A DNA stretch of 64,000 bases from an uncultured bacterium (GCA_938028835.1 CALIMJ010000013.1:34381-98380); one strand, 5' to 3'; shown: positions 1 through 64,000, counted from the first letter of the stretch. Notes: generated from the sequence alone by a model not told the origin. Made by a program: numbers and translations.

Positions 1-1077
1 GTCCATCACCACCGACTCCTCCACCTCCACGTCCTCCTCCACGCGCACCTCGCGGCCCAGCACCGACCGCACGACCCGGCCGCCGTGGATCACGCAGCCT
101 TCTCCCACCAGGGAGTCCTGGACTTCTCCGAAGACGATGCGGGCGGCGGGACCCGCGTACGGCGCGCCCTTGATGGGCCACAGGTGGTTGGAGAGGTCGA
201 ACCGGGGTTGCGGCCCCAGCAGGTCCATGTGGGCGCGCCAGTAGGCTCCCAGGGTCCCCACGTCGCGCCAGTAACCGGGCTCTTCGTACGGCTTGGTGCC
301 GGGGATTCGGTTGGTGTGGAAGTCGTACGCGAACACGCGGTGGCCGGACACGAGGGCGGGCAGGATGCTCCGGCCGAAGTCGTGCTCCGTGTCCCTGGCG
401 GCGTCCTGGGTCACCGCCTCCACCAGAAGGCGGGCGTCGAACAGATAGTTGCCCATGGAGGCGAGCGCGAACCCGGGCCGACCCGGCATGGGTCGGGGCC
501 GGACGGGCTTCTCCTCGAAGCCCCGCACCCGGCCGTCGGCGTCGGTTTCCAGCACACCCATGCGGGTGGCCTCCTCCAGGGGTACGGGCAGGGCGGCCAC
601 CGTCACCTCCGCCTCCCGGTCCAGGTGGAAGTCCACCATCTGCGAGACGTCCATCCGGTAGATGTGGTCGGCTCCGAACACGGCCACCAGGGCCGGCCCG
701 AAGTCGCGGATGAGGTTCAGGTTCTGGTACACGGCGTCCGCGGTGCCCCGGTACCAGGAGTCGCCCCACCGCATCTGGGGCGGCACCACCAGGACGAAGT
801 GGTCCTCGTGCAGCCCGCTGGCTCGCCAGGCGTGGCGGAGGTGGTCGATCAGGGACTGGGATTTGTACTGCACTAGGATGTACAGGGAGAAGACGTTGGA
901 GTTGATCAGGTTGCTGAGCACGAAGTCCACGATGCGGTACTTGCCCCCGAAGGGGACCGCGGGCTTGCTGCGATCTCGGGTCAGGGGGTGCAGCCGTTCA
1001 CCGCGTCCGCCCGCCAACACCAGGCCGAGGATCCGTCGGCGGCCACCGGGAGAGGGCCGGTCGGAACTCCTGGCCAT
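1..1077 (-). CDS. glgC: glucose-1-phosphate adenylyltransferase (C-terminus runs off the window start)
   Basis: Own translation of the minus strand from ATG at 1075-1077: MARSSDRPSPGGRRRILGLVLAGGRGERLHPLTRDRSKPAVPFGGKYRIVDFVLSNLINS...YWRDVGTLGAYW. This shows the GGxGxRL and KPAVPFGG nucleotidyltransferase signatures of GlgC. It is absent from the ORF track because there is no stop inside the window. The + ORF 85..876 is its antisense shadow. Confidence 0.9.
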   Translation of the reverse strand, partial: MARSSDRPSPGGRRRILGLVLAGGRGERLHPLTRDRSKPAVPFGGKYRIVDFVLSNLINSNVFSLYILVQYKSQSLIDHLRHAWRASGLHEDHFVLVVPPQMRWGDSWYRGTADAVYQNLNLIRDFGPALVAVFGADHIYRMDVSQMVDFHLDREAEVTVAALPVPLEEATRMGVLETDADGRVRGFEEKPVRPRPMPGRPGFALASMGNYLFDARLLVEAVTQDAARDTEHDFGRSILPALVSGHRVFAYDFHTNRIPGTKPYEEPGYWRDVGTLGAYWRAHMDLLGPQPRFDLSNHLWPIKGAPYAGPAARIVFGEVQDSLVGEGCVIHGGRVVRSVLGREVRVEEDVEVEESVVMD

Positions 1078-1096
1078 GGATCCCTCCGCGTCCTCC

Positions 1097-1945
1097 TCAC
1101 ATCGGCCACGGGCTTGCGGACAGCGCCTGAACCGCAAGCCCCGCGTTCCGGAACGCCTGTCGAAGCTGCCAGCGCAGCTGGCGCTCCGCCTCCGCCCGGT
1201 ATAGGGGGAGGACCGGGACGGCGACACGGAGGCTGACACCCGCCGGCGACAGCTCCACCAGCGGGTCTACCTCCACAGGACCGGTCACCCAGTCCGGGTG
1301 CGCCGCAGCCCAAGTACCCGCCACCCGCTGCGCCACCGCCGCCGCAGCGTCCAGGTCCGCGTCCGCGGGCAGGGTAGCCAGCACCACCGCGCGCAGGGAG
1401 CCACGGCTGAGGTTCGCGAAGCGGGTGATCTCGCCGTTGGGGATGGTCACCAGCTCGCCCGTGTAACGGCGGATCTGGGTGTTCCGCAAAGTGATCTGCT
1501 CCACCTGGCCCAGCTCTCCTCCCACGGAGACCACGTCACCCACCTGCAGACCGCCGTCCAGCAACAGGAAGAACCCGGAGAAGCTGTCCCGCACCAGGGT
1601 CTGGGCGCCCAGCCCCACCGCCAGCCCCGCGATCCCGGCGCTGGCGAGGACCGCGGTCGCGTCCACGTGGACCTGCCGCAGGATCATCACCAGCGCCACG
1701 AAGTACACGGTGTAGCGCACCACGCTGTGGGCCACGGAGGCCAGGGTCCGGGCGCGGGCCAGCCGGGCCTCGTAGTCCCGGACTCCCGGCAGCGGCTGGA
1801 GCAGGCGGTCCAGCACGCGGCGCGAAAGGGACACGACCGCCGCGGCTGCGGCCACGATGACCGCCACGGCCACCAGGGTCCGCACGGCGGCAGCCAGCTG
1901 GGCCGGAGACGCCAGCTCGCGAAGGACTTCGCGCCCGAACTCCAC
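1097..1945 (-). CDS. mscS: small-conductance mechanosensitive channel (MscS family)
   Basis: 282 aa with N-terminal TM helices. Contains the MscS core ...GIAGLAVGLGAQTLVRDSFSGFFLLLDGGLQVGDVVSVGGELGQVEQITLRNTQIRRYTGELVTIPNGEI. Confidence 0.85.
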   Translation of the reverse strand: MEFGREVLRELASPAQLAAAVRTLVAVAVIVAAAAAVVSLSRRVLDRLLQPLPGVRDYEARLARARTLASVAHSVVRYTVYFVALVMILRQVHVDATAVLASAGIAGLAVGLGAQTLVRDSFSGFFLLLDGGLQVGDVVSVGGELGQVEQITLRNTQIRRYTGELVTIPNGEITRFANLSRGSLRAVVLATLPADADLDAAAAVAQRVAGTWAAAHPDWVTGPVEVDPLVELSPAGVSLRVAVPVLPLYRAEAERQLRWQLRQAFRNAGLAVQALSASPWPM

Positions 1946-1946
1946 G

Positions 1947-3719
1947 TTAGATCTCCCCCCGGTCGCGGCGTACAGCCAGGTCGATGAACAGCGCCGCGGA
2001 CCACCCGAAGGCGGGAGCCGCCTGGGTCCCCGGCTGGCCCGTCTCGGGGTTGTAGTACTCCCGGATGTCCGGGAAGGCCGCCACCATCTCCAGGGTGCGG
2101 TCGCACAGCTCGCGGGCCCGGTCCGGGTCGCCGCAGCGCAGCAGCGCCTCGATCAGCAAGTAGTTGATGTTGACCCACACGGGGCCGCGCCACATGCGGT
2201 CCGGGTCGTAGGTGGGGTCGCACCGGGCCACGGTCGGCACCGGGTAGGGCGTCCAGAAGCTCTCCGGGTCCTCCAGGCGGTCCACCAAGGACGCGCGGAC
2301 GGCTTCCGGCATGCGGCCGGTGAGGAGGGGGAACAGGGACACCGCGGCGAGGACGGGCACTCGCTCGTGGCCCTGCTCCGTCATCCGCTGGGCCCAGAAG
2401 ACCCTGGCCTTCGGGTCGTACAGGTGGTGCAGGAGCGAGTCCGCCAGCTGGTCCGCCTGCGCCCGCCACGCCCAAGCCTCCTCCGAAAAGCCCAGGGCTG
2501 CGGCGATGTAGCCCAGGGACTCCGCCTGCAGGCACAGGTAGGTGTTGAGGTCGGGCGACTCCACCGGCATCCCATGATCCCACAGGGGGCTGTCGTCCAG
2601 GCCCGAGGAGAAGGGGTGGTCGTACTGGCAGACACCGTCACCGTCCCGGTCGCACCGCTCCAGCCACCACCGCTGCCACCGGGTCAGGGGCTCGTACATC
2701 TCGTCCAGGAAGTCGGTATCCCCCGTGGCCTCGTACACGCGCCACAGGCACCACCCCGCCACCGGTGGCTTGGTCACCGAGGCGTCCACCGGATACCCCA
2801 TCCGCTCCACCAGCCCCTCGTCGAACACGCAGTCCGGGACCATCCCGTCCGGCCGCTGGTGGTCGAACAGCACCCGGAACTGGTCGTGGGCCAGCTGGGC
2901 GTCCACGTGCCGGTAGGCCAGGGCGTGGAAGAAGGCGTCCCACTGCCACAGCCCTACGTAGTGCACCTTCGACGGGACCATAGCCTCCCGGGTGACGTAG
3001 AACCGGCTGCTGATGAGCCCCGCCCGCATCAGGTACCAGGCGTACAGGTAAGCGGCGCGCAGGTGAGGCGGGCAGGGGGGGACTCGGTCGAACCACTGCC
3101 GCCATCGGCGCTCCGCGTCCTCGAACAGGCCCAGGGGCTGGATCCGGCGGTCGAACCCGAGGCGGGGGGTGACGTTGAGGGTGAACAGAGGCTGTGGGTG
3201 ATCGTCCACCACCACCGTCACCCGCCACTGGCCAGCCTCCGTGGCGACCGCCTCGTTCCGTAGGATCGGCGCGTTGGTGGTGTACGCAACGTTGCGGACA
3301 CCCCGCGCGCGCCCCCCCCGGCGATCGGGGGTGACGCTAACCGCACGCACCACGAACCGGATCCCCCAGCGGCCCCGCGGCGGGCGCAAGGCCAGAAGCT
3401 CGGGCGTGGCGAAGCACAGCTCGAACCGTCCCAGGGGGGTGTGGAACACGAGCGCGTGCGGGTAGGGGGCGAGGTCCCACGCCACGGGCTTCCCGTCCCC
3501 GTCCAGCAGCTCCGCCTCTTTGATCAGGGGTGGCCGGACCCGGTAGGTCCCCTCTGCATACTCCAGCTTCGGCCACCGCTCGCATACCCTCACGTACAGC
3601 CGGTGCTGGTCGGGTTCCCGGAACACCAGGATCCGGCTCCCTCGATCCGTGAAGGGGACGGCGGTGGGGTCCAGGCGCGACCGGACGGTCTCCAGGGGGT
3701 CCAGGGGCCGCTCAGCCAT
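1947..3719 (-). CDS. GH63-like (alpha/alpha)6 glycoside hydrolase, glucosylglycerate/mannosylglycerate-hydrolase-like
   Basis: 590 aa with blocks WQWDAFFHALAYRH, DGMVPD, TKPPVAGW, GLDDSPLWD, RGPVWVNINYLLIEAL and FGWSAALFIDL, typical of GH63/MGH-type hydrolases. Its ATG overlaps the gpgS stop by 8 nt (ATGGCTGA). Confidence 0.7.
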   Translation of the reverse strand: MAERPLDPLETVRSRLDPTAVPFTDRGSRILVFREPDQHRLYVRVCERWPKLEYAEGTYRVRPPLIKEAELLDGDGKPVAWDLAPYPHALVFHTPLGRFELCFATPELLALRPPRGRWGIRFVVRAVSVTPDRRGGRARGVRNVAYTTNAPILRNEAVATEAGQWRVTVVVDDHPQPLFTLNVTPRLGFDRRIQPLGLFEDAERRWRQWFDRVPPCPPHLRAAYLYAWYLMRAGLISSRFYVTREAMVPSKVHYVGLWQWDAFFHALAYRHVDAQLAHDQFRVLFDHQRPDGMVPDCVFDEGLVERMGYPVDASVTKPPVAGWCLWRVYEATGDTDFLDEMYEPLTRWQRWWLERCDRDGDGVCQYDHPFSSGLDDSPLWDHGMPVESPDLNTYLCLQAESLGYIAAALGFSEEAWAWRAQADQLADSLLHHLYDPKARVFWAQRMTEQGHERVPVLAAVSLFPLLTGRMPEAVRASLVDRLEDPESFWTPYPVPTVARCDPTYDPDRMWRGPVWVNINYLLIEALLRCGDPDRARELCDRTLEMVAAFPDIREYYNPETGQPGTQAAPAFGWSAALFIDLAVRRDRGEI

Positions 3720-5532
3720 CGGCGCGCGACCCCGCGGCGAGGGCCTGTCGACGGCCCCGGTACTCGGGGACGGTGGCCATGGGCGGTCGCTCCGCCTCCA
3801 CCACCTCCCGCTCCTCCAAAGACAGCCGCCCTTCCTCGTAGCGCACCAGCTTCATGGTGCGGGCCGCGGCGTCCAGCAGGGGGGTGCCCAGCCGGTCCTC
3901 CAGCCGCCGGGCGATCACCTGCACGATCTGGAACGCCATCAGGGACAGGCTCTGCAGCGACTGGTTTCGGTGCACCCGCTGCTCCAGGTCTACCTGCCCG
4001 ATGGCCTCCAGCCCGAACCGGTTCAGCAGGTCGATCAGCATCCCCGTCTCCACCCCGTAGCCGGTGAAGAAGGGGATCTGTTCCAGGGCCTCCCTGCGCC
4101 CCGCGTACTCGCCCGCCAGGGGCTGGATGAGCCCCGAGAGCTGGGGGAAGAACAGGTTCAGGAGGGGACGCGCCACCAGCTCGGTCACCCGGCCCCCGCC
4201 GGTCTCGTACAGGCGGTCGCCGATCTGCACGGGACGGCGGTAGTACCCCTTCACGAACAGGATGCGGTCCTCCCGCAGCAGCGGCCCCACCAGCCCGTAC
4301 ACGAACTTCGGGTGCATGTTGCGGATGTCCGTGTCCACCCACACCACCACGTCGCCCCGAAGCACGTACAGGCTCTTCCACAGGGCCTCTCCCTTGCCCC
4401 GGTACGAGCCCAGGTGGGGCAGGATCTCCCGGTGCCGGTAGACGGGGATGCCTTCCGCGTGTGCGATGTCCCGCGTCCGGTCGGTGGAGTCGCTGTCGAT
4501 GAGCACGATCTCGTCCAGCAGCGGGACTTCCCGCATCAGCCGATCCCGCAGGACCCGGATGACCGCCCCCACGGTGTCCTCCTCGTTGAGAGCCGGTAGT
4601 CCCAGGCTGATGGTCCAGCCGCGCCGGCGCTTGAGCTCCACCAGCCGGTCCAGGTCCTGGAACTCCCGGGCGTGGAAGGTGTTCTCCGCGAACCACTTCT
4701 CTACTTCCGGCCTGGACCACCGAGCCGGCGCGGTGGCGTGCTCCGCCAACCACGCCTGCACCGACTGCCCGCTGCGCACCACCACCAGGGGCTCCACCGC
4801 CTGCAGGGCAGGCTGAACCGCGGGGCGGCCGGGATCCGCGGTGGCACCCACCACCACCGCGGTGTACGCGGGCGCCTCGCGGGCGATCACCTGGGCAGCA
4901 CTGCCGGCCGCGATGCGCTTACGCACCGACCGCTCGGCCCGCTGCATCACGACCAGGTAGGGCCGCTCCTCCCGCCACCGATCCCGCTCGGAGATGTCCT
5001 CCCGGAACACGTGGAGGGCGGTCACCTCCCCTCCCGCGGCGTGGGCCAGCGCTTGAGCCACGCGCAGCGCCAGCTCCGCGTTGGGCCCGCCGCGCACCCC
5101 CACCAGGATCCGGGACAGCGCCCCTGCGGGCAGGATGGGCGCAAGGACGGTGTCGCAGGGCGTACTCCGGAGCAGCGTGTCCACGGGGTATCCAAACAGG
5201 GGTTCGTCCAGGCCGCCGGTCCGGAGGAGCACCAGTAGGTCCGCCCCCTCCTCCGCACAGGCGGCGGCGACCTCCCTCCAGGGTTCGTGGCCGGCCCGCA
5301 CCACGGTCCGCACGGGCGGCTCCACCCCCGCCTCCCGCACCGCCGCTTCCAGCAGCTCTCGGCAGCGTTGTGCGGCGGTGGCTGCGGTGCTCAGGGGTTC
5401 CTGCTGCGGGACCGCCACGGGCTGGCACAGCACGGGTTCTGCGCCCCACGCGCGGCTGAGGGGCAGAAGCAGGGTCAAGGCAGCCCGGGCGTCCTCCGGG
5501 CGCGCTAGGGCGGCCAGCACGCAACGACCCAT
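3712..5532 (-). CDS. gpgS: glucosyl-3-phosphoglycerate synthase (GT81) with an N-terminal tandem universal-stress-protein-like extension
   Basis: The C-terminal ~320 aa (ISLGLPALNEEDTVGAVIRVL...IVLIDSDSTDRT...GKGEALWKS...VVWVDTDI...GGGRVTEL...PLAGEYAGRR...GYGVETGMLIDLL) match the GpgS/MpgS-type GT81 layout. The N-terminal ~280 aa show two USP-like alpha/beta repeats (LLVLLRTGG..., ILVGVRGGPNAELALRVA...). Confidence 0.8.
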   Translation of the reverse strand: MGRCVLAALARPEDARAALTLLLPLSRAWGAEPVLCQPVAVPQQEPLSTAATAAQRCRELLEAAVREAGVEPPVRTVVRAGHEPWREVAAACAEEGADLLVLLRTGGLDEPLFGYPVDTLLRSTPCDTVLAPILPAGALSRILVGVRGGPNAELALRVAQALAHAAGGEVTALHVFREDISERDRWREERPYLVVMQRAERSVRKRIAAGSAAQVIAREAPAYTAVVVGATADPGRPAVQPALQAVEPLVVVRSGQSVQAWLAEHATAPARWSRPEVEKWFAENTFHAREFQDLDRLVELKRRRGWTISLGLPALNEEDTVGAVIRVLRDRLMREVPLLDEIVLIDSDSTDRTRDIAHAEGIPVYRHREILPHLGSYRGKGEALWKSLYVLRGDVVVWVDTDIRNMHPKFVYGLVGPLLREDRILFVKGYYRRPVQIGDRLYETGGGRVTELVARPLLNLFFPQLSGLIQPLAGEYAGRREALEQIPFFTGYGVETGMLIDLLNRFGLEAIGQVDLEQRVHRNQSLQSLSLMAFQIVQVIARRLEDRLGTPLLDAAARTMKLVRYEEGRLSLEEREVVEAERPPMATVPEYRGRRQALAAGSRADG

Positions 5533-5618
5533 GGCAAAAGCAGTTTACCGCCTGCCGGCAGGCTGCCGCACCGCCCCAGGAAAGGGGTCTGGGGACGGCA
5601 TCCCGAAGAGATGGCATC

Positions 5619-6674
5619 GTGAGCTATCTGTTGGACGACCCTGGGCGTCGTTCAACCGTGGACCCCCAGGACATGGTCGGGTTGGTCGTGCGCACCCCTG
5701 ACTTCCTGCGGGAAGGGTGGGAGCTGGGGCTGCGCCTGGGGTCTCCGCTACCCCCTCCCCGACACCTGCTGGTCCTGGGCATGGGGGGCTCGGGGATCGG
5801 CGGAGACCTCCTGCGGGGCCTCCTGTACGACCGGGTCGGCTTCCCTGTCACGGTGGTGAAGGACTACAGCTTGCCCGCGTGGGTGGGCCCGCAGGACGCG
5901 GTGTTCGCGTGCTCGTACTCCGGGAACACGGAGGAGACCCTGAGCGCGTACGAGGCGGCTGGCAGGGCGGGCGCTCGGTGCGTGGCGGTGACCTCGGGCG
6001 GCCAGCTGGCGGACCGGGCCCGGGCGGACGGAATCCCGTGGGTGCGGATCCCCCCGGGTCTGCCTCCCCGGGCGGCTCTGGGCTACCTGCTGGGGCCCAT
6101 GCTGGGAGCCCTGCACCGTTGGGGGTGGATGGAGGGGCTGGAGGAGGAACTGGGCGAGGCGGAGGCGGTGTTGCGGAGCCTGTCCGCCCGCTGGGGCCCG
6201 GAGGTGCCCACCCTGGACAACCCCGCCAAGCAGCTGGCGCGGGCCCTGGTGGGGCGCCTGCCCGTGGTGTACGCCGCCTCCCGGCTGTCGGAGGCGGCCG
6301 CGCTGCGTTGGAAGACGCAGCTCAACGAGAACAGCAAGGTGTACGCCACGTGGAACGTCTTCCCGGAGCTGAACCACAACGAGACGGTGGGCTGGGCTCT
6401 GGCCGGACAGCCGGAGGGGCTGCTGGAGGTAGTGGTCCTGCGGGACCCCGAGGACCCGCCGAGGCTGGTCCGCCGGGTGGAGATCACCCGCCAGGTGGCG
6501 CTGGGCGCGACGGGCTTCCACGAGGTGTGGGCGCACGGCCGCGGGCGCCTAACCCGGGTCCTGTCCCTCGTCTTGTTCGGGGATCTTGTGAGCGTGTATC
6601 TTGCTTATCTGAACGAGGTGGATCCGACCCCTGTGGCAGCCATCGACGAGCTGAAGCGGCGCCTGGAAACTTAG
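5619..6674 (+). CDS. bifunctional phosphoglucose/phosphomannose isomerase (SIS domain)
   Basis: 351 aa. LLVLGMGGSGIGGDLL, CSYSGNTEETL, ...NENSKVYATWNVFPELNHNE... is typical of the archaeal/bacterial PGI-PMI family. Confidence 0.8.
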   Translation: MSYLLDDPGRRSTVDPQDMVGLVVRTPDFLREGWELGLRLGSPLPPPRHLLVLGMGGSGIGGDLLRGLLYDRVGFPVTVVKDYSLPAWVGPQDAVFACSYSGNTEETLSAYEAAGRAGARCVAVTSGGQLADRARADGIPWVRIPPGLPPRAALGYLLGPMLGALHRWGWMEGLEEELGEAEAVLRSLSARWGPEVPTLDNPAKQLARALVGRLPVVYAASRLSEAAALRWKTQLNENSKVYATWNVFPELNHNETVGWALAGQPEGLLEVVVLRDPEDPPRLVRRVEITRQVALGATGFHEVWAHGRGRLTRVLSLVLFGDLVSVYLAYLNEVDPTPVAAIDELKRRLET

Positions 6675-6703
6675 TCGGGGGACCGAAGGAGGCGGAGTCC
6701 GGC

Positions 6704-7810
6704 ATGGCCCGGGTGTTCCTGGAGAACGTGACCAAGCGGTTCGGGAACGTGGTGGCGGTGAACCGGGTGACCCTGGAGATCCCGGACCGGCAGTTCACGG
6801 TTCTGGTGGGTCCCTCGGGGTGCGGGAAGACCACGTGCCTGCGCCTGATCGCGGGGCTGGAGGAGGCCACGGAGGGCAACATCTACATCGGGGACCGGCT
6901 GGTGAACGACGTCCCGCCCAAGGACCGGGACATCGCCATGGTGTTCCAGAACTACGCCCTGTACCCGCACATGAGCGTGTACGACAACATGGCCTTCGGG
7001 CTGCGGCTGCGGAAGTACCCGAAAGCGGAGATCGACCGCCGGGTGCGGGAGGCAGCCGCCATGCTGGGCATCGAGAACCTGCTGGACCGCAAGCCGCGGC
7101 AGCTGTCGGGCGGGCAGCGGCAGCGGGTGGCAGTAGGCCGGGCCATCGTGCGGGAGCCTCAGGTGTTCCTCATGGACGAGCCTCTCAGCAACCTGGATGC
7201 GGCCCTGCGGGTCCAGACCCGCGCGGAGCTCAAGAAGCTGCACGCGCGCCTGCAGACCACCACGGTGTACGTGACCCACGACCAGGTGGAGGCCATGACC
7301 ATGGGGGACCGCATCGTGGTGATGCGGGACGGGGTGGTCCAGCAGGTGGACAGCCCCATGAACCTGTACGAGAAGCCCGCCAACCTGTTCGTGGCAGGCT
7401 TCATCGGCAGCCCCTCCATGAACTTCGTGCCGGGCGAGGTCCGTCAGCGGAACGGGACCCTGGTCTTCGACGCGGGCACCTGGCAGGTGCCCATCCCGCC
7501 CGACCTGCACGAGTACGTGCGGCCGTGGGAGGGGCAGCGGGTGATCTTCGGGATCCGGCCGGAGCACATGGAGGACGTGGCCCTGCGCGACGGCCAGCTG
7601 CCCCCCTCCTTTGTGCTCCTGCGGGCGAAGGTGGAGGTCCACGAGCCCCTGGGGTCCGACGTGATCCTGTACCTGGACGCGGGGGGACACTCCCTGGTGG
7701 CCCGGGTGGACGCCCACAGCCAGGCGAAGATGGGGGACGAGGTCACGGTGGCCATGGACCTGCGGAAGATGCACCTCTTTAACGCGCAGACCCACGAGGC
7801 CATCGTGTAG
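6704..7810 (+). CDS. sugar ABC transporter ATP-binding protein (MalK/MsmX/UgpC type), with no adjacent permease genes
   Basis: Start chosen at MARVFLENVTKRFG (ATG 6704, SD GAAGGAGG upstream). Walker A is GPSGCGKTT, the signature is LSGGQRQRVA, and Walker B is VFLMDEPLSNLD, with a C-terminal MalK-like regulatory domain. The long upstream extension of ORF 5717..7810 overlaps the pgi/pmi gene in another frame. Confidence 0.9.
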   Translation: MARVFLENVTKRFGNVVAVNRVTLEIPDRQFTVLVGPSGCGKTTCLRLIAGLEEATEGNIYIGDRLVNDVPPKDRDIAMVFQNYALYPHMSVYDNMAFGLRLRKYPKAEIDRRVREAAAMLGIENLLDRKPRQLSGGQRQRVAVGRAIVREPQVFLMDEPLSNLDAALRVQTRAELKKLHARLQTTTVYVTHDQVEAMTMGDRIVVMRDGVVQQVDSPMNLYEKPANLFVAGFIGSPSMNFVPGEVRQRNGTLVFDAGTWQVPIPPDLHEYVRPWEGQRVIFGIRPEHMEDVALRDGQLPPSFVLLRAKVEVHEPLGSDVILYLDAGGHSLVARVDAHSQAKMGDEVTVAMDLRKMHLFNAQTHEAIV

Positions 7811-7816
7811 CCAGGC

Positions 7817-8686
7817 TTACGCGGAGGACCCCTTGTCCTCCAGCGCCTTCTGGGCCAGGTCCCCCAGAGGCGCCAGCAGCCGGGTGAACTCCATGGGGAA
7901 CACGAACTTGGTGGCGGGGCTCTCCCCCAGGGCCTTCAGCGCCTCCAGGTACTGCAGGGTCATGGTCTTGCTGTCCACGTTGCGGGCCACGCTGAAGATC
8001 TTGTCCAGGGCCAGGGCGAACCCCTCCGCCCGCAGGATGGCCGCCTGGCGGTCTCCTTCCGCCTTCAGGATGGCCGCCTGCTTTTCGCCCTCCGCCACCT
8101 TGATGGCCGCCTCCCGCTTGCCGTCCGCCTCCGTCACCACCGCCCGGCGGTTGCGCTCCGCGGACATCTGACGGGTCATGGCCTCCTGGACCTCCCGGGG
8201 CGGTAGGATCTCCCGGATCTCCACCGCGGTCACCTTCACGCCCCACCGCTCGGTCACCTCATCCAGCTTGGCCCGCAGCACGTGGTTGATCTGCTCCCGC
8301 CGGGCCAGGACGTCGTCCAGCACGATGTCCCCGATCACCGCGCGGAGGGTCGTGGTGGCGATGCCGCGGGCCGCGCCTGCGAAGTCGGCCACCTGGATCA
8401 CGGACGCCTCAGGCTCCACGACCTTCCAGTAGATCAAAAAGTCGATGTTGATGGGCGCGTTGTCCTTGGTGATGCAGGTCTGGGAGGGGATCTCCAGGAA
8501 CGCCTCCCGCAGGTCCACCCACACCGCGCGATCCACGAAGGGGATCAGGAACACGATGCCGGGACCCCGCTGGCCCACCGACCGCCCGAACCGGAACACC
8601 ACCAGCCGCTGGTACTCCCGGACGATCTTCACCGCGGAGTACAGGAGCCACAGTCCGACGACGGCGGCGGCTACCAGGTACGTCAT
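7817..8686 (-). CDS. SPFH/band-7 (stomatin/slipin-like) membrane protein
   Basis: 289 aa. An N-terminal TM is followed by KIVREYQRLVVFRFGR...TKDNAPINIDFLIYWKV... and a C-terminal coiled coil AEGEKQAAILKAEGDRQAAILRAEG. Confidence 0.85.
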   Translation of the reverse strand: MTYLVAAAVVGLWLLYSAVKIVREYQRLVVFRFGRSVGQRGPGIVFLIPFVDRAVWVDLREAFLEIPSQTCITKDNAPINIDFLIYWKVVEPEASVIQVADFAGAARGIATTTLRAVIGDIVLDDVLARREQINHVLRAKLDEVTERWGVKVTAVEIREILPPREVQEAMTRQMSAERNRRAVVTEADGKREAAIKVAEGEKQAAILKAEGDRQAAILRAEGFALALDKIFSVARNVDSKTMTLQYLEALKALGESPATKFVFPMEFTRLLAPLGDLAQKALEDKGSSA

Positions 8687-8774
8687 CGTTCACCTCCCGG
8701 GGCCCACCCGTGGGCTCGTAGCGTATCTTTGAGCTCGAGGGGCCTGGTTCCTGCAAGCGGTCGGGAGGTGTGCG

Positions 8775-9716
8775 GTGGCGGATTCCGCGGTAGCCGTGGA
8801 CCTAGGCGGCACGTGGATCCGGGCAGGAAGGGTGAGCCCGGAGGGCGAGGTGACGCAGACCGTGCGGGCGCCCACACCCCAGGCGGGACCCGAGGCGGTG
8901 GCCGACGCCATCGCGGAACTGGTGCGACGCCTGGGGCCTCTGCCGCCAGGCAGGCTGGGTGTCGCGGTCCCAGGTCCCCTCAGCGTACGCGAGGGTGTGG
9001 TGTTCGAGCCCCCCAACCTCCAGGGCTGGAGGGAGGTTCCCCTGCGCGGGATGCTGGAGAAACGACTGGGCCGGCCGGTGGTGCTGGAGAACGACGCCAA
9101 CGCTGCCGCGGTGGGTGAGTGGTGGCGGGGAGCGGGGCGCGGCAGCCGGCACCTGGTGTACGTGACGGTCAGCACGGGGGTGGGCGGCGGCTTGGTGCTG
9201 GACGGGCGGCTGTACCGGGGGGCCACCGACACCGCGGGGGAGATCGGACACGTGCTGGTGGATCCCGCAGGACCCGTGTGCTCGTGCGGGCGGCGTGGGC
9301 ACCTAGAGGGCATCGCCTCGGGGCCCGCTATCGCCCGGTGGGTACTGGAACGCATCCGGGAGGGCCGACCGAGCGTGCTGGCGACGGGGAGGCCGCTTTC
9401 CGCTCGGGAGGTGGCCGAGGCCGCGGAGGCCGGCGACGGCCTGGCCCGGGAAGCCTTCGAGAGAGCCGGAAGGTACCTGGGCTGGGCGGTGGCGGGTTTG
9501 CTGAACCTGCTGAACCCGGAGGTGGTGGTGATCGGTGGGGGGGTGGCGCGGGCGGGGCGCTGGCTCTTCGACCCCTTGCGGGAGGCTGCCCGGGAAGCGA
9601 GTTTCGACCGTCCGTGGCGGGCCGCGCGCATCGTCCCCGCGGCCCTGGGAGACCGGGCGGGCCTGCTGGGAGCCGCGTACGTGGCGAGGAAGGAAGGAGG
9701 GATCTCCGGTGGATAA
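8775..9716 (+). CDS. ROK-family glucokinase
   Basis: 313 aa. Contains VAVDLGGTWIRAG, ENDANAAAVGEWW, and the ROK Zn motif GHVLVDPAGPVCSCGRRGHLE. Confidence 0.8.
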   Translation: MADSAVAVDLGGTWIRAGRVSPEGEVTQTVRAPTPQAGPEAVADAIAELVRRLGPLPPGRLGVAVPGPLSVREGVVFEPPNLQGWREVPLRGMLEKRLGRPVVLENDANAAAVGEWWRGAGRGSRHLVYVTVSTGVGGGLVLDGRLYRGATDTAGEIGHVLVDPAGPVCSCGRRGHLEGIASGPAIARWVLERIREGRPSVLATGRPLSAREVAEAAEAGDGLAREAFERAGRYLGWAVAGLLNLLNPEVVVIGGGVARAGRWLFDPLREAAREASFDRPWRAARIVPAALGDRAGLLGAAYVARKEGGISGG

Positions 9717-10272
9717 AGTCTCGGTCCGCGTGGGCGGAGGAGTGCTGGAGCTGGTCCGAGGGGACATCACGCAGCAGGCCACCGAGGCCATCGTGAACGC
9801 GGCCAACCCCAGCCTGATGGGCGGAGGGGGAGTGGACGGCGCCATCCACAGAGCCGGGGGACCGGCCATCCTGGAGGAGTGCAAGCAGATCGCGAAGACC
9901 CTGCCGGGACGGCGGCTCCCGCCAGGCCAGGCGGTCCTCACCACGGGCGGGAACCTGCCGGCCCGCTACGTGATCCACACCGTGGGGCCCGTCTGGCGGG
10001 GAGGCCAGGAGGGCGAGGACGAGGTGCTGGCCAGCGCCTACCGGTCCAGCCTGTCCCTGGCCAAGGAGAAGGGGCTGCGGTCGGTGGCGTTCCCCTCCAT
10101 CAGTACCGGGGCGTACGGGTTCCCCGTGGAGCGCGCGGCCCGCATCGCCCTGCGCACCCTGCTGGAGTTCCTCCGGCAACACCCCGGGACCTTCGACGTG
10201 GTGCGCATGGTCCTGTGGAGCCCCCAGGACTTCGAGACGTACCGGCAGGCCCTGGAGGAGCTGACCGGCTAG
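9709..10272 (+). CDS. macro-domain protein (O-acetyl-ADP-ribose deacetylase, YmdB-like)
   Basis: GTG 9709 overlaps the ROK stop. Sequence reads [52 protein letters not shown]...[15 protein letters not shown]. Confidence 0.85.
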   Translation: [187 protein letters not shown]

Positions 10273-10306
10273 GGGCCCGTGGGCCGGATCGGCTGGCCCA
10301 GCGCGC

Positions 10307-11497
10307 TCACAGGAGCAGCCGTACGGGGTTCTCCAGCAGCCGCTTCACGTCCACCAGGAACTGAGCGGCACCCACCCCGTCCGTGACCCGGTGGTCCGCG
10401 GACACCGTCAGCTGCAGCACCGACCGCACCACCACCTGGCCGGATCGCACCACGGGGCGTTCCTGCGCTCGGCCCACGGCCAGGATCCCCGCCTGCGGCG
10501 GCTGGATGATGGCCACGAAGTTTAGCACGTCGTACCTGCCGAGGTTGCTGACCGAGAAGGTGGCACCCGCGTACTCTTCCTGGCGCAGCCGACGGGCGTG
10601 GGCGCCTTCCACCAGGCGCCGGGCCTCCTGGGCCAGCTGCACCAGGGGCAGCCGATCCGCGTCCCGCAGCACGGGGGCGATCAGGCCGTCCGGCGTGGCC
10701 ACCATGATCCCCAGGTGGACGCGGCGGAACCGCCGCAGGGTGCGGTCGTCCACCACCTGGCTGTTGAGGTCCGGATGCTGTCGCAGGGCCAGGGCGGTCG
10801 CCTTCAGGACCAGGTCGTTCACCGTCACCCGCCCTTCCTCGCCCAGGGCCTCCTGCAGCTGCTCCCGCAGCTCCAGGGCACGGGTGAGGTCGACTTCCGC
10901 GGTGACGTAGAAGTGGGGGATGTGCTGCTTGCTGTGGCTGACCACGCGGCTGATGGCCTGGCGCATGCGGCTCAGGGGTACGTCCTCATACTCGGCCTCC
11001 GCGGCAGCGGGGGCCTCCGCCGCGCGGCTCTCCAGGTAGGCCAGCACATCCCGCTCCACCACCCGTCCCCCGGGCCCGGTCCCGCGTACCCGGGCGAGGT
11101 CGATGCCGTGCTCGGCAGCGATGCGGCGCGCCAGGGGCGAGGCTTTCACCCGCGGCGGACCTAGCTCCGCGTGAGGAGGGGTGGGCGCCGGAGCGGGTTC
11201 CGCGGCCGGAGCCTGCTCGGGCTGCGCGGGCGGCGGGGGAGCCTCCCGCGTGGCAGCCTGGGCGGGCTGCCCGTCGATGTATGCGATCACCTGCCCGACG
11301 GGCACCGCCTGGCCCTCAGGCACCACGATCTGGAGGATCCCGGAGGCCTCGGCCTCGATCTCGACGTTCACCTTGTCCGTCTCGATCTCCGCTAAGACCT
11401 CGCCCTTCTCCACCCGGTCCCCGTGGCGCTTGCGCCACGAGAGGATCCTGCCCTCCGTCATGGCATCGCCCATCTTGGGCATGATCACCTCGGCCAT
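10307..11497 (-). CDS. 2-oxoacid dehydrogenase E2 (dihydrolipoamide acyltransferase)
   Basis: 396 aa. The lipoyl domain is ...EIETDKVNVEIEA..., followed by an Ala/Pro linker, the E3-binding motif ASPLARRIAAEHGIDL, and the catalytic motif DHRVTDG. Confidence 0.9.
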   Translation of the reverse strand: MAEVIMPKMGDAMTEGRILSWRKRHGDRVEKGEVLAEIETDKVNVEIEAEASGILQIVVPEGQAVPVGQVIAYIDGQPAQAATREAPPPPAQPEQAPAAEPAPAPTPPHAELGPPRVKASPLARRIAAEHGIDLARVRGTGPGGRVVERDVLAYLESRAAEAPAAAEAEYEDVPLSRMRQAISRVVSHSKQHIPHFYVTAEVDLTRALELREQLQEALGEEGRVTVNDLVLKATALALRQHPDLNSQVVDDRTLRRFRRVHLGIMVATPDGLIAPVLRDADRLPLVQLAQEARRLVEGAHARRLRQEEYAGATFSVSNLGRYDVLNFVAIIQPPQAGILAVGRAQERPVVRSGQVVVRSVLQLTVSADHRVTDGVGAAQFLVDVKRLLENPVRLLL

Positions 11498-11512
11498 GCC
11501 CTCCTCCGGTCG

Positions 11513-12487
11513 CTACTGCAGCACCCGTCGGACCGCGCGGGCGATCCGATCCTCGTCGGGGAACGCGAGCTTCTCTAGGTTGCGGGCGTAGGGGGCGGGC
11601 ACGTCCTCCCCGGTGACCCGCTCCACCGGTGCGTCCAGGTCGTCGAAGCACCGTTCGTAGATGCCCGCGGCGACCTCCGCGGCCGCGCCGAAAAGCGGCC
11701 ACTGCTCCTGGACCACCACCGCCCGGTGCGTGCGGCGCACCGACTCGGCCACGGTGTCCATGTCCAGGGGGCGCAGGCTGCGCAGGTCTAGCACCTCGCA
11801 CTCCACGCCTTCGCGGGCGAGCTCGTCCGCGGCCGCGAGGGCGAGGTGGAGCATACGGCTGTACGCCACCACGGTGACGTGCCGGCCCCGGCGGACGACC
11901 GTGGCTTGGCCGAAGGGGACGGTATCGTCCCCCTCCGGCACGGGCCCCTTGATCCCGTACAGGGCCGCGTGCTCGAGGAAGATCACGGGGTCCTCCGAGC
12001 GAAGGGCGGTGCGCAGCAAGCCCCTGGCGTCCGCAGGGGTGGCGGGAGCCACCACCCGCAGGCCGGGGAAGTGGCCGTAGAACGACTCGAGGGACTGGGA
12101 GTGCTGGGCGGACAGCTGCACCCCCGCTCCGTTGGGGCCGCGGATGACCAGCGGCACGGACACCTGCCCGCCGGAGAAGTAGCGGACCTTGGCGGCGTTC
12201 TGCAGGATCTGGTCCGCGGCCGGGAGGGAGAAGTTCCAGGTCATGACCTCCACCACCGGCCGCAGGCCCAGCATGGCCATGCCGATGGCGGCGCCGATGA
12301 ACCCCAGCTCCGAGATGGGGGTATCGATGACCCGCTTGGGTCCGTAACGCTCCAACAGCCCCTCGGTGATCCGGAAGGTCCCCTGGTAGACGCCGATGTC
12401 CTCGCCCAGGAGCAGCACGCGCGGGTCGCGATCCATCTCCTCCACCAGGGTGGACCGCAGGGCTTCCCGGTAGGTCATCTCCGTCAT
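11513..12487 (-). CDS. 2-oxoacid dehydrogenase E1 beta subunit
   Basis: Start at MTEMTYREALRSTLVEEMDRDPRVLLLGEDIG (residue 191 of track ORF 11513..13057). This is a transketolase-like beta subunit. Confidence 0.9.
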   Translation of the reverse strand: MTEMTYREALRSTLVEEMDRDPRVLLLGEDIGVYQGTFRITEGLLERYGPKRVIDTPISELGFIGAAIGMAMLGLRPVVEVMTWNFSLPAADQILQNAAKVRYFSGGQVSVPLVIRGPNGAGVQLSAQHSQSLESFYGHFPGLRVVAPATPADARGLLRTALRSEDPVIFLEHAALYGIKGPVPEGDDTVPFGQATVVRRGRHVTVVAYSRMLHLALAAADELAREGVECEVLDLRSLRPLDMDTVAESVRRTHRAVVVQEQWPLFGAAAEVAAGIYERCFDDLDAPVERVTGEDVPAPYARNLEKLAFPDEDRIARAVRRVLQ

Positions 12488-12492
12488 GTCCC

Positions 12493-13488
12493 TCACGCTC
12501 CGTACACGTCCCGGTACAGCTCCTCCGGCGGCGGTTCGGGGCTGGATTCCGCGAAGCTCACCGCCTCCTGCACCCGCTTTTCCGCCCAGGCCTCCACCTC
12601 CCGGACCGCGTGGTCGTCCAGGGCGCCCGCTTCCCGGAGCCGCCGCTCCAGCAGGAGGATGGGGTCGCGCTGGCGCCAGCGTTCCACCTCCTGCTTGGAG
12701 CGGTACGGCTGGAACAGGTCCGCGGCGCCGTGGCCGGAGAACCGGTAGGTGAGGGCCTCCACCGCGTAGGGCCGGCCCGTGCGGCGCACCTCCTCCACCA
12801 CCCGCCGGGCCACCTCGTAGACCCCCACCACGTCCATCCCGTCGCACCGCTCGTTCGGGATGTCGTACGCGTCGAACCGCCGTGCCAGCTCCACCACCGC
12901 GGAGGCGCGCTCCACGGAGGTGCCCATCCCGTACTGGTTGTTCTCCACCACGAAGACCACGGGGCACAGCCCCTCGCGGCCCCACAGTCCCGCCAGGTTG
13001 GCGGCCTCGTGCAGGGCCCCGCTGTTCATCGCGCCGTCCCCGAAGAAGCACAGGCACACCCGGTCGGTCCCCTGGTAGCGGAGCGCGTACGCGGCCCCCA
13101 CCGCTAGCGGGATGTGTCCCCCCACGATCCCGTAGCCGCCGTAGTTTCCCCGGGCGACGTCGAACAGGTGCATGGACCCGCCCTTGCCCTTACACGTGCC
13201 CCCGAGCTTCCCGTACAGCTCCGCCATCACCGCGCGCGGGTCGGTGCCCCGGACCAGGGTGTGCACGTGGTCCCGGTAGGAGACGAAGAACACGTCGTCC
13301 GCGCGGAGGGCGGACAGAAAGCCCAGGGGGACCGCCTCCTGGCCGATGGCCACGTGCAGGTAGCCTCCGATCTTCCCGCGCCGGAAGCTCCGCTCCGTCT
13401 GCTCCTCGAAGCGACGGCAGAAGACCAGGGTCCGGTACCACTCCAGGAGGGTGTCCACCGGCACGGTCACCGGCTCCGCGTGCTGCAT
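12493..13488 (-). CDS. 2-oxoacid dehydrogenase E1 alpha subunit (ThDP-dependent)
   Basis: Start at MQHAEPVTVPV (residue 146 of track ORF 12493..13923). Contains the ThDP motif GDGAMNSGALHEAANLA...VVENNQYGMGT. Confidence 0.9.
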   Translation of the reverse strand: MQHAEPVTVPVDTLLEWYRTLVFCRRFEEQTERSFRRGKIGGYLHVAIGQEAVPLGFLSALRADDVFFVSYRDHVHTLVRGTDPRAVMAELYGKLGGTCKGKGGSMHLFDVARGNYGGYGIVGGHIPLAVGAAYALRYQGTDRVCLCFFGDGAMNSGALHEAANLAGLWGREGLCPVVFVVENNQYGMGTSVERASAVVELARRFDAYDIPNERCDGMDVVGVYEVARRVVEEVRRTGRPYAVEALTYRFSGHGAADLFQPYRSKQEVERWRQRDPILLLERRLREAGALDDHAVREVEAWAEKRVQEAVSFAESSPEPPPEELYRDVYGA

Positions 13489-13507
13489 GGGTCCTCCCCC
13501 TCCGTGC

Positions 13508-14875
13508 TCACGAGGACCACCGGCTGAGCTGGCCGAGGTCCACCCGGCGCTGGACGAAGTTCGTGTACACCTCGCCGCGCCGGAAGAAGGCGTTGTCCAG
13601 GATGGCCCGGTGGAGCGGGAGGGTGGTACGGATCCCGGTGACCTCGAACTCTCGCAGCGCCCGCTCCATGCGGGCGATGGCCTCCGCCCGGTCCCGCCCC
13701 CAGGCCACCACCTTTGCCACCAGTGAATCATAGTACGGGGGGATCGTGTAGCCCGCGTACACGTGGGTGTCCACCCGCACCCCGGGGCCGCCGGGTGGCA
13801 CGAAGGACACCACCCGACCCGGGGACGGACGGAAGTCGCGGGCGGGGTCCTCCGCGTTGATCCGGCACTCCAGGGCGTGGCCGCGGAACTCCACGTCCCG
13901 CTGGCTGAACCGGAGGCGCTCACCCGCGGCGATGCGGATCTGCTCGGCCACTAGGTCCAGCCCCGTGATGGCCTCCGTGACGGGGTGCTCCACCTGGATG
14001 CGGGTGTTCATCTCCAGGAAGTAGAAGTTGTCCTGCCGGTCCACCAAAAACTCCACGGTGCCCGCGTTCACGTAGCCGATGGTGCGGGCCAGGCGCAGGG
14101 CGGCGCGGTACAGCTGCCCTCGCAGGCGGGGAGACAGCCCCGGGGCCGGCGCTTCCTCCAACAGCTTCTGGTGCCGGCGCTGGATCGAACACTCCCGGTC
14201 GCCGAGGTGGATCACGTCGCCCCGGCTGTCCGCGAGGACCTGTACCTCCACGTGCCGGGGCTCCTCCAGGTACTTCTCCAGGTACAGCTCGCCGCTGCCG
14301 AAGGCGGCCTCCGCCTCGCGCTGCGCGGCCTGCAGGGCGCGGGCGAGGTCCTCGCGGTTGTGGACCACCCGCATGCCACGCCCCCCTCCGCCCGCGGAGG
14401 CCTTCACCAGCAACGGGTAGCCGATGCGGTCGGCGATCTGGTAGGCTTCGCGCTCGTTCCGCACGGGCCCGGGGCTGCCGGGCACCACGGGGACGCCCGC
14501 GCGCTGGGCGACCTCCCGGGCCCGGGCCTTGTTGCCCATGGCCTCGATGGCCTCGGGGGGCGGGCCGATGAAGGCGATCCGGGCGTCCCGGCAGATCTCC
14601 GCGAACCGTGGGTCCTCCGACAGGAACCCGTAGCCCGGGTGGATGGCGTCCACCCCGAGCAGCTCGGCGGTGCTAAGGATGTTGGGTACGTTCAGGTAGC
14701 TCTCGGAAGCTGGAGGCGGGCCGATGCAGAACGCCTCATCCGCCAGGCGTACGTGCAGGCTGTCCCGGTCCGCCTCGGAGTACACGGCCACGGTGCGGAT
14801 CCCGAGCTCCCGGCACGCCCGGATCACCCGCACCGCGATCTCGCCCCGGTTCGCTACGAGGACTTTCCTGAACAT
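13508..14875 (-). CDS. accC: acetyl-CoA carboxylase biotin carboxylase subunit
   Basis: 455 aa. [26 protein letters not shown]...ATP-grasp...[14 protein letters not shown]. Confidence 0.95.
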
Positions 14876-14884
14876 GCAGGGAGG

Positions 14885-15343
14885 CTACCCCTGCGGGTCG
14901 ATGAGGAACAGGGGCTGCCCGTACTCCACGGGAGCCCCGTTCTCCGCCAGCACCCGCACCACCCGCCCGGACACCTCCGCGGGGATCTCGTTGAACATCT
15001 TCATCGCCTCGATGATGCACAGGGTCTGGCCTGCCTCCACTCGGTCGCCCTCCTGCACGAAGGGCGGCTGGTCCGGTCCCGGCGCCCGGTAGAAGGTCCC
15101 CACCATGGGCGCGGTGACGGGGACCCAGTGGGGACTGTGGGCCTCCGGGGGAGGTGCCGTAGGGGCCGCGGCCGGAGGGTTGAAGGGCGCGGGCTGCGGC
15201 GGACTCCCGCGAGGGGCCTTCCGGATGGCCACCCGCAGGTGCCCGGCCTCCACCTCCAGCTCCGTGATGTCCGCTTCGCTGGCGATCCGCACCAGCTCGC
15301 GGATCTCGTCAAAGTTCAGCGAGGGCCGCTGCTCGTCCGACAT
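14885..15343 (-). CDS. accB: biotin carboxyl carrier protein
   Basis: Start at [18 protein letters not shown] (residue 108 of the track ORF). The biotinylation motif is [12 protein letters not shown]. Confidence 0.9.
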
Positions 15344-15365
15344 GGGCGCTCCTCTTTCGGGGCCT

Positions 15366-16355
15366 TCACCGCCCGCCCGCCAGTAGGTCCTCCGGGTGAG
15401 CGGTGAACCGGCCCATCCGCCGGTACTTATCGTAGCGGCGCTGTAGCCGCTCCTCCGGGGGGAGGGCCTGGACCTCCCGCAGGTGCCGTACCAGCGCCTC
15501 GCGCAGGAACTGGGCGGCGCGTTCCGGGTCGAGGTGGGCACCCCCCAGGGGCTCAGGGACCACCTCGTCCACCACGCCGAGCTCCAGCAGGTCCTGCGCG
15601 GTGAGCTTGAGGGCTGACGCGGCCTCCTCCTTCCGAGCGGCGTCCCGCCACAGGATGGCGGCACAGCCCTCGGGCGGGATCACGGAGTAGATGGCGTACT
15701 GCATCATGAGCACCCGGTCGCCGACCCCGATGGCCAGCGCCCCGCCGCTACCGCCCTCGCCGGTGATGGCCACCACCACGGGGGACCGCAGCTGCGCCAG
15801 GGTGAGGATGCTGCGGGCGATGGCTTCCGCCTGGCCGCGCTCCTCCGCCTCCACGCCCGGGTACGCTGCGGGAGTGTCCACCAGCGTCACCGCCGGCAGC
15901 CCCAGCTTGTCCGCCAGCCGCAGGACCCGCGCCGCCTTCCGGTAGCCCTCCGGGTTCGGCATGCCCCACCGCCGGTGGACGTTCTCCCGCGTGTCCTTGC
16001 CCTTGTGGTGACCCACCACCACCACGGCCTGGCCGTCCAGGCGGGCGAGCCCGCAGAACATAGCGGGGTCGTCGCCGAACAGGCGGTCCCCGTGCAGCTC
16101 CACCACGTCCGTGAACAGCCTCTGCAGGTAGTCCCCGAGCTTGGGGCGCTGCGGGTGACGGGCGGCCTGCACCACCTGCCAGGGCGTGGGCTGGCGCCAC
16201 AGGGCCTCCCGCAGGGCCTGCACCCGCTCCCTTAGGGCCTGCAGCCGGGTCTCCAGGTCGGGGACGTCCGATCCCGCCGCCTGCAGCTGCGCCAGCTGCT
16301 CCTCCAGCTGTTGCAGCTCCCGCTCCTGCTCTCCGCGATCAGGCGCGGTGGTCAA
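15366..16355 (-). CDS. accA: acetyl-CoA carboxylase carboxyltransferase alpha
   Basis: 329 aa. [12 protein letters not shown]...[27 protein letters not shown]...[12 protein letters not shown]. Confidence 0.9.
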
Positions 16356-17196
16356 CGGCCACCTCCCCGCCCGCCCCCATCAGCCGCAACAGGCGCGCCA
16401 GGGTGCTCTTCAGCTCTGACCGGGGCACGATGAGGTCCACCAGCCCGCGGCGCAGGAGGAACTCCGCGGTCTGGAAGCCCTCGGGGAGCTTCTGCCGGAT
16501 GGTCTGCTCGATGACGCGGGCGCCCGCGAAGCCGATGAGGGCTCCCGGTTCGGCCACGTGCACGTCGCCCAGCATGGCAAAGGACGCGGTGACCCCGCCC
16601 GTGGTGGGGTCGCACAGAACCGATACGAAGGGCAACCCCGCGGTGTGCAACCGGCCCACCGCGGCCACCGTCTTGGCCAGCTGCATGAGGGACAGCACGC
16701 CTTCCTGCATGCGGGCTCCGCCGCTGGCGCTGCAGGTGACCACGGGAAGCCGCAGCTCCACAGCGCGCTCGAACGTCCGGGCGACCTTCTCGCCTACCAC
16801 GGAGCCCATGCTGCCGCCCAGGAACGCGAAGTCCAGCACCGCCACCGCCGCTTCCACACCCTCGATGCGGCCACGGCCCGTGAGGACGGCCTCCCGCCGG
16901 CCCGTGCGCTGCACTGCGTGGCGGTAGCGGTCCGCATACTCCGGGAAGCCCAAGGGGTCGACCGAGGCGAGCTCCGCGTCCCACTCCTCGAAGGTCCCCT
17001 CGTCCACCAGCAGCCGGAGCCGCTCCGGCCCGCTCAGACGGTGGTGGTAGCCGCACTTGGGACACACCTTCAGGTTGCGTTCCAGTTCCTTGCGGTACAC
17101 CAGCTGCCCGCACCGGGGGCACTTGGCCCACAGTCCCGCGGGGATGTCCCGTCGCTCCACCGACTCGTACTTGGGACGGCGCAACCAGTTCAACAC
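16339..17196 (-). CDS. accD: acetyl-CoA carboxylase carboxyltransferase beta (Zn-ribbon N-terminus)
   Basis: 285 aa. Zinc ribbon CPRCGQLVYRKELERNLKVCPKCGYH, then FLGGSMGSVVGEKV. It overlaps accA by 17 nt. Confidence 0.9.
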   Translation of the reverse strand: MLNWLRRPKYESVERRDIPAGLWAKCPRCGQLVYRKELERNLKVCPKCGYHHRLSGPERLRLLVDEGTFEEWDAELASVDPLGFPEYADRYRHAVQRTGRREAVLTGRGRIEGVEAAVAVLDFAFLGGSMGSVVGEKVARTFERAVELRLPVVTCSASGGARMQEGVLSLMQLAKTVAAVGRLHTAGLPFVSVLCDPTTGGVTASFAMLGDVHVAEPGALIGFAGARVIEQTIRQKLPEGFQTAEFLLRRGLVDLIVPRSELKSTLARLLRLMGAGGEVAVDHRA

Positions 17197-17264
17197 GGTT
17201 TCGGCTTTTCGGGTCCCCGGGTGCGGAATCCTGCCCGCACAATGGGTCGGGAGGAGGTGACGGG

Positions 17265-18332
17265 ATGCTCCGGAAGGTGGGTCTGGTGGTGGTGCTGGCC
17301 ACGGTGTGGTGGAGCGTTTCGGGCGCGCGCCACGCGGGCGCGGTGGACGGAGTGGAGGTCTACCGCTGGCGGCTGGAGAACGCGTCCGGGGGGACGGTGG
17401 AGGCCAGCGAGGACGGCGGCCGCACGTGGAGGGTGATCGGGCGCGTGGTCCGTCCCGCGGTGGCCACCGCGGTGGGGTTCACCGCGAGCCGCTGGGGTCG
17501 CGCGGGCACGGTGGTGGCCAGCGGCGCCAACGCGGTCCACGTGAAGGTGGGCGAGGCCGCAGACGGCCGCGGGCTCATTTTCAGCGTGTGGCCCCGGGGC
17601 GCGCCGTGGGCGCCCCACGGGATCCTCACGGACATCCCGGGCGGCCGCGGGATCTTCGGTGGGCGCTACAGCGCCTTCGTGGGCAACGAGGTCCTGGCGG
17701 AGGGCCCGGACGGGCTGCGGCCCGTGGCCGGCTGGGTCCCCACGGTGGGCGCGCGGCTGTGGGTGGTGGTCCGGCGGCCGGCCCGCTACCCCACGGAGGT
17801 GGAGTTCGAGAACCGGTTCGGCGGCTTGATTCGCGCCCGCTACCCCGACGGCGCGGAGGAACTCCTGGGGGTCGTGCTGCGGCCGGTGGCCGGCGTGGGC
17901 CGGTTCGAGGGCACGCAGTACGTGGGGATCGGTCGGGTGCGGGCCAACCACCCGGGCGTCATCGATATCTCCACGTCTCCCGTGGGGCAGGTGGGTGGGT
18001 TCCAGATCATCCCTCGAGACCACGCTCACAGCCCGGAGCTGGTGGGCGCGGTGCTGGGCACGCAGTGGATGGTGGTGGGGCCCCTCAACCCGCTCGACCC
18101 TTCGCCCCAGGGGACCGCGCCGCTGTTCTCCGCCTTCATCGCGCCCCGCTACGATCCGGACGACCTGCTGGACGAGGAGGAGTGGCAGCGGCGGGTGGCC
18201 GAGCGGTTCCTGGTGTTGTGCCGGGTGGACGCCGGTCCGTGGACCCTGTTCCCGCCCCTGGTCGGCCGTCGGGACGACGCCCTCCTGCGGGTGACCCACA
18301 TCAAGATCCTCATGCCCGTTTGGTCCCGCTAG
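17265..18332 (+). CDS. secreted hypothetical protein with one Asp-box (SxDxGxTW-like) motif
   Basis: 355 aa. Signal-peptide-like MLRKVGLVVVLATVWWSVSGARHAGA, then ASEDGGRTW. I recognise no family. Divergent from accD. Confidence 0.55.
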   Translation: MLRKVGLVVVLATVWWSVSGARHAGAVDGVEVYRWRLENASGGTVEASEDGGRTWRVIGRVVRPAVATAVGFTASRWGRAGTVVASGANAVHVKVGEAADGRGLIFSVWPRGAPWAPHGILTDIPGGRGIFGGRYSAFVGNEVLAEGPDGLRPVAGWVPTVGARLWVVVRRPARYPTEVEFENRFGGLIRARYPDGAEELLGVVLRPVAGVGRFEGTQYVGIGRVRANHPGVIDISTSPVGQVGGFQIIPRDHAHSPELVGAVLGTQWMVVGPLNPLDPSPQGTAPLFSAFIAPRYDPDDLLDEEEWQRRVAERFLVLCRVDAGPWTLFPPLVGRRDDALLRVTHIKILMPVWSR

Positions 18333-18384
18333 ACCGCCCCGAACCCTGACGGCCCGCGAAAGGCGGCCCGCGGGTTGTGAGATT

Positions 18385-19584
18385 ATGGGAGAAGGGTTGA
18401 GGGAGGACCGTCTAGGCGAGGGCAGAGCCATGTCGACACCCTACCACGTGTACGGAACGGCTCAGGACACCCCTCCGCCTGCTAAGCCCCGCGGCCCTGG
18501 GCCGGGGGTGTGGGTGGCGGTGGTGGTGCTGGCGGTGGCGAGCGGGGCCGTGGGCGGCTACCTGTCCGCGCGACGGCTGCCCGGGGCGGTCCCCGGGGCA
18601 GTCCCCTCCCCGCAGGCGCCGTTGGCCCCGGGTGGGGTGGTCCGGGTGCAGACGGAGGAGTCCGTGGTCATCCAGGTGGTGGAGAAGGTGCGGCCTGCGG
18701 TGGTGAACATCCAGACCCGCGGCTTCGCGCCGGACTTCTTCGGCCAGCTGTTCCCGCAGGAGGGAGCGGGCTCGGGCGTGATCGTCAGCCAGGACGGGTA
18801 CGTCCTCACCAACAACCACGTGATCCGGAACGCTGCCCAGATCCGGGTGCGGCTGCTGGACGGCACCGAGCTGGAAGGCCGGGTGGTGGGTACCGACCCG
18901 CCCTCCGACCTGGCCGTGATCAAGGTGGATCCCAAGGGCCGGAAGCTGCCGGCGGCAGAGCTGGGGGACTCCCACGCCCTGCGCGTGGGCCAGCTGGCCA
19001 TCGCCATCGGGAACCCCTTCGGGCTGGGCAGCACGGTGACGGTAGGGGTGGTGAGTGCCCTCAACCGCTCCATCCAGGTGCCCGGGTTCGTCATCGACAA
19101 CCTGATCCAGACCGACGCTGCCATCAACCCTGGCAACAGCGGGGGCGCCCTGGTGAACAGCGCGGGCCAGGTGATCGGGATCAACACCGCCATCATCCCG
19201 CAGGCCCAGGGCATCGGCTTCGCCATCCCCTCCTCGGTGGCGCGGTCCGTGATGGAACAGCTCATCCGCACGGGCAGCGTGCAGCGGCCCTTCTTCGGGG
19301 TGGCGTACGTGGAGGTGACCCAGGAGCTGGCGCAGGCGTACGGGCTGGCGGCAGACCACGGGGTGCTGGTGCAGCAGGTGGTGCCGGGCAGCGGGGCGGA
19401 GGCGGCGGGCGTCAGGCCCCTGGACATCATCGTGGAGATGCAGGGCAAGCGGATCGAGGGTGCCGCGGACTTCCAGCGGGAGATCCTGCAGCGCCGGGTG
19501 GGCGACGTGGTGACGGTGACGGTGGTCCGGGGCGGGCAGCGGCTGCAACTCCAGGTGCGGCTGGGACCGCGGCCGCCGCAGTGA
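18385..19584 (+). CDS. htrA: HtrA/DegP-family serine protease with one PDZ domain
   Basis: TM anchor, then TNNHV (His), D..LAVIKV (Asp), GNSGGALVN (Ser), and a C-terminal PDZ. The start is uncertain (ATG 18385 or ATG 18430). Confidence 0.85.
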
Positions 19585-19591
19585 GGGCGCC

Positions 19592-20563
19592 GTGGAACGC
19601 GCCCTGATGTTGGAGTTCGTGCAGGTGACGGAGGCGGCGGCCCTGGCCGCGGCCCGCCTCATGGGCCGGGGCGACGGCGAGGCGGTGGACCGGGCCGCGG
19701 TGGAGGCCATGCGGGGCGCGTTGGCCCAGCTGTCCATCCGCGGCCGGGTGGTGATCGGGGAGGGCGAGCGGGACGAGGCGCCCATGCTGTACATCGGCGA
19801 GGAGGTGGGCGCGGGGACCGGCTACCCGGTGGACATCGCGGTGGATCCCGTGGAGGGGACCAACCTGGTGGCCCGGGGCCAGCCCAACGCCATCTCCGTC
19901 ATCGCCGCCAGCGAGCGGGGCGGGATCCTGCACGCCCCCGACGTGTACATGGAAAAGCTGATCGTGGGACCGTCCGCGGCGGGTCGGGTGGACCTGCGGT
20001 GGCCGGTGGCGCGCAACCTGAACACCATCGCCAGCTCCCTGCGCCGCAGCGTGCAGGACATCACCGTGGTGATCCTGGATCGGCCCCGCCACACGGGACT
20101 GATCGAGCAGGTGCGCGAGGCCGGCGCCCGGATCCGGCTGATCCCCGACGGGGACGTCAGCGCCGCCATCGCGGCTGCCCTCTCGGGCACCGGGGTGCAC
20201 GCGGTGATGGGGATCGGGGGCGCCCCGGAGGGAGTGCTGGCGGCCGCGGCCCTGCGCTGTCTGGGAGGGGAGATCCAGGGCCGGTTCTGGTTCCGCAACG
20301 ACGAGGAACGGGAGCGGGTCCGGGGGATGGGGGTGGACGATCCCGACCGGATCTTCCTCACCGAGGACCTGGTCCCGGGGCGCGAGGTGGTGTTCTCCTG
20401 CACCGGGATCACCGACGGCGACCTGTTCAAGGGGGTTTTGTTCTTCGCGGGGGGTCAGCGCACCCACACCCTGGTGATGGGCGCGCGCTGCGGAGAGATC
20501 CGGTTCGTGGATTCCGTGTACGTGGCCGACCGTGAACGGGTGGGGCCGATCCGACTCTTCTGA
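19592..20563 (+). CDS. glpX: class II fructose-1,6-bisphosphatase
   Basis: [22 protein letters not shown]...[14 protein letters not shown]...[11 protein letters not shown]...[21 protein letters not shown]. The start may be ATG 19607. Confidence 0.9.
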
Positions 20564-20569
20564 ACAGCT

Positions 20570-21919
20570 TCAGGCCCGACCGCGCGACTCCCACTCGTGG
20601 AGCCAATCACGCAGCAGGTCCGCCAGGGTCGGAGAGCCGACCTCCTCCAGCTCGTAGCGCACCCGGACAGCGGGCTTGTCCAGGTGTAGCAGCCGCCGCA
20701 GGTCCACGGGGGTTCCCACGACCACCGCGTCTACCTCCGCGCGCAGGAGAGTTTGCTCCAGTTCCCGCAGCTGCTGGCCTCCGTACCCCATGGCGGGTAA
20801 CACCTGGGTGAGGTGCGGGTAGTCACGGAAGGTCTGCTGCAAGCTGCCCACCGCGTACGGCCGCGGGTCCACCACCACCGCCCCCAGCCGGCGGGCAGCC
20901 AGCAGCCCCGCGCCGTAGGGCATCCCGCCGTGGGTGACGGTGGGCCCGTCCTCCACCACCACCACCCGCCGGCCCGCCACCACCTCCGGACGGTCCACCT
21001 GGATGGGCGAGGCCGCCTCCACGATGACCGCGTCGGGGTTTGCGGCCCGGACGTTGCGCACCACTTCCTCCACCGCCGCCCGGGGTGCGGTGTCCACCTT
21101 GTTCACCACCACTACGTGCGCCATGCGGAGGTTTGTTTCGCCGGGGTGGTAGCGCAGCTCGTGGCCGGGCCGGTGGGGGTCCGCCACCACCACGTAGCGG
21201 TCGGGCCACACGAAGGGGAAGTCGTTGTTGCCTCCGTCCCACACCAGGACCTCCGCCTCCGCCTCGGCCCTGCGGAACACCTCGCCGTAGTCCACACCCG
21301 CGTACACCGGCACACCCATCGCGACGTGGGGCTCGTACTCCTCGCGCTCCTCCACCGTGAGGGGCGTGCGGTCCAGGTCCTCCCACGAGGCGAAGCGCTG
21401 CACCGCCTGAGCCAAGAGGTCGCCGTAGGCCATGGGGTGGCGGACTACCACCACCCGCTTGCCCCACTCCCGCAAAAGGCGCGCCAGCTTCCGGGTGGTC
21501 TGGCTCTTGCCGCTGCCGGTGCGCACGGCACCCACCGCCACCACCGGCACGCCGACCCGCAGCATGGTGTCTTCGGGTCCCAGGAGGCGGACGCTGCTGC
21601 CCGCGGCCAGGGCCCGGGAGGCCACGTGCATCACGTGCTCGTGCGAGACGTCACTGTAGCTGAACACCACCTCCCGCACTCCCTCCCGGCGGATCCACGC
21701 CTCCATCTCCTCCTCGGGCACGATGGGGATCCCCTCCGGGTAGCCTGGCCCCGCCAGCTCGGGGGGATAGCGGCGGCCCGCGAGGTTGGGGATCTGGGTG
21801 GCGGTGAAGGCCACCACCCGGTAGTCCGATCGGTGGCGGAAGTACACGTTGAAGTTGTGGAAGTCCCGGCCGCCGGCCCCCAGGATCAGGACGCGGACGG
21901 GTTCGGCCACGAAGGTCAC
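20570..21919 (-). CDS. P-loop protein of the cyclic 2,3-diphosphoglycerate synthetase-like family (COG2403-like)
   Basis: GTG 21919 (VTFVAEPVRVLILGAGGRDFHNFNVYFR...) overlaps the argS stop as GTGA. Contains the P-loop GAVRTGSGKSQTT. The family name is from memory of similarly annotated proteins. Confidence 0.65.
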   Translation of the reverse strand: MTFVAEPVRVLILGAGGRDFHNFNVYFRHRSDYRVVAFTATQIPNLAGRRYPPELAGPGYPEGIPIVPEEEMEAWIRREGVREVVFSYSDVSHEHVMHVASRALAAGSSVRLLGPEDTMLRVGVPVVAVGAVRTGSGKSQTTRKLARLLREWGKRVVVVRHPMAYGDLLAQAVQRFASWEDLDRTPLTVEEREEYEPHVAMGVPVYAGVDYGEVFRRAEAEAEVLVWDGGNNDFPFVWPDRYVVVADPHRPGHELRYHPGETNLRMAHVVVVNKVDTAPRAAVEEVVRNVRAANPDAVIVEAASPIQVDRPEVVAGRRVVVVEDGPTVTHGGMPYGAGLLAARRLGAVVVDPRPYAVGSLQQTFRDYPHLTQVLPAMGYGGQQLRELEQTLLRAEVDAVVVGTPVDLRRLLHLDKPAVRVRYELEEVGSPTLADLLRDWLHEWESRGRA

Positions 21920-23757
21920 ATGACCTCGGGGGCGGGGACGCCCAACAGTTCCAGGCCGGTACGCAACACGTCCCGCACCTGCCGCACCAGGGCCAGCCGG
22001 GCGCCCCGCAGCCCCGGCGGGGCCTGCAGCACGGGGGTGGCGGGGCTTCCGTCTGGGTGGCGGGCGTTGTAGTAGGCGTTCCACGCCGCGGCCAGGTCCA
22101 GCAGGTACTGGGCCAGCACGTGCGGGGTGCGCTGGGCCGCGGCCGCGGCCACCGCGTCCGGGAAATCCAGCAGCGTGCGGGCCACGGGCCGCTCGTACTC
22201 CGTGGCCTGCGCGAAGTCCGCCTCCTCGGCCAGCACGCCCGCCTCCTCCGCCCGGCGCAGGATGGAGGCTGCCCGGGCGTGGGCGTACTGCACGTACGGC
22301 CCGCTGTCCCCGTCGAAGGACAGGGCCTGCTCCCAGCGGAAGTCGATCTGCCGGCGGGGCTCCGTCCTCACCATGGCGAACCGTACCGCGCCGATCCCTA
22401 CCTGCTCCGCAGCGGATTCGGGGTCGGGGTGTTCCGGGTTCTTTTCCGCCACCACCGCCCGCGCCCTACGGTGCGCCTCGTCCAGCACCTCGTCCACGGA
22501 GACCGTGTGGCCCCGGCGGCCGGAGATCCGGCGACCCTCCAGGGTTACGGTCTCGTAGGCCAGGTGGTGGGCGACCTCGGCTAGGTCCGGCCGGCCCGCC
22601 ACCGCGAGGGCGGCGCGTACCACCCGCTGGGGGTAGCTCTGGGTGGCGTCGATGACGTTGATGGTCTCCTCGCAGCCTCCGAAGCCCACCGAGCGGTCAC
22701 CCTCGGGGTGGGAGGTGTACAGGAGGCGGCCGGAGGGCTGCTGGGCGAACGGCCGGAAACCCAGGCCCTGAAGCAGCCCCATCTTCCAGAACTGGAAGGC
22801 GATGTCCTTGGCCGGGTAGGTGGCGGTGCCGTCCGACCGCACCAGTACCAGGTACGGATCCTCCAGCCCCTGGACGAAGGACGACGTGTCCATCACCAGG
22901 GCCCCTGCGTACTTCCCCTCGCGGGGTCGTTGCACGTACGGGGTGTGTTCCAAAAGGGCCAGGGCCTGCTGCAGGAGGCCTTCCCGCACCAGGTCGGACT
23001 CCCACACCAGGGCGTCGTACTCCGCGCCCAGGCGCCACATGGTGTCCAGCTGCGCCCGCAGGACGCGTTCCACCTCCGACCGCAGCTCGCCGGATTCCAG
23101 CCGGTGGAGCACCGCCCGCACGCCTGCCTCCAGCTCCTCCCGGAGCCGGGGATCCTCCATCTCCCGGTGCAAGCGGACGTACGCTTGGCCCACCCAGTGG
23201 TCGTACTTGGTGACCCCGTCGTAGCGCAGCCCGTACCGCTCCAGGGCGAACAGGGTCTCGGCCACCTGGCGGCCCGTGTCGTCGATGTAGTTGAGGACCT
23301 GGACCTCGTAGCCCGCGTAGCGGAGGATCCGGCTGACGGCGTCGCCGAGGGCGATGTTGCGCAGGTGGCCCACGTGCAGCTCCTTGTTGGGGTTGACGGA
23401 GGTGTGCTCCACCAGCACCCTCCGCCCCACGGGCGCAGGGGGGCGGAGGGGTTCGGCGGCTGCCCGGACCAACTCTGCTGCCCCCACCGTGAAGTTCACA
23501 TACCCACCTACCGCCTCCACACCGGCCACGCCGGCAGGCGGGCAGACCCGGGCGGCCAGTTCCCGCGCGAGCTCCGCGGGGGGACGGCGCAGGACTCGCG
23601 CGAGGGTGAAGGCCACGGGGGTGCCGTAGTCACCAGGCCGGTCCGGCGGGGTCGGCTGCACGGGCACGTCCACCGGCTCCTCCACCCCGAGCAGCACCAG
23701 CGACTGCTCTACGGCCCTCCGCAGCTCGGCCTTGAGGTTGCGCACGTCCCGGACCAT
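21916..23757 (-). CDS. argS: arginine--tRNA ligase
   Basis: Start at MVRDVRNLKAELRRAVE (residue 226 of track ORF 21916..24432). Class I motifs SVNPNKELHVGHLRN and ...GRRISGRRG..., with a C-terminal DALR anticodon-binding domain ending in ...GVPAPEVM. Confidence 0.9.
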   Translation of the reverse strand: MVRDVRNLKAELRRAVEQSLVLLGVEEPVDVPVQPTPPDRPGDYGTPVAFTLARVLRRPPAELARELAARVCPPAGVAGVEAVGGYVNFTVGAAELVRAAAEPLRPPAPVGRRVLVEHTSVNPNKELHVGHLRNIALGDAVSRILRYAGYEVQVLNYIDDTGRQVAETLFALERYGLRYDGVTKYDHWVGQAYVRLHREMEDPRLREELEAGVRAVLHRLESGELRSEVERVLRAQLDTMWRLGAEYDALVWESDLVREGLLQQALALLEHTPYVQRPREGKYAGALVMDTSSFVQGLEDPYLVLVRSDGTATYPAKDIAFQFWKMGLLQGLGFRPFAQQPSGRLLYTSHPEGDRSVGFGGCEETINVIDATQSYPQRVVRAALAVAGRPDLAEVAHHLAYETVTLEGRRISGRRGHTVSVDEVLDEAHRRARAVVAEKNPEHPDPESAAEQVGIGAVRFAMVRTEPRRQIDFRWEQALSFDGDSGPYVQYAHARAASILRRAEEAGVLAEEADFAQATEYERPVARTLLDFPDAVAAAAAQRTPHVLAQYLLDLAAAWNAYYNARHPDGSPATPVLQAPPGLRGARLALVRQVRDVLRTGLELLGVPAPEVM

Positions 23758-23798
23758 GGTAGCAGGACCCGTGGAGCTCCGGATGGTATAATGCGGCC

Positions 23799-24134
23799 GT
23801 GAGTGCGGCGCGGGAGCTGCTGGACCGGGTGGTGCGCTCGGTGCGCGAGGGCGCCACCTCGGTGGCGCGCGAGTCGGAGAGGCTCGCTCGGGTGGCTCGG
23901 GTGCGCCTGGAGATCGGGACGCTGCAGGCCCGCCTGGAGGATCGCTATACGGACATCGGGCGGCTGGTGCACGCCAGATACCGGGCGGGAAGCCTGCAGG
24001 ACCCCGAGCTGGCGGCCCTGTGCGAGCCCGCGGAGGCGCTGGAGGCGGAGATCCGCCGGCTGGAACAGGAACTGGCGGACCTGCGCAGCGCGGAGCCCGG
24101 CCGGGTCGGGCCGGAGCACCGTCCGGGCGAGTAG
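23799..24134 (+). CDS. small coiled-coil hypothetical protein
   Basis: 111 aa, GTG start, heptad-like E/R/L-rich sequence, divergent from argS. No recognised family. Confidence 0.35.
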   Translation: MSAARELLDRVVRSVREGATSVARESERLARVARVRLEIGTLQARLEDRYTDIGRLVHARYRAGSLQDPELAALCEPAEALEAEIRRLEQELADLRSAEPGRVGPEHRPGE

Positions 24135-24226
24135 TCGCAGTCCCGCCAGGTCGGGACGCCAAGCCCAGGGGAACAAGTCGCCGCGCCTGTGAGCGATCCC
24201 CCTTGACGGAGAGCCGAGGAGGTCCA

Positions 24227-25480
24227 GTGGGCGTGTTGGGCCGGAGGTGCGTTTGGGCCGTGGTGCTGGCGGCCGTCCTCACTTTGCCCGCGTGGAGCCA
24301 AATCTTTACCGACGTGGCGGGCCGGCCGGAGCAGCGGATGCTGGACAAGCTGGCGGCCAGAGGGGTGTTCCCCATCCCCCAGGATCGCCGGTTCCAGCCG
24401 GAAGAACGCATCACCCGCCTGGACTTCTTCACCGCCCTCGCCCGGGCGGTGGGGCTGCGGGAGGGCGGGGGCAGCCTGCCGGACTACCGGGACGCTCAGG
24501 AGATCCCCTCCGATGCGCGCGGTCTGCTGGCGGCCCTGGCCAGCGCGGGCACCGTCAACCAGCGCAAGGCGATCCGCAAGGTACAGGAGTGGGAGGTGAT
24601 CCTGGAGACGGACAAGGGGACCTACGGGCCCGGGGAGGAGATCGGGCTCACCTTGTCCCTGCGCAACACATCTGGCCAGGCCGCGCAGGTGGAGTTCCCC
24701 ACCTCCCAGCGCTACGACTTCGTGATCCGCAGCCCGTCCGGGGAGGAGGTGGCCCGCTGGTCTTTGGGCCAGCAGTTCACCACCCAGGGTCTGAAGCTGA
24801 CGGTGCAGCCCAACCAGCAGGTGGTCCTTGGGGACACGAAGTGGAAGCAGCTGGACCAGAACGACCGGCCGGTGCCGCCCGGCCGGTACGAGCTGGTGGG
24901 CGTGGTCACCGCGCGACCCCAGCCCATGACGGTGACCCTCTTTTTCACCAAGGGGTTCGTGACCAGCTTCCCCGACAACACGTTCCGGCCGCGGGCACCC
25001 ATCTCGCGGGCCGAGGTGGCGGAGCTGGCCGCCCGGGTGAGCGGGCTGGAGCAGGAGGCGCTGGCCAAGCGCGGCAGCCCCATCCCCGCGCAGGACGCCC
25101 AGGACGTGAAACCGGAACACCGCGGCTACGTGGCCCTGGCGGTGGAGCGGAGGTTCCTCCTCCTCTCGGAGGGACGGGTGCGGGCCAACGACCCCGCCAC
25201 ACGGCTGGACGCGGCGGTGGCCCTGGACGGAGTCATGAACGTCCTGGGCCGGTACAGCTTCGTGCGCGGCCGCTTCCGGGCCATCCAGCCCGGGAACCCC
25301 TCCATCCTGTCCGTGACGGACGGGCCTACGATCCGCAGCTTCCGCCTGGGCCCCGTGGTGGCGGTGTACCGGAACGACCGGCCCGCTCAGCTACAGGACT
25401 TGAAGCCCAACGACGAATTGGCCATGCTGTTGCTGGGGGACGTGGGAGACGTGAGCTACATCGAGGCGAGGGGACCGTAG
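24227..25480 (+). CDS. cell-wall-associated protein: SLH - BsuPI-like (intracellular proteinase inhibitor fold) - SLH
   Basis: GTG 24227 after SD GAGGAGG. Signal peptide VGVLGRRCVWAVVLAAVLTLPAWS. SLH-like segments are FTDVAGRPEQRMLDKLAARGV and FPDNTFRPRAPISRAEVAELAARV. The central segment ILETDKGTYGPGEEIGLTLSLRNTSGQAAQVEFPTSQRYDFVIRSPSGEEVARWS is BsuPI-like. Confidence 0.7.
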   Translation: MGVLGRRCVWAVVLAAVLTLPAWSQIFTDVAGRPEQRMLDKLAARGVFPIPQDRRFQPEERITRLDFFTALARAVGLREGGGSLPDYRDAQEIPSDARGLLAALASAGTVNQRKAIRKVQEWEVILETDKGTYGPGEEIGLTLSLRNTSGQAAQVEFPTSQRYDFVIRSPSGEEVARWSLGQQFTTQGLKLTVQPNQQVVLGDTKWKQLDQNDRPVPPGRYELVGVVTARPQPMTVTLFFTKGFVTSFPDNTFRPRAPISRAEVAELAARVSGLEQEALAKRGSPIPAQDAQDVKPEHRGYVALAVERRFLLLSEGRVRANDPATRLDAAVALDGVMNVLGRYSFVRGRFRAIQPGNPSILSVTDGPTIRSFRLGPVVAVYRNDRPAQLQDLKPNDELAMLLLGDVGDVSYIEARGP

Positions 25481-25492
25481 CGGAGCCCGCGC

Positions 25493-26176
25493 ATGCTCTT
25501 CTTCCTGGACACCGCCAACCCCGACCAGATCCGTACCGCCGCGTCGTGGGGGATCCTGGACGGGGTGACCACGAACCCGACCCTATTGGCGCGGGAGGGG
25601 CGCGAGCCGCGGGAGCTCGTCCGCGAGATCGCCCGCTGGGTCTCCGGCCCCATCAGCGTGGAGACCACCAGCCTGGACGCGGAGGGCATGGTCCGGGAGG
25701 CCCGGGAGTTTGTGGGCTGGGCTCCCAACGTGGTGGTGAAGGTGCCCATGACGCCGGAGGGCTTGCGCGCGGTGGTGGCCCTCCGGGGGGAGGGCATCCG
25801 CACCAACGTGACGCTGGTGTTCACGCCGGTGCAGGCGTTGCTGGCGGCGAAGGCGGGTGCGACGTTCGTCAGCCCCTTCGTGGGTCGGCTGGACGACATC
25901 GGCCACGTGGGGATGGACACGGTCCGGCAGGCGGTGGAGATCCTGCGGCGGTACGGGTTCCCCACCCAGGTGCTGGCGGCCAGCCTGCGGCACCCCCTGC
26001 ACGTGCTGGAGGCGGCGCGGGCGGGCGCGGACATCGCCACCATGCCCTTCGCCACGTTGGAGCAGCTGTTCCGCCACCCGCTCACGGACCAGGGGCTGGA
26101 GCGGTTCCTGGCGGACTGGCGCAGGCTGCAGGAGGAGCTGGCCAGCCGCACCGCGGCGCCTGCTGGGGGGTCGTAG
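25493..26176 (+). CDS. tal: transaldolase / fructose-6-phosphate aldolase (short type)
   Basis: 227 aa. [32 protein letters not shown]...VVKVPMT...[11 protein letters not shown]. Confidence 0.9.
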
Positions 26177-26291
26177 GAGCGACCCGCACCCCGGGCGTTG
26201 ATCTTCGGGAACGGCGCGCCTTGCAGAGCTTCGAAAGGTCCCCGGTCGGCCCGGCCGGGCGGCAGCGGACACAGGGGCACAGGAACTGGAG

Positions 26292-27572
26292 GTGGCAGTC
26301 ATTCTCGCGCTGGCGGAGCTGGAAGCCAAGAACCTGAACGAGCTCCAGGAGATCGCGAAGGAGCTGAACATCCCCAACTACCGCCGGTACCGCAAGCAGG
26401 AGCTCATCATGCGGATCCTGCAGGCGCAGACCGAGCAGTCGGGGCTCATGTTCCGCTCCGGGATCCTGGAGATCATGCCGGAGGGCTACGGGTTCCTGCG
26501 GTCCAGCGGGTACCTGCCCGGCCCGGAGGACATCTACGTGTCCCCCTCCCAGATCAAGCGGTTCGGGCTGCGGGTGGGGGACGAGGTGTTGGGGCAGGTG
26601 AGGCCCCCCAAGGACAACGAGAAGTACTACGCCCTCCTGCGGGTGGAGGCGGTGAACGGGCTGGATCCCGAGCAGGCGCGCAACCGCCCCCACTTCGAAC
26701 AGCTGACCCCGGTCTTCCCGTACGAGCGCTTCCGCCTGGAGACCGGCAGCGACCTCACCACCCGGGTGGTGGATCTGTTCGCGCCCATCGGCAAGGGGCA
26801 GCGAGCCATGATCGTGTCCCCGCCCAAAGCGGGGAAGACCACGCTGTTGAAGAAGATCGGGCAGGCCATCGTGCAGAACCACCCCGAGGTGTACCTGATG
26901 GTGCTGCTGCTGGACGAGCGGCCCGAGGAGGTCACCGACATGCGCCGGTCCGTGGAGGCGGAGGTGGTGGCCAGCACCTTTGACCGGCCGCCGGAGGAGC
27001 ATGTGCAGGTAGCGGATTTGGTGCTGGAGCGGGCCAAGCGGATCGTGGAGGGCAAGCGGGACGTGGTGATCCTCCTGGACAGCCTGACTCGGTTCGCGCG
27101 GGCCAACAACCTGGTGATCCCGCCCTCAGGCCGCACCCTGTCGGGTGGCCTGGATCCCGCGGCCCTGCACCGGCCCAAGCGGTTCTTCGGAGCCGCGCGC
27201 AAGATCGAGGAGGGGGGCAGCCTGACCATCGTGGCCACCGCCCTCATCGACACCGGGAGTCGCATGGACGACATGATCTACGAGGAGTTCAAGGGAACGG
27301 GGAACATGGAGCTGCACCTGAACCGCAAGCTGCAGGAGCGGCGCACCTTCCCCGCCATCGACATCAAGATGTCCGGCACCCGGCGCGAGGAACTGCTGCT
27401 GACGGAGGAGGAGCTGCGCAAGGTCTGGGTGCTCCGCAAGTCGCTGGAGCAGCTGGACACCGTGGCCATGACGGAGCTGATCCTGGACCGGATGCGCAAG
27501 ACCCCCAACAACGCGGCCTTTCTTCGGTCCATCGTGAAGTCCTCGGAGGAAGAGATCCGGGTCGGTTCCTAA
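26292..27572 (+). CDS. rho: transcription termination factor Rho
   Basis: 426 aa. N-terminal [28 protein letters not shown]-binding GYGFLR, Walker [11 protein letters not shown], and [13 protein letters not shown]. Confidence 0.95.
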
Positions 27573-27766
27573 GCAGGGGATCCCGGACCGGCTCCAGAGG
27601 TCTGTGCCGCCCCTCGCATAGACCCAGATGCGACAACCTGCGTGGGGGGCATTCGTTCGCATCTATACCCGGTTGACAACTTAGCCTATAATCTATCCGT
27701 CCGCGGTCGCGCGGGCGTCGTCCGTAGCAGCAACCACAAGACCCAGAAGGACACCCGGGAGGGGCG

Positions 27767-28771
27767 TTGCGACGCGCCGCTTTCCGAGCCCTGGCTGTGT
27801 GCGTGGTGTTGTTGGTCCCGGGCCCGCGCACCGGCTCCACAGAGGTTCACAGGGCCACCGACCGTGGGGCTTCGGGCTCCGTGGTGTTCCGCGAGCGTCC
27901 CCGTCCGCGGCTGCCTGAGGTGATCCAGCCCCCGGCGTTCCTGGTCGCCCGCGATACCCCCCGTCACTCCCCAACGAACACCCCGCGGCCTGACCCCCCG
28001 AACCGGACGCCGCGGCTGGCGGCTCGGACGGCGTCCCAGCGGTACACCGTGGCGGAGGGAGACACCCTGTGGGGGATCGCGCGCCGGTTCGGCACCACGG
28101 TGGACGCGCTGGTGGAGGCCAACGGGATTTCGGAAGCGGACTTTCTCCGCCCGGGTCAGGTTCTTCGAGTCCCCTCCACACGCGAGGGTGCCCCGCGCCG
28201 CGCGGTCGTGGTGTCCACCTACACCGTCCGCGAGGGGGACACGCTGTGGGCCATCGCCCTCAAGACCGGGGTGTCGGTGGAGCAGCTGGCGGAGGCGAAC
28301 GGGATCCGAGGCGACCGCCTGCACATCGGGCAGAAGCTAGTTATCCCGACAGGCCCCACCGCGCGCCCGCAGGCCCCGCGGGCCGTACCCCGCACCCGCG
28401 CGGTGGTGGCCTACCTGTGGCCGGCCCGGGGGGTGGTGACCTCGCGGTTCGGCACCCGATGGCGCCGGCACCACAGCGGGGTGGACATCGCGGCACCGCG
28501 CGGGACGCCCATCCACGCCGCGCGGGATGGCCGGGTGGTGCGAGCGGGCTGGTACGGGGGCTACGGGCTGGTGGTGATCCTCGACCACGGGGACGGCATG
28601 GAGACGTGGTACGGCCACGCCTCGGCAGTGCTGGTGCGGGTCGGTCAGCGGGTGGAGCGCGGGCAGGTGATCGCCCGGGTGGGGTGTACGGGCGCGTGCA
28701 CCGGCCCGCACGTGCACTTTGAGGTCCGGGTCCGCGGCCAGCCCGTAAACCCCCTGCGCTACCTACCGTAA
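27767..28771 (+). CDS. secreted LysM-LysM-M23 peptidoglycan endopeptidase
   Basis: TTG start after GGGAGGGG. Two LysM repeats ([34 protein letters not shown]) and M23 motifs [14 protein letters not shown]...[15 protein letters not shown]. Confidence 0.85.
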
Positions 28772-28899
28772 CCGTCTGCGTTGCCCACGCGGTCGTGCCC
28801 GGAAAACCTCGGGAAGGGACGGGGGCCGTCCGGCGTTCTCCCGCTCGGGAAGTCGAGCCGGTCGGTTCGCTGCAGGTACGGGTCCGGTAGGATGGAAAC

Positions 28900-29805
28900 G
28901 TGGCGGGACGTCTGAGCTCCCCACCCAGGGCCACCCTCGGCGGCCAGGCGGTCCTCGAGGGCGTGATGATCCGCGGGCCCCACTGGGTCAGCACCGCGGT
29001 GCGCCGCCCCGACGGGGCCATCGCGGAGGAGGTGCTCCACCGACCGAGCGCGCTGGTCCGCAGGCGGTGGGCGCGGCTGCCGGTGGTTCGCGGGGTCGTG
29101 GTGCTGTGGGAGGCCCTGGTGGTGGGCACGCGGGCGCTGGCGTACTCCGCCAGCCAGGCGGTGGTCGGGGAGCTGGGCCGGCCCCTCTCGAGCCGCGAGG
29201 TAGCGCTGAGCCTGGGGCTGGGAGTGGGCCTGGCGGTGGGCCTGTTTTTCGTGTTGCCCACGCTGCTCGTGCGGTGGGTGGATCCCGGCTGGGGGGCGGT
29301 GTCGTTCAACCTAGTGGAGGGGCTGGTGCGCACCGCGGTCCTGGTGCTGTACGTGGGTGGGGTGGGGTTGTTCCCGGAGATCCGCCGGGTGTTCATGTAC
29401 CACGGTGCCGAGCACAAGGTGGTGAACGCGTGGGAGCGCGGGGTGCCGCTGGTGGTGGAGGAGGTGCAGAAGCAGAGCCGGTTCCACCCGCGGTGCGGGA
29501 CGTCGTTCCTGCTGGTGGTGGTCCTCGTGGCGGTAGTGGCGTTCTCGCTGCTGGGCAAGCCGCCCCTGTGGGCGCGGGTGGTTTCGCGGGTGCTGCTGGT
29601 CCCGTTGATCGCGGGCGTGGCGTACGAGGTCATCCGGGCCGGGGCGCGGTCTCGGTGGCTGCGTCCCCTGGTGGCGCCGGGGATCTGGCTGCAGCGGCTG
29701 ACCACACGGGAACCGGAGCCCCAGCAGGTGGAGGTGGCCCTCCGCGCCCTGCGGGCGGTGCTGGACCGGGAGGACTCAGGGTCGTTGGAGCGGACGGTGG
29801 TGTGA
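28900..29805 (+). CDS. DUF1385-family membrane protein (commonly precedes prfA in Firmicutes)
   Basis: 301 aa. [15 protein letters not shown]...[15 protein letters not shown]...[12 protein letters not shown]. The stop overlaps the prfA ATG (ATGA). Confidence 0.8.
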
Positions 29806-30890
29806 TGAAGGGCGTGCAGGATCTGCTGGAGGCGCGCGTGGCCCAATTGGAGCAGCGGTATGAGGAATTGGGCCGGCTGCTCGGGGACCCGTCCGTCCTG
29901 CAGGACCCCGGGCGGTACCGGGACCTGGCCAAGGAGTACGCGGAGCTGGAAGAGGTGGTCCAGCGAGCCAGGGCGCTCCGTCAGGTGGAGGAGGAGCGGA
30001 CCCAGGCCGAGGCCCTGCTACAGGACCCCGACCCCGCGCTGCGGGACCTGGCAGCCCAGGAGCTGGAGCGGCTGGACGGGCGGAGGCGGGCGCTGTGGTC
30101 GGAGCTGGAGCATCTGCTGGCGCCCAAGGACCCGTACGACGACCGCAACATCTTCGTGGAGATCCGACCCGCCGCGGGGGGCGAGGAGGCCGCCCTGTTC
30201 GCCGGGGACCTGCTGCGGATGTACACCCGATACGCGGAGCGGCGCGGGTGGAAGGTGGAGGTGCTGGAGCTGAGCCCGTCGGACCTGGGCGGGGTGAAGT
30301 CCGCCACGTTGAGCATCGCGGGCAAGGGCGCGTACAGCCGGTTGAAGTACGAGAGCGGGGTGCACCGGGTCCAGAGGGTCCCCGCCACGGAGGCGGCGGG
30401 TCGCATCCACACCTCCACCGCCACGGTGGCGGTGCTGCCGGAGGCGGAGGAGGTGGAGGTGGAGATCCGGCCGGAGGAGCTGGAGGTGGACACCTTCCGG
30501 GCTGGCGGCGCGGGCGGCCAGAACGTGAACAAGGTGGAGACCGCGGTGCGGATCAAGCACCTTCCCACGGGGATCGTGGTGACGTGTCAGGACGAGCGTT
30601 CCCAGTACCAGAACCGGGAGAAGGCCCTGCGGATCCTGCGGGCGCACCTTCTGGAGCTGCGGCGCCGGGAGCAGCAGGAGCGCATCGCGGCTACTCGGCG
30701 ACAGCAGGTGGGCACCGGGGAGCGCAGCGAGAGGATCCGCACGTACAACTTCCCGCAGAACCGCGTCACCGACCACCGGATCGGTCTGACCCTGCACCGG
30801 CTCGACGCCGTGCTGGACGGGGAGCTGGACCCCATCCTGGACGCCCTGGCGGCTCACGCCCGCGGCCAAGCGGCCCAGGCGGCGCGCTGA
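29805..30890 (+). CDS. prfA: peptide chain release factor 1
   Basis: [22 protein letters not shown]..., PAT tripeptide RVPATE, and GGQ motif [19 protein letters not shown]. Confidence 0.95.
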
Positions 30891-30900
30891 AGGAAGTCGG

Positions 30901-31806
30901 ATGCAGCCCAGCCACCACCCGACCGCGGTCTCCAGGGGCGCGGTAGCCGCCAACGTCCGCGAGGCGTACCTGTGGGGCAAGGAGCACCTCAGCGCCTGCG
31001 GGGTGGAGGCGGCCGCCCTGGAGGCAGAGGTCCTGCTGCGCTGTGCCCTCGGGCTGACCCGGGCGCAGCTGTACGCGCGGTGGCCGGCCCCCCTGGAGGA
31101 GGGTGCCTGGCGGCGCTACGTGGAGCTGCTGGAGCAGCGCGGGTCCGGGAGGCCGCTGGCGTACGTGGTCGGGGAGCGGGAGTTCTTCGGGCTGCTGTTC
31201 TGGGTGGACGAGCGGGTGCTGGTGCCTCGGCCCGAGACGGAGCACCTGGTGGAGGTGGTTCTGGAGGCCACGCGGGAGGTGAAGGACCCCGCGTACGTGG
31301 ACGTCGGCACCGGCAGCGGGGCCGTGGCCGTGACGCTGGCGATCCACCGGCCACACGCCACCGTGTACGCCACGGACGTCTCCCCGGACGCCCTGGCCGT
31401 GGCAGAGCGGAACGCGGCCCGGCACGGCGTGTCCGGGCGCGTACGCCTGCTCCACGGGGACGCCCTGGCGCCGTTGCTACAGGCTGGCCTGCGGGCGCAC
31501 GCGGTGGCGGCAAACCCACCGTACGTGCCCCGTTCCGCGCGGTCCGAGCTGCCCCCGGAGGTGCTGGCGGAGCCGGAGGAGGCGGTGTTCGCACCCGGCC
31601 CGCGCGGGGTCGAGCTGCACGAACGGATTGCAGACCAGGCGCGCGGGGTGTTGCGGGAGGGCGGGATCCTGGCGTTGGAGGTGGCGGCGAAGTGGGACCA
31701 GGCGCGGCAGGTGGTCGGGGCCCTGGAGGGGATGGGCTACCGGGAGGTGCGGGTGGTGAGGGACCTGGCGGGGCTGGAGCGCGTGGTGGTGGCGCGGTGG
31801 GGGTGA
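30901..31806 (+). CDS. prmC: release-factor glutamine N5-methyltransferase
   Basis: 301 aa. SAM motif VDVGTGSGAVAV and catalytic NPPY (ANPPYVP). Confidence 0.85.
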   Translation: MQPSHHPTAVSRGAVAANVREAYLWGKEHLSACGVEAAALEAEVLLRCALGLTRAQLYARWPAPLEEGAWRRYVELLEQRGSGRPLAYVVGEREFFGLLFWVDERVLVPRPETEHLVEVVLEATREVKDPAYVDVGTGSGAVAVTLAIHRPHATVYATDVSPDALAVAERNAARHGVSGRVRLLHGDALAPLLQAGLRAHAVAANPPYVPRSARSELPPEVLAEPEEAVFAPGPRGVELHERIADQARGVLREGGILALEVAAKWDQARQVVGALEGMGYREVRVVRDLAGLERVVVARWG

Positions 31807-31899
31807 GCGGACGCCGGTTGCGGCGCCGACGCCAGGGCCGTACAGTGGGGCCGAGGCCCGTTCGGGTCGGCCGGTCCTTTCGCGGAGGGATCCAAGCGT

Positions 31900-32571
31900 A
31901 TGGTGGAGCTGCTGTTGAACCCCGTGGTGGTGTTGCGGGTGGACGCCGACGCTCCGGCTCCCCGGAGGGCTGTGGAGGCCCTGCGGGCGGGGGACGTGGT
32001 GGTGTACCCCACGGACACCGTGTACGGGCTGGGCTGTGACGCCACCAACCCGTCCGCCGTCCGCCGGGTCTTCGAGATCAAGGGAAGGCCTCCGGACCAA
32101 CCCGTGCCCGTGCTGCTGGCGGACGCCCAACAGGCCGCCGAGCTCGCGGAGATCCCTGACGGTGCCCGCAGGCTCATGAAGCGGTTCTGGCCCGGGCCGC
32201 TGACGCTGGTGCTGCCGTCCCGGGGCGTGGTGGCGGAGCTGGTGACCGCGGGGACGGGCGCCGTGGGCCTGAGGGTGCCGGACCACCCCGTGCCGAGGGC
32301 GCTGGTCAGGGCGTGCGGGTTTCCCCTGGTGGGCACCAGCGCCAACTCCACGGGGCGGCCGGCGCCGGTGACGGTGGCGCAGGTGCTGTCGGACCTGGAT
32401 GGCCGTGTGGGCTTGGTGCTGGACGGCGGCCGCCTGGGGGGCCGGCCCTCCACCGTAGTGGACTGCACCGGGGATCGGCCGCGGGTGCTGCGCCCCGGGC
32501 CTATCCCCGTGGAGGCCGTGGAGCGGGTGTGGGACGCCGGGCAGGTGGAGGTGGTCTCGGCCGCGAAGTAA
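31900..32571 (+). CDS. tsaC: L-threonylcarbamoyladenylate synthase (Sua5/YwlC/TsaC)
   Basis: 223 aa. VVYPTDTVYGLGCDATN...IKGRP...PGPLTLVL...RVPDHP...TSANSTG...STVVD. Confidence 0.85.
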   Translation: MVELLLNPVVVLRVDADAPAPRRAVEALRAGDVVVYPTDTVYGLGCDATNPSAVRRVFEIKGRPPDQPVPVLLADAQQAAELAEIPDGARRLMKRFWPGPLTLVLPSRGVVAELVTAGTGAVGLRVPDHPVPRALVRACGFPLVGTSANSTGRPAPVTVAQVLSDLDGRVGLVLDGGRLGGRPSTVVDCTGDRPRVLRPGPIPVEAVERVWDAGQVEVVSAAK

Positions 32572-32581
32572 CGAGCCGGCC

Positions 32582-33034
32582 GTGCGCATCGCCATCGCCA
32601 GCGACCACGCGGGCTACGCCCTCAAGGAGGAGCTGAAGCGGTTTGTTCAGGAACTGGGGCACGAGGCCCAGGACTTCGGAACCCACACTCCCGACCCCGT
32701 GGACTACCCGGACTTCGTGGTGCCCGCGGCGGAAGCGGTGGCGCGCGGGGAATGTGACCTCGGCATCGTCCTGGGCGGCACCGGCAACGGGGAGGCCATG
32801 GCGGCCAACAAGGTACCGGGCGTGCGGTGCGCGGTATGCTGGGAGTCCTACACCGCGCGGATGGCCAGGGCCCACAACGACGCCAACGTACTCTCCCTGG
32901 GGGCGCGGGTGATCGGTCCGGAGCTGGCCCGGGAGATCGTGCGCACGTGGCTGGAGGCTCGCTACGAGGGCGGCCGGCACGACCGGCGGCTCGCGAAGAT
33001 CCGGGCCGTGGAGCGAAAGTACGGGAGGGGGTGA
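32582..33034 (+). CDS. rpiB: ribose-5-phosphate isomerase B
   Basis: 150 aa. [18 protein letters not shown]...[24 protein letters not shown]...[16 protein letters not shown]. Confidence 0.9.
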
Positions 33035-33041
33035 ACCCACC

Positions 33042-34316
<1,275 letters not shown>

Positions 34317-34369
34317 GCAGCGTGGTGTGGGACTTCGGGCCCGGGTCGGGGCGGAAAGGGGGTGCGAGG

Positions 34370-34999
34370 ATGTCCAAGGTCTTCGTGGTGGATCACCCCC
34401 TGATCCAGCACAAGGTGGCGATCCTGCGGGATCGGAACACCCCCCACAAGGAGTTCCGGGAGCTGGTGGAGGAGCTCAGCATGCTCCTGGCCTTCGAGGC
34501 CACCCGGGACCTGCGGACGCGGGACGTGGAGGTGGAGACGCCCCTCGCCCGGACGCGGGGGAAGTCCATCGCTGGCTACGAGCTGGCGGTGGTCCCCATC
34601 CTGCGGGCGGGTCTGGGGATGGAGCCGGGCATCACCAAGCTGATGCCCACGGCACGGGTGGGGCACGTGGGCATCTGGCGGGACCCCGAGACCCTGGAAC
34701 CGGTCACCTACTACGTCAAGCTGCCCCCGGACATCGCGGAGCGGGAGGTGATGGTGTTGGATCCCATGCTGGCCACGGGTGGGTCCGCGGCCGAGTGCGT
34801 CCGGCTCATCAAGGAACGTGGGGCGAGCCGGTTCAAGCTCATGTGCCTGATCGCGGCGCCCGAGGGCATCGCGCGGGTCCACCGGGACCACCCGGACGTG
34901 GTGATCTACACCGCGGCGGTGGACGAGCGGCTCAACGACCACGGCTACATCCTCCCGGGTCTGGGGGACGCGGGGGACCGGCTGTTCGGCACCCGGTAG
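34370..34999 (+). CDS. upp: uracil phosphoribosyltransferase
   Basis: ATG 34370 after [33 protein letters not shown]...[12 protein letters not shown]...[16 protein letters not shown]. Confidence 0.95.
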
Positions 35000-35000
35000 G

Positions 35001-35480
35001 GTGGAGCGGCCCGGCTGGGACGAGTACTTCATGAGCATGGCGGCCCTGGCCGCCACGCGGTCCACCTGTACCCGCCGGCGCGTGGGCGCGGTGGTGGTGA
35101 AGGACCGGATGGTGCTGTCCACCGGATACAACGACACCCCGCGGGGACTCCGGAACTGCGGCGACGGCGGGTGCGCGCGCTGTGCAGGTGCTGTGCCGCC
35201 GGGGACGGGCCACGACACATGCCTGTGCATCCACGCGGAGCAGAACGCCATCATCCAGGCGGCCTACCACGGGGTGGCCATCGCGGGGGCCACGCTGTAC
35301 TCCACGTACCAGCCGTGCCTGGTGTGCGCGAAGATGATCGTGAACGCGGGGATCCGCCGGGTGGTGTATGCGGGCGAGTATCCGGACCCCATGGCCGCCC
35401 GGCTCCTGCAGGAGGCGGGCGTGGAGCTGGTGCAGTACACGGGGCCTTTGCAGGCCCTGACGCCCGCCGCTTTGCCCTGA
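35001..35480 (+). CDS. comEB: dCMP deaminase (ComEB-type)
   Basis: 159 aa. WDEYFM...RRRVGAVVVKD...HAEQNAI...PCLVCAKMIVNAGI. Confidence 0.9.
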   Translation: MERPGWDEYFMSMAALAATRSTCTRRRVGAVVVKDRMVLSTGYNDTPRGLRNCGDGGCARCAGAVPPGTGHDTCLCIHAEQNAIIQAAYHGVAIAGATLYSTYQPCLVCAKMIVNAGIRRVVYAGEYPDPMAARLLQEAGVELVQYTGPLQALTPAALP

Positions 35481-35481
35481 G

Positions 35482-36153
35482 ATGGCGGCCCGGATTCTGG
35501 TGGTGGACGACGAGCCACCCCTGGTGGACGCGATCCGGTTCGCCCTCCAACGGGAGGGCCACGAGGTGGCGGAGGCCTTGGATGGCCTGCGGGCCCTGGA
35601 GCTGGCGCGGTCCGAGCGGTTCGACCTGATCCTCCTGGACGTCATGCTGCCGGGCATGAGCGGGTTCGAGCTGTGCCGGATCCTGCGGCAGGACAGCGAC
35701 GTCCCCATCCTGCTGCTCACGGCCCGGTCAGAGGAGACCGACCGCGTGGTGGGGTTGGATCTGGGCGCGGACGACTACGTCACCAAGCCCTTCTCCATGC
35801 GCGAGCTCTTGGCCCGGGTGCGGGCGGCCCTGCGGCGGCGGGGGATCCAGCAGACGGCTCCCCTGATGGTGGGCGACCTGGTGTTGGATCCCGCGCGCCA
35901 CGAGGTGCGTTGCGGCGGCCGATCCTTGCCCTTGAGCCCTAAGGAGTACGACCTGCTGGAAGTGCTGCTGCGCAACGCGGGACGCGTGCTCAGTCGCGGC
36001 CAGCTGCTGGAGCGGGTGTGGGGCTACGACTATGAGGGGGACGAGCGTACCGTGGACGTGCACCTCTCGTGGCTGCGGCGCAAGCTGCGGGAGGCGGGCT
36101 CCACGGTGCGCATCGAGACCGTGCGGGGCGTCGGGTACCGTCTGGAACCCTGA
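35482..36153 (+). CDS. OmpR/PhoB-family response regulator
   Basis: 223 aa. ILVVDDE...DLILLDVMLPGMSG...ADDYVTKPFS... and wHTH ...TVDVHLSWLRRKL...ETVRGVGYRL. Confidence 0.9.
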   Translation: MAARILVVDDEPPLVDAIRFALQREGHEVAEALDGLRALELARSERFDLILLDVMLPGMSGFELCRILRQDSDVPILLLTARSEETDRVVGLDLGADDYVTKPFSMRELLARVRAALRRRGIQQTAPLMVGDLVLDPARHEVRCGGRSLPLSPKEYDLLEVLLRNAGRVLSRGQLLERVWGYDYEGDERTVDVHLSWLRRKLREAGSTVRIETVRGVGYRLEP

Positions 36154-36189
36154 CCCGCCCCGTACAGACCACCGACGCTGGACGGCTCC

Positions 36190-37488
36190 GTGAGGCCCTG
36201 GGCATGGTGGGTCCTGGCGGCGGCGGCCGGTGCCGCGGCTGCGTGGCGCTTTGTGCTGGCGGACGGCTGGGCCGCGGCCTTCGGGTGGCTGGCCTGCGCC
36301 GCCCTCCTGGCCGCGGGGTGGCGGGAGTGGTCCTGGCGGCGGAGCCTGCAGGCACTCGCGCAGAAACTCCGCGACCCGCGGGACTTGAACTGGGGAGGGG
36401 CCTCCGGAGGCGAGCTGGCCGCGGCGGTGGAGTCGGTGCTGCGTGGCCTGCGGGAGGACCTGGAACGCGCTCGGGCCCAGGAGAGCCACCTCCGGGAGCT
36501 AGTGGAGGCGCTGCCGTGGGGTCTCGTGGAGCTGGACCACCGACGCCGCGCGGTGTGGGTGAACCCTCCCGCGGCGGCCCTGCTAGGCGTGCCGCGCGAG
36601 CAGGCGGGGGAGATGTCCGCGGTGGCCCTGTTTCGGCGGCACGAGGTGGACGAGCTGCTGGACCGTGCCGAGCGGGTGGGCGAGGCCGTGCGGGACCTGG
36701 AGCTGGGCGGCGTACTGCAGGTGGTGGCCCGCCGGCTGCCCGCGGGCGGGTTCCTGCTTCTCGTGCGCGACGTAACGCGGGATCGGCGGGCGGAGGCGGT
36801 GCGGCGCGACTTCGTGGCCAACGTCTCCCACGAGCTGCGCACCCCCCTTGCGTCGGTGCGGGCCATGGCGGAGGCGTTGCGGGACGGGGGACTGGAAGAC
36901 CCGCGGCTGGCGGCCCGGTTCCTGGGTCAGATGCTCCAGGAGGTGGACCGTATGAGCCGGCTGGTGAACGACCTGCTGGACCTGTCGGCCCTGGAGGCCG
37001 GGGTGGTGCGGCTGCGGTGGGAAGACCTGCAGGCGCACGAGCTGCTGGAGGCCGTGGCGCGGCGGTACGGTCCCGCGGCCGCACGGAAGGGAGTGACCCT
37101 GCTGGTCCAGCCCGAAAGGGCGCAGGTGCGGGGCGACCGCGACCGTTTGGAGCAGGCCCTCGGGAACCTGGTGGACAACGCGATCAAGTACACACCGTCG
37201 GGCGGTCGGGTGGTGCTGAAGACAGAGCTGCGCGACGGCGAGGTGTACCTGGTGGTGGAGGACACCGGCCCGGGGATCCCCCCCGAGCACCTCCCGCGGG
37301 TGTTCGAGCGCTTCTACCGCGCCGACCCCTCCCGCAGTCGAGCGGAGGGAGGCACGGGGTTGGGGCTAGCCATCACCAAGCACATCGCGGTGGCCCACGG
37401 GGGCCGGGTGGAGGCGGCCAACCGTCCGACCGGCGGTGCCCGGCTAGCCGTGGTCCTGCCCGCTGGCGGCGGAACGCCGGAACGGTAG
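36190..37488 (+). CDS. sensor histidine kinase (PhoR-like: TM, PAS-like, HisKA, HATPase_c)
   Basis: H-box FVANVSHELRTPL, N-box DNAIKYTP, G-boxes DTGPGIP and GGTGLGLAI. Confidence 0.85.
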   Translation: MRPWAWWVLAAAAGAAAAWRFVLADGWAAAFGWLACAALLAAGWREWSWRRSLQALAQKLRDPRDLNWGGASGGELAAAVESVLRGLREDLERARAQESHLRELVEALPWGLVELDHRRRAVWVNPPAAALLGVPREQAGEMSAVALFRRHEVDELLDRAERVGEAVRDLELGGVLQVVARRLPAGGFLLLVRDVTRDRRAEAVRRDFVANVSHELRTPLASVRAMAEALRDGGLEDPRLAARFLGQMLQEVDRMSRLVNDLLDLSALEAGVVRLRWEDLQAHELLEAVARRYGPAAARKGVTLLVQPERAQVRGDRDRLEQALGNLVDNAIKYTPSGGRVVLKTELRDGEVYLVVEDTGPGIPPEHLPRVFERFYRADPSRSRAEGGTGLGLAITKHIAVAHGGRVEAANRPTGGARLAVVLPAGGGTPER

Positions 37489-37493
37489 CCCGC

Positions 37494-39110
37494 TCAGTCA
37501 GACCGTCCGCCCACGCTGGAAAGTACACCCGGCCCGAAGACCCGCTGGTAGACGTCCTCCGCGTGGCTGGTGGGCAGCGGCTCCCCCTCCAGCACCCGAT
37601 AGGTGCGCCGGCCCCGGGCGTCCCGCTCCGCCCGCAGGAACAGCACGGAGTCAGATCGCCGGGCGCGGAAGCGGTCCGCCAGTTCGAAGAAGTGGGTAAC
37701 GAAGAGCACGCGGACTCCCGCTTCCACGAACGCGTCCAGGACCTGGCAGGCGATCTCCGACCCCTCGCGCTCGTGGGTGGCGGAGAAGGACTCGTTGCAC
37801 AGGAACACCGAGCGCGGCGTGGCGAGGTCCACGAGGGCTCGCATGCGGCGGAGTTCCTCCACGAACTTGCCGGACTCCAGGCGTGGGTCTTCCTCCCGCT
37901 TGAAGTGGGTGAGCAGCCCCTCGCACAGACTCACGGAGAAGGACTGGGCGGGCACGAACAGCCCCGCCTGGGCCATCAGCCAGGCGATCCCCAGGCTCCG
38001 GAGGAAGGTGGTCTTGCCCCCGGAGTTGGGCCCGGTGATCAGGATGAGGCGCTTGCCGCTCGCCTCCAGGTCGTTGGGGACCACAGTCCGATCGGTGGCC
38101 AGGGCCAGCACGGGGTCGTAGAGGCCCCGGGCGGAAAGGGTGTAGCCTGCGGGGTGCACGGAGGGCAGGCAGGTGGGCAATCCACGCCGGCGAAGCTGAG
38201 TGTGCAGCCGCAGGGCGCCCACGTAGAAGGCCAGTTCAGCCCGCAGGCAGGAGAAGAAATCCCGGACGTGGTCGGCGGCTTCCCCCACGGCCGTGGCCGC
38301 TGAGGCCAAGGCCCGGTCGCGGAGGGCCTCGAGGGCCTTGACCCCCGCCTCGTCACGGGGGGAGAGCTCGAAGGTGTAGCCGTCCCGGCTCCGGCGGAAC
38401 CACGTCTTCCACCGCTCCAGCCAGCTCCGGCGCTGCTGGGGGGGTCGGTGCAGGAGGAAGTCCGTGGGCTTGTTGGCAGGCCCCGGACGCGCGCTCCAGA
38501 GGAGGCCGTGGGGCAGCCTCAACACGTCCAGGCAGGCCCGCACCTCGCCGAGGTAGGACTCCTCCAGGTCGCGGCGCAGCGCCGCGAAGAAGCGCGTCCA
38601 GCCCTCGCTGGGGAACCGGGATGCGTGGAGATCCGCGACAGACTTCAGTCTCCGGAGGGAACCCACCAGCGCCGCGAGGGTGCTGACGGACTCGCGCAGG
38701 ACCCAGTCGGGGTAGCGGGCGAGGACGCCCAGATACCGGCCTTTGAGCTGGTCTAGAGCCTCCACGCTGACGTCGTACAGCTCGAGGACGGCGTCCGGGT
38801 TTTCGAGGCAGTCCGCCAGCACAGCCTGGCGGTAGGCCACCACCGAAGGGTCTGCGCACGTGGCCTCCAGCAGGAGCCTCCGGCTGACCTCGAAAACCAG
38901 GTCGTCCTCCCCGGCCATGGCTTCCAGAAGCGGTAAGAGCCCGAGGTCCTGGACCAGGTCGTCCGCGTTCGGAGGGAGTCCCGCGGAAGGGTCGAACCCC
39001 GCGGGTGGTACGGTGCGGTGCCCGGCACGCAGGCCGGCTCGGGCCGTGGCCGCCTGCAGGGCCCAGCGCCAGTCGAAGTCCCGGTCGGGGTACAGCAGGT
39101 GCGGCTTCAT
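37494..39110 (-). CDS. MutS-related ABC-type ATPase (core plus domain V only; no mismatch-binding or Smr domain), paralogue B
   Basis: Start at MKPHLLYPDRDF (residue 262 of the track ORF); its ATG overlaps the upstream stop as ATGA. Walker A is ITGPNSGGKTTFLRS, the Walker-B-like motif is SVFLCNESFSATHEREG (N-E instead of D-E), and VTHFFEL follows. Confidence 0.75.
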   Translation of the reverse strand: MKPHLLYPDRDFDWRWALQAATARAGLRAGHRTVPPAGFDPSAGLPPNADDLVQDLGLLPLLEAMAGEDDLVFEVSRRLLLEATCADPSVVAYRQAVLADCLENPDAVLELYDVSVEALDQLKGRYLGVLARYPDWVLRESVSTLAALVGSLRRLKSVADLHASRFPSEGWTRFFAALRRDLEESYLGEVRACLDVLRLPHGLLWSARPGPANKPTDFLLHRPPQQRRSWLERWKTWFRRSRDGYTFELSPRDEAGVKALEALRDRALASAATAVGEAADHVRDFFSCLRAELAFYVGALRLHTQLRRRGLPTCLPSVHPAGYTLSARGLYDPVLALATDRTVVPNDLEASGKRLILITGPNSGGKTTFLRSLGIAWLMAQAGLFVPAQSFSVSLCEGLLTHFKREEDPRLESGKFVEELRRMRALVDLATPRSVFLCNESFSATHEREGSEIACQVLDAFVEAGVRVLFVTHFFELADRFRARRSDSVLFLRAERDARGRRTYRVLEGEPLPTSHAEDVYQRVFGPGVLSSVGGRSD

Positions 39111-40639
39111 GGGGTGAAGCGCTGGCGGACCTCCCGGTAGGTGAGCCGGTACCTGCGGGCCAGGGCCTCCGCGTAGGCGCGTCCGTCCGCCGGCTGACGC
39201 ACCACGCGGAAGGTGCGCGCTTCGGGCTGGCCGGGTGGCACCGTGGCTACCAGGCTCACGGTTTTCTCGTTCAGGGAGGCCAGCTCGTCCAGGAACGTCA
39301 CCCACACGCACAGGCAGCCGAGGTCCAAAAGCTGTCCCAGCAGCCGTCGGCCCAGGGTACGCGCGTCGCGCAGGGCGGTAGAGGAAAGGATCTCGTTGAC
39401 GATCACCACACTGCTGGGGGTCGCAGCCTGGAGGACCTCCCGGATCCTCAGGAGGTCGTCCTCCAGTTTGCCGCGCATGTCCAGCGTGTGCTCCCCGCGG
39501 GGAAAGTGGGTGAGGACCTGGTCCGGCACCGGAAGCTGAGCCTCCCGGCCAGGGATCGGACAACCGAGGGACGCCAAGTAGAAGGCCTGGCCCACCGCGC
39601 GGGCGAACGTGGTCTTCCCCCCCTGGTTGGGGCCGGTCACCACCAGGGCGCGCTCCGGAGGGCGGAAGAGGAAGTCGTTGAGAATGGGGAGCCGGCCGTC
39701 CGCCACCAGCTTCGCGGCCAGCGCCAGGTCGAAGCAATCCTGCACGAACGCCTCCGTACCGTTGGGCACCAATCTGGGTAGACAGAAGGGCAGGCCCGCC
39801 GCCCGGAGGGGAGCGACGAAGTCCAGGTAGCCCAGGTAGAACTGCGCCTCCCGGTCGAAGGCATCGATCCACCGTGCCGGCAGTTCCCCGCACGCTCTTC
39901 GGAAGTCCGCCACGCGAAGGAACAGGTCCGGGTTCAGGTGGGAAACCCCTTCCAGGATCTGCGCTTCGACAGGGTTCAGCTCCGCGGACCCCCGGAACTC
40001 GAAGCGGTACGGGGTGTCGTGGGCCTGTCGGAACCGCTCAAAGGTGGACCGCACCACCTCCGCGTAGTCCGGCTCCCCGCGGTAGGGACGGACGGTGACC
40101 CGCAGGCCCTGGACGAGCACCGCAAAGCGCAGGGACGACAGCTCCGCCTTCAGCTGTTCGGCGGCTTCCGCCAGGCTGCGGAAGGCGGGGGAATCCGCGT
40201 ACGCGGCCAGCCGGTGGCGGAAGCGGAGGAGGCCACGGCTGTGGAGTGGACAGGAGGACAGGCCCTCCAGCAGCGCCAGGACTGCCTGCGCGTACAGGGA
40301 TGCCGCGTCCAGGAACCAGCGGTCTTTCTCCACTGCGTAGAACGCTTTCTCCGCGCGGCGGAGGTGGGCCCGCACCGCGCGGAGCGCCGAGCTGAACGTG
40401 CGGACTGTCTCCGACACGAGAGGTTCTTGGAAGTCGCGGAAGACCTCGTGGCGGAAGGAGACTGCCTCGGGTTCCCGCAGCGGCGTGTAGAAGACCGGTT
40501 GCAGACCGTACTCCTCCCGGCCCGCCGTGATGGCCTGCACGACCCGGTCCAGCCCCAGGTCCTGCAGGCACGCGGGCGGGTGCTCCGGCAGCGGAGGAGG
40601 CTGGCCCGTGGGGAACAGGAGGCTCGAGAGCTCGTCCAT
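39107..40639 (-). CDS. MutS-related ABC-type ATPase, paralogue A
   Basis: Start at MDELSSLLFPTG (residue 74 of the track ORF); its ATG overlaps the USP stop as ATGA. Walker A is VTGPNQGGKTTFARA, with VVIVNEILSSTALRDA (N-E) and VTFLDEL. Confidence 0.75.
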   Translation of the reverse strand: MDELSSLLFPTGQPPPLPEHPPACLQDLGLDRVVQAITAGREEYGLQPVFYTPLREPEAVSFRHEVFRDFQEPLVSETVRTFSSALRAVRAHLRRAEKAFYAVEKDRWFLDAASLYAQAVLALLEGLSSCPLHSRGLLRFRHRLAAYADSPAFRSLAEAAEQLKAELSSLRFAVLVQGLRVTVRPYRGEPDYAEVVRSTFERFRQAHDTPYRFEFRGSAELNPVEAQILEGVSHLNPDLFLRVADFRRACGELPARWIDAFDREAQFYLGYLDFVAPLRAAGLPFCLPRLVPNGTEAFVQDCFDLALAAKLVADGRLPILNDFLFRPPERALVVTGPNQGGKTTFARAVGQAFYLASLGCPIPGREAQLPVPDQVLTHFPRGEHTLDMRGKLEDDLLRIREVLQAATPSSVVIVNEILSSTALRDARTLGRRLLGQLLDLGCLCVWVTFLDELASLNEKTVSLVATVPPGQPEARTFRVVRQPADGRAYAEALARRYRLTYREVRQRFTP

Positions 40640-41058
40640 CAGTGCACCACCATCACGGGGCAGTGGGCGTACCGGAGCACCCGCTCGGAGACCGAGCCCA
40701 GCATCCAGCGCTGCACCGGGGTGAGCCCGCGTCGGCCCAGGACGATGAGGTCGAAGGCCTCCTCGCGGGCCACCCGCACCAGGACCTCTGCGGGGTGCCC
40801 CACCTCGGTGCGCAGGGTCACCGGAACCCCCGCCCTGCGAGCCTGGTTCCGGGCCCACCGGAAGGCCTCCGCCAGCGGCCCACGGGACTGAGCCACGGCT
40901 GCGTCCACCTCCCCCTGTAGCTCCGCGAACTCCGGCGGGCGCACTACCGCCAGCGCGACCACGTCCGCGCGGTACCGGCTGGCCAGGTCCAGAGCGGCCA
41001 GCAGCGCCTTTCGGGCCGCCGGGGAGCCGTCGTAGCCGACCAGCACGCGCCGGAACAT
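40639..41058 (-). CDS. universal stress protein (UspA family)
   Basis: 139 aa. MFRRVLVGYDGSPAARKAL...DLIVLGRRGLTPVQRWMLGSVSERVLRYAHCPVMVV. The ATG overlaps the antiporter stop (ATGA). Confidence 0.85.
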   Translation of the reverse strand: MFRRVLVGYDGSPAARKALLAALDLASRYRADVVALAVVRPPEFAELQGEVDAAVAQSRGPLAEAFRWARNQARRAGVPVTLRTEVGHPAEVLVRVAREEAFDLIVLGRRGLTPVQRWMLGSVSERVLRYAHCPVMVVH

Positions 41059-42245
41059 CAGTCCCCTCCGGGTACGAGGGCCGGCTCCGGAGCCGGCTGC
41101 TGCACGTGGTGGGCCGGCAGGAAGAACCGGTTGGCGATCCAGGTGGGCACCACCGCGCTGGCCACCACCGTGGTCACGAGGAACGAGTACTGCGCCGGGT
41201 CGATGATGCCATGGGTGAGGCCGTACAGGGAGGAGATGGTCCCGAAGGTGAGTCCGGTGGACATCAGCAGGGTCGTGTACATGGCCTCGTCCCGCGCGTA
41301 CCGGTACGCCCGGGTCAAGGGGAACACGCCCACAAACTTGCTCAGTGCTTTGGCCGCGAAGAGCACGGTGAACGTCCCCAGGCCGCCCGCCACGACGGAG
41401 AGCTGGACCAGCAGGCCCGCGCGGATGAAGTAGAAGGGGGTGAGCAGGCCGAAGGTGAGGCTGCGCAGACGTCGGACCAGCTCGTGGTGGCGGCCCACCG
41501 TCCCCGCCAGGGCCATGCCCAACACGTACGCGGGGAGGACCGCTTCGGACCCCGACCACGCCGCGAGGGCACCGAGGGCGAACAGCACCCCCAGGAGGAA
41601 TTTCACCTCCAGCTCGGAGGTCCGGCCGCCAAACTGGTGCAGCACAGGCCGGGCGGCGCGGGCGGAACCCCACAGGGCGACGATCAGAACCACGACGAAG
41701 ACCGCGGTCCGCCAGCTGAAGGGGGCGAACAGGAGCCCCAGAGCCACCACCGTCCCCAGGTCGTTGATGAAGCACGCCGCCAGGATGACCTTCCCGTAGT
41801 CCGTGCGGTTGATCCCCAGTTCCAGCAGCACCGCATACACCACCGCCACGGACGTGGTGGACAGCGCGACCCCTGCGAGCCAGCTGGCCTGGGGAGCCCA
41901 CCCCAGGACCTGCCGGGCGGCCCACGCGGCGCCCAAAAAGGGAGCCAGGAACCCGGCCAGGCCCATCACGGTGGCCTCCTTCCAGCGCCTGCGGAAGGCG
42001 TCTGGGTCGAGCTCGGCTCCCGCGAGGAACGTCAGGACCACCGATCCGGTGCCCGCGAGGAAGACCACCCAGCCGTCCCGGACTCCGGGGAACGAGGCGG
42101 GGCCGAACACTCCCATCATCAGCTGGGCCAGGATCCCCACGAGGATTTCGGTGAGGGCCACCGAGACCCGCAGCCAGATCCCGAGAAGGGCGGCCAGCAG
42201 GGCGAGGCCCAGCCAGACCGCCGCCGTCCACCAGACGCTTTCCAT
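41058..42245 (-). CDS. cation:proton antiporter (CPA2/NapA-Kef type)
   Basis: 395 aa and polytopic. ...GAELD..., ...FINDLGTV... SD GGAGGTGAGG lies upstream of ATG 42245. Confidence 0.85.
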   Translation of the reverse strand: MESVWWTAAVWLGLALLAALLGIWLRVSVALTEILVGILAQLMMGVFGPASFPGVRDGWVVFLAGTGSVVLTFLAGAELDPDAFRRRWKEATVMGLAGFLAPFLGAAWAARQVLGWAPQASWLAGVALSTTSVAVVYAVLLELGINRTDYGKVILAACFINDLGTVVALGLLFAPFSWRTAVFVVVLIVALWGSARAARPVLHQFGGRTSELEVKFLLGVLFALGALAAWSGSEAVLPAYVLGMALAGTVGRHHELVRRLRSLTFGLLTPFYFIRAGLLVQLSVVAGGLGTFTVLFAAKALSKFVGVFPLTRAYRYARDEAMYTTLLMSTGLTFGTISSLYGLTHGIIDPAQYSFLVTTVVASAVVPTWIANRFFLPAHHVQQPAPEPALVPGGD

Positions 42246-42353
42246 GGCCTCACCTCCACCGGGGTCGGGGCCAAAACGAAATGGCCCCTACCCGACTTGG
42301 GTAGGAGCCATCAGCCTCCGTGGGAGGCGGTTCGGGCGGGCTCCATCGCCCGC
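42246..42353 (-). promoter_or_regulatory. structured 5' leader, copy 2: conserved 20-mer hairpin, second hairpin, terminator-like hairpin
   Basis: Minus-strand read: GCGGGCGATGGAGCCCGCCC-GAACC-GCCTCCcacGGAGGC-TGATG-GCTCCTACCCaagtcGGGTAGGGGCC-ATTTCGTTTT-GGCCCC...GGAGGTGAGGCC-ATG. Homologous to the leader at 45218..45302 (see findings). Confidence 0.55.
42273..42309 (-). terminator. intrinsic-terminator-like hairpin inside the antiporter leader, also 3' of the MFS gene
   Basis: 11-bp stem GGCTCCTACCC/GGGTAGGGGCC (one G-U pair), loop AAGTC, tail ATTTCGTTTT. An alternative pairing GGGGCC(atttcgtttt)GGCCCC shares the 3' arm. Confidence 0.55.
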
Positions 42354-42357
42354 GCGC

Positions 42358-42387
42358 ATTATCCACCAGGGTCCCCGGGGCCGTCAA
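42358..42387 (-). promoter_or_regulatory. sigmaA-like promoter TTGACG-18-GATAAT
   Basis: Read on the minus strand between the MFS stop (42419) and the leader hairpins. The conserved 20-mer starts 4 nt after the -10. Confidence 0.5.
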
Positions 42388-42418
42388 TGTCGTCGGCGCT
42401 CGCCGGAGCTTGTCCACC

Positions 42419-43612
42419 TCATGGCCGCCGCAGGGGCGACCGCGCGGCGGACCAGCCGAACAACCCGGCGGCAGACAGCTGCGTGGCCACTGCGAACAGA
42501 ACCAGGTAGCTCGGGTGCGCGTCGTAGAGGAGCCCCATCAGGGCGCTGCCCGCGAACCAGGCGACGCCGTACACCGTCTGGAACAGCCCGAAAGCGGAGG
42601 CCCGGCGGTCCGGGGGGACCATGCGGGCCACCGCCGCGCGCAGCACCGACTCCTGCAGGCCCACGCCCATCCCCCAGAGGACGATCCCGGCCACGGCGCC
42701 CGCAGGGCCGCCGAAGATGGCGAGGGGCGCGAATGCCGCGGTGGCCGCGGTTCCCAGAGCCAGGGTCCGGATACCGTAGCGGTCGAACCAACGCCCCAGG
42801 ACTAGGGCCGCGACAGCGTCCGTGGCCATGGCGAGCGCGTACAGCACGGGCACGGCTGTCGTTGGGAGGACGGCGTTCCGGGCGAAGTGGTACGCCAGCA
42901 GAGGGAAGTCCACGAACCCCGCCGCCACGAGCCCTGCTCCCAGGAGGTAGAGGCCGAGCGCGCGGCGCAGTCGGAAGTCCAGAGGGCTGGAAGTGTCCTC
43001 CAGCTGCGACGGTTGCGGGAACCGGGTACGGGCCCAGGCCACCGTCAGCAGGCAGAGGGCCGCCGGAAATGCCAGGGCCGCGAAACCCCACCGCAGACTG
43101 CCGCCCGCGCCGAGCACCGCGGCCACCAGCAGCGGGCCGGCCACAGCTCCCACTTGGTCCAGAGCCTCATGCAGGCCGAAGGCCCACCCAGCCCCCACCC
43201 GGCTTGCCGCGTACGAAAGCATCGCGTCCCGGGGTGGGGTTCGCACGGCTTTGCCCGCGCGCTCGGCCACCACGAGCGCGGCGGCAGCCTCCCACCGGCC
43301 CACCACGGCCAGGAGGGGGACGGACAGGAGGTTCACCGCGTACCCTGCCGCGGTGAGGTCCCAGAAGCGGCGGGTCCGGTCCGCCAGCCGACCGGACACC
43401 AGGCGCAGCCCGTAGCCCACGAGCTCCCCCAGCCCGGCCACGAAGCCGACCGCGGTGGCGGAAGCACCCAGGGCCAGCAGATAGGGGCCGAGGATGCTGC
43501 GGGCACCCTCGTACGTGGCGTCTGCCAAAAGACTTACCACGCCCATCAGCACCACGAAGCGGGTCGCTTCGCGGGCGGCGTCTTGCCGGGCGCTGAGGGT
43601 CTGGGCCTTCAT
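42419..43612 (-). CDS. MFS transporter
   Basis: 397 aa with ~12 TM segments and loop motif SGRLADRTRR. The ATG overlaps the upstream stop by 4 nt. Confidence 0.85.
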   Translation of the reverse strand: MKAQTLSARQDAAREATRFVVLMGVVSLLADATYEGARSILGPYLLALGASATAVGFVAGLGELVGYGLRLVSGRLADRTRRFWDLTAAGYAVNLLSVPLLAVVGRWEAAAALVVAERAGKAVRTPPRDAMLSYAASRVGAGWAFGLHEALDQVGAVAGPLLVAAVLGAGGSLRWGFAALAFPAALCLLTVAWARTRFPQPSQLEDTSSPLDFRLRRALGLYLLGAGLVAAGFVDFPLLAYHFARNAVLPTTAVPVLYALAMATDAVAALVLGRWFDRYGIRTLALGTAATAAFAPLAIFGGPAGAVAGIVLWGMGVGLQESVLRAAVARMVPPDRRASAFGLFQTVYGVAWFAGSALMGLLYDAHPSYLVLFAVATQLSAAGLFGWSAARSPLRRP

Positions 43613-44373
43613 CGTCCTGTGGGCGACCGGATGGCTCGCGGCCGCACGTCCGGAGCCGACCGGACCTCGTTGGGGTCGCGGCCGCTGAGCACCTCCAGCG
43701 CCCGCGTCCAGCTGGTGCCCTGCTCCGGGGTCAGTCCCTCGTGGCGGAAGCGGTAGTCGTGCTTGCGGACGAGTTCGGAAAGGTCAGCCTCTAGCTGCGC
43801 CAGGGCCTGTCGCTGGGCCTCCAGAAGGCGCGTGAGGTGTTCCGGGGACCTGGCCACCGACGCGGCGAGAGCCAGGTGGGCAAGACACAGCGGCGCCGGG
43901 CCAGCAAGGGCCTGCCGCACCTCGGGGTCTGCAGAGTGCTCCAGGAGGCTTGCCACGTACACTTCCTCCATGCGCTGACGGTGCAGGCAGGCGGGACACG
44001 GGGCAGCAGGGAGCAGGGCGTGCTGGAGGGCGGACCCCGCATCCCGTCGGCGTCTGGCCTGGCCCCGGAGCGCCGCGTTCACACGGTCCAGCAGGGCTCC
44101 CACGAGGTCCCGGTACACGATGGCGACCCCCAGGACCGGGTTGCGCTGCGCCGGGAGAGCCCACGCGTGGTGCGGGCAGAACCCCCAGCTGGCCCGCACC
44201 TCCTGTCGCGTGTTGGGATCGTTCACGCGCTCGTACAGGAAGTTATCGAGGAACCGCTGCACCGCGTGGGTGGCGAGCCGGCAGACGGGGCAGCCGCCGG
44301 ACGCCAGGGCCTCCCGGACTCTGGCGAAGACCAGGTCGTCCCGCCGCACGGCGCCGTGGGGCTCACCGCGCAC
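43609..44373 (-). CDS. uncharacterised protein with duplicated CPxC...CxxH motifs
   Basis: 254 aa. GGCPVCRLATHAV...FLYERVNDPNTRQEVRASWGFCPHHAWAL...APCPACLHRQRMEE...PLCLAHL. It resembles an uncharacterised CPxC/GFCxxH family seen in Firmicutes; I believe it is a catalogued DUF but cannot verify that here. Confidence 0.6.
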   Translation of the reverse strand: MRGEPHGAVRRDDLVFARVREALASGGCPVCRLATHAVQRFLDNFLYERVNDPNTRQEVRASWGFCPHHAWALPAQRNPVLGVAIVYRDLVGALLDRVNAALRGQARRRRDAGSALQHALLPAAPCPACLHRQRMEEVYVASLLEHSADPEVRQALAGPAPLCLAHLALAASVARSPEHLTRLLEAQRQALAQLEADLSELVRKHDYRFRHEGLTPEQGTSWTRALEVLSGRDPNEVRSAPDVRPRAIRSPTGR

Positions 44374-44818
44374 GGCACACGCCCCCGAGCAACCGTGCGA
44401 GCCAGCTCCGGACGCGCCGCGCCCTCCTCAGGTCCGGTGCCGGCCCGGAGGGGACCTCCTCCGGACCCGCGGGTTGGAGGGCCAGCCCGCGGGGCCGCTG
44501 TCTCCAGTAGGCCAAAGATCGGCGAGCCTGTTCCACGGAGGCCTGGAGGCCCACCAGATTCATACGCAGCCCGCGCACGGCCTCGTCCGCCAGGTACGCG
44601 CGGTGCCGCAAAGTCGCGAGTTCGGCCCGTGCGGCTCCGAGGGCCCGCAGGGCGTCCTCCGGCGGAGGCCAGAGGTGCACCGCCGCGCCGTAGCCCAGGA
44701 GGATTCGCAGGCCCTCTTCCTGGGTCCAACCCTCTGCCCGCAGGATCGCGTCCACCTCCCGGGCTGTCTCGTCGTCCAGGGGGACGTGCACCGTGACCAG
44801 GACGTCGTGCTCGTCCAT
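44363..44818 (-). CDS. ribbon-helix-helix-like N-terminal domain plus coiled-coil protein (paralogue 2)
   Basis: 151 aa with SD AGGAGGAA upstream. VLVTVHVPLDDETAREVDAILRAEGWTQEEGLRILLGYGAA fits the beta-alpha-alpha RHH (CopG/Arc) pattern, followed by a heptad-rich region. Confidence 0.5.
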   Translation of the reverse strand: MDEHDVLVTVHVPLDDETAREVDAILRAEGWTQEEGLRILLGYGAAVHLWPPPEDALRALGAARAELATLRHRAYLADEAVRGLRMNLVGLQASVEQARRSLAYWRQRPRGLALQPAGPEEVPSGPAPDLRRARRVRSWLARLLGGVCRAR

Positions 44819-44827
44819 GGATTCCTC

Positions 44828-45217
44828 CTACTCTTCTTGGAGGGTCTCTGAGGGCTTCCGCTGCCGGTTCCGTAGAGCGAACAGGGCTCGGCGCAACCGC
44901 GTGTACTCCGCGCTGAGCGCGTTCACCCGCTCACGGAGCACGTCCAGCTCCCTCTCGCGGGCCAGGGTGCGGGCGCGCATGGACAACGCGTGGGCAAGGG
45001 CTTCCCGGCGCTGCAGCTCCAGCTGTGCCGGGGCCCCGTGGGGCTCACCCGACGCGGTCAGTTCGTGCCAGGCTTCCTGGTCAGCCGCGTACCGGCGGGC
45101 CCCCTCGGCGATCAGCCACGCGAGGCCGACCTCCAGGGGCCAGAAGCCGAGAGAGGACAGGGCCTCCGCCAGCTGCGCCAGGTCCTCGCCCGTAAGGGTC
45201 AGGGTCATGTGCCGCAT
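44828..45217 (-). CDS. ribbon-helix-helix-like N-terminal domain plus coiled-coil protein (paralogue 1)
   Basis: Start taken at MRHMTLTLTGEDLAQLAEALSSLGFWPLEVGLAWLIAEGARRY (ATG 45217, or ATG 45208). The track start at TTG 45337 coincides with a -35 box and would place a terminator hairpin inside the CDS. Confidence 0.5.
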   Translation of the reverse strand: MRHMTLTLTGEDLAQLAEALSSLGFWPLEVGLAWLIAEGARRYAADQEAWHELTASGEPHGAPAQLELQRREALAHALSMRARTLARERELDVLRERVNALSAEYTRLRRALFALRNRQRKPSETLQEE

Positions 45218-45302
45218 CCTGAACAAAAAGCTCCTACTGGCAACCCAGTAGGAGCTATCAACCCGGCTAACCGGGTACGCAAGGGCGAGCCCCATCGCCC
45301 GC
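45218..45302 (-). promoter_or_regulatory. structured 5' leader, copy 1: conserved 20-mer hairpin, second hairpin, terminator-like hairpin
   Basis: Minus-strand read: GCGGGCGATGGGGCTCGCCC-TTGCGT-ACCCGGttagCCGGGT-TGATA-GCTCCTACTGGgttgCCAGTAGGAGC-TTTTTGTTCAGG-ATG. Confidence 0.55.
45221..45256 (-). terminator. intrinsic-terminator-like hairpin immediately 5' of the RHH gene start
   Basis: Perfect 12-bp stem AGCTCCTACTGG/CCAGTAGGAGCT, loop GTTG, tail TTTTGTTC. The 3' arm contains the only SD-like AGGAG. Confidence 0.55.
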
Positions 45303-45308
45303 ACGTCC

Positions 45309-45337
45309 AAGATAAGGGGGCCGACGATCCCCGTCAA
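45309..45337 (-). promoter_or_regulatory. sigmaA-like promoter TTGACG-17-TATCTT
   Basis: Read on the minus strand. The conserved 20-mer starts 6 nt after the -10. It sits back-to-back with the + strand MerR-type promoter 35 nt away. Confidence 0.5.
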
Positions 45338-45372
45338 CCGGCCGTGGGGATCGGGCGGCTTGGGAGCGGCGG

Positions 45373-45404
45373 TTGACCTTCCAGTACGGTGGAAGGTTTA
45401 CCGT
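45373..45404 (+). promoter_or_regulatory. MerR-family (CueR-like) operator-promoter
   Basis: TTGACCTTCCAGTACGGTGGAAGGTTTACCGT. The -35 is TTGACC, a 20-nt spacer contains the inverted repeat ACCTTCCA-N6-TGGAAGGT, and the -10-like box is TACCGT. It is nearly superimposable on the E. coli copA promoter core TTGACCTTCC..GGAAGGTTTAACC as I remember it. Confidence 0.6.
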
Positions 45405-45426
45405 CGTCCGGGAGGAGGTGGTGAAG

Positions 45427-45649
45427 GTGACTTCGAACCCGCAGCGGCTGCACCTCAAGCTGGGTGGGATGCACTGCTCCCTCTGTGTGGAGTCCGTGCG
45501 CAAGGCGGTCCTGCGACTCCCCGGGGTACGGTCCGTGCACGTGTCCATGGCGCATGAGGAGGCCCTGGTAGAGTACGAGCCGGACCGCGTGTCTGCCGAC
45601 GCCATGGTGCTCGTCCGGGAAGGCGGGCAACCCGAATCTGGTTCCATGA
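45427..45649 (+). pseudogene. copZ-like HMA metallochaperone gene with an apparent 1-nt frame disruption near its 3' end
   Basis: SD GGAGGAGG, then GTG. VTSNPQRLHLKLGGMHCSLCVESVRKAVLRLPGVRSVHVSMAHEEALVEYEPDRVSADAMVLVR... is a complete ferredoxin-like HMA (the same MHCxxC variant as the copZ at 53160). The current frame then has no stop for ~1 kb (track ORF 45373..46626). Shifting +1 at the GGG run 45617-45619 gives ...KAGNPNLVP-stop at 45647-45649. Confidence 0.55.
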
Positions 45650-45868
45650 ACCTCTCGGTCGTCCGGAGGGTAGTGCCCTTCGACCTCCCACGTGGCCGCG
45701 TCCCTCGGCCGTTGCGGGCGTGTCGCGAGCGGGGGAGGACATGCCTCGGGCGGGCTTCCTCTCTGCCATCGTGGCGACCTCCCACAGCCGTGCCGCCATC
45801 CTGTACGGTCCGCGGCGAGGGTGGTGCGGATCTCGGGTACCGACGGTCGTCGTGCTACAGTCAGCACA

Positions 45869-47893
45869 GTGGGAGTCCAAGAACCCTCCGCATCCCTGGC
45901 GGGCGGGCCCCATGCGCACGCTGGCGGTCGCGCGGGGCCGGCAAAACTTGCCAGAGCCAGCGGCGTCTGTGTTCGGTACGTGGCCGCGGGGCTTTCCGGA
46001 GTCCTGCTGGCCCTCAGCTTCCCGCATCCCGGCTGGTGGCCCCTGGCCTGGGTCGCACTCGTGCCCCTGCTCCTGGCCGTCCGGGGGCTGCAACCGGCAG
46101 CCGCGGCGGGGGTGGCTCTCGCATTCGGCGTGGTGTTCTATGGGCTGCTGCTCACGTGGCTCAACAGCCTGGGTGTGGCCGCGTACCTTACGGTGGTGGC
46201 GGTGAGCGTGGGGTACTCCGCCCTGTTCGGCGCGCTGGCCAGTTTCGGGGCCCAGGGCCGAGGGGACATTCGGTTCCTCTTGGCGGCCTCTCTGGCGTGG
46301 GTGGTGGTGGAGTGGCTGCGCAGCCTGGGTGTGGCCTCGTTCCCGTGGGGGCTCGTGGGGTACTCCCAGTGGACGAACCTGCCCGTCCTGCAGCTCGCGT
46401 CCGTGGGCGGTGTGTACCTCGTTTCCGCGGCGGTGGTGGCGGCGAACGGGGGACTTGCGCTCCTCCTGCTCCGCAGACCCTCGGGGCTGGTGCCCCTGCT
46501 CCTGGTGGCCCTGGCGTGGGGGTGGGGGAACGGCAGACTTGCGCGCCTGGAAGCGGAGGCGCAACCCTGGATGCCGGTGGCCGCGATCCAACCGAACCTG
46601 GCGCAGCAGCGCAAGCTCGATCCTGACCACGCCCCCCAGACCCAAAAGACCCTGCTGCAGCTCACCCGGGAGGCGCTGCGTTCGGGAGCGCGGCTGGTGG
46701 TGTGGCCCGAGCACTACTGGCCGGCTCCCCTCCTCCGCGATGGGCGACTCGATCCCCTGATTCAGGCCGCGGTGCCCGAGGGCGTGGCGCTCCTAGCCAC
46801 TGGGGAGATCGACGGCCGGCGTAACTCAGCCGTCGTGGTGGACCGCGGACGCGTGAGGGGGCGGCACGACAAGGTGCGGCTCGTGCCCCTCGGGGAATGG
46901 TGGGCGGATCCCGGAGCAGGCTATCAGGCCGTGTGGGCTCCAGAGGGGCCCGTAGGTGTGCTCCTGTGTTACGAGGTCGTGTATGCCGCCTCCGCGCGAG
47001 CCCTGGTGACCGACGGAGCCCGCTACCTGATCCACTCTACCGAGGAGGGCTGGTTCGGGGAGTCGGCGGGACCCGTGCAGCACCTGGGGTTCGCGGTCGT
47101 GCGCGCGGTGGAGCTGAACCGGGACGTGGTGCGGGCGGCCAGTATCGGGATCTCCGCCATCATTGAACGCACTGGGCGCATCCAGGCACGGCTTCCGCAG
47201 GTGACGCAGGGATGGGTCGCCGGGCACATCGAGCCCCGATCCGACCTCACGCCCTACGCCCGTTGGGGAGACCTGTGGGTGTGGGTAGCCGCCGGGGTCC
47301 TGGGTGGCATGGTGCTGCCGGCTGCGCTCCCGTGGATGCGCCGGGAGGTGGTGGTCCCGTTTCTCCTGCCCGCCACGGCCGCGATGTTGGGAGGCGCCCT
47401 CGGGCTCGGGGGAGTGTTCACGGGCCTACTCCTGGGTGCGGTCGCCCTCGCGACCTGCCCGGATCCGCGGAGGATCGGGCTTGTGCGGGCGCGGCGGCTC
47501 ACGAGCCTTTTGACCGCCGCGGGGTTTTCTGGAATGGCGGTGTGGCTCGTACAGGCGGGGTTTGCGGCTCAGGGGATCCCGCTGTTCTTCCAGACGCCTG
47601 GGTGGGATCGTCTCGTGGCGAACCTTGTGTTCGGAGCCGCGGAGGAGCTGTGGCTGCGGGGCGTGATCGTCGCTTCCCTTCCCACCTCTCCCCTCGCGGC
47701 CTTCGTCCTCTCCCAGGTGGGGAGCCTGGTCCTATACCTGGGGGCGAGGGGGGAGGTGGTGGCCTGGCACCTCCTGAGCGGCGCAACGTTTTTCCTGATC
47801 CGGCGCGTGACGGGGAGCCTTTGGGGACCCATGCTAGCACGGGGCGTCGGGGACGCGGCCCTGTGGGCCCTGCTGGGCCGGTGGCCGTTTTAG
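45869..47893 (+). CDS. lnt: apolipoprotein N-acyltransferase fused to a C-terminal CPBP (CAAX-protease-like) membrane domain
   Basis: N-terminal TM bundle LSFPHPGWWPLAWVALVPLL. CN-hydrolase triad context VVWPE / HDKVRLVP / VGVLLCYE. The C-terminal ~190 aa have TM helices with the CPBP motif GAAEELWLRG and a later AWHLLSG. The start is uncertain (GTG 45869 or GTG 45980). Confidence 0.75.
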   Translation: MGVQEPSASLAGGPHAHAGGRAGPAKLARASGVCVRYVAAGLSGVLLALSFPHPGWWPLAWVALVPLLLAVRGLQPAAAAGVALAFGVVFYGLLLTWLNSLGVAAYLTVVAVSVGYSALFGALASFGAQGRGDIRFLLAASLAWVVVEWLRSLGVASFPWGLVGYSQWTNLPVLQLASVGGVYLVSAAVVAANGGLALLLLRRPSGLVPLLLVALAWGWGNGRLARLEAEAQPWMPVAAIQPNLAQQRKLDPDHAPQTQKTLLQLTREALRSGARLVVWPEHYWPAPLLRDGRLDPLIQAAVPEGVALLATGEIDGRRNSAVVVDRGRVRGRHDKVRLVPLGEWWADPGAGYQAVWAPEGPVGVLLCYEVVYAASARALVTDGARYLIHSTEEGWFGESAGPVQHLGFAVVRAVELNRDVVRAASIGISAIIERTGRIQARLPQVTQGWVAGHIEPRSDLTPYARWGDLWVWVAAGVLGGMVLPAALPWMRREVVVPFLLPATAAMLGGALGLGGVFTGLLLGAVALATCPDPRRIGLVRARRLTSLLTAAGFSGMAVWLVQAGFAAQGIPLFFQTPGWDRLVANLVFGAAEELWLRGVIVASLPTSPLAAFVLSQVGSLVLYLGARGEVVAWHLLSGATFFLIRRVTGSLWGPMLARGVGDAALWALLGRWPF

Positions 47894-47944
47894 AGCTCTA
47901 CACGGAGTCCTCCGTCGATCGGAGTACGCCGTCGGTCACCGGAA

Positions 47945-49195
47945 ATGAGAATCGAGGGAGGGTCTCCGGTTGTGTGGTGGGCCGAGTACGACATTCGCCT
48001 GGAGGACATCACGGACGCGGCGGCGGCCCTGGGACCGTACGTGCAGCGAACCCCACTCCTGAGGGCTGGAGCCTTGGGCCAGATGGCGGGGGTGGAGCTG
48101 TGGCTGAAGGCGGAGAACCTGCAGCGGACCGGTTCCTTCAAGGTCCGGGGTGCGTTCAACCGGATCCGTCTGCTGAGCCCGGAGGAACGACGCTGCGGGG
48201 TGGTGGCCGCGTCTGCGGGAAACCACGCCCAGGGAGTGGCCCTGGCGGCGCGCGAGCTGGGCGTACGGGCCACGGTGGTGATGCCGGAGGCGGCTCCCCT
48301 GGTCAAGGTGGAGTCCACGCGCGGGTACGGTGCGGAGGTGGTGTTGCACGGACATGACTTCGAGGAGGCCTTCGCGCACGCGCAGGCGCTGCACCGGGAC
48401 TCGGGTGCGGTGCTCGTGCACGCCTTCGACGACCCAGCGGTGATCGCGGGCCAGGGGACCGTGGGGCTGGAGATCGTGGAGCAGCTCCCGGACGTGCAGC
48501 TGGTGGTGGTCCCCGTGGGCGGCGGGGGGTTGATTTCCGGGGTGGCGGTGGCGGTCAAGTCCCTGGTGCCCACGGCCCGGGTGGTGGGGGTGCAGGCCGC
48601 AGCGGCCCCCGCGGTGTACCAGTCCTGGGGGCAGGCGCGAGCGGTCGAGGTCCCCGCGCGGCGGACTCTGGCGGATGGCCTTGCGGTGAGTGCTGCACGG
48701 GGTGGGGTCCTGGGGCTCCTGCGGCGGTGGGTGGACGACATGGTCACCGTGGAGGAGGACGAGCTGGCGGGCGCCATGGTACTGCTGCTGGAGCGGGCGA
48801 AGCTGGTGGCGGAAGGGGCGGGGGCGGCCGCGGTAGCGGCCCTGGTGTACGGCAAGGTCCGCATGCCGGGGGCCCGCGCCGTGGCGGTGGTGAGCGGGGG
48901 GAACGTGGACCTGAACACCCTGGCGCGCGTGGTGGACCGGGGGCTGATGAAGACCGGACGCCTCCTCCGGTTGCACACACGCTTGCTGGATCGCCCGGGC
49001 AGCCTGCGGCAGCTGCTGGACGTGGTGGCTCAGGAGGGGGCCAACGTGGTCACCGTGGAGCACGACCGTCTCGCCCCCGACGTCCCGGTGGGCGAGGCAG
49101 ACGTCACCCTGCTGGTGGAGACGCGGGATGCGGAGCACGCGCGGATCCTGTTGACCCAGGTCCGACGCGCCGGCTTCTCCGTCCACGGCGACTAG
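47945..49195 (+). CDS. ilvA: threonine ammonia-lyase (PLP-dependent, C-terminal ACT-like domain)
   Basis: 416 aa. KAENLQRTGSFKVRGAFN, ASAGNHAQGVA, PVGGGGLISG, and a C-terminal regulatory domain. Confidence 0.9.
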   Translation: MRIEGGSPVVWWAEYDIRLEDITDAAAALGPYVQRTPLLRAGALGQMAGVELWLKAENLQRTGSFKVRGAFNRIRLLSPEERRCGVVAASAGNHAQGVALAARELGVRATVVMPEAAPLVKVESTRGYGAEVVLHGHDFEEAFAHAQALHRDSGAVLVHAFDDPAVIAGQGTVGLEIVEQLPDVQLVVVPVGGGGLISGVAVAVKSLVPTARVVGVQAAAAPAVYQSWGQARAVEVPARRTLADGLAVSAARGGVLGLLRRWVDDMVTVEEDELAGAMVLLLERAKLVAEGAGAAAVAALVYGKVRMPGARAVAVVSGGNVDLNTLARVVDRGLMKTGRLLRLHTRLLDRPGSLRQLLDVVAQEGANVVTVEHDRLAPDVPVGEADVTLLVETRDAEHARILLTQVRRAGFSVHGD

Positions 49196-49239
49196 GACCG
49201 TCCCGACGAGGGACCCGACGTAGCGAGCGCACCCTCTGG

Positions 49240-49280
49240 TTCACGGATTCTTCATACGGCCGACAACGGCACCTCACGGA
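49240..49280 (+). promoter_or_regulatory. bipartite motif, copy A: TTCACGGATTCTTCA-N18-CTCACGGA
   Basis: The exact 15-mer and 8-mer are shared with copy B at identical 18-nt spacing. It lies 45 nt after the ilvA stop. Confidence 0.5.
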
Positions 49281-49311
49281 CGTCGCCCAACATGATGCCG
49301 GAGGGTTGGGG

Positions 49312-49452
49312 GTGAGCTGGAGGCGGCAGTTTCTCGTGGTGTGGGTGCTGGCCAGCCTGGCGGTGGGTTCCGCGGGTAGCTGGCCGGCCCGGGCGGAGGC
49401 CTGGCGATGTTGTGAAGACCCGCCTCTGCACAGCGGCCGGCGCGGTGGGTGA
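49312..49452 (+). CDS. candidate 46-codon signal-peptide-like ORF with a Cys-Cys motif
   Basis: GTG 6 nt after GGAGGG. VSWRRQFLVVWVLASLAVGSAGSWPARAEAWRCCEDPPLHSGRRGG. Its TGA stop is in frame with the response-regulator remnant that follows. Weak call. Confidence 0.3.
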   Translation: MSWRRQFLVVWVLASLAVGSAGSWPARAEAWRCCEDPPLHSGRRGG

Positions 49453-49704
49453 GCCTACCATGGCGACGGAGGCGAGCGGTGTCTCGGGGACTGGTGCTGG
49501 GCCCTGGCGTTCTTCCCCGGTCGGGTATGGAGCCGGGAGCAGCTCATCGAGCGGGTGTGGGGCCAGGACTACTTCGGGGACGAGAGGGTGGTGGACGCGC
49601 ACATCAAGGAGCTTCGCCGGAAACTGGGAGACGACCCGGCGCGCCCCTCCTTCATCGGCACGATCCGCGGCGTGGGGTACCGGTTCGTGGACGAGCCGGC
49701 GTAG
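49453..49704 (+). pseudogene. 5'-truncated OmpR-family response regulator (wHTH effector domain only; no receiver domain)
   Basis: Own translation: ...[77 protein letters not shown]-stop at 49702-49704, 1 nt before the kinase ATG. No receiver-like sequence appears in any frame of 49196-49452. Confidence 0.7.
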
Positions 49705-49705
49705 G

Positions 49706-50803
49706 ATGCCCACGCGGCTGTTCCCCAAGCTCCTCCTCGCCTTCCTGGTCGTCATCGCCACCGGCGCGGTGGTGGCCTGGGGGACCGCATGGGGCCTGGC
49801 GCCCCTGGCGTTTGCGGAGCACCTGGCCACCATGGCGGACCGGCTGGGCCGTGAGGCGGGGCTGGTCGACGAGGTGTTCGCGGGATTCCAGCAGGCGGCA
49901 GGCACCGCCGTGCTGGTGGCCGTGGCCGCGTCTGTCCTGGTGGCGTTCGCGGTGGCCACCTTTGTGGCTCGCCGGATCGTGGACCCCATTGAGGCCATGC
50001 GACAGGCCGCGGACCGGATCGCCTCCGGGCGGTACGGGGAGCGGGTTCCGGTGCGGTCCGCGGACGAGCTGGGGGAGCTCGCGGACCAGTTCAACCGTAT
50101 GGCGGCCTCCCTGCAACGCCTGGAGCGCGCCCGCAGGGACCTGATAGCGGACGTGGCGCACGAGCTGCGCACACCTTTGGCAGGCCTGGCGGGCTACCTG
50201 GAAGGCCTGCTGGACGGCGTCCTGGAGCCCTCCCACGAGCTGCTGGGCCGGATGCACCGGGAGGTCCGTCGTCTCGAGCGCCTGGTGGAGGACCTCCAGG
50301 AACTGTCGCGCGTCGAGGCCGGACGGGTGGCGTCGCGGCGAAAGGCCGCGTCGGTCCACGAACTACTGGAGGTGGTGCTCTCCCGGCTCCGGTCGCAGTT
50401 TGTGGACAAAGGGGTGCGCCTAGTGGTGGAGGTACCCGCGGACCTGCCCCACGTGCTCGCAGACCCGGACCGGGTGGCCCAGGCGCTGACCAACCTTCTG
50501 GGGAATACCCTTCAGTACACCCCCTCCGGGGGACAGGTGACCGTACGGGCATGGCGCGTGGACGGGGAGGTGGCGGTGTCGGTGGTCGACACCGGAGTCG
50601 GGATCCCCGCGGAACACCTGCCCCACGTCTTCGAGCGGTTCTACCGGGTCGACCGGTCCCGAGCCCGAGCCGGTGGCGGGACGGGAATCGGGCTGACCAT
50701 CGCCAGGGGCTTGGTGGAGCTCCACGGGGGCCGCATCTGGGCAGAAAGCCCCGGCCCGGGCCGGGGCAGCACCTTCACTTTTACCCTGCCCCGGGCCGGG
50801 TAG
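49706..50803 (+). CDS. sensor histidine kinase (TM-HAMP-HisKA-HATPase_c; CusS/BaeS-like)
   Basis: MPTRLFPKLLLAFLVVIATG..., HAMP DELGELADQFNRMA, H-box LIADVAHELRTPL, N-box GNTLQYTP, and G-boxes DTGVGIP and GGTGIGLTI. Confidence 0.85.
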   Translation: MPTRLFPKLLLAFLVVIATGAVVAWGTAWGLAPLAFAEHLATMADRLGREAGLVDEVFAGFQQAAGTAVLVAVAASVLVAFAVATFVARRIVDPIEAMRQAADRIASGRYGERVPVRSADELGELADQFNRMAASLQRLERARRDLIADVAHELRTPLAGLAGYLEGLLDGVLEPSHELLGRMHREVRRLERLVEDLQELSRVEAGRVASRRKAASVHELLEVVLSRLRSQFVDKGVRLVVEVPADLPHVLADPDRVAQALTNLLGNTLQYTPSGGQVTVRAWRVDGEVAVSVVDTGVGIPAEHLPHVFERFYRVDRSRARAGGGTGIGLTIARGLVELHGGRIWAESPGPGRGSTFTFTLPRAG

Positions 50804-50808
50804 CGTGC

Positions 50809-50849
50809 TTCACGGATTCTTCAGGGACGGCGCAGGTGTCCCTCACGGA
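50809..50849 (+). promoter_or_regulatory. bipartite motif, copy B: TTCACGGATTCTTCA-N18-CTCACGGA
   Basis: Lies 6 nt after the kinase stop. The 3' box runs into the SD GGAGG of the cupredoxin gene (ATG 50858). Confidence 0.5.
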
Positions 50850-50857
50850 GGCCGCGT

Positions 50858-51511
50858 ATGCTGGGTCTTGTGATGGTGTGGATGGTGGCTTTCTGGGTGC
50901 TGGTGGCGGTCCTGGCCGCCGCGGTGGTATCGCTGCTGTTCCCCCGGAACAGCAGTCGGGAGGAGGCGCGCCGGGCCCTGCGGGAACGGCTGGCCCGGGG
51001 CGAGCTCGGGGCGGCGGAGTACCGGGAACGGATGCAAAGCCTGGAAGTGCAGAGCGGGGAGCCACGGGGTTGGGTGGGCGTCGCGGTTGTGGTGCTTCTG
51101 GCGATCGTGACCGTGTGGGCAGTGCTCGCGATGGACGCCGGGTGGGGCATGCACGGCCGCTGGGGCATGCCCGGCATGCCCATGCCCCATATGGGAGGCT
51201 GGAATCCCAGCCCCGGGCCCAGCGCTCGCCCCGGCGGACGGCTCCTGCCCGTGGAGCTGGCGGACTTCACCTTCCGGCCCGGCGTGGTCCGGGTGCGGGC
51301 CGGAGAGCCTGTGAACCTGAGGCTGCTGAACACCGGTCGCGTGCCCCACGACCTGTACGTCCCGGATCTGGATTTCCGCGCCGCGGTGGCTCCGGGGCAG
51401 GAGGTGGTGGCGGGGCTGGTAGCGAACCGGCCCGGGACGTACGAGTTCTACTGCACGGTTCCCGGCCACCGGGAGGCGGGCATGCGGGGGGTCCTGGTGG
51501 TCTCGCCGTAG
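50858..51511 (+). CDS. membrane protein: TM - SHOCT-like motif - TM - Met/His-rich segment - cupredoxin domain
   Basis: 217 aa. LRERLARGELGAAEYRERMQSL is SHOCT-like. WGMHGRWGMPGMPMPHMGGW is Met/His-rich. The C-terminal cupredoxin has ligand context PHD...YCTVPGHREAGM. Confidence 0.7.
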   Translation: MLGLVMVWMVAFWVLVAVLAAAVVSLLFPRNSSREEARRALRERLARGELGAAEYRERMQSLEVQSGEPRGWVGVAVVVLLAIVTVWAVLAMDAGWGMHGRWGMPGMPMPHMGGWNPSPGPSARPGGRLLPVELADFTFRPGVVRVRAGEPVNLRLLNTGRVPHDLYVPDLDFRAAVAPGQEVVAGLVANRPGTYEFYCTVPGHREAGMRGVLVVSP

Positions 51512-51621
51512 GCCCCGCCACGTCCGGCCGACCGGTTCCAAGAAACACCCACGTTCGACTGACGTCCCAGATCGCGTATCGTGGAACCGTACGAATGAGA
51601 ATGCGAAGGGAGGTGTTTCGT

Positions 51622-52107
51622 GTGAGGGCTGGGTTGATCTCTGTCATCACCGTGTTCGTAGTGATGGGGCTCGGGGTACAGCGGGGCGCGGGGGCCGCGG
51701 GCCCGCGGCAGGTGGTGGAGCTGCAGATGAAGGAGTTCGCCTTCGTGCCCGCCACGGTCACCCTCAGGGCCGGCGTGCCTGTGGAGCTGCGTCTGGTAAA
51801 CCGGGGGGTGGTAGAGCACGAGTTCATGGTGTACAACCCAGGCCACATGCGCATGGCGGGGATGGACCCGGATGTCATGCACCGGGAGCTGGAAGCGCGG
51901 TCGTACTTCCGGGGACTGGACGTGCGGGTGGAGGGAAAGGCAAAGAAGGTGGAGCGGATGGGCAAGGACCTGGCCATGATCACCCTCGCCCCGGGCGAGC
52001 GGGTCGTCCTGCGCTTCATGCCCAAGAAGAAGGGTACGTTCGAGGTCGGCTGCCACATCCCGGGCCACTACGAGGCGGGCATGAAGGGGCGTTGGGTGGT
52101 CCGCTAG
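51622..52107 (+). CDS. secreted cupredoxin (plastocyanin/azurin-like) copper protein
   Basis: GTG 51622 lies 8 nt after GAAGGGAGG (ATG 51595 is also possible). Signal/TM segment, then EHEF...GCHIPGHYEAGM copper ligands, and a Met/His-rich loop GHMRMAGMDPDVMH. Confidence 0.75.
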   Translation: MRAGLISVITVFVVMGLGVQRGAGAAGPRQVVELQMKEFAFVPATVTLRAGVPVELRLVNRGVVEHEFMVYNPGHMRMAGMDPDVMHRELEARSYFRGLDVRVEGKAKKVERMGKDLAMITLAPGERVVLRFMPKKKGTFEVGCHIPGHYEAGMKGRWVVR

Positions 52108-52125
52108 GTCCGCCGCGGCGGTGCT

Positions 52126-52905
52126 TCAGGCCTGAGGGGGTGGCGGAGACTGCGGCGCGAGGGGAGCGGGTCTGCGTCGTGGGATCCAGGCCGGGGTGCG
52201 CCGCGCGTACTCCTCGTAGGTGGCCCCGAAGCACCGGGCGAGCTCCGCTTCCTCCCGCCGCGCCTGCCGCACATAGGCGGCGGCGAGCACCGGCCACATC
52301 AGCAGCCCGGGGAGGGTGGGCCAGTGCACCAACCATCCGCCGGTTACCAGCACGAGGCCCAGGTACTGGGGGTGTCGGAGATATCGGTAGGGCCCCGTGG
52401 TGACGAGCGCCTCGCGGTACCGGTAAAGCTCCCTCCACCCGAGGACCACGAGGAGTACGCCCAGGAGGGTGAGGGCGGAGCCCACCGGCATTCCGAAGCG
52501 GTACATGTACGTCATGAACTCCCGCTCGAACAGCGTCCAGCCCAGGGCAGAGGAGAGCAGGTAGGCCGTGAGGGGGAACCCGAACATCTCCGCGAACAGC
52601 GAGATCACGAAGGCCGCGTACAGCCCGTGGGGCCGCCAGTCCCTCCGGGCCCGCACGGGCAGCAACAGCAGGAAGGCCAGGAACAGGGCGGCGGAGATCG
52701 CCACCAGTTCCCACTGGCCGCGGCTGATGGACAGCAGTTCCGCCCGCAAGGGGCTTCCCCAGAGCGCCAGGGAGTGCCCCGCGGCCACCAGGAGGGCGGT
52801 GACGCTAACCGTGGCGGCGCCCACGCCCACTGCGGTCCACAGCCGTTGGCTGCGGGAAGCGGGGAAGGTGGCGTCCTCCGATCCTTGAACCGAAGTCGGC
52901 CTCAT
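52126..52905 (-). CDS. isoprenylcysteine carboxyl methyltransferase (ICMT/PEMT-like) family membrane protein
   Basis: 259 aa and polytopic. The C-terminal motif is GPYRYLRHPQYLGLVLVTGGW. Confidence 0.7.
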   Translation of the reverse strand: MRPTSVQGSEDATFPASRSQRLWTAVGVGAATVSVTALLVAAGHSLALWGSPLRAELLSISRGQWELVAISAALFLAFLLLLPVRARRDWRPHGLYAAFVISLFAEMFGFPLTAYLLSSALGWTLFEREFMTYMYRFGMPVGSALTLLGVLLVVLGWRELYRYREALVTTGPYRYLRHPQYLGLVLVTGGWLVHWPTLPGLLMWPVLAAAYVRQARREEAELARCFGATYEEYARRTPAWIPRRRPAPLAPQSPPPPQA

Positions 52906-53159
52906 GCCAGTCGCGCCCGGGAGAGCAAGATGGTGTTGAGGGCTGCCATGGGCGCAGACAGTCTACAGTCTCTCCAGGAGACCCCTCGCGGGGGGCCGCA
53001 ACGGATTGACCCGGCGCGCCCCCCGCGCGGCGAGGGGGATCTGATCACTACGGAGCCCGCCACGACGTCGCGTCCCTGTCCCTTCGGGACCGGTCGAGAC
53101 TCGCCGGTAAGGAACGCCTCGTTGGCCGACCACGGGGCTGGGCTCGCGTACGGCGGCTG

Positions 53160-53366
53160 CTACGCGGCCACCGGGTACCCTGCCTGCTCCAGGGCTCGCT
53201 TCAGGGCCTCCTCGTCGAAGGCCCCTTCTTCGAAGACCACGCGGACCTCCTTCCCGGCAAGGTCCACGTGCACGGACCGTACGCCCGGTACGCCGCGGGC
53301 TACCCGCTCCACGGTGGCGGCGCACCCGTTGCAGTGCATGCGCGGTACCCGGTACACCTTCTCCAT
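53160..53366 (-). CDS. copZ: copper chaperone CopZ (HMA domain)
   Basis: 68 aa. MEKVYRVPRMHCNGCAATVERVARGVPGVRSVHVDLAGKEVRVVFEEGAFDEEALKRALEQAGYPVAA. Confidence 0.9.
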   Translation of the reverse strand: MEKVYRVPRMHCNGCAATVERVARGVPGVRSVHVDLAGKEVRVVFEEGAFDEEALKRALEQAGYPVAA

Positions 53367-53371
53367 CGCGG

Positions 53372-53593
53372 TCACCTCCCTTCTGCGCGGTTGCGGACCC
53401 ACGGGATGACCACGGGCATGAGGACGATGGTGGTGAGCAGGAACACCCACGCGGCCCCGATCACGCGGCTCGGCCACGAGGTCTCGCCCTTCAGGGTGGC
53501 CAGCACTGCGAAGGCTGCGGCCGCCAGGAAGGAGACGCCCAAGTATACTGCTGCGGCTACCGCGGACGGGTTCCGGACCGCTTTTGCCGACAT
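53372..53593 (-). CDS. small two-TM membrane protein embedded in the cop operon
   Basis: 73 aa. It lies 3 nt after the copA stop and 5 nt before the copZ start, with two hydrophobic helices. No family recognised. Confidence 0.5.
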   Translation of the reverse strand: MSAKAVRNPSAVAAAVYLGVSFLAAAAFAVLATLKGETSWPSRVIGAAWVFLLTTIVLMPVVIPWVRNRAEGR

Positions 53594-53596
53594 CCC

Positions 53597-56158
53597 TCAC
53601 CTCCCCGCGGCCGCAGGGGCCACCGCGCCCTCTGCCCGGGCCCGCTCCGCGGGCCGGTGCCGCCGGCGCACGGGCGGGACGTAGCCGCGCATGCGCTGGG
53701 TGTTCAGGGTCACCGAGAGGGAGCTGGTGGCCATCAGCAACGCAGCCAGCTCCGGGCTCACGATCTGGCGCAGGAACGGGTACAGGATCCCGAAGGCCAG
53801 GGGGATGGCCGCGGTGTTGTACGCGAAGGCCCAGAACAGGTTCTGGCGTACCAACCGCATGGTGGCCCGGGCGATCTGCAGGGCGGCTACCACGTCCAGC
53901 AGGTCGTCCCTCACCAGGACCACGTGGCCGGTCTCCTTCGCCACGTCCGTGCCCGCACCCATGGCAATGCCCACGTCCGCCTGGGCCAGGGCGGGAGCGT
54001 CGTTGATGCCGTCGCCGACCATGGCGACCCGGTAGCCCTGGTCCTGCAGCCGCTTGATCTCCGCAGCCTTCTCTCCGGGAAGGACCTCTGCCAGCACCGT
54101 GTCCATCCCGAGTTGCCTCGCGATGGCCTGCGCGGTGCGGCGGTTGTCGCCAGTGAGCATGGCCACCCGGACGCCCATCGCTCGCAACTCTCGGACAGCC
54201 AGCGGCGTCGTGTCCCGGAGCGTGTCGGCGACGGCCACGATCCCCACGGCCCGGCCGTCCACCGCCACGAACATGGCGGTCCTGCCCTGGGCCTCCAGTT
54301 CCTCGGCCCGCAGCCCGAGTTCGTCCAGCGCCACGCCCTGCTCGGCCATGAGGACGCGGTTGCCGAGCAGGACCGTGTGTCCGTCCACCCGCGCCACCAC
54401 GCCGCGGCCCGGCAGGGCCTGGAACTCTTCAGGGTCCGGGAGGGCGAGCCCCCGCTCCTGAGCAGCCCGCACCACAGCCTCGCCCAGGGGGTGCTCGGAC
54501 CGCTTCTCCGCGGCCGCGGCCCAGGCCAAGACCTGTTCGTCTGCGGCGCCCACCGGGATCACGTCGGTGACGGAAGGAAGTCCCTGGGTCAGGGTACCCG
54601 TCTTGTCGAAGACCACCACCTGGACCTTCGAGAGCGCCTCTACCGCATCTGCGCCGCGGAACAGGATGCCGTACTCCGCGGCTTTGCCGGTGCCGGCCAT
54701 CATGGCCGCGGGGGTGGCCAGCCCCACCGCGCACGGACAGGAGATCACCAGCACCGCGATGGACACCAGGACCGCGAATCCCACAGCGCTGGCGCCCGTC
54801 AGCGCGTAGGGGGTCAGCATCAGGCGCGTCTGGGGGCTGAACCACAGGTCGTAGCCTACGAAGTACCAGAACAGGAAGGTCAGCAGGGCCAGCACGTGCA
54901 CCCAGAAGATGAACCGGCCGGCCACGAAGTCCGCCAGCTTCTGGATGGGAGCCTTGGAGGTCTGGGCCTCCTCCACGAGGCGGATGATCTGGGCGAGAGC
55001 GGTCTCCCGGCCCACGCGGGTGGCCCGGAAGGTGAAGGAGCCGGTCCGGTTCAGGGTGCCGCCGATGACCTCGTCTCCCGCTTTCTTTTCCACCGGGAGG
55101 CTCTCCCCTGTGATCATGGACTGGTCCACCGCGGAGTACCCCTCCAGCACGACCCCGTCCACGGGGATCTGGTCCCCGGGCCGGACCACGAGGACGTCCC
55201 CCACTTCCACTTCGTCCACGGACACCTCCACCTCCTGGCCATCCCGCAGGACCCGCGCGCGGCGCGGCTGCAGCCGCATCAGGCGTCGGATGGCCTCGGA
55301 GGCGCGACCCCGGGTGATGGCCTCCAGGTAGCGGCCCAGGAGGATGAACCACGTGAGCAGCGCGGCAGCTTCGTAGAAGGTGGCCTGGGGACCGCCGAAA
55401 CCCGCCTCCGGCCAGAAGGTGTTCACCACGGCGATGAGGTAAGCGGCGCCGATGCCCGTGGCGTACAGGAGGTTCATGTCCGTGACCCCGCGGCGGAGGC
55501 CGGCAAAGGAGTGAACGAAGAACTGCGAGCCGGGGCCCGCTACGAGGGGCGTGGTGAGCAGGAACAGGACCAGCTTGTTGTGCAGGAACTCCGGGACGAT
55601 CCTGGACAGGAACCCATAGGGTTGGAAGGTACCCAACATCACCAGCAGAGCGAGGGGAGTCGCCACGAGGAGGTTGGTGCGCTGACGCCGGATCTCCCGG
55701 CGGCGGGCCTCCTGCTCGCGGTCCAGGGCTGCGGCACCCTCCACCTTCTCCTCCGCCCCGTAGCCCACCTCGCGCACCGCGGCTACCATCTCCCGAACCG
55801 TCACCGCCCCGGGCAGGTAGTCGACCCGGGCGGTTTCCGTGCTGAGGTTCACGGAGGCGGCGAGCACGCCGGGCAGGGACGCCAGGGCGCGGCGGACGTT
55901 TTCCACGCACGAAGCGCAGCTCATGCCCGTGATGTGCAGGTACGCGGTGGCGCTCCGCAGCCCGTAGCCGATCTCTTCCACGGCGCGCTGCAGGGTCCGC
56001 ACGTCCACGGCAGAGGGGTCGTACTCCACCGTGGCCTGCTCGGTGGCCAGGTTCACCCGTACTTCGTGGACGCCGGGGAGCCGCTGGAGCGCTGCTTCCA
56101 CGTTGGCCACGCACGAGGCACAGGACATGCCCTCGACGGGGAGCACCACTCGGCTCAT
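53597..56158 (-). CDS. copA: copper-translocating P1B-type ATPase with two N-terminal HMA domains
   Basis: Start at [17 protein letters not shown] (residue 123 of the track ORF); its ATG overlaps the csoR stop (ATGA). A second [13 protein letters not shown] is present, with TGES, CPC ([11 protein letters not shown]), DKTGTLT, and [10 protein letters not shown]. Confidence 0.95.
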
Positions 56159-56484
56159 CGCGCACCTCCTGCCTCGAACACCTCCAGCAACTCCTGGATC
56201 ACCCGCTGCCGCTCCTCGGGGTCGTCGGAGCGGATAGCCGTGGTGACGCAGTGGTTCAGGTGGCGCTGCAGGAGCAACGCGTTCACCCGGTCCAGGGCGC
56301 TCTGCACCGCCCTGGTCTGCCGGAGGACGTCGACGCAGTACGCGTCCTCCTCCACCATGCGCAGGATGCCGCGCACGTGCCCCTCGATGCTGCGGAGCCG
56401 GGCCAGGATCTGGTCCTTCGCCCGGGGATCGGTGCCCTGGAAGCTCCTGCCGTGTTGCGTTCGGACTGCCACCTTCGCCTCCAC
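56155..56484 (-). CDS. csoR: copper-sensing repressor CsoR
   Basis: 109 aa, GTG start. [51 protein letters not shown] carries the C-H-C Cu(I) ligand pattern. Confidence 0.9.
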
Positions 56485-56506
56485 CCCTCCCCCCCCGGGG
56501 AGGGGT
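56483..56506 (-). promoter_or_regulatory. candidate CsoR operator: perfect 10-bp inverted repeat ACCCCTCCCC-cccc-GGGGAGGGGT
   Basis: It overlaps the csoR SD and start codon and sits just downstream of the -10. The G/C-tract pseudo-palindrome type is known for CsoR operators. Confidence 0.55.
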
Positions 56507-56514
56507 CCGCGGCC

Positions 56515-56543
56515 ATCCTAGCAAGTTCCCCCCGGAGCGTCAA
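56515..56543 (-). promoter_or_regulatory. sigmaA-like promoter TTGACG-17-TAGGAT for csoR-copA-orf-copZ
   Basis: Read on the minus strand. The -35 overlaps the stop codon of the upstream arsR-family gene. Confidence 0.5.
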
Positions 56544-56941
56544 ACGGTGCGGGGCCGCTGCCGCCTGGTACGGGTCCGGCGGGCCCGGCGGTCGATGAGG
56601 GTGCAGCTGCGGATCCGGTCCGTGTGATCCCGGACCAGCGAGGCGACAACCGCGAGGAGCTCGCGGACCCGGGGATCCGCGACCCGGTAGTACACCCGCC
56701 GGCCCTCCCGCCGGGTCGTTACGTAGCCGCACCACCGCAGGCAGGCGAGGTGGCTGGACACGCGGCCCTGCGGGGAGCCTGTGAGCTGCACGAGCTGGGT
56801 GACGTTCTTCTCCTCGTCCAGCACCAGCTGCAGGATCCGCAGCCGCGTAGGGTCCCCCAGGGCCCGGAAGAACTTAGCCGTGAGGACCTCGTCCGAAAGG
56901 TTCGGCAGAACGAAGGGGGCCGGCATGAGTGTCGAGCGCAT
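56540..56941 (-). CDS. ArsR/SmtB-family metalloregulator, divergent from merA
   Basis: Start at MRSTLMPAPFVL (residue 27 of the track ORF). wHTH FRALGDPTRLRILQLVLDEEKNVTQLVQLTGSPQGRVSSHLACLRWCGYV, with Cys pairs in and after the recognition helix region. Confidence 0.85.
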   Translation of the reverse strand: MRSTLMPAPFVLPNLSDEVLTAKFFRALGDPTRLRILQLVLDEEKNVTQLVQLTGSPQGRVSSHLACLRWCGYVTTRREGRRVYYRVADPRVRELLAVVASLVRDHTDRIRSCTLIDRRARRTRTRRQRPRTV

Positions 56942-57005
56942 CGCGCATCCCTCCGTACAGGATGTATACGGCCAATCGGATCGCAACTGCAGCGTACCGG
57001 GAATC

Positions 57006-57037
57006 CGCAGCCCACGCAAGGAAGGGCGTGGGCTGCG
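57006..57037. promoter_or_regulatory. perfect 12-8-12 inverted repeat CGCAGCCCACGC-aaggaagg-GCGTGGGCTGCG in the arsR-type/merA divergent intergenic region
   Basis: Read directly. No T-tract follows on either strand, so it is a candidate operator or UTR hairpin rather than a terminator. Confidence 0.5.
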
Positions 57038-57111
57038 CCCTCAGGAGGTGTATTCTGATCCCGTCAGAGCCGTTCGGTTGGCTCGAAGCAGGAGGGAGCG
57101 ATGGAGATCGG

Positions 57112-58776
57112 GTGGATCGGGTTGGGGCGCATGGGGCTCGGGACGTCCACGGGATGACGTGTGACGCGTGTGCCCGGCACGTGCAGCACGCACTGGAAGC
57201 GGTGCCCGGCGTGGCCTATGCAGAGGTTCCGGACTGGCGTGCGGGTCAGGCCAGGGTGCGGGCCGCTGGGGAGGTCACGGACGCCCTCCTGGTCGGGGCG
57301 GTACAGGAGGCCGGGTACCGGGCTGCCGTGCGGGAGCGGAAGTCGCTCGAGGAGGTGCCTCGCGCCGAAGAAGGGGAAGCGGTGGACCTCGTGGTGATCG
57401 GCGGTGGGTCCGCGGGGTTTGCGGCCGCCATCCGGGGCGCGGAGCTAGGCGCGCGGGTGGTGCTGGTGGAGCGCGGGGTGATGGGCGGGACGTGCGTGAA
57501 CGTGGGATGCGTCCCGAGCAAGGCGCTCATCCGTGCGGTGGAGGCGTACCACGAGGCGAGCACGCACCGGTTCGAGGGCATCTCCACCGCGGCGGGAAGC
57601 CTCCACTGGCACCGCGTGATGCGCCACAAGGACGAGCTGGTGGCCGAGCTGCGGCGCGAGAAGTACATGGAGGTGCTGGCGGCATACCCGGGCATCCGGT
57701 ACGTCCAGGGACAGGCGCGCCTGCGGCCGGATGGCACAGTACAGGTGGACGGCGCGGTCTTCCGCCCGCACCGGATCGTGGTGGCCACGGGCTCCCGGCC
57801 GTGGGCGCCGCCCATCCCCGGTCTGGAAGAGGCGGGCTACCTCACCAGCAACGAAGCGGTGAACCTGCGGGAGCTGCCGCGGTCCCTGGTGGTGATCGGA
57901 GCGAGCGCGGTGGGGCTGGAGCTGGCACAGGTGTACCTGCGGGCGGGGAGTCAGGTCACGGTGCTGGAAGCCCTGCCGCGGGTCGTCCCCCTGGAGGAAC
58001 CGGAGGTTGGCGAAGCCCTGCGGGGCTACCTGGAGGAGGAGGGCATGGTGGTGCGGCCCGCGGTGCGGATCACGCGCGTGGAGCGCAGCGCGGGGCGCTA
58101 CCGGGTGGCCTTCACCGAGGCGGAGCGGGAGGAGCAGGTGGTGGAAGCCGAGCAGCTCCTGGTAGCCACGGGCCGTCGGCCCAACACCGCGGGCCTGGGG
58201 CTGGAAGAAGCCGGGGTCAGCCTGGGCCTCAAGGGTGAGGTTCGGGTGAATGAGTTCGCGCAGACCACCAACCCGGCCGTCTACGCCGCGGGGGACTGCA
58301 CGGGCGACCCCATGTTTGTCTACGTGGCGGCTCACATGGGGACCGTGGCCGCGGAGAACGCGTTGAACGGGAACCACCGCACCGTGGACCTGGAGGTCCT
58401 GCCGCGGATCACCTTCACCGACCCCCAGGTGGCCAGCGCGGGCTGGACGGAGGCTCAGGCGCGGGAGCGGGGACTCGACGTGAAGACCGTGGTGGTGGCG
58501 CTCGGCCACCTCAGCCGGGCCCGCGTGGCTCGGGACGTGCGGGGGCTGATCAAGCTGGTGGCCGACCGCAACACCGACCGGCTGCTGGGGGCGTCCATCC
58601 TGGCCGCGGAGGCCGGGGAGGCGATCCAGACCGCGGTGCTGGCCATCCGGGAACGTTACACGACGCAGGAGCTGGCCGGCTTGATCTTCCCGTACCTCAC
58701 CCTGGTGGAGGGGCTGAAGCTGGCCGCCCAGGCGTTTGAGAAGGATCCCGCCCGCCTGAGCTGCTGCGCGGGCTAG
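57112..58776 (+). CDS. merA: mercuric reductase with an N-terminal HMA (NmerA) domain
   Basis: GMTCDAC HMA, FAD motif VVIGGGSAGFAAA, redox-active GGTCVNVGCVPSK, and a C-terminal Hg-binding pair ...ARLSCCAG. The start is uncertain (GTG 57112 or ATG 57154). Confidence 0.9.
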   Translation: MDRVGAHGARDVHGMTCDACARHVQHALEAVPGVAYAEVPDWRAGQARVRAAGEVTDALLVGAVQEAGYRAAVRERKSLEEVPRAEEGEAVDLVVIGGGSAGFAAAIRGAELGARVVLVERGVMGGTCVNVGCVPSKALIRAVEAYHEASTHRFEGISTAAGSLHWHRVMRHKDELVAELRREKYMEVLAAYPGIRYVQGQARLRPDGTVQVDGAVFRPHRIVVATGSRPWAPPIPGLEEAGYLTSNEAVNLRELPRSLVVIGASAVGLELAQVYLRAGSQVTVLEALPRVVPLEEPEVGEALRGYLEEEGMVVRPAVRITRVERSAGRYRVAFTEAEREEQVVEAEQLLVATGRRPNTAGLGLEEAGVSLGLKGEVRVNEFAQTTNPAVYAAGDCTGDPMFVYVAAHMGTVAAENALNGNHRTVDLEVLPRITFTDPQVASAGWTEAQARERGLDVKTVVVALGHLSRARVARDVRGLIKLVADRNTDRLLGASILAAEAGEAIQTAVLAIRERYTTQELAGLIFPYLTLVEGLKLAAQAFEKDPARLSCCAG

Positions 58777-58976
58777 GGGAGGGAGCGCCGTGGAGTGGTT
58801 CGCGGGACTCGGGGCACTCGGACTTCTCGGCTTGTGCTGCGGCGTGAAGCTCCTGGACGGGCTGCTGGCCCTACGGGGCAGATCTACGGAGGTGTCGACT
58901 AACCAGGCGGAGCGGACGGCCCGGACGTGCAGGCCTCGGAGCCGGGGACGGAAACGCCTCGCGGTCGTTCTACCCC

Positions 58977-59866
58977 GTGCTGTTGAACCCCCCGATGGAG
59001 GAGGTCCTCCGGGTTCTCGAGACGGACTGGCAGGACCCCCTGCGGTGCACCAACGTGGAACAGGCCATGCACCGCGCGGGGCAGCCCTTCTGCGATGCGG
59101 ACCGCCGGCGCGTCGCGCGGGCCATTCCGCAGGACCCGCGACTCTCGGACCTCCTGCGCTGGCACCCCTCCGCCTACTTCCTCACGAACGAGGAGCGGCG
59201 GGTGGCCCGGGCCGTCCTCCGGCTGCTGGACGAGGGGGAGCCCGTGGAGGAAGCGAGCCTCGTGGGTCGGGCGGCAGTCCTTCTGGGGGAGCCTGAGGAG
59301 TCCGTACGGGCCGCTCTGGACGCCCTGAGCTGGGTGGGGTTCCTGGAGAGAAGACAGAAGCAGGCGGTGTGCCGGAGCCCTCACAGCGCCGGGTTTCTGG
59401 AAGGTGTGAGCTTCTTCTTCCACGAGGTGGTGGCCGGCGAGGAACGGTTCAACGTGAACTGCTTTCACGACTTCGTCTGCTGACCAACCCCTCCTACCGG
59501 GCGGAGCGACTGCGCAACCTGTCGCGGCGTCCGGGTGCGCCGGGCATGACCCCGAAGATGCTGCGCTTCCTGGAAGGGATCGCGCCGCAGAACCTAGTGC
59601 GCCGCTCCTACGACCGGGGCCTGGTACGGCTGAACGACGCGTGCGCCTCCTGCGCGCGTCGGATCCGTCTGGTGGTGGAGGACGCGCGCCTGATCCCGAC
59701 GGAGCCGGCCGGCGTATGGCACGTGCGGGGCGGGGGGTGCGGGGTGAACAACCTGTTCTGCGGTCAGGCGTGTGCGGAAAACTGGGTGGCGGTCCATCCG
59801 TCGCTGCGGGGTGTTGAGCGGGGGCCGGTGCACGAGCTGTGGTCACCGGGCCTCCCCGGCACCTGA
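58977..59866 (+). pseudogene. merB: organomercurial-lyase (MerB)-like gene split by a -1 frame change at about 59478-59483
   Basis: Frame A (58977..59483): ...ARAVLRLLDEGEPVEEASLV...EESVRAALDAL...FFFHEVVAGEERFNVNCFHDFVC-stop. This parallels MerB LLRELAKGRPVSRTTLA...ERVAAVLEQA...YVFEIDDRRLYAWCALD. Frame B continues LLTNPSY...LNDACASCARRIRLVVEDARLIPTEPAGVWHV...GGGCGVNNLFCGQACAENWVAVHPSLRG, which parallels [30 protein letters not shown]...[25 protein letters not shown]. Confidence 0.6.
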
Positions 59867-59892
59867 GGCATCTCGCGGGCCGCGCGTGCTAC

Positions 59893-61323
59893 TTACTCCG
59901 CGCAGCAGCTGAGGCGGCCGGGATCCTTGAAGAAGGACAGGGCCACGATCTTCAGCGCCTCCGCCATGGTCGGGTAGACGTGGACCAGGTCGATGAAGTC
60001 GTGGACGGTGGCCCCCAGACGGATGGCCATGGCCGCCTCGTGAATCACCTCGCCCGCGTCCCGTCCCACCATGGAGACGCCGATCACGCGTCGGGTGTCC
60101 GCGTCCAGGACCATCTTGATGACCCCGCGGGTGTCCCGCACCGCGCCGGCCCGGGGCACGAGGTCCATGGGGACCGAGGAGCAGGTGCACCGGTGGCCGC
60201 GGGCGTGCGCTTCAGCTTCCGTGAGGCCCACGGTCGCGACCTGCGGGTCCGTGAAGATGGTGCGGGGGATCACGGAATGGTCGGCCCTGCGCAGCTCGCC
60301 GGAGAATGCGTTCATCGCCACGAGCACACCGTCGTGGGCCCCCACCGGGGTAGCCAGCTGAGCATCCGCGTGGTGATCGATGACGTCCCCCGCGGCCCAA
60401 ACGTTGGGTGCGGTAGTGCGGAGGTATTCGTCCACCACCACGAAGCCCCGTTCGTCGGTCCGCACCCCGGCGTGTTCGAGACCCAGGCCGTCCGTGTTGG
60501 GCACGCGACCCGTGGCCACCAGGAGCCGGTCGGCACGGTAGGTGGTGGGCTGGCCTGCCCGCTGGGCCAACACCTCCACCTGCCCGTCCACCTCCCGCAC
60601 CGAGTCCACGGCAACCCCGGTGACGATGCGGATGCCTTCGTCGGCCAGTACCCCCGTGAGGGCCTGGGAGACCTCCGGTTCGTGGCCCGCAAGGATGCGC
60701 CGGCTGCGCTGGAGGAGGGTGACCTTCACGCCGAACCGGGAGAACATCTGACCCAGCTCCAGGGCGATGTAGCCTCCGCCGAGGATGACCAGGGAGGCGG
60801 GCAGCTCGCGCAGCTCCTCGGACTCTCCGGAGGTGAGGAGGTCAGAGGTGAGGTAGGGGACGCGGTCCAGGCCCTCCACGGGCGGCACGGCCGGCCGGGA
60901 GCCCGTGGCGATGAGGTAATGCTGCCCGTGCAGCCTTCGCCCGTCCACCTCCACGGCGCCGTCCGGGGTGAACCGCGCGTGTCCCTCGTACACCCGAATC
61001 CGGTCCGAGTCCCGCACGAGGGACGCGTAGCGCTTCTCCCGGTACGCCTCCACGAGCTGGTCCTTCTGGCGGACCAGGGCGGGGAAGTCCAGCTCCATAC
61101 CCTGGGGGTGCAGGCCCGGGAAGCGCGGGTGAAGCGCGTCCCAGTACACCCGGGCTGCCTCGATGAGGTTCTTGCTGGGGAGGCACCCGCGACTGACGCA
61201 CGTGCCGCCGAGCGTTCGGGATTCGGTCATGACCACGGTCCGGCCGAGCTCCTGGGCCCGCAGGGCGGCGGCGAAAGCGGTAGACCCGGACCCCAGGATG
61301 ACGAGATCGAACGCTTCGTCCAT
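59893..61323 (-). CDS. merA: second mercuric reductase paralogue (core enzyme, no NmerA domain)
   Basis: Start at [20 protein letters not shown] (residue 212 of the track ORF, SD GGAGGT). Redox-active [13 protein letters not shown] and C-terminal ...GRLSCCAE. Convergent with merA/merB-like. Confidence 0.85.
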
Positions 61324-61642
61324 AGGGCGTACCTCCGCGAGCCGGGGCTGAGGGTTACGGATGTCCGAATTATACCGCTTGGGCTGGCGTACGGGGAGCA
61401 CGGAGCGCCGCGTTCGCGAAAGAGCTCGCCAAGTTGACGAACACCCGGCAGAGCTCGCGGAGTAATATACGGTTAGACAGATAAGAAAGCTGGCGCGGAT
61501 TGTCGTTTCCAGGTGATCCTTCGGCGCTGATGGGGAGCGGCTGGGTGGTGCGGCTGGGGGCTGCCTTCGCGGTTTTGGCGGGAGCTGCGCTGACCGCCTA
61601 CGGGGTGCAGGCGCCTCGGATGGTGTCGAGGGGGCCCCAGCG

Positions 61643-62011
61643 GTGGTCGCGCTGCCGCCTGGCCTTACCGACGTGCCGCTCGCGGAGAACGGGTCCCGCG
61701 CCGTGGCCACGAGCGTGACGTTCAATGGGCAGCAGGGGATCCCGGAGCGGGGGGTCACCGTCGTGGATGTGCACTCAGGGCAGGTACGGTGGAAGCAGAA
61801 CCTTCCGGCCGCAAGCTGCTGCGCTTTCCCCGTGTTCGCCGCCACGCCGGATGCCCGATGGATCGCGGTCGGCGGGACCCGCCGGGTGGACCTGTTCCGC
61901 GCGGACGGGGTGCGCGTCGCCAGCCTGGAACTCAATGAGTCGGGCTCTCTGAACAACGCCCTCGAGCTGTCGCGGAACGGGCGGAGGCTGGTGGCGGGTC
62001 AGGGGACTTGA
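61643..62011 (+). CDS. hypothetical protein fragment with beta-propeller-like repeats and an SCC motif
   Basis: 122 aa. ...[52 protein letters not shown]... A signal-anchor-like ORF (61500 frame, [25 protein letters not shown]) lies upstream in the -1 frame. Weak call. Confidence 0.35.
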
Positions 62012-62172
62012 TCCGGTGCCCCTGAGCGCGGGGGAGCTCCTTGCGGTGGCGGTGACCATTCTGTGGGGCCTGCTGTTCCTCCTGGAGTGGTGGAGCGGCT
62101 GCCTTACCGCCTGTCGGCTCCCTTGGTAGGAACGGGAAGGCGCTTACGGATGCCAGACGGGAGGGACGCCAG

Positions 62173-62760
62173 ATGGGCAACAAGGACGCTCGGCGGAAAG
62201 CGAGGGCTCTTTTCCTGTTCCTTCTCGCTGGCGGGGCCGCGACCCTGGTGGCGGCGGCCTTGTGGAACGCGGTGCAAACGCGGGAGGCCACGGCGGTGGC
62301 CCCGACCGGGGTGGAGGGAACGCGTACCGGCGATACGGCCCCCGATTTCCGACTGGTGGACGTAACGGGCCGGGGGGTCACCCGTGCCACCCTTCTGGCG
62401 GGCGGAAAGCCGGGTCTTCTGTTCTTCACCGCCACCTGGTGCCTGCCGTGCGTGGAAGGCCTTCGGGAACTCCACCGGTTCCAGCAGGAGGTGGGCTCGG
62501 AACGGTTCCGGGTGCTCATCGTGTTCGTGGATCCGCGGGAGACGGATGAGGATCTGCGGGCCTTCCGGGACCGTTACGGATTCCCCGCAAGCTGGTTTTA
62601 CGCCGCGGATCGGGACCGGATGGTGCTGAGGTACCGGGTGCGGTTCCTCGACACGAAGTTTTTACTGGACCCCCAAGGGGTGATCCGGTGGACGGATGTC
62701 TATCCGGCCACTGACCAGACCTGGCGCCGGGCTCTGGCCGTGGTGGGCGTAGGACGCTGA
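62173..62760 (+). CDS. membrane-anchored TlpA/ResA-like thioredoxin-fold protein
   Basis: 195 aa with a TM anchor. APDFRLVDVTG...LLFFTATWCLPCVEGL (WCxPC). Confidence 0.8.
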   Translation: MGNKDARRKARALFLFLLAGGAATLVAAALWNAVQTREATAVAPTGVEGTRTGDTAPDFRLVDVTGRGVTRATLLAGGKPGLLFFTATWCLPCVEGLRELHRFQQEVGSERFRVLIVFVDPRETDEDLRAFRDRYGFPASWFYAADRDRMVLRYRVRFLDTKFLLDPQGVIRWTDVYPATDQTWRRALAVVGVGR

Positions 62761-62769
62761 GGTAGCTTC

Positions 62770-63468
62770 GTGCCCTCGGGCGCCTTGGCGGGGTTCGCGT
62801 TTCTGGCAGGCGCGGCGGCGTGCCTGAACCCCTGCGGGTTTGCTTTGCTGCCCGCCTACGTGGCGTACTTCGTAGGTCGGGACGATGGGTCGGGCGGGAG
62901 CCTGCTGGCCGGCGTGCGGGCGGGCGCCGGGATGACCGCAGGCGTGCTCGGGGTGTTCGCGGGGTTGGGAGGACTCGTCTCCGCGGCGGGATACGCCCTC
63001 GTGCGGTTCGTGCCGCCCGTGGTCGCGGTCGTGGGGGTGGTGGTGGGGGGAGTAGGCGTAGCCATGCTGGTGCGTCCGTCGTTCTCCCCGGGGCTACCGG
63101 TGCAGGGTCTGTTCAATCCGGCCCGGAGCCGCACCGGGTCAGGCTTTCTGCTGTTCGGGGCGGCCTACGGAGTGGCGTCCCTGGGGTGCACGCTACCCCT
63201 GTTCCTCGTGGTGGTGACCCAGGCCCTCGCGGCCGGCGGCCTGCTGCAGGGGCTGGTGGTGTTCGCCGCGTACGGGCTGGGCATGGGCGCGGTCCTGCTC
63301 GCGGTCTCTGTGGCCTTGGCGGCGGGCAAGAGCGCGGTCCTGCGGTGGGCGCGCCGGTGGATTCCGCACCTGCGGACGGCAGGGGCCCTGGGCATGGTGG
63401 CCGCGGGAGGGCACCTGGTGTACGTCCAGATCCGACTGGGCGGGCTCGCGATGGTGGGGGTACGGTAG
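62770..63468 (+). CDS. ccdA: cytochrome c biogenesis protein CcdA / DsbD-type thiol-disulfide transporter
   Basis: 232 aa with 6 TM. CLNPCGFALLPAYVAYF, with a second Cys in SLGCTLPLFL. Confidence 0.9.
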   Translation: MPSGALAGFAFLAGAAACLNPCGFALLPAYVAYFVGRDDGSGGSLLAGVRAGAGMTAGVLGVFAGLGGLVSAAGYALVRFVPPVVAVVGVVVGGVGVAMLVRPSFSPGLPVQGLFNPARSRTGSGFLLFGAAYGVASLGCTLPLFLVVVTQALAAGGLLQGLVVFAAYGLGMGAVLLAVSVALAAGKSAVLRWARRWIPHLRTAGALGMVAAGGHLVYVQIRLGGLAMVGVR

Positions 63469-63479
63469 GGGTAGGGCCC

Positions 63480-63968
63480 TCAGGGCTCCTTCGGGAGTCG
63501 GAGCAGGTAGGCTTCCAGGCGCCGGGCGCCCTCGGGCCCCACGAAAGGCCCCGCGTGCACGTCGCGGATAACGCCGGACGGAGTCACGAACACCGTGGTG
63601 GGCAGACCCACCACCCGGTACGCGCGAAGGAGGCTCCCGTCGTCGTCCACCACAGACGGAAACGGTAAACCGTACTGTTCGGCGAAGCGACGGGCGTCCT
63701 GAATGTCGTCCAGGACGTTGACTCCCAGGAAGTGCACCCGGCCCGGGAAACGGCGGGCGGCCTCCGCGAGGGTGGGTGCTTCTGCCCGGCACGGTACGCA
63801 CCAGGAAGCCCAGAAGTTTATCACCACCGGCTTGCCCAGTAGCTCCGACAGGGAGAGTTCCCGACCGTCCAGGGTCTCTCGAACGAAGCCGGGCGCGGGG
63901 CGACCCGTCGGGACGTCTGGGCGCAGGGTTCGCTGGGGGGCGGAGAGCACCTGCGGCCTGGCGGGCAC
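63480..63968 (-). CDS. TlpA/ResA-like thiol-disulfide oxidoreductase (N-terminus may extend past the window end)
   Basis: APGFVRETLDGRELSLSELLGKPVVINFWASWCVPCRAEAP. The frame stays open upstream of GTG 63968 to position 64000, and no TM anchor is seen yet. Confidence 0.8.
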   Translation of the reverse strand: MPARPQVLSAPQRTLRPDVPTGRPAPGFVRETLDGRELSLSELLGKPVVINFWASWCVPCRAEAPTLAEAARRFPGRVHFLGVNVLDDIQDARRFAEQYGLPFPSVVDDDGSLLRAYRVVGLPTTVFVTPSGVIRDVHAGPFVGPEGARRLEAYLLRLPKEP

Positions 63969-64000
63969 CTGCGCTCGCCGGAGGATCCACCCCGTGGCGA

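Follow-up and report, generated by a model that had tools for sequence, protein, structure and literature searches.

Fluoride riboswitch leaders of two adjacent operons in an uncultured Sysuimicrobiota bacterium: a probable fluoride-stress regulon of eight genes

Background

Fluc/CrcB channels and CLC-F antiporters are the known fluoride exporters of prokaryotes. Fluoride ON switches usually place a promoter ahead of the aptamer and let the aptamer overlap a transcription terminator. In the riboswitches of Bacillus cereus crcB and Thermotoga petrophila (RF01734; PDB 4ENC) the aptamer comprises helices P1 and P3, a pseudoknot in which the P1 loop pairs with the 3′ tail, the motifs GAUGG and UGAU and a linchpin A-U pair, and the 3′ pseudoknot strand is also the 5′ arm of an intrinsic terminator; the A40-U48 linchpin and U41 are required for switching (PMC11077080). 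The crcB motif is found upstream of mutS-like genes, often overlapping terminators (PMC2864571), and among riboswitch-associated gene classes Na+/H+ antiporters are the commonest after exporters (PMC11139923). Riboswitch-controlled fluoride resistance has been demonstrated for the FRM operon of Enterobacter cloacae, ppaC-uspA-eno-gpmA-crcB-orf5249 (PMC5533749).

The locus described here comes from an uncultured Sysuimicrobiota (CSP1-3) bacterium and lies in a window of 64 kb, by which we mean the whole stretch of DNA analysed. The leader shared by its two operons appears to be a fluoride-sensing RNA switch, and therefore the eight genes are, with a probability of about 85%, a fluoride-stress regulon of two adjacent transcription units, each with its own fluoride riboswitch acting as a transcriptional ON switch. 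A preliminary description had seen no familiar pathway in this gene combination; a fluoride-riboswitch regulon accounts for it, and mutS-like, Na+/H+ antiporter and universal stress protein (USP) genes are published associates of that riboswitch (PMC2864571, PMC11139923, PMC5533749). The leaders share with the B. cereus and T. petrophila elements all of the structural features listed above, including the terminator overlap. Unlike those elements, they come as a pair, one for each of two transcription units in tandem, and do not precede crcB; in the operon-1 copy, the joining strand departs from the consensus and the score falls below threshold. The locus resembles the FRM operon as a multi-gene, riboswitch-induced fluoride regulon that includes a USP. 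Where the FRM operon holds a CrcB exporter and fluoride-sensitive enzymes, the module here encodes two small proteins, a DUF6062 protein, an MFS transporter, a CPA2 antiporter and MutS_V ATPases; no CrcB (PF02537) homolog or motif was found within the 64-kb window. Operon 2 repeats a published association (Weinberg et al. 2010, PMC2864571; PMC11139923), that of the crcB motif with Na+/H+ antiporter and mutS-like genes, overlapping terminator included. It adds that the two MutS-like proteins are diverged paralogs, conserved as a pair, with the ATPase as their only MutS domain and NE in Walker B.

Gene content of the two operons

The eight genes of the preliminary description are all present as open reading frames on the minus strand, in two operons (operon 1, g1 to g4; operon 2, g5 to g8):

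44828-45208, minus strand: g1, small protein 1, 126 aa, no Pfam or NCBIfam family
44363-44818, minus strand: g2, small protein 2, 151 aa, no Pfam or NCBIfam family
43609-44373, minus strand: g3, DUF6062 protein, 254 aa (Pfam PF19538, 7e-16)
42419-43612, minus strand: g4, MFS transporter, 397 aa (Pfam MFS_1, 8.6e-34)
41058-42245, minus strand: g5, CPA2-type cation/H+ antiporter, NapA-like, 395 aa (Pfam Na_H_Exchanger, 4.5e-37)
40639-41058, minus strand: g6, USP, 139 aa (Pfam Usp, 6e-36)
39107-40639, minus strand: g7, MutS-domain-V-only ATPase a, 510 aa (Pfam MutS_V, 4.9e-16)
37494-39110, minus strand: g8, MutS-domain-V-only ATPase b, 538 aa (Pfam MutS_V, 2.4e-22)

The upstream limit had been set at 45337, which corresponds to the longest TTG extension of g1 and intrudes on the leader; g1 is given here as 44828-45208. 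Three junctions had been read as ATGA overlaps: that at 39107-39110 is one (4 nt), and those at 40639-40641 and 41058-41060 are 1-nt overlaps of the form TGATG. The 4-nt overlap at 43609-43612 stands and is itself an ATGA, and so does the 11-nt overlap at 44363-44373, which recurs in the gene calls of homologous loci. Nine nucleotides containing GGAGG separate g1 from g2, and 173 nt separate operon 1 from operon 2.

Leaders and aptamers

The two leaders are homologous, as had been proposed, with 74% identity over 204 aligned columns, and both run from promoter to aptamer to a terminator hairpin that overlaps the 3′ strand of the aptamer:

45309-45337, minus strand: promoter P1, TTGACG-17-TATCTT, a sigma-70-like site ending directly before aptamer 1
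45242-45308, minus strand: aptamer 1, operon-1 leader, variant joining strand (RF01734, 28.4 bits, E 1.3e-5 in a 1-kb search)
45220-45256, minus strand: terminator 1, 12-bp hairpin followed by UUUUUGUU (-23.0 kcal/mol, z -4.7), overlapping the 3′ pseudoknot strand of aptamer 1
42358-42387, minus strand: promoter P2, TTGACG-18-GATAAT, a sigma-70-like site
42295-42359, minus strand: aptamer 2, operon-2 leader, canonical fluoride riboswitch (RF01734, 54.1 bits, E 3.2e-12 over the whole window)
42270-42312, minus strand: terminator 2, 14-bp hairpin with a U-rich tail (-25.7 kcal/mol, z -3.8), overlapping GAUGGCUCCUAC of aptamer 2

These are the only two sigma-70-like sites between 37000 and 45800, where 0.1 would be expected by chance, and each is immediately upstream of the shared element. 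Because both directly precede it, the conserved 20-mer that had been placed at about +1 of both promoters does lie there; it is the 5′ half of the aptamer, made up of helix P1 and one pseudoknot strand.

Against the gathering score of 34 bits set for the Rfam RF01734 covariance model, the operon-2 leader scores well above (54.1 bits) and the operon-1 leader below (28.4 bits), RF01734 being the only credible family match in the latter. Both leaders form 4/4 pairs of P1, 6/6 pairs of the pseudoknot and a P3 of 5-6 bp (ACCCGG/CCGGGU in aptamer 1), and both contain GAUGG, UGAU and the U of CUCCUAC, that is, the ligand-site and linchpin nucleotides; equivalents of the linchpin A-U pair and of U41 are present. 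The strand that joins P1 and P3 is GAACC in aptamer 2, and in aptamer 1 the conserved AACC is replaced by CUUGCGU. The ligand response of the operon-1 aptamer is therefore uncertain, given both this missing strand and the sub-gathering score. Across loci, all 25 distinct aptamers (25/25) retain P1, a P3 hairpin of variable sequence and 6/6 pseudoknot pairs; pairs 5 and 6 of the pseudoknot and pair 3 of P1 show covariation. Since the search pattern preset pairs 1, 2 and 4 of the pseudoknot, free evidence for it comes from pairs 3, 5 and 6 only.

Conservation in other genomes

A neighbourhood survey shows that the gene sets travel together beyond this genome. Gene order is as here in L001-L005, L010 and L011, and the genes are reshuffled yet linked in L006, L008, L014, L015, L018, L019 and L035; the operon-2 association also occurs in the cultured Desulfosoma caldarium (L037). 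This linkage and the presence in both operons of one cis-element, placed after the promoter and ahead of the first gene, bear out the earlier proposal of a co-regulated module. Homologs of g1 invariably come right after the riboswitch and before g2. Their leaders reach the gathering score in L004, L013, L018, L019, L021, L030 and L035 (34.2-41.7 bits), and leaders of antiporter homologs score 42-59 bits. In relatives, the element in the place of aptamer 1 reaches 37.7-41.7 bits.

For DUF6062, a riboswitch is found upstream in 17/26 species-level loci from bacteria and archaea, including Omnitrophota (54 bits), Rokubacteria (55), Lentisphaerae (57, with enolase), Thermotogae (42.5) and a Nitrososphaeria archaeon (52.4). 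The MFS subfamily of g4 has more than 4958 relatives that are about 57-62% identical across phyla; one member of the family is fused to DUF190, and CrcB, DUF190, a riboswitch or the MutS_V pair adjoins the family in 7/8 sampled contexts.

Encoded proteins

The antiporter g5 matches Na_H_Exchanger at 128.2 bits (cut-off 26.2) and the NapA structures 4bwz and 5bz3 at about 1e-9 to 2e-9; its TIGR00932 score of 104.6 bits is below the subfamily cut-off of 238. With the USP and the two MutS_V-only ATPases it makes operon 2 a set that fits gene classes already reported with the fluoride riboswitch. The ATPases g7 and g8 are diverged paralogs, conserved as a pair, in which the ATPase is the only MutS domain: Pfam matches are limited to domain V, with none to MutS_I to MutS_IV in either protein. 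In g8, which matches MutS in the PDB at 1.6e-21, the similarity to MutS, MutS2 and MSH covers residues 322-511 only, and PDB matches stay within residues 314-524. Walker B reads NE, not DE, in g7, g8 and all of their homologs, and the H-loop His is kept in g8 and replaced by Phe in g7. There are also weak matches to KamC (NCBIfam NF052383), another MutS_V-only family, which is an enzyme reactivase and not a DNA protein.

In operon 1, g3 matches PF19538 at 58.8 bits (Pfam cut-off 27). It is all-helical, with two Cys3His sites and an RKxDYRF motif, and the eight Cys/His of the paired CxxC...CxxH are invariant in 27 sequences; the invariant residues of g3 are C28, C31, C66 and H69, C126, C129, C163 and H166, and K204, D206, R208 and E212. 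Its AlphaFold model (pLDDT 90, pTM 0.82) has no fold match in the PDB. The transporter g4 matches MFS families only. Its family is like the Fluc/CrcB and CLC-F exporters in consisting of predicted membrane transporters that recur in riboswitch, CrcB and DUF190 neighbourhoods, and unlike them in belonging to another superfamily (MFS_1). A crude regular-expression search of the window (ORFs of at least 90 aa passing a codon-position GC filter) found no CLC signature motifs. Because the MFS gene co-occurs with CrcB in several genomes, g4 may carry a different substrate.

The small proteins g1 and g2 are paralogs with an acidic, RHH-like N-terminus and a coiled coil. The preliminary description had called both RHH proteins. 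In favour of this, the g2 AlphaFold model (pLDDT 73.8) has a strand-helix-helix N-terminus (extended at 8-14, helices at 16-29 and 33-47) ahead of a long conserved helix and a C-terminal helix, and the top of its Foldseek list is rich in RHH proteins (CopG, Arc, MazE, ParD, PutA-RHH). However, no match there is significant (best E overall 1.0; CopG TM 0.55-0.58 over 36 columns, E 2.2-2.3), no Pfam or NCBIfam RHH model matches g1 or g2 at E <= 0.01, and neither matches a PDB sequence; the RHH assignment is thus unproven. The best-conserved region of g2 is the long downstream helix, not the N-terminal strand, and g1 and g2 of this genome differ from CopG, Arc and MetJ in their strongly acidic N-terminal domain.

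Alternative readings

As an alternative, the 20-mer had been read as an operator in the DNA to which the RHH proteins bind; g1 and g2 would then control their own operon and operon 2 as well. Helix P1, taken as DNA, is indeed an inverted repeat (GCGGGC..GCCCGC) at about +1 of both promoters, the g2 fold list is headed by RHH repressors, and distant g2 homologs have a neutral to basic N-terminus, with strands such as RVRVRL. Yet the element fits the model of a curated RNA family, its covariation extends to the pseudoknot and P3, which an operator does not need, and it is present where g1 and g2 are absent (L016, L024-L027, L029, L037, L038). Moreover, no basic or polar DNA-contacting N-terminal strand was found in g1 or g2, whose residues 1-48 carry net charges of -5 and -8 (-1 to -8 for the N-terminal domain in 17 g1-family sequences checked), and the family and fold searches for RHH domains gave no significant match. 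The operator is accordingly very unlikely, and the fluoride aptamer is the better reading of the 20-mer. Still less probable is a response to DNA damage or a mismatch-repair function, with the MutS-like proteins working on DNA and the whole coupled to general salt and pH stress genes. This would suit the MutS_V matches of g7 and g8 and the historical annotation of riboswitch-linked genes as mutS (PMC2864571), but the resemblance to MutS, MutS2 or MSH is confined to the ATPase domain, no Pfam match to domains I to IV was found, the NE Walker B is universal among homologs, g7 is without the H-loop His, and KamC, another MutS_V-only family, is an enzyme reactivase.

A further alternative, unlikely though less so than these two, is that only operon 2 is regulated by fluoride and that the operon-1 leader has decayed or been re-purposed, as a constitutive attenuator or as a variant aptamer for another ligand. 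The low score and CUUGCGU strand of aptamer 1 agree with this, as do the equally low scores of the g1 leaders in the closest relatives (L001, L010 and L011, 26-28 bits, none at the gathering score). Against it, aptamer 1 keeps all helices, GAUGG, UGAU..CUCCU and the terminator overlap; its clade conserves the P3 stem despite a varying loop (TTAG, TCAG, TTCG, TGGTC); the same cassette in other genera has aptamers above the gathering score, at 35.7-41.7 bits; and DUF6062 genes elsewhere lie 3′ of canonical aptamers of 42-57 bits.

Proposed mechanism and significance

In the preferred reading, a fluoride-stress regulon under two riboswitches, transcription would start a few nucleotides 5′ of each aptamer. 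Without fluoride, the strand GAU(G/A)GCUCCUAC would pair downstream into the 12-14-bp terminator hairpin, followed by the U-run, and transcripts would stop near 45220 and 42270. Fluoride, bound as a Mg-F cluster, would hold the same strand in the aptamer pseudoknot (GG(A/G)GC(C/U) with (G/A)GCUCC) and the A-U linchpin, blocking the terminator and allowing the genes to be transcribed. Read-through from operon 1 would run into riboswitch 2, and operon 2 would therefore be fluoride-gated from either promoter. Fluoride binding by the leaders and induction of the genes are proposed from the structure of the leaders; the metatranscriptome material consists only of assembled contigs of ~90%-identical relatives and gives no induction read-out.

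Among the products, the CPA2 antiporter may serve cation and pH homeostasis and the USP a general stress role, and the MutS_V-only ATPases may act as a heterodimer outside mismatch repair. Genomic association, the basis for the roles of g1-g4 and g7-g8, suggests that g1-g4 form a distinct fluoride-response unit. Its MFS protein would transport fluoride, or a solute related to it, in concert with the two coiled-coil proteins and with DUF6062 as a cytoplasmic metalloprotein. The operon-1 set (two small proteins, DUF6062, MFS) is a widespread group of genes linked to fluoride, of which the searchable literature yielded no description. The kind of regulation is thus a known one, and operon 1 is a real lead on new fluoride-response proteins. 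Tentatively, and with the odds against it, g1-g4 may be an undescribed fluoride-resistance system, in which the highly conserved MFS subfamily would be a third kind of exporter in prokaryotes, for fluoride or a metal-fluoride species, and DUF6062 a cytoplasmic metal-dependent partner, or a factor protecting against fluoride damage, in bacteria and archaea.

Gene organization of the module

The window (G+C content about 70%) carries eight minus-strand genes, g1-g8, arranged head to tail from 37494 to 45208. They form two operons, g1-g4 and g5-g8.

Genes of operon 1 (g1-g4) and operon 2 (g5-g8)
g1, 44828-45208, minus strand: 126 aa, no Pfam match
g2, 44363-44818, minus strand: 151 aa, no Pfam match
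g3, 43609-44373, minus strand: 254 aa, DUF6062
g4, 42419-43612, minus strand: 397 aa, MFS_1
g5, 41058-42245, minus strand: 395 aa, Na_H_Exchanger
g6, 40639-41058, minus strand: 139 aa, Usp
g7, 39107-40639, minus strand: 510 aa, MutS_V only
g8, 37494-39110, minus strand: 538 aa, MutS_V only

The preliminary description of this DNA had reported tightly coupled genes with ATGA junctions; the tightness and the ATGA overlaps at g3/g4 and g7/g8 hold, but g5/g6 and g6/g7 overlap by a single base (TGATG). The genes g2 and g3 overlap by 11 nt, an overlap called identically in homologous loci, g1 and g2 are spaced by 9 nt, and a gap of 173 nt separates g4 from g5. Codon-position composition gave no signal of horizontal transfer when the eight genes were compared with three flanking genes (HK, RR, and Lnt), GC3 being 0.85-0.92 in the former and 0.82-0.92 in the latter.

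At one end of the module, genes for an OmpR-type response regulator and a PAS/HisKA histidine kinase (35482-37488, plus strand) converge on g8 with stop codons 5 nt apart, and such a pair also flanks the module in three other loci (L001, L004, and L038). At the other end, an ORF with an HMA domain (PF00403, 1.9e-12; 45373-45650, plus strand) diverges from the promoter of operon 1. Its frame has no stop before 46626 and overlaps the Lnt gene (45692-47893), and it may be a frameshifted gene, a remnant gene, or a miscall.

Leader elements of the two operons

An Rfam scan of the whole window returned a sole above-threshold match, to the fluoride riboswitch RF01734 in the leader of g5 (aptamer 2; 42295-42359, minus strand), scoring 54.1 bits (gathering score, 34). 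In the g1 leader, a permissive scan located a further match to the same family (aptamer 1; 45242-45308, minus strand; 28.4 bits, E 1.3e-5 in 1 kb). Only two sigma-70-like sites occur in 37000-45800, where 0.1 would be expected by chance.

Promoters and terminators of the two leaders
45337-45309, minus strand: promoter of operon 1, TTGACG-17-TATCTT, ending just before aptamer 1
45256-45229, minus strand: terminator hairpin and U-run of leader 1, -23.0 kcal/mol
42387-42358, minus strand: promoter of operon 2, TTGACG-18-GATAAT, ending just before aptamer 2
42312-42280, minus strand: terminator hairpin and U-run of leader 2, -25.7 kcal/mol

Both hairpins have z-scores of -3.8 or below, and the 3′ strand of each aptamer is the 5′ arm of its downstream hairpin. 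A promoter followed by an aptamer and an overlapping terminator is the standard ON-switch design of the fluoride riboswitch class (PMC2864571, PMC11077080). Both leaders are very probably fluoride ON switches (probability about 0.85), an arrangement in which operon 2 would remain gated by fluoride even for transcripts reading through from operon 1. Related sequence was found in only two metatranscriptome runs, the assembled contigs of which (about 90% identical, one of 19 kb) are silent on induction or termination.

The two leaders have in common a 20-mer, GCGGGCGAUGG(A/G)GC(C/U)CGCC, that had been considered a possible DNA operator for the RHH-like proteins. This alternative was rejected in favor of an RNA aptamer: the element comprises the P1 helix and the 5′ pseudoknot strand, RF01734 matches both leaders, and the helices are kept over the 25 distinct aptamers that an nhmmer profile, a regular expression, and Rfam identified in the window and at related loci. 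All 25 keep the 4-bp P1 and have a P3 hairpin of highly varied sequence directly before UGAU. The pseudoknot pairs are 6/6 in every case, although the search pattern fixed pairs 1, 2, and 4, so that only pairs 3, 5, and 6 are free evidence. Pseudoknot pairs 5 and 6, like P1 pair 3, show changes from one standard pair to another.

Aptamer 1 differs in its P1-P3 joining strand, which is CUUGCGU rather than xAACC, and a low-scoring element of this kind might be regarded as decayed or re-tuned. We consider this quite improbable, because aptamer 1 retains GAUGG, UGAU, and the U of CUCCUAC, which are ligand-site and A-U linchpin positions (PMC11077080), and because the variant strand is conserved in the closest relatives, where the P3 loop alone changes. 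In other genera, moreover, the leader before the g1 homolog exceeds the Rfam threshold at seven loci (L004, 37.7 bits; L013, 41.1; L018, 41.7; L019, 41.2; L021, 34.2; L030, 35.7; L035, 40.8). Aptamer 1 is therefore read, from sequence comparison, as a fluoride aptamer, putatively functional, whose joining strand is unusual.

Conservation and reshuffling of the module

Loci were gathered by scanning genome contigs with a 10-sequence alignment and were then searched with the g1-g8 proteins and an aptamer profile. Uncultured bacteria of the hot-spring lineage Candidatus Sysuimicrobiota (previously CSP1-3) carry the closest relatives of g3, among them one at 83% in Ca. Tepidifontimicrobium thermophilum (lineage: PMC11604079). 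The complete two-operon arrangement recurs in L001-L003, L010, and L011, and L004 and L005 have the same order with the MutS-like pair absent. Other loci show the same parts in different combinations. In L008, L014, and L015 a riboswitch precedes genes for the antiporter, USP, MFS, and DUF6062 proteins, and a second, divergent riboswitch precedes the g1 and g2 homologs; the two units are convergent in L018 and L019, and in L035 DUF6062 is followed by the MutS-like pair. Five fluoride-riboswitch-like elements are found within 10 kb of L006 (6330-16138), where one set behind such an element is small1-small2-DUF6062-Metallophos-DUF6062-NUDIX (small1 and small2 being g1 and g2 homologs), and further sets include the MutS-like pair beside an enolase fragment, an MFS with a DUF6062-like 230-aa protein, and a DnaB_C/AAA_25 ATPase.

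The window has two promoter/aptamer/terminator units, and their linkage is conserved across genomes. The earlier proposal that the eight genes form a module, which adjacency of the operons in this genome alone would have refuted, survives the neighborhood survey: many genomes link its parts and reshuffle them among riboswitch-controlled units.

Two observations concern the surroundings of these loci. The fluoride cassette of L008 adjoins a prolyl-tRNA synthetase gene with an upstream T-box-like leader (11635-11767, plus strand) that scores 43.4 bits, well below the gathering score of 93. The sole public sequencing runs covering 96-100% of window positions 41000-45400 (X1 and X2) are labelled marine metagenome; all related sequences are from hot-spring metagenomes.

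DUF6062 and the small proteins

DUF6062 is a fluoride-riboswitch-linked family: a riboswitch lies upstream in 17 of 26 species-level loci, and several of the remainder are missing upstream sequence.

DUF6062 loci beyond Sysuimicrobiota, each behind a canonical fluoride riboswitch (RF01734 score; gene order)
L016, Omnitrophota: 54.0 bits; riboswitch, DUF6062
L024, Rokubacteria: 55.1 bits; riboswitch, tandem DUF6062
L025, Lentisphaerae: 56.9 bits; riboswitch, enolase, DUF6062
L026, uncultured bacterium: 45.6 bits; riboswitch, dynamin-like GTPase, DUF6062; also a divergent riboswitch, then CrcB, DUF190, antiporter, USP
L027, Thermotogae: 42.5 bits; riboswitch directly upstream of DUF6062
L029, Nitrososphaeria archaeon: 52.4 bits; riboswitch directly upstream of DUF6062

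Clustered at 50% identity, the family falls into about 5,500 groups in bacteria and archaea. It is characterized by two CxxC...CxxH sites, both invariant, and by an RKxDYRF motif that contains an invariant K-D-R-E set. Many members are tandem duplications of 450-500 aa, and a Rosetta-stone search of the longer proteins revealed tandem DUF6062 repeats only and no foreign domain. The AlphaFold model is all-helical and of high confidence (pLDDT 90, pTM 0.82); a structure search against the PDB gave no relative (best E 0.64, TM < 0.25), a sequence-profile search against the PDB was empty, and no mention of DUF6062 was found in the literature searched.

The paralogous proteins g1 and g2 had been described as RHH proteins, an assignment that family models did not return. 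In the g2 model an extended segment is followed by two short helices, then by a conserved helix of great length and a last one at the C-terminus; RHH proteins head the Foldseek list for this model, none significantly. Here the N-terminal domains of both proteins are acidic; those of distant g2 homologs range from neutral to basic. Based on the model topology, the non-significant matches, and the acidic N-terminal domains, an RHH topology is plausible and DNA binding putative.

The MFS transporter and its neighbors

The MFS subfamily of g4 is very conserved, with about 57-62% identity across phyla and more than 4,958 relatives. CrcB, DUF190 (the usual companion of CrcB), a riboswitch, or the MutS_V pair occurs within a few kb in seven of eight MFS contexts, none chosen through DUF6062, three picked deliberately (two cultured species and a DUF190 fusion) and the others by the length of their contigs, and two near-identical (L039 and L040).

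Contexts of the MFS subfamily
L036, Rhodothermus profundi: MFS without a fluoride-related neighbor
L037, Desulfosoma caldarium: riboswitch (46 bits), then MutS_V pair
L038, Armatimonadota-labelled MAG: truncated DUF6062, MFS-DUF190 fusion, riboswitch-CrcB
L039 and L040, uncultured: dynamin-like GTPase, unknown 278-aa protein, MFS; antiporter, USP, CrcB, and DUF190 nearby
L041, Ca. Roseilinea: CrcB, DUF190, MFS in a row
L042, Bryobacteraceae: divergent antiporter, CrcB, two DUF190, AAA, dynamin
L043, uncultured: convergent CrcB and two DUF190

In L038, from a related MAG, the gene in the syntenic position (1638-4104; protein P0093) encodes an MFS with a C-terminal DUF190 domain; a truncated DUF6062 (136 aa) precedes it, and a riboswitch-controlled CrcB (53.5 bits) lies opposite. 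Because g4-family members co-occur with CrcB, they need not be simple substitute exporters.

In Acidobacteria-type loci, an unannotated family of about 280 aa (L039, 5178-6014; L042, 5144-6004; 35% identical between loci) overlaps the start of the MFS gene, the place taken elsewhere by DUF6062. A diverged DUF6062 was considered for this protein and rejected (hhalign probability 0.1). Genes for dynamin-like GTPases (L026, 8010-9980; L039, 2841-5090; L042, 1-1139) come immediately after fluoride riboswitches (45.6 and 42.2 bits) or stand beside CrcB/DUF190 clusters; no mention of them as a riboswitch-associated class was found in the literature examined.

Proteins of operon 2

The g5 product is a NapA-like CPA2 antiporter. 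The g7 and g8 proteins match MutS, MutS2, or MSH in the ATPase domain only, and weakly match KamC, a MutS_V-type enzyme reactivase. Walker B reads NE instead of DE in g7, g8, and every homolog (L001, L006, L010, L011, and L035), and g7 has Phe for the H-loop His (VTFLDEL), which g8 retains (VTHFFEL). The NE Walker B and the loss of the H-loop His from g7 suggest that the two proteins may pair asymmetrically, as a heterodimer that serves some purpose other than mismatch repair.

Implications for fluoride resistance

A fluoride riboswitch is a direct pointer to the genes with which a cell counters fluoride, and to our knowledge only exporters and a few enzymes among these genes have so far been accounted for. 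Neither the regulatory device nor the set of gene classes in operon 2 is new; what is new is this instance of them, in an uncultured phylum. Published work ascribes to antiporters pH and ion homeostasis under weak-acid HF accumulation and describes a demonstrated USP-containing resistance operon, reasoning by which the antiporter and USP would have comparable roles here (PMC11139923, PMC5533749). Roles for g1-g4 and g7-g8 are suggested by association only. A riboswitch link to the small1/small2/DUF6062/MFS cassette was not found in the literature searched (the gene lists of Baker et al. 2012 lie outside it), and that MFS and DUF6062 are at the center of an undescribed fluoride-resistance system is a tentative and rather doubtful proposal.

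Members of the tightly conserved MFS subfamily recur near CrcB, DUF190, the riboswitch, and the MutS-like ATPase pair, and the "mutS" genes long listed with the fluoride riboswitch are a heterodimer-like, ATPase-only pair with an unusual NE Walker B. The locus also provides a natural pair of aptamers with differing joining strands, in which affinity tuning is open to study. Findings on these genes are relevant to fluoride tolerance in organofluorine bioengineering.

Follow-up and report, generated by a model that had tools for sequence, protein, structure and literature searches.

The fluoride riboswitch, or crcB motif, switches protective genes on as fluoride accumulates; it reportedly goes back to the work of Weinberg et al. 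in 2010 and Baker et al. in 2012. In the published mechanism of this class, fluoride is held by three Mg2+ ions, which are coordinated by phosphates of the backbone close to the pseudoknot (PMC11077080; PMC8752731), and its binding locks the pseudoknot via the A40-U48 linchpin pair (PMC8752731). With the pseudoknot locked, its 3' strand is withheld from the terminator 5' arm, no terminator forms, and RNA polymerase continues into the genes (PMC11077080; PMC8752731). A terminator overlapping a pseudoknot strand is a described design (PMC2864571; PMC11077080). mutS and ion transport genes are published associates of these riboswitches (PMC2864571), and Na+/H+ antiporters constitute the second most common gene class found with them (PMC11139923).

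Here we analyze two leaders, copy 1 and copy 2, in a 64 kb window, that is, the whole stretch of DNA studied. The window comes from a hot-spring lineage, Candidatus Sysuimicrobiota. Coordinates of all features are given in Table 1.

Table 1. Features of the two leaders and of the genes downstream of them (positions in the window).
Feature	Coordinates	Strand	Description
Copy 1 promoter	45309..45337	-	-35 TTGACG 45337-45332, 17-nt spacer, -10 TATCTT 45314-45309; consensus scan 9/12
Copy 1 fluoride aptamer (predicted), diverged	45248..45300	-	P1 45300-45296 / 45287-45283; P3 45276-45271 / 45266-45261
Copy 1 aptamer core		-	pseudoknot 45293-45288 (GGGGCT) with 45256-45251 (AGCTCC); UGAU 45260-45257; UAC 45250-45248
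Copy 1 terminator	45222..45256	-	12 bp, AGCTCCTACTGG / CCAGTAGGAGCT, then TTTTTGTT; terminator scan, RNAfold
ORF1	44828..45217	-	129 aa, or 126 aa from ATG at 45208; small helical protein
ORF2	44363..44818	-	151 aa, small protein
DUF6062 protein	43609..44373	-	254 aa; PF19538, E = 7e-16
MFS transporter	42419..43612	-	397 aa; MFS_1, E = 9e-34; start overlaps DUF6062 stop
Copy 2 promoter	42358..42387	-	-35 TTGACG 42387-42382, 18-nt spacer, -10 GATAAT 42363-42358; consensus scan 10/12
Copy 2 fluoride aptamer (predicted), canonical	42301..42351	-	P1 42351-42347 / 42338-42334; P3 42328-42323 / 42319-42314
Copy 2 aptamer core		-	pseudoknot 42344-42339 (GGAGCC) with 42309-42304 (GGCTCC); UGAU 42313-42310; UAC 42303-42301
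Copy 2 terminator	42273..42312	-	14 pairs, GATGGCTCCTACCC / GGGTAGGGGCCATT, U-rich tail ATTTCGTTTT; terminator scan, folding
Copy 2 downstream relay (putative)	42253..42272	-	GGCCCCGACCC (42272-42262); alternative partners: terminator 3' arm or SD region (GGAGG, 42257-42253)
CPA2-type cation:proton antiporter	41058..42245	-	395 aa; Na_H_Exchanger, E = 4.5e-37; TIGR00932 CPA2
Universal stress protein	40639..41058	-	Usp, E = 9e-36
Two MutS-like ATPases	39107-40639 and 37494-39110	-	MutS_V, E = 6e-16 and 5e-22

Identification of the leaders

We identify the two leaders, with high probability, as transcriptional ON switches of the fluoride riboswitch family (crcB motif, Rfam RF01734); each one has a sigma-70-type promoter of its own. 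Copy 2 is a member of the family: in a covariance-model search of the whole window, the segment 42295-42359 (minus strand) matches RF01734 over the full length of the model (1-64) with 54.1 bits (E = 3.2e-12), the Rfam gathering score being 34 bits. For copy 1 (45242-45308, minus strand) RF01734 is again the best match, with 28.4 bits, which is under the gathering score (E = 4.5e-6 in a 351-nt local search), and the model passed over the linker and P3. Leaders upstream of orthologous ORF1-ORF2-DUF6062 operons score 37.7 (L049), 41.1 (L004), 41.2 (L016), 36.8 (L050), 44.0 (L006), and 35.5 and 34.5 bits (both L097), all above 34. The training set of our own model R1 included both copies, hence its scores for them are circular, and the independent scores are those of Rfam only.

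The earlier note had not recognised the family and proposed a new one. Given the confident match of copy 2, this novelty is removed; the RNA class is ordinary and well studied, standard Rfam annotation finds copy 2, and a false candidate for a new riboswitch class can be dropped. The one argument for a new three-hairpin class of cis-regulatory RNA or attenuator, unrelated to known families, was that earlier non-recognition, the leader-plus-terminator architecture being generic. With RF01734 the best family for copy 1 as well, the family-typical pseudoknot backed by covariation, and no leader-peptide ORF seen in the leader sequences, we give such a class practically no credence. The general type proposed for the element stands: a cis-regulatory leader of the ligand kind, with a terminator at its end and a structure kept by compensatory changes. 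The promoters, 20-mers, second hairpins and terminator hairpins are all present on the minus strand where they had been placed.

The two promoters are the only promoter-like sites found by the consensus scan within 42150-45450 (shuffle mean 0.0), and in orthologous loci the –35 and –10 hexamers are conserved, while the spacers have diverged. Transcription would start near 45302 in copy 1 and 42351 in copy 2, probably 0–2 nt ahead of stem P1.

Aptamer structure and covariation

The aptamer is an H-type pseudoknot: P1 with an 8-nt loop AUGGrGCy is followed by a linker, hairpin P3 and a 3' tail (UGAUrGCUCCUAC), of which six nucleotides pair with the P1 loop. P1 with an 8-nt AUGGnGnn loop is present in both copies (GGGCG / AUGGGGCU / CGCCC in copy 1 and GGGCG / AUGGAGCC / CGCCC in copy 2), as is the core UGAU...CCUAC (UGAUAGCUCCUAC and UGAUGGCUCCUAC), which spans the A40-U48 linchpin positions. 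The 20-mers share 18 of their 20 bases and are both self-complementary, exact matches of GGCGATGGNGNNCGCC in the 64 kb window occur at these two places only, and the second hairpins are formed by ACCCGG/CCGGGT and GCCTCC/GGAGGC. In the three-hairpin model of the earlier note, hairpins 1 and 2 are P1 and P3, and hairpin 3 is the terminator, but the defining pseudoknot was missed: TGATrGCTCCTAC does open hairpin 3, as had been noted, and is also the 3' core of the aptamer, where it base-pairs with the hairpin 1 loop.

The leaders fold better than their shuffles (z-scores –4.4 and –3.1). In relatives, further copies with covariation were found: among 76 distinct related sequences, 97.2% of all aptamer cells pair. 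For P1 the fraction is 98.3%, with both sides changed in three of the four pairs, and for the pseudoknot, which is absent from the search model, 99.5%, with both sides changed in four of the six pairs. None of 500 shuffles comes up to these values; in slid controls the paired fraction is 39–55% of cells. The two copies themselves differ in the 6-bp pseudoknot in a compensatory manner (GGGGCU/AGCUCC in copy 1 vs. GGAGCC/GGCUCC in copy 2).

Copy 2 has the conserved AACC(G)CC linker into P3 (GAACCGCC). This linker was not found in copy 1, which has UUGCGU-ACCCGG instead, and the closing pair of P3 is A-U there; because of these two features, the affinity or even the function of copy 1 could differ. 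The missing linker and the score of 28.4 bits, compared to the gathering score of 34, would fit a decayed or retuned aptamer, that is, a constitutive leaky terminator or one responding at very different fluoride levels, with copy 2 as the only working switch. We consider this unlikely, since the variant is retained in six other loci (L001, L002, L043, L044, L045, L049), P3 is held while its loop varies, with one P3 pair changed on both sides, the pseudoknot change is compensatory, and GAUG, UGAU and CCUAC are intact. Moreover, the linker is missing in 16 of 17 distinct ORF1-type leaders, compared to none of eight antiporter leaders, and several of these ORF1-type leaders still pass the gathering score, which argues that the aptamer can do without the linker and that copy 1 is no degenerate relic.

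The same association of the non-canonical linker with one operon type might suggest that leaders of the copy 1 type belong to a variant subclass whose ligand is not fluoride, as happens in some other riboswitch families. This seems very improbable, as the only contacts of fluoride are with Mg2+ that backbone phosphates close to the pseudoknot hold in place (PMC8752731), and the P1 loop, pseudoknot, UGAU and linchpin positions are all kept. Besides, ORF1-type operons share the fluoride neighborhood of CPA2, USP, MutS-like and sometimes CrcB genes, and canonical-linker aptamers also occur upstream of DUF6062 (9 of 26 direct leaders). Fluoride is the predicted ligand of both copies, a qualification that applies above all to copy 1. 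As copy 1 shows, a conserved sub-type of the fluoride aptamer without the AACC linker escapes the Rfam gathering threshold, which is useful for a better family model and for the question of what the linker contributes.

Expression platforms

The terminator scan calls both third hairpins, in agreement with the earlier reading of them as terminators; in copy 2 the run of U is broken (AUUUCGUUUU). In both copies the 3' strand of the pseudoknot lies within the terminator 5' arm (AGCUCC in the stem 45256-45229, GGCUCC in the stem 42312-42280), and a terminator overlapping the pseudoknot strand is present after nearly every related aptamer. Since the terminator 5' arm has this strand at its base, the bound aptamer is predicted to block the terminator and to let RNA polymerase read through: fluoride would lock the pseudoknot, the terminator could not form, and the downstream genes would be ON. 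We infer ON-switch behavior of both leaders in vivo. Copy 2 starts 32 nt past the stop codon of the MFS gene and so may double as a fluoride-dependent terminator of read-through from the first operon.

The AGGAG in the copy 1 terminator stem had been taken for the only SD-like site; AGGA is also found at 45220-45217, 8 nt before the second ATG of ORF1 (45208), which is the start of several ORF1 homologues.

Copy 2 seems to have a second control layer downstream of the terminator. The alternative pairing of the terminator 3' arm with a downstream GGCCCC, pointed out before, is real and kept in six of six orthologues, and the helix of GGCCCCGACCC with this arm is seen in the ON-state proxy folds of all six. 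In this helix, across six closely related sequences, the paired fraction of cells is 98.5% and a single compensatory change occurs, values that 94 of 500 shuffles reach as well; pairing with the SD reaches 84%. In the absence of fluoride, the C-rich segment would pair with the SD, and in its presence the freed terminator 3' arm would capture the segment, leaving the SD exposed.

Regulated operons

The copy 1 operon is ORF1-ORF2-DUF6062-MFS, and the copy 2 operon encodes a CPA2 antiporter, a universal stress protein and two MutS-like ATPases. Two fluoride switches in series would control eight genes within the window. The MutS-like proteins match MutS domain V only, their stop and start codons overlap, and their NCBIfam scores are far under the MutS1 and MutS2 cut-offs. 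CrcB was not detected in the 64 kb window.

ORF1, for which 12 homologues were found, matches no Pfam or NCBIfam family, and its AF2 model (pLDDT 78.6, three helices, disordered N-terminus) has no PDB match. ORF2 has no match in these family collections either and no similarity to ORF1; about 21 loci contain it along with both ORF1 and DUF6062. The RHH label given to both has no support in Pfam, NCBIfam, PDB sequence search or fold search: the PDB profile search returned coiled-coil noise only, Foldseek yielded nothing at E <= 0.001, and the strand between the subunits of an RHH dimer would not be visible in a model of the monomer.

The small size and helical nature of ORF1 and ORF2, proteins without assigned function, and a 9-bp inverted repeat (45339-45319) that overlaps the –35 element of copy 1 would be consistent with protein control, e.g., autoregulation via the RNA or a promoter hairpin, the RNA structure being incidental. 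Still, Pfam, NCBIfam, the PDB profile search and Foldseek revealed no domain for DNA or RNA binding in either protein, most related aptamers have no ORF1 or ORF2 alongside, and the copy 2 operon contains no such genes, so we rate protein control as even less probable than the sensing of another ligand, and retain the fluoride riboswitch as the preferred explanation.

The DUF6062 protein has two CxxC...CxxH sets with invariant Cys and His; its AF2 model is all-helical (pLDDT 88.7), and the structure search with this model revealed no solved relative. Among 122 loci, chosen for their DUF6062 genes, 112 have usable upstream DNA, and in 60–68 of these 112 the aptamer is found upstream of the DUF6062 gene. 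The literature search found no paper with DUF6062 as a context of fluoride riboswitches, and the link between DUF6062 and the fluoride aptamer is a lead that may be new. A broader reading, which we offer tentatively and with more doubt than confidence, is that the copy 1 operon is an unrecognised fluoride-response module, DUF6062 is among the undescribed families most consistently controlled by fluoride riboswitches, the leaders form a natural linkerless sub-class, and the copy 2 relay acts on both transcription and translation. DUF6062 is a concrete candidate for a still unexplored component of how cells respond to fluoride stress.

Comparison with known systems

The leaders share with the RF01734 class the P1 stem with the AUGGnGnn loop, P3, the UGAUrnCUCCUAC tail, the 6-bp pseudoknot and the overlapping terminator, as well as the gene contexts (cation:proton antiporter, MutS-like, USP), and differ from it in copy 1, which lacks the AACC linker and falls under the gathering threshold. 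The Thermotoga petrophila fluoride aptamer in PDB 4ENC is reportedly that of Ren et al. 2012; we take its sequence to be GGGCGAUGAGGCCCGCCCAAACUGCCC...GGGCUGAUGGCCUCUAC, nearly colinear with copy 2.

With the mechanistic archetype, the crcB riboswitch of Bacillus cereus (PMC11077080; PMC8752731), the copies share the overlap of the terminator 5' arm and the pseudoknot 3' strand and, as predicted here, the ON-switch logic gated by the A40-U48 linchpin. Unlike in B. cereus, their pseudoknots are GC-rich, with six Watson-Crick pairs in copy 2 and one G-U wobble in copy 1, and resemble the thermophilic type, which showed no switching with E. coli RNA polymerase at 37 C (PMC11077080). The same paper names PDB 4ENC as the template for the T. 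petrophila aptamer. Another difference is the extra segment downstream of the copy 2 terminator.

As far as six sequences suggest, the copy 2 relay is similar to trp-type four-strand attenuators in having mutually exclusive pairings, 1:2 for the terminator, 2:3 for the alternative helix and 3:4 for SD sequestration. It differs from them in that copy 2 has no leader peptide, and the outcome would be decided by the ligand-locked pseudoknot, not by the position of the ribosome.

Family assignment of the leaders

When the whole window was scanned at Rfam gathering thresholds, a single match was found, at copy 2, the leader of operon 2. The match is to RF01734 (fluoride riboswitch aptamer, also known as the crcB motif), and it spans the full length of the model with 54.1 bits (gathering score 34 bits) and E = 3.2e-12; membership of copy 2 in the fluoride riboswitch family is certain. 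For copy 1, the similar leader of operon 1, a permissive scan of 45100–45450 yields RF01734 as by far the best match, with 28.4 bits, under the gathering score, and E = 4.5e-6 (about 8e-4 by our arithmetic for a search of all 64 kb). The model aligns to P1, its loop and the 3' tail, skipping the linker and second hairpin. Other Rfam families near copy 1 (microRNA, lncRNA) have E-values of 2–7, far under their gathering scores, and are considered chance matches. Within the 64 kb window, copy 1 and copy 2 are the only exact occurrences of the core pattern GGCGATGGNGNNCGCC.

An earlier note, made from the sequence alone, described the two leaders as a candidate new cis-regulatory RNA or attenuator, and named a confident Rfam match as the result that would remove the novelty. 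Copy 2 gives such a match, and the claim of a new RNA class is not borne out, while the kind of element, a ligand-type cis-regulatory leader with a terminator, was recognized correctly. A leader-peptide attenuator was also considered and rejected, no leader ORF being seen in the leader sequences. The class is already known: the leaders belong to the fluoride riboswitch family and are predicted to work like its members. Copy 1 falls short of the score threshold and lacks the linker feature, and has every other defining feature that could be tested.

Features of the two leaders and their operons, positions in the window
Feature	Position	Strand	Description	Source
Copy 1 promoter	45337-45309	-	TTGACG, 17 nt, TATCTT	consensus scan
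Copy 1 aptamer	45242-45308	-	RF01734, under gathering score	Rfam permissive scan
Copy 1 terminator	45256-45229	-	12 pairs, then TTTTTGTT	terminator scan
ORF1	44828-45217	-	operon 1
ORF2	44363-44818	-	operon 1
DUF6062	43609-44373	-	operon 1; overlaps MFS gene
MFS transporter	42419-43612	-	operon 1
Copy 2 promoter	42387-42358	-	TTGACG, 18 nt, GATAAT	consensus scan
Copy 2 aptamer	42295-42359	-	RF01734	Rfam scan
Copy 2 terminator	42312-42280	-	14 pairs, then U-rich tail	terminator scan
CPA2 cation:proton antiporter	41058-42245	-	operon 2
Universal stress protein (USP)	40639-41058	-	operon 2
MutS-like ATPases, two	39107-40639 and 37494-39110	-	operon 2; domain V matches only

Promoters

The layout of the leaders on the minus strand was confirmed exactly as initially described, and the two promoters proposed there are identical to those called by the consensus scan. 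No other promoter-like sites are present in 42150–45450 (mean in shuffled sequence, 0.0). Orthologous leaders in related genomes are preceded by the same hexamers, with diverged spacers. A 9-bp inverted repeat, GGTTGACGG...CGTCGGCC (45319–45339, minus strand), overlaps the –35 box of copy 1, lies within the short divergent region beside an HMA-domain gene starting at 45373 on the plus strand, and recurs in the close orthologues; it may serve as an operator.

Aptamer structure and covariation

For comparative analysis we used 122 loci (L001–L122) encoding relatives of the operon 1 DUF6062 protein, fetched with an eight-sequence alignment. A loose two-anchor regular expression identified about 47 fluoride-type aptamers in these loci, and a covariance model built from 31 compact examples, with P1 and P3 as the only structure (P3, misplaced by MAFFT in some rows, was mended by realigning to the model), gave 114 matches in the window and these loci together.

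Base pairs were counted in 76 distinct sequences, with the pseudoknot between the P1 loop and the 3' tail, absent from the search model, added by hand. Standard pairs constitute 97.2% of cells overall: 98.3% in P1, 93.4% in P3 and 99.5% in the pseudoknot, with both sides changing in three of four, six of six and four of six pairs, respectively. None of 500 shuffles reached the observed values, and sliding the 3' partner by 1–3 columns lowered pairing to 39–55%. The pseudoknot is formed by GGGGCU and AGCUCC in copy 1 and by GGAGCC and GGCUCC in copy 2, the difference being compensatory. The leaders therefore consist of an H-type pseudoknot aptamer followed by a terminator, rather than of three independent hairpins; hairpins 1 and 2 of the initial description are P1 and P3, given the RF01734 match. 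The conserved TGATrGCTCCTAC is present, and its role goes beyond opening the third hairpin, as it constitutes the 3' core of the aptamer. The folds of the two leaders are better than those of shuffled sequence (z = –4.4 and –3.1).

In L074, L084, L088, L092, L099, L118 and L076/L078, the fluoride-type aptamers directly upstream of DUF6062 genes have P1 and P3 separated by an additional hairpin or by a long insertion.

Divergence of copy 1

As the score of copy 1 against our own model is circular, the Rfam curated model was applied to 12 related loci. Orthologous leaders upstream of ORF1-ORF2-DUF6062 exceed the gathering score in L049 (37.7), L004 (41.1), L016 (41.2), L050 (36.8), L006 (44.0) and L097 (35.5 and 34.5); the orthologues nearest to copy 1 (L001, L002, L045) are under it, like the window copy.

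Copy 1 retains GAUG, the pseudoknot, UGAU and CCUAC; on UGAU and CCUAC lie the positions of the A40-U48 linchpin, which is essential (PMC8752731). Its linker is UUGCGU instead of AACC, and P3 is devoid of the G-C closing pair (region 45261–45282, minus strand). The change is no isolated decay: the canonical linker, kept in all eight antiporter leaders, is absent from 16 of 17 distinct leaders preceding ORF1 homologues. In close orthologues the P3 loop varies and the stem is retained, one P3 pair being changed on both sides in L044. From these sequences we conclude that copy 1 is likely a diverged, maintained fluoride aptamer; that it responds to fluoride is highly probable. Linker-less ORF1-ORF2-DUF6062 leaders were observed in L001, L002, L004, L016, L043–L050, L097 and others, several of them above the gathering score, the window type not.

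Terminators and the switching mechanism

The third hairpins had been proposed to be terminators, and a scan of 42150–45450 calls both. In each copy the terminator overlaps the pseudoknot strand (AGCUCC within 45256–45245, GGCUCC within 42312–42299), and CUCCUAC-loop-GUAGGAG plus a U-run comes after almost all of the related aptamers.

In transcriptional fluoride riboswitches, bound fluoride keeps the terminator from invading the pseudoknot, and expression goes up (PMC11077080, PMC2864571, PMC12667848); fluoride contacts no base, bridging three Mg2+ ions on backbone phosphates near the pseudoknot (PMC8752731). In published assays at 37 °C, no switching was seen with GC-rich pseudoknots (PMC11077080). 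By analogy with the family, both copies are predicted to be ON-switches with fluoride as the ligand: the fluoride-bound aptamer would keep the pseudoknot, the terminator would be blocked, and the operon genes would be switched on.

In some related fluoride leaders (L069 5922–5996, L080 5922–5996, L122 5893–5967, L057 7603–7648) the first terminator is immediately succeeded by another hairpin, CCUCUAC...UAGAGG, and its U-run. Pairing is possible between the 5' arm of this hairpin and the 3' arm of the first one, which suggests a two-terminator relay in these leaders.

Relay and translation signals

Downstream of the copy 2 terminator, a near-repeat of its 5' arm, GGCCYCKACCC, is found (relay region 42253–42293, minus strand; also in L001, L002, L044, L045, L049). 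The minimum free energy fold of copy 2 contains the terminator, with this segment bound to the SD region. If the aptamer is constrained to its folded state, leaving just the downstream RNA to refold, the segment is taken by the 3' arm of the terminator (GGGUAGGGGCC) and the SD is released, in six of six orthologues, as anticipated by the proposal that this arm could alternatively pair with a downstream GGCCCC. The helix of the 3' arm and the segment has 98.5% of cells paired, compared to 31–74% in slid controls, with only one compensatory change, and is equalled by 94 of 500 shuffles; the SD-sequestering helix has 84% of cells paired. Given these folds, a four-strand relay may reasonably be proposed as a second control layer coupling transcription and translation. 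Without fluoride, the terminator would form and the downstream segment would hold the SD; with fluoride, the freed 3' arm would take the segment, exposing the SD.

The copy 1 start codon follows the U-tract by 4 nt (ATG at 45217) or 13 nt (ATG at 45208). The statement that the only SD of copy 1 is inside the terminator stem is not quite right, because an SD-like AGGA (45220–45217) lies 8 nt ahead of the second ATG, the start point of several homologues.

DUF6062 and its neighbourhood

Usable upstream DNA was available for 112 of the 122 loci, all selected by DUF6062 genes and some duplicating the same contig. A same-strand aptamer is present at most 300 nt upstream of DUF6062 in 41 of these and at 300–1500 nt, usually with ORF1 and ORF2 between, in another 27; a cut-off of 30 bits leaves 36 and 24, and some of the weaker hits may be false positives. 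Thus, 60–68 of the 112 loci, from Sysuimicrobiota, Chloroflexota, Armatimonadota and other groups, have a fluoride aptamer upstream of DUF6062. Three directly upstream cases checked with Rfam (L055, L069, L106) are all above the gathering score. Across the loci, the neighbourhoods contain CPA2 (33), MFS (30), USP (21), MutS-like (9–10) and CrcB (5) genes. Several loci have multiple fluoride aptamers within about 12 kb (five hits in L055, three each in L024 and L117), which suggests dense fluoride islands made up of several operons.

DUF6062 has two invariant CxxC...CxxH sets (C28, C31, C66, H69 and C126, C129, C163, H166), and its AF2 model is all-helical and confident (pLDDT 88.7, pTM 0.82). 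Foldseek against the PDB gave nothing at E ≤ 0.001, with query-normalised TM-scores of at most 0.18 among the 50 matches listed, and no mention of DUF6062 or PF19538 was found in searchable papers. We tentatively consider it possible, on balance rather doubtful, that the DUF6062 module and the linker-less aptamer sub-type are an undescribed part of the fluoride response.

Genes under the switches

For ORF1 and ORF2, the small proteins at the start of operon 1, no family and no PDB relative were found; for ORF1, Foldseek against the PDB gave nothing, and a PDB profile search, coiled-coil noise only. The two have no detectable similarity to each other (E = 2.7), which rules them out as detectable paralogues. 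Hence, the RHH label given to them in the earlier note is unsupported. By lineage, hot-spring MAGs of Candidatus Tepidifontimicrobium (phylum Candidatus Sysuimicrobiota) stand nearest.

Of the genes under the switches, only that for the MFS transporter is exporter-like. Tblastn of the 64-kb window with E. coli CrcB and another CrcB-like query revealed no CrcB-type fluoride channel (best match 25 residues, E = 0.009, 9525–9587), a weak negative. The copy 2 promoter starts 32 nt past the MFS stop codon, and transcripts reading through operon 1 would meet riboswitch 2, so that the eight genes may form a fluoride-gated series.

In operon 2, stop and start codons overlap throughout. The MutS-like pair (37494–40639, minus strand) is adjacent and translationally coupled, with scores far under the MutS1 and MutS2 cut-offs; such pairs occur beside fluoride aptamers in about ten loci. 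The context of copy 2 is textbook, since the genes listed with the crcB motif in 2010 already included mutS and ion-transport genes (PMC2864571), and a 2024 review ranks Na+/H+ antiporters second in frequency among the classes found with fluoride riboswitches (PMC11139923).
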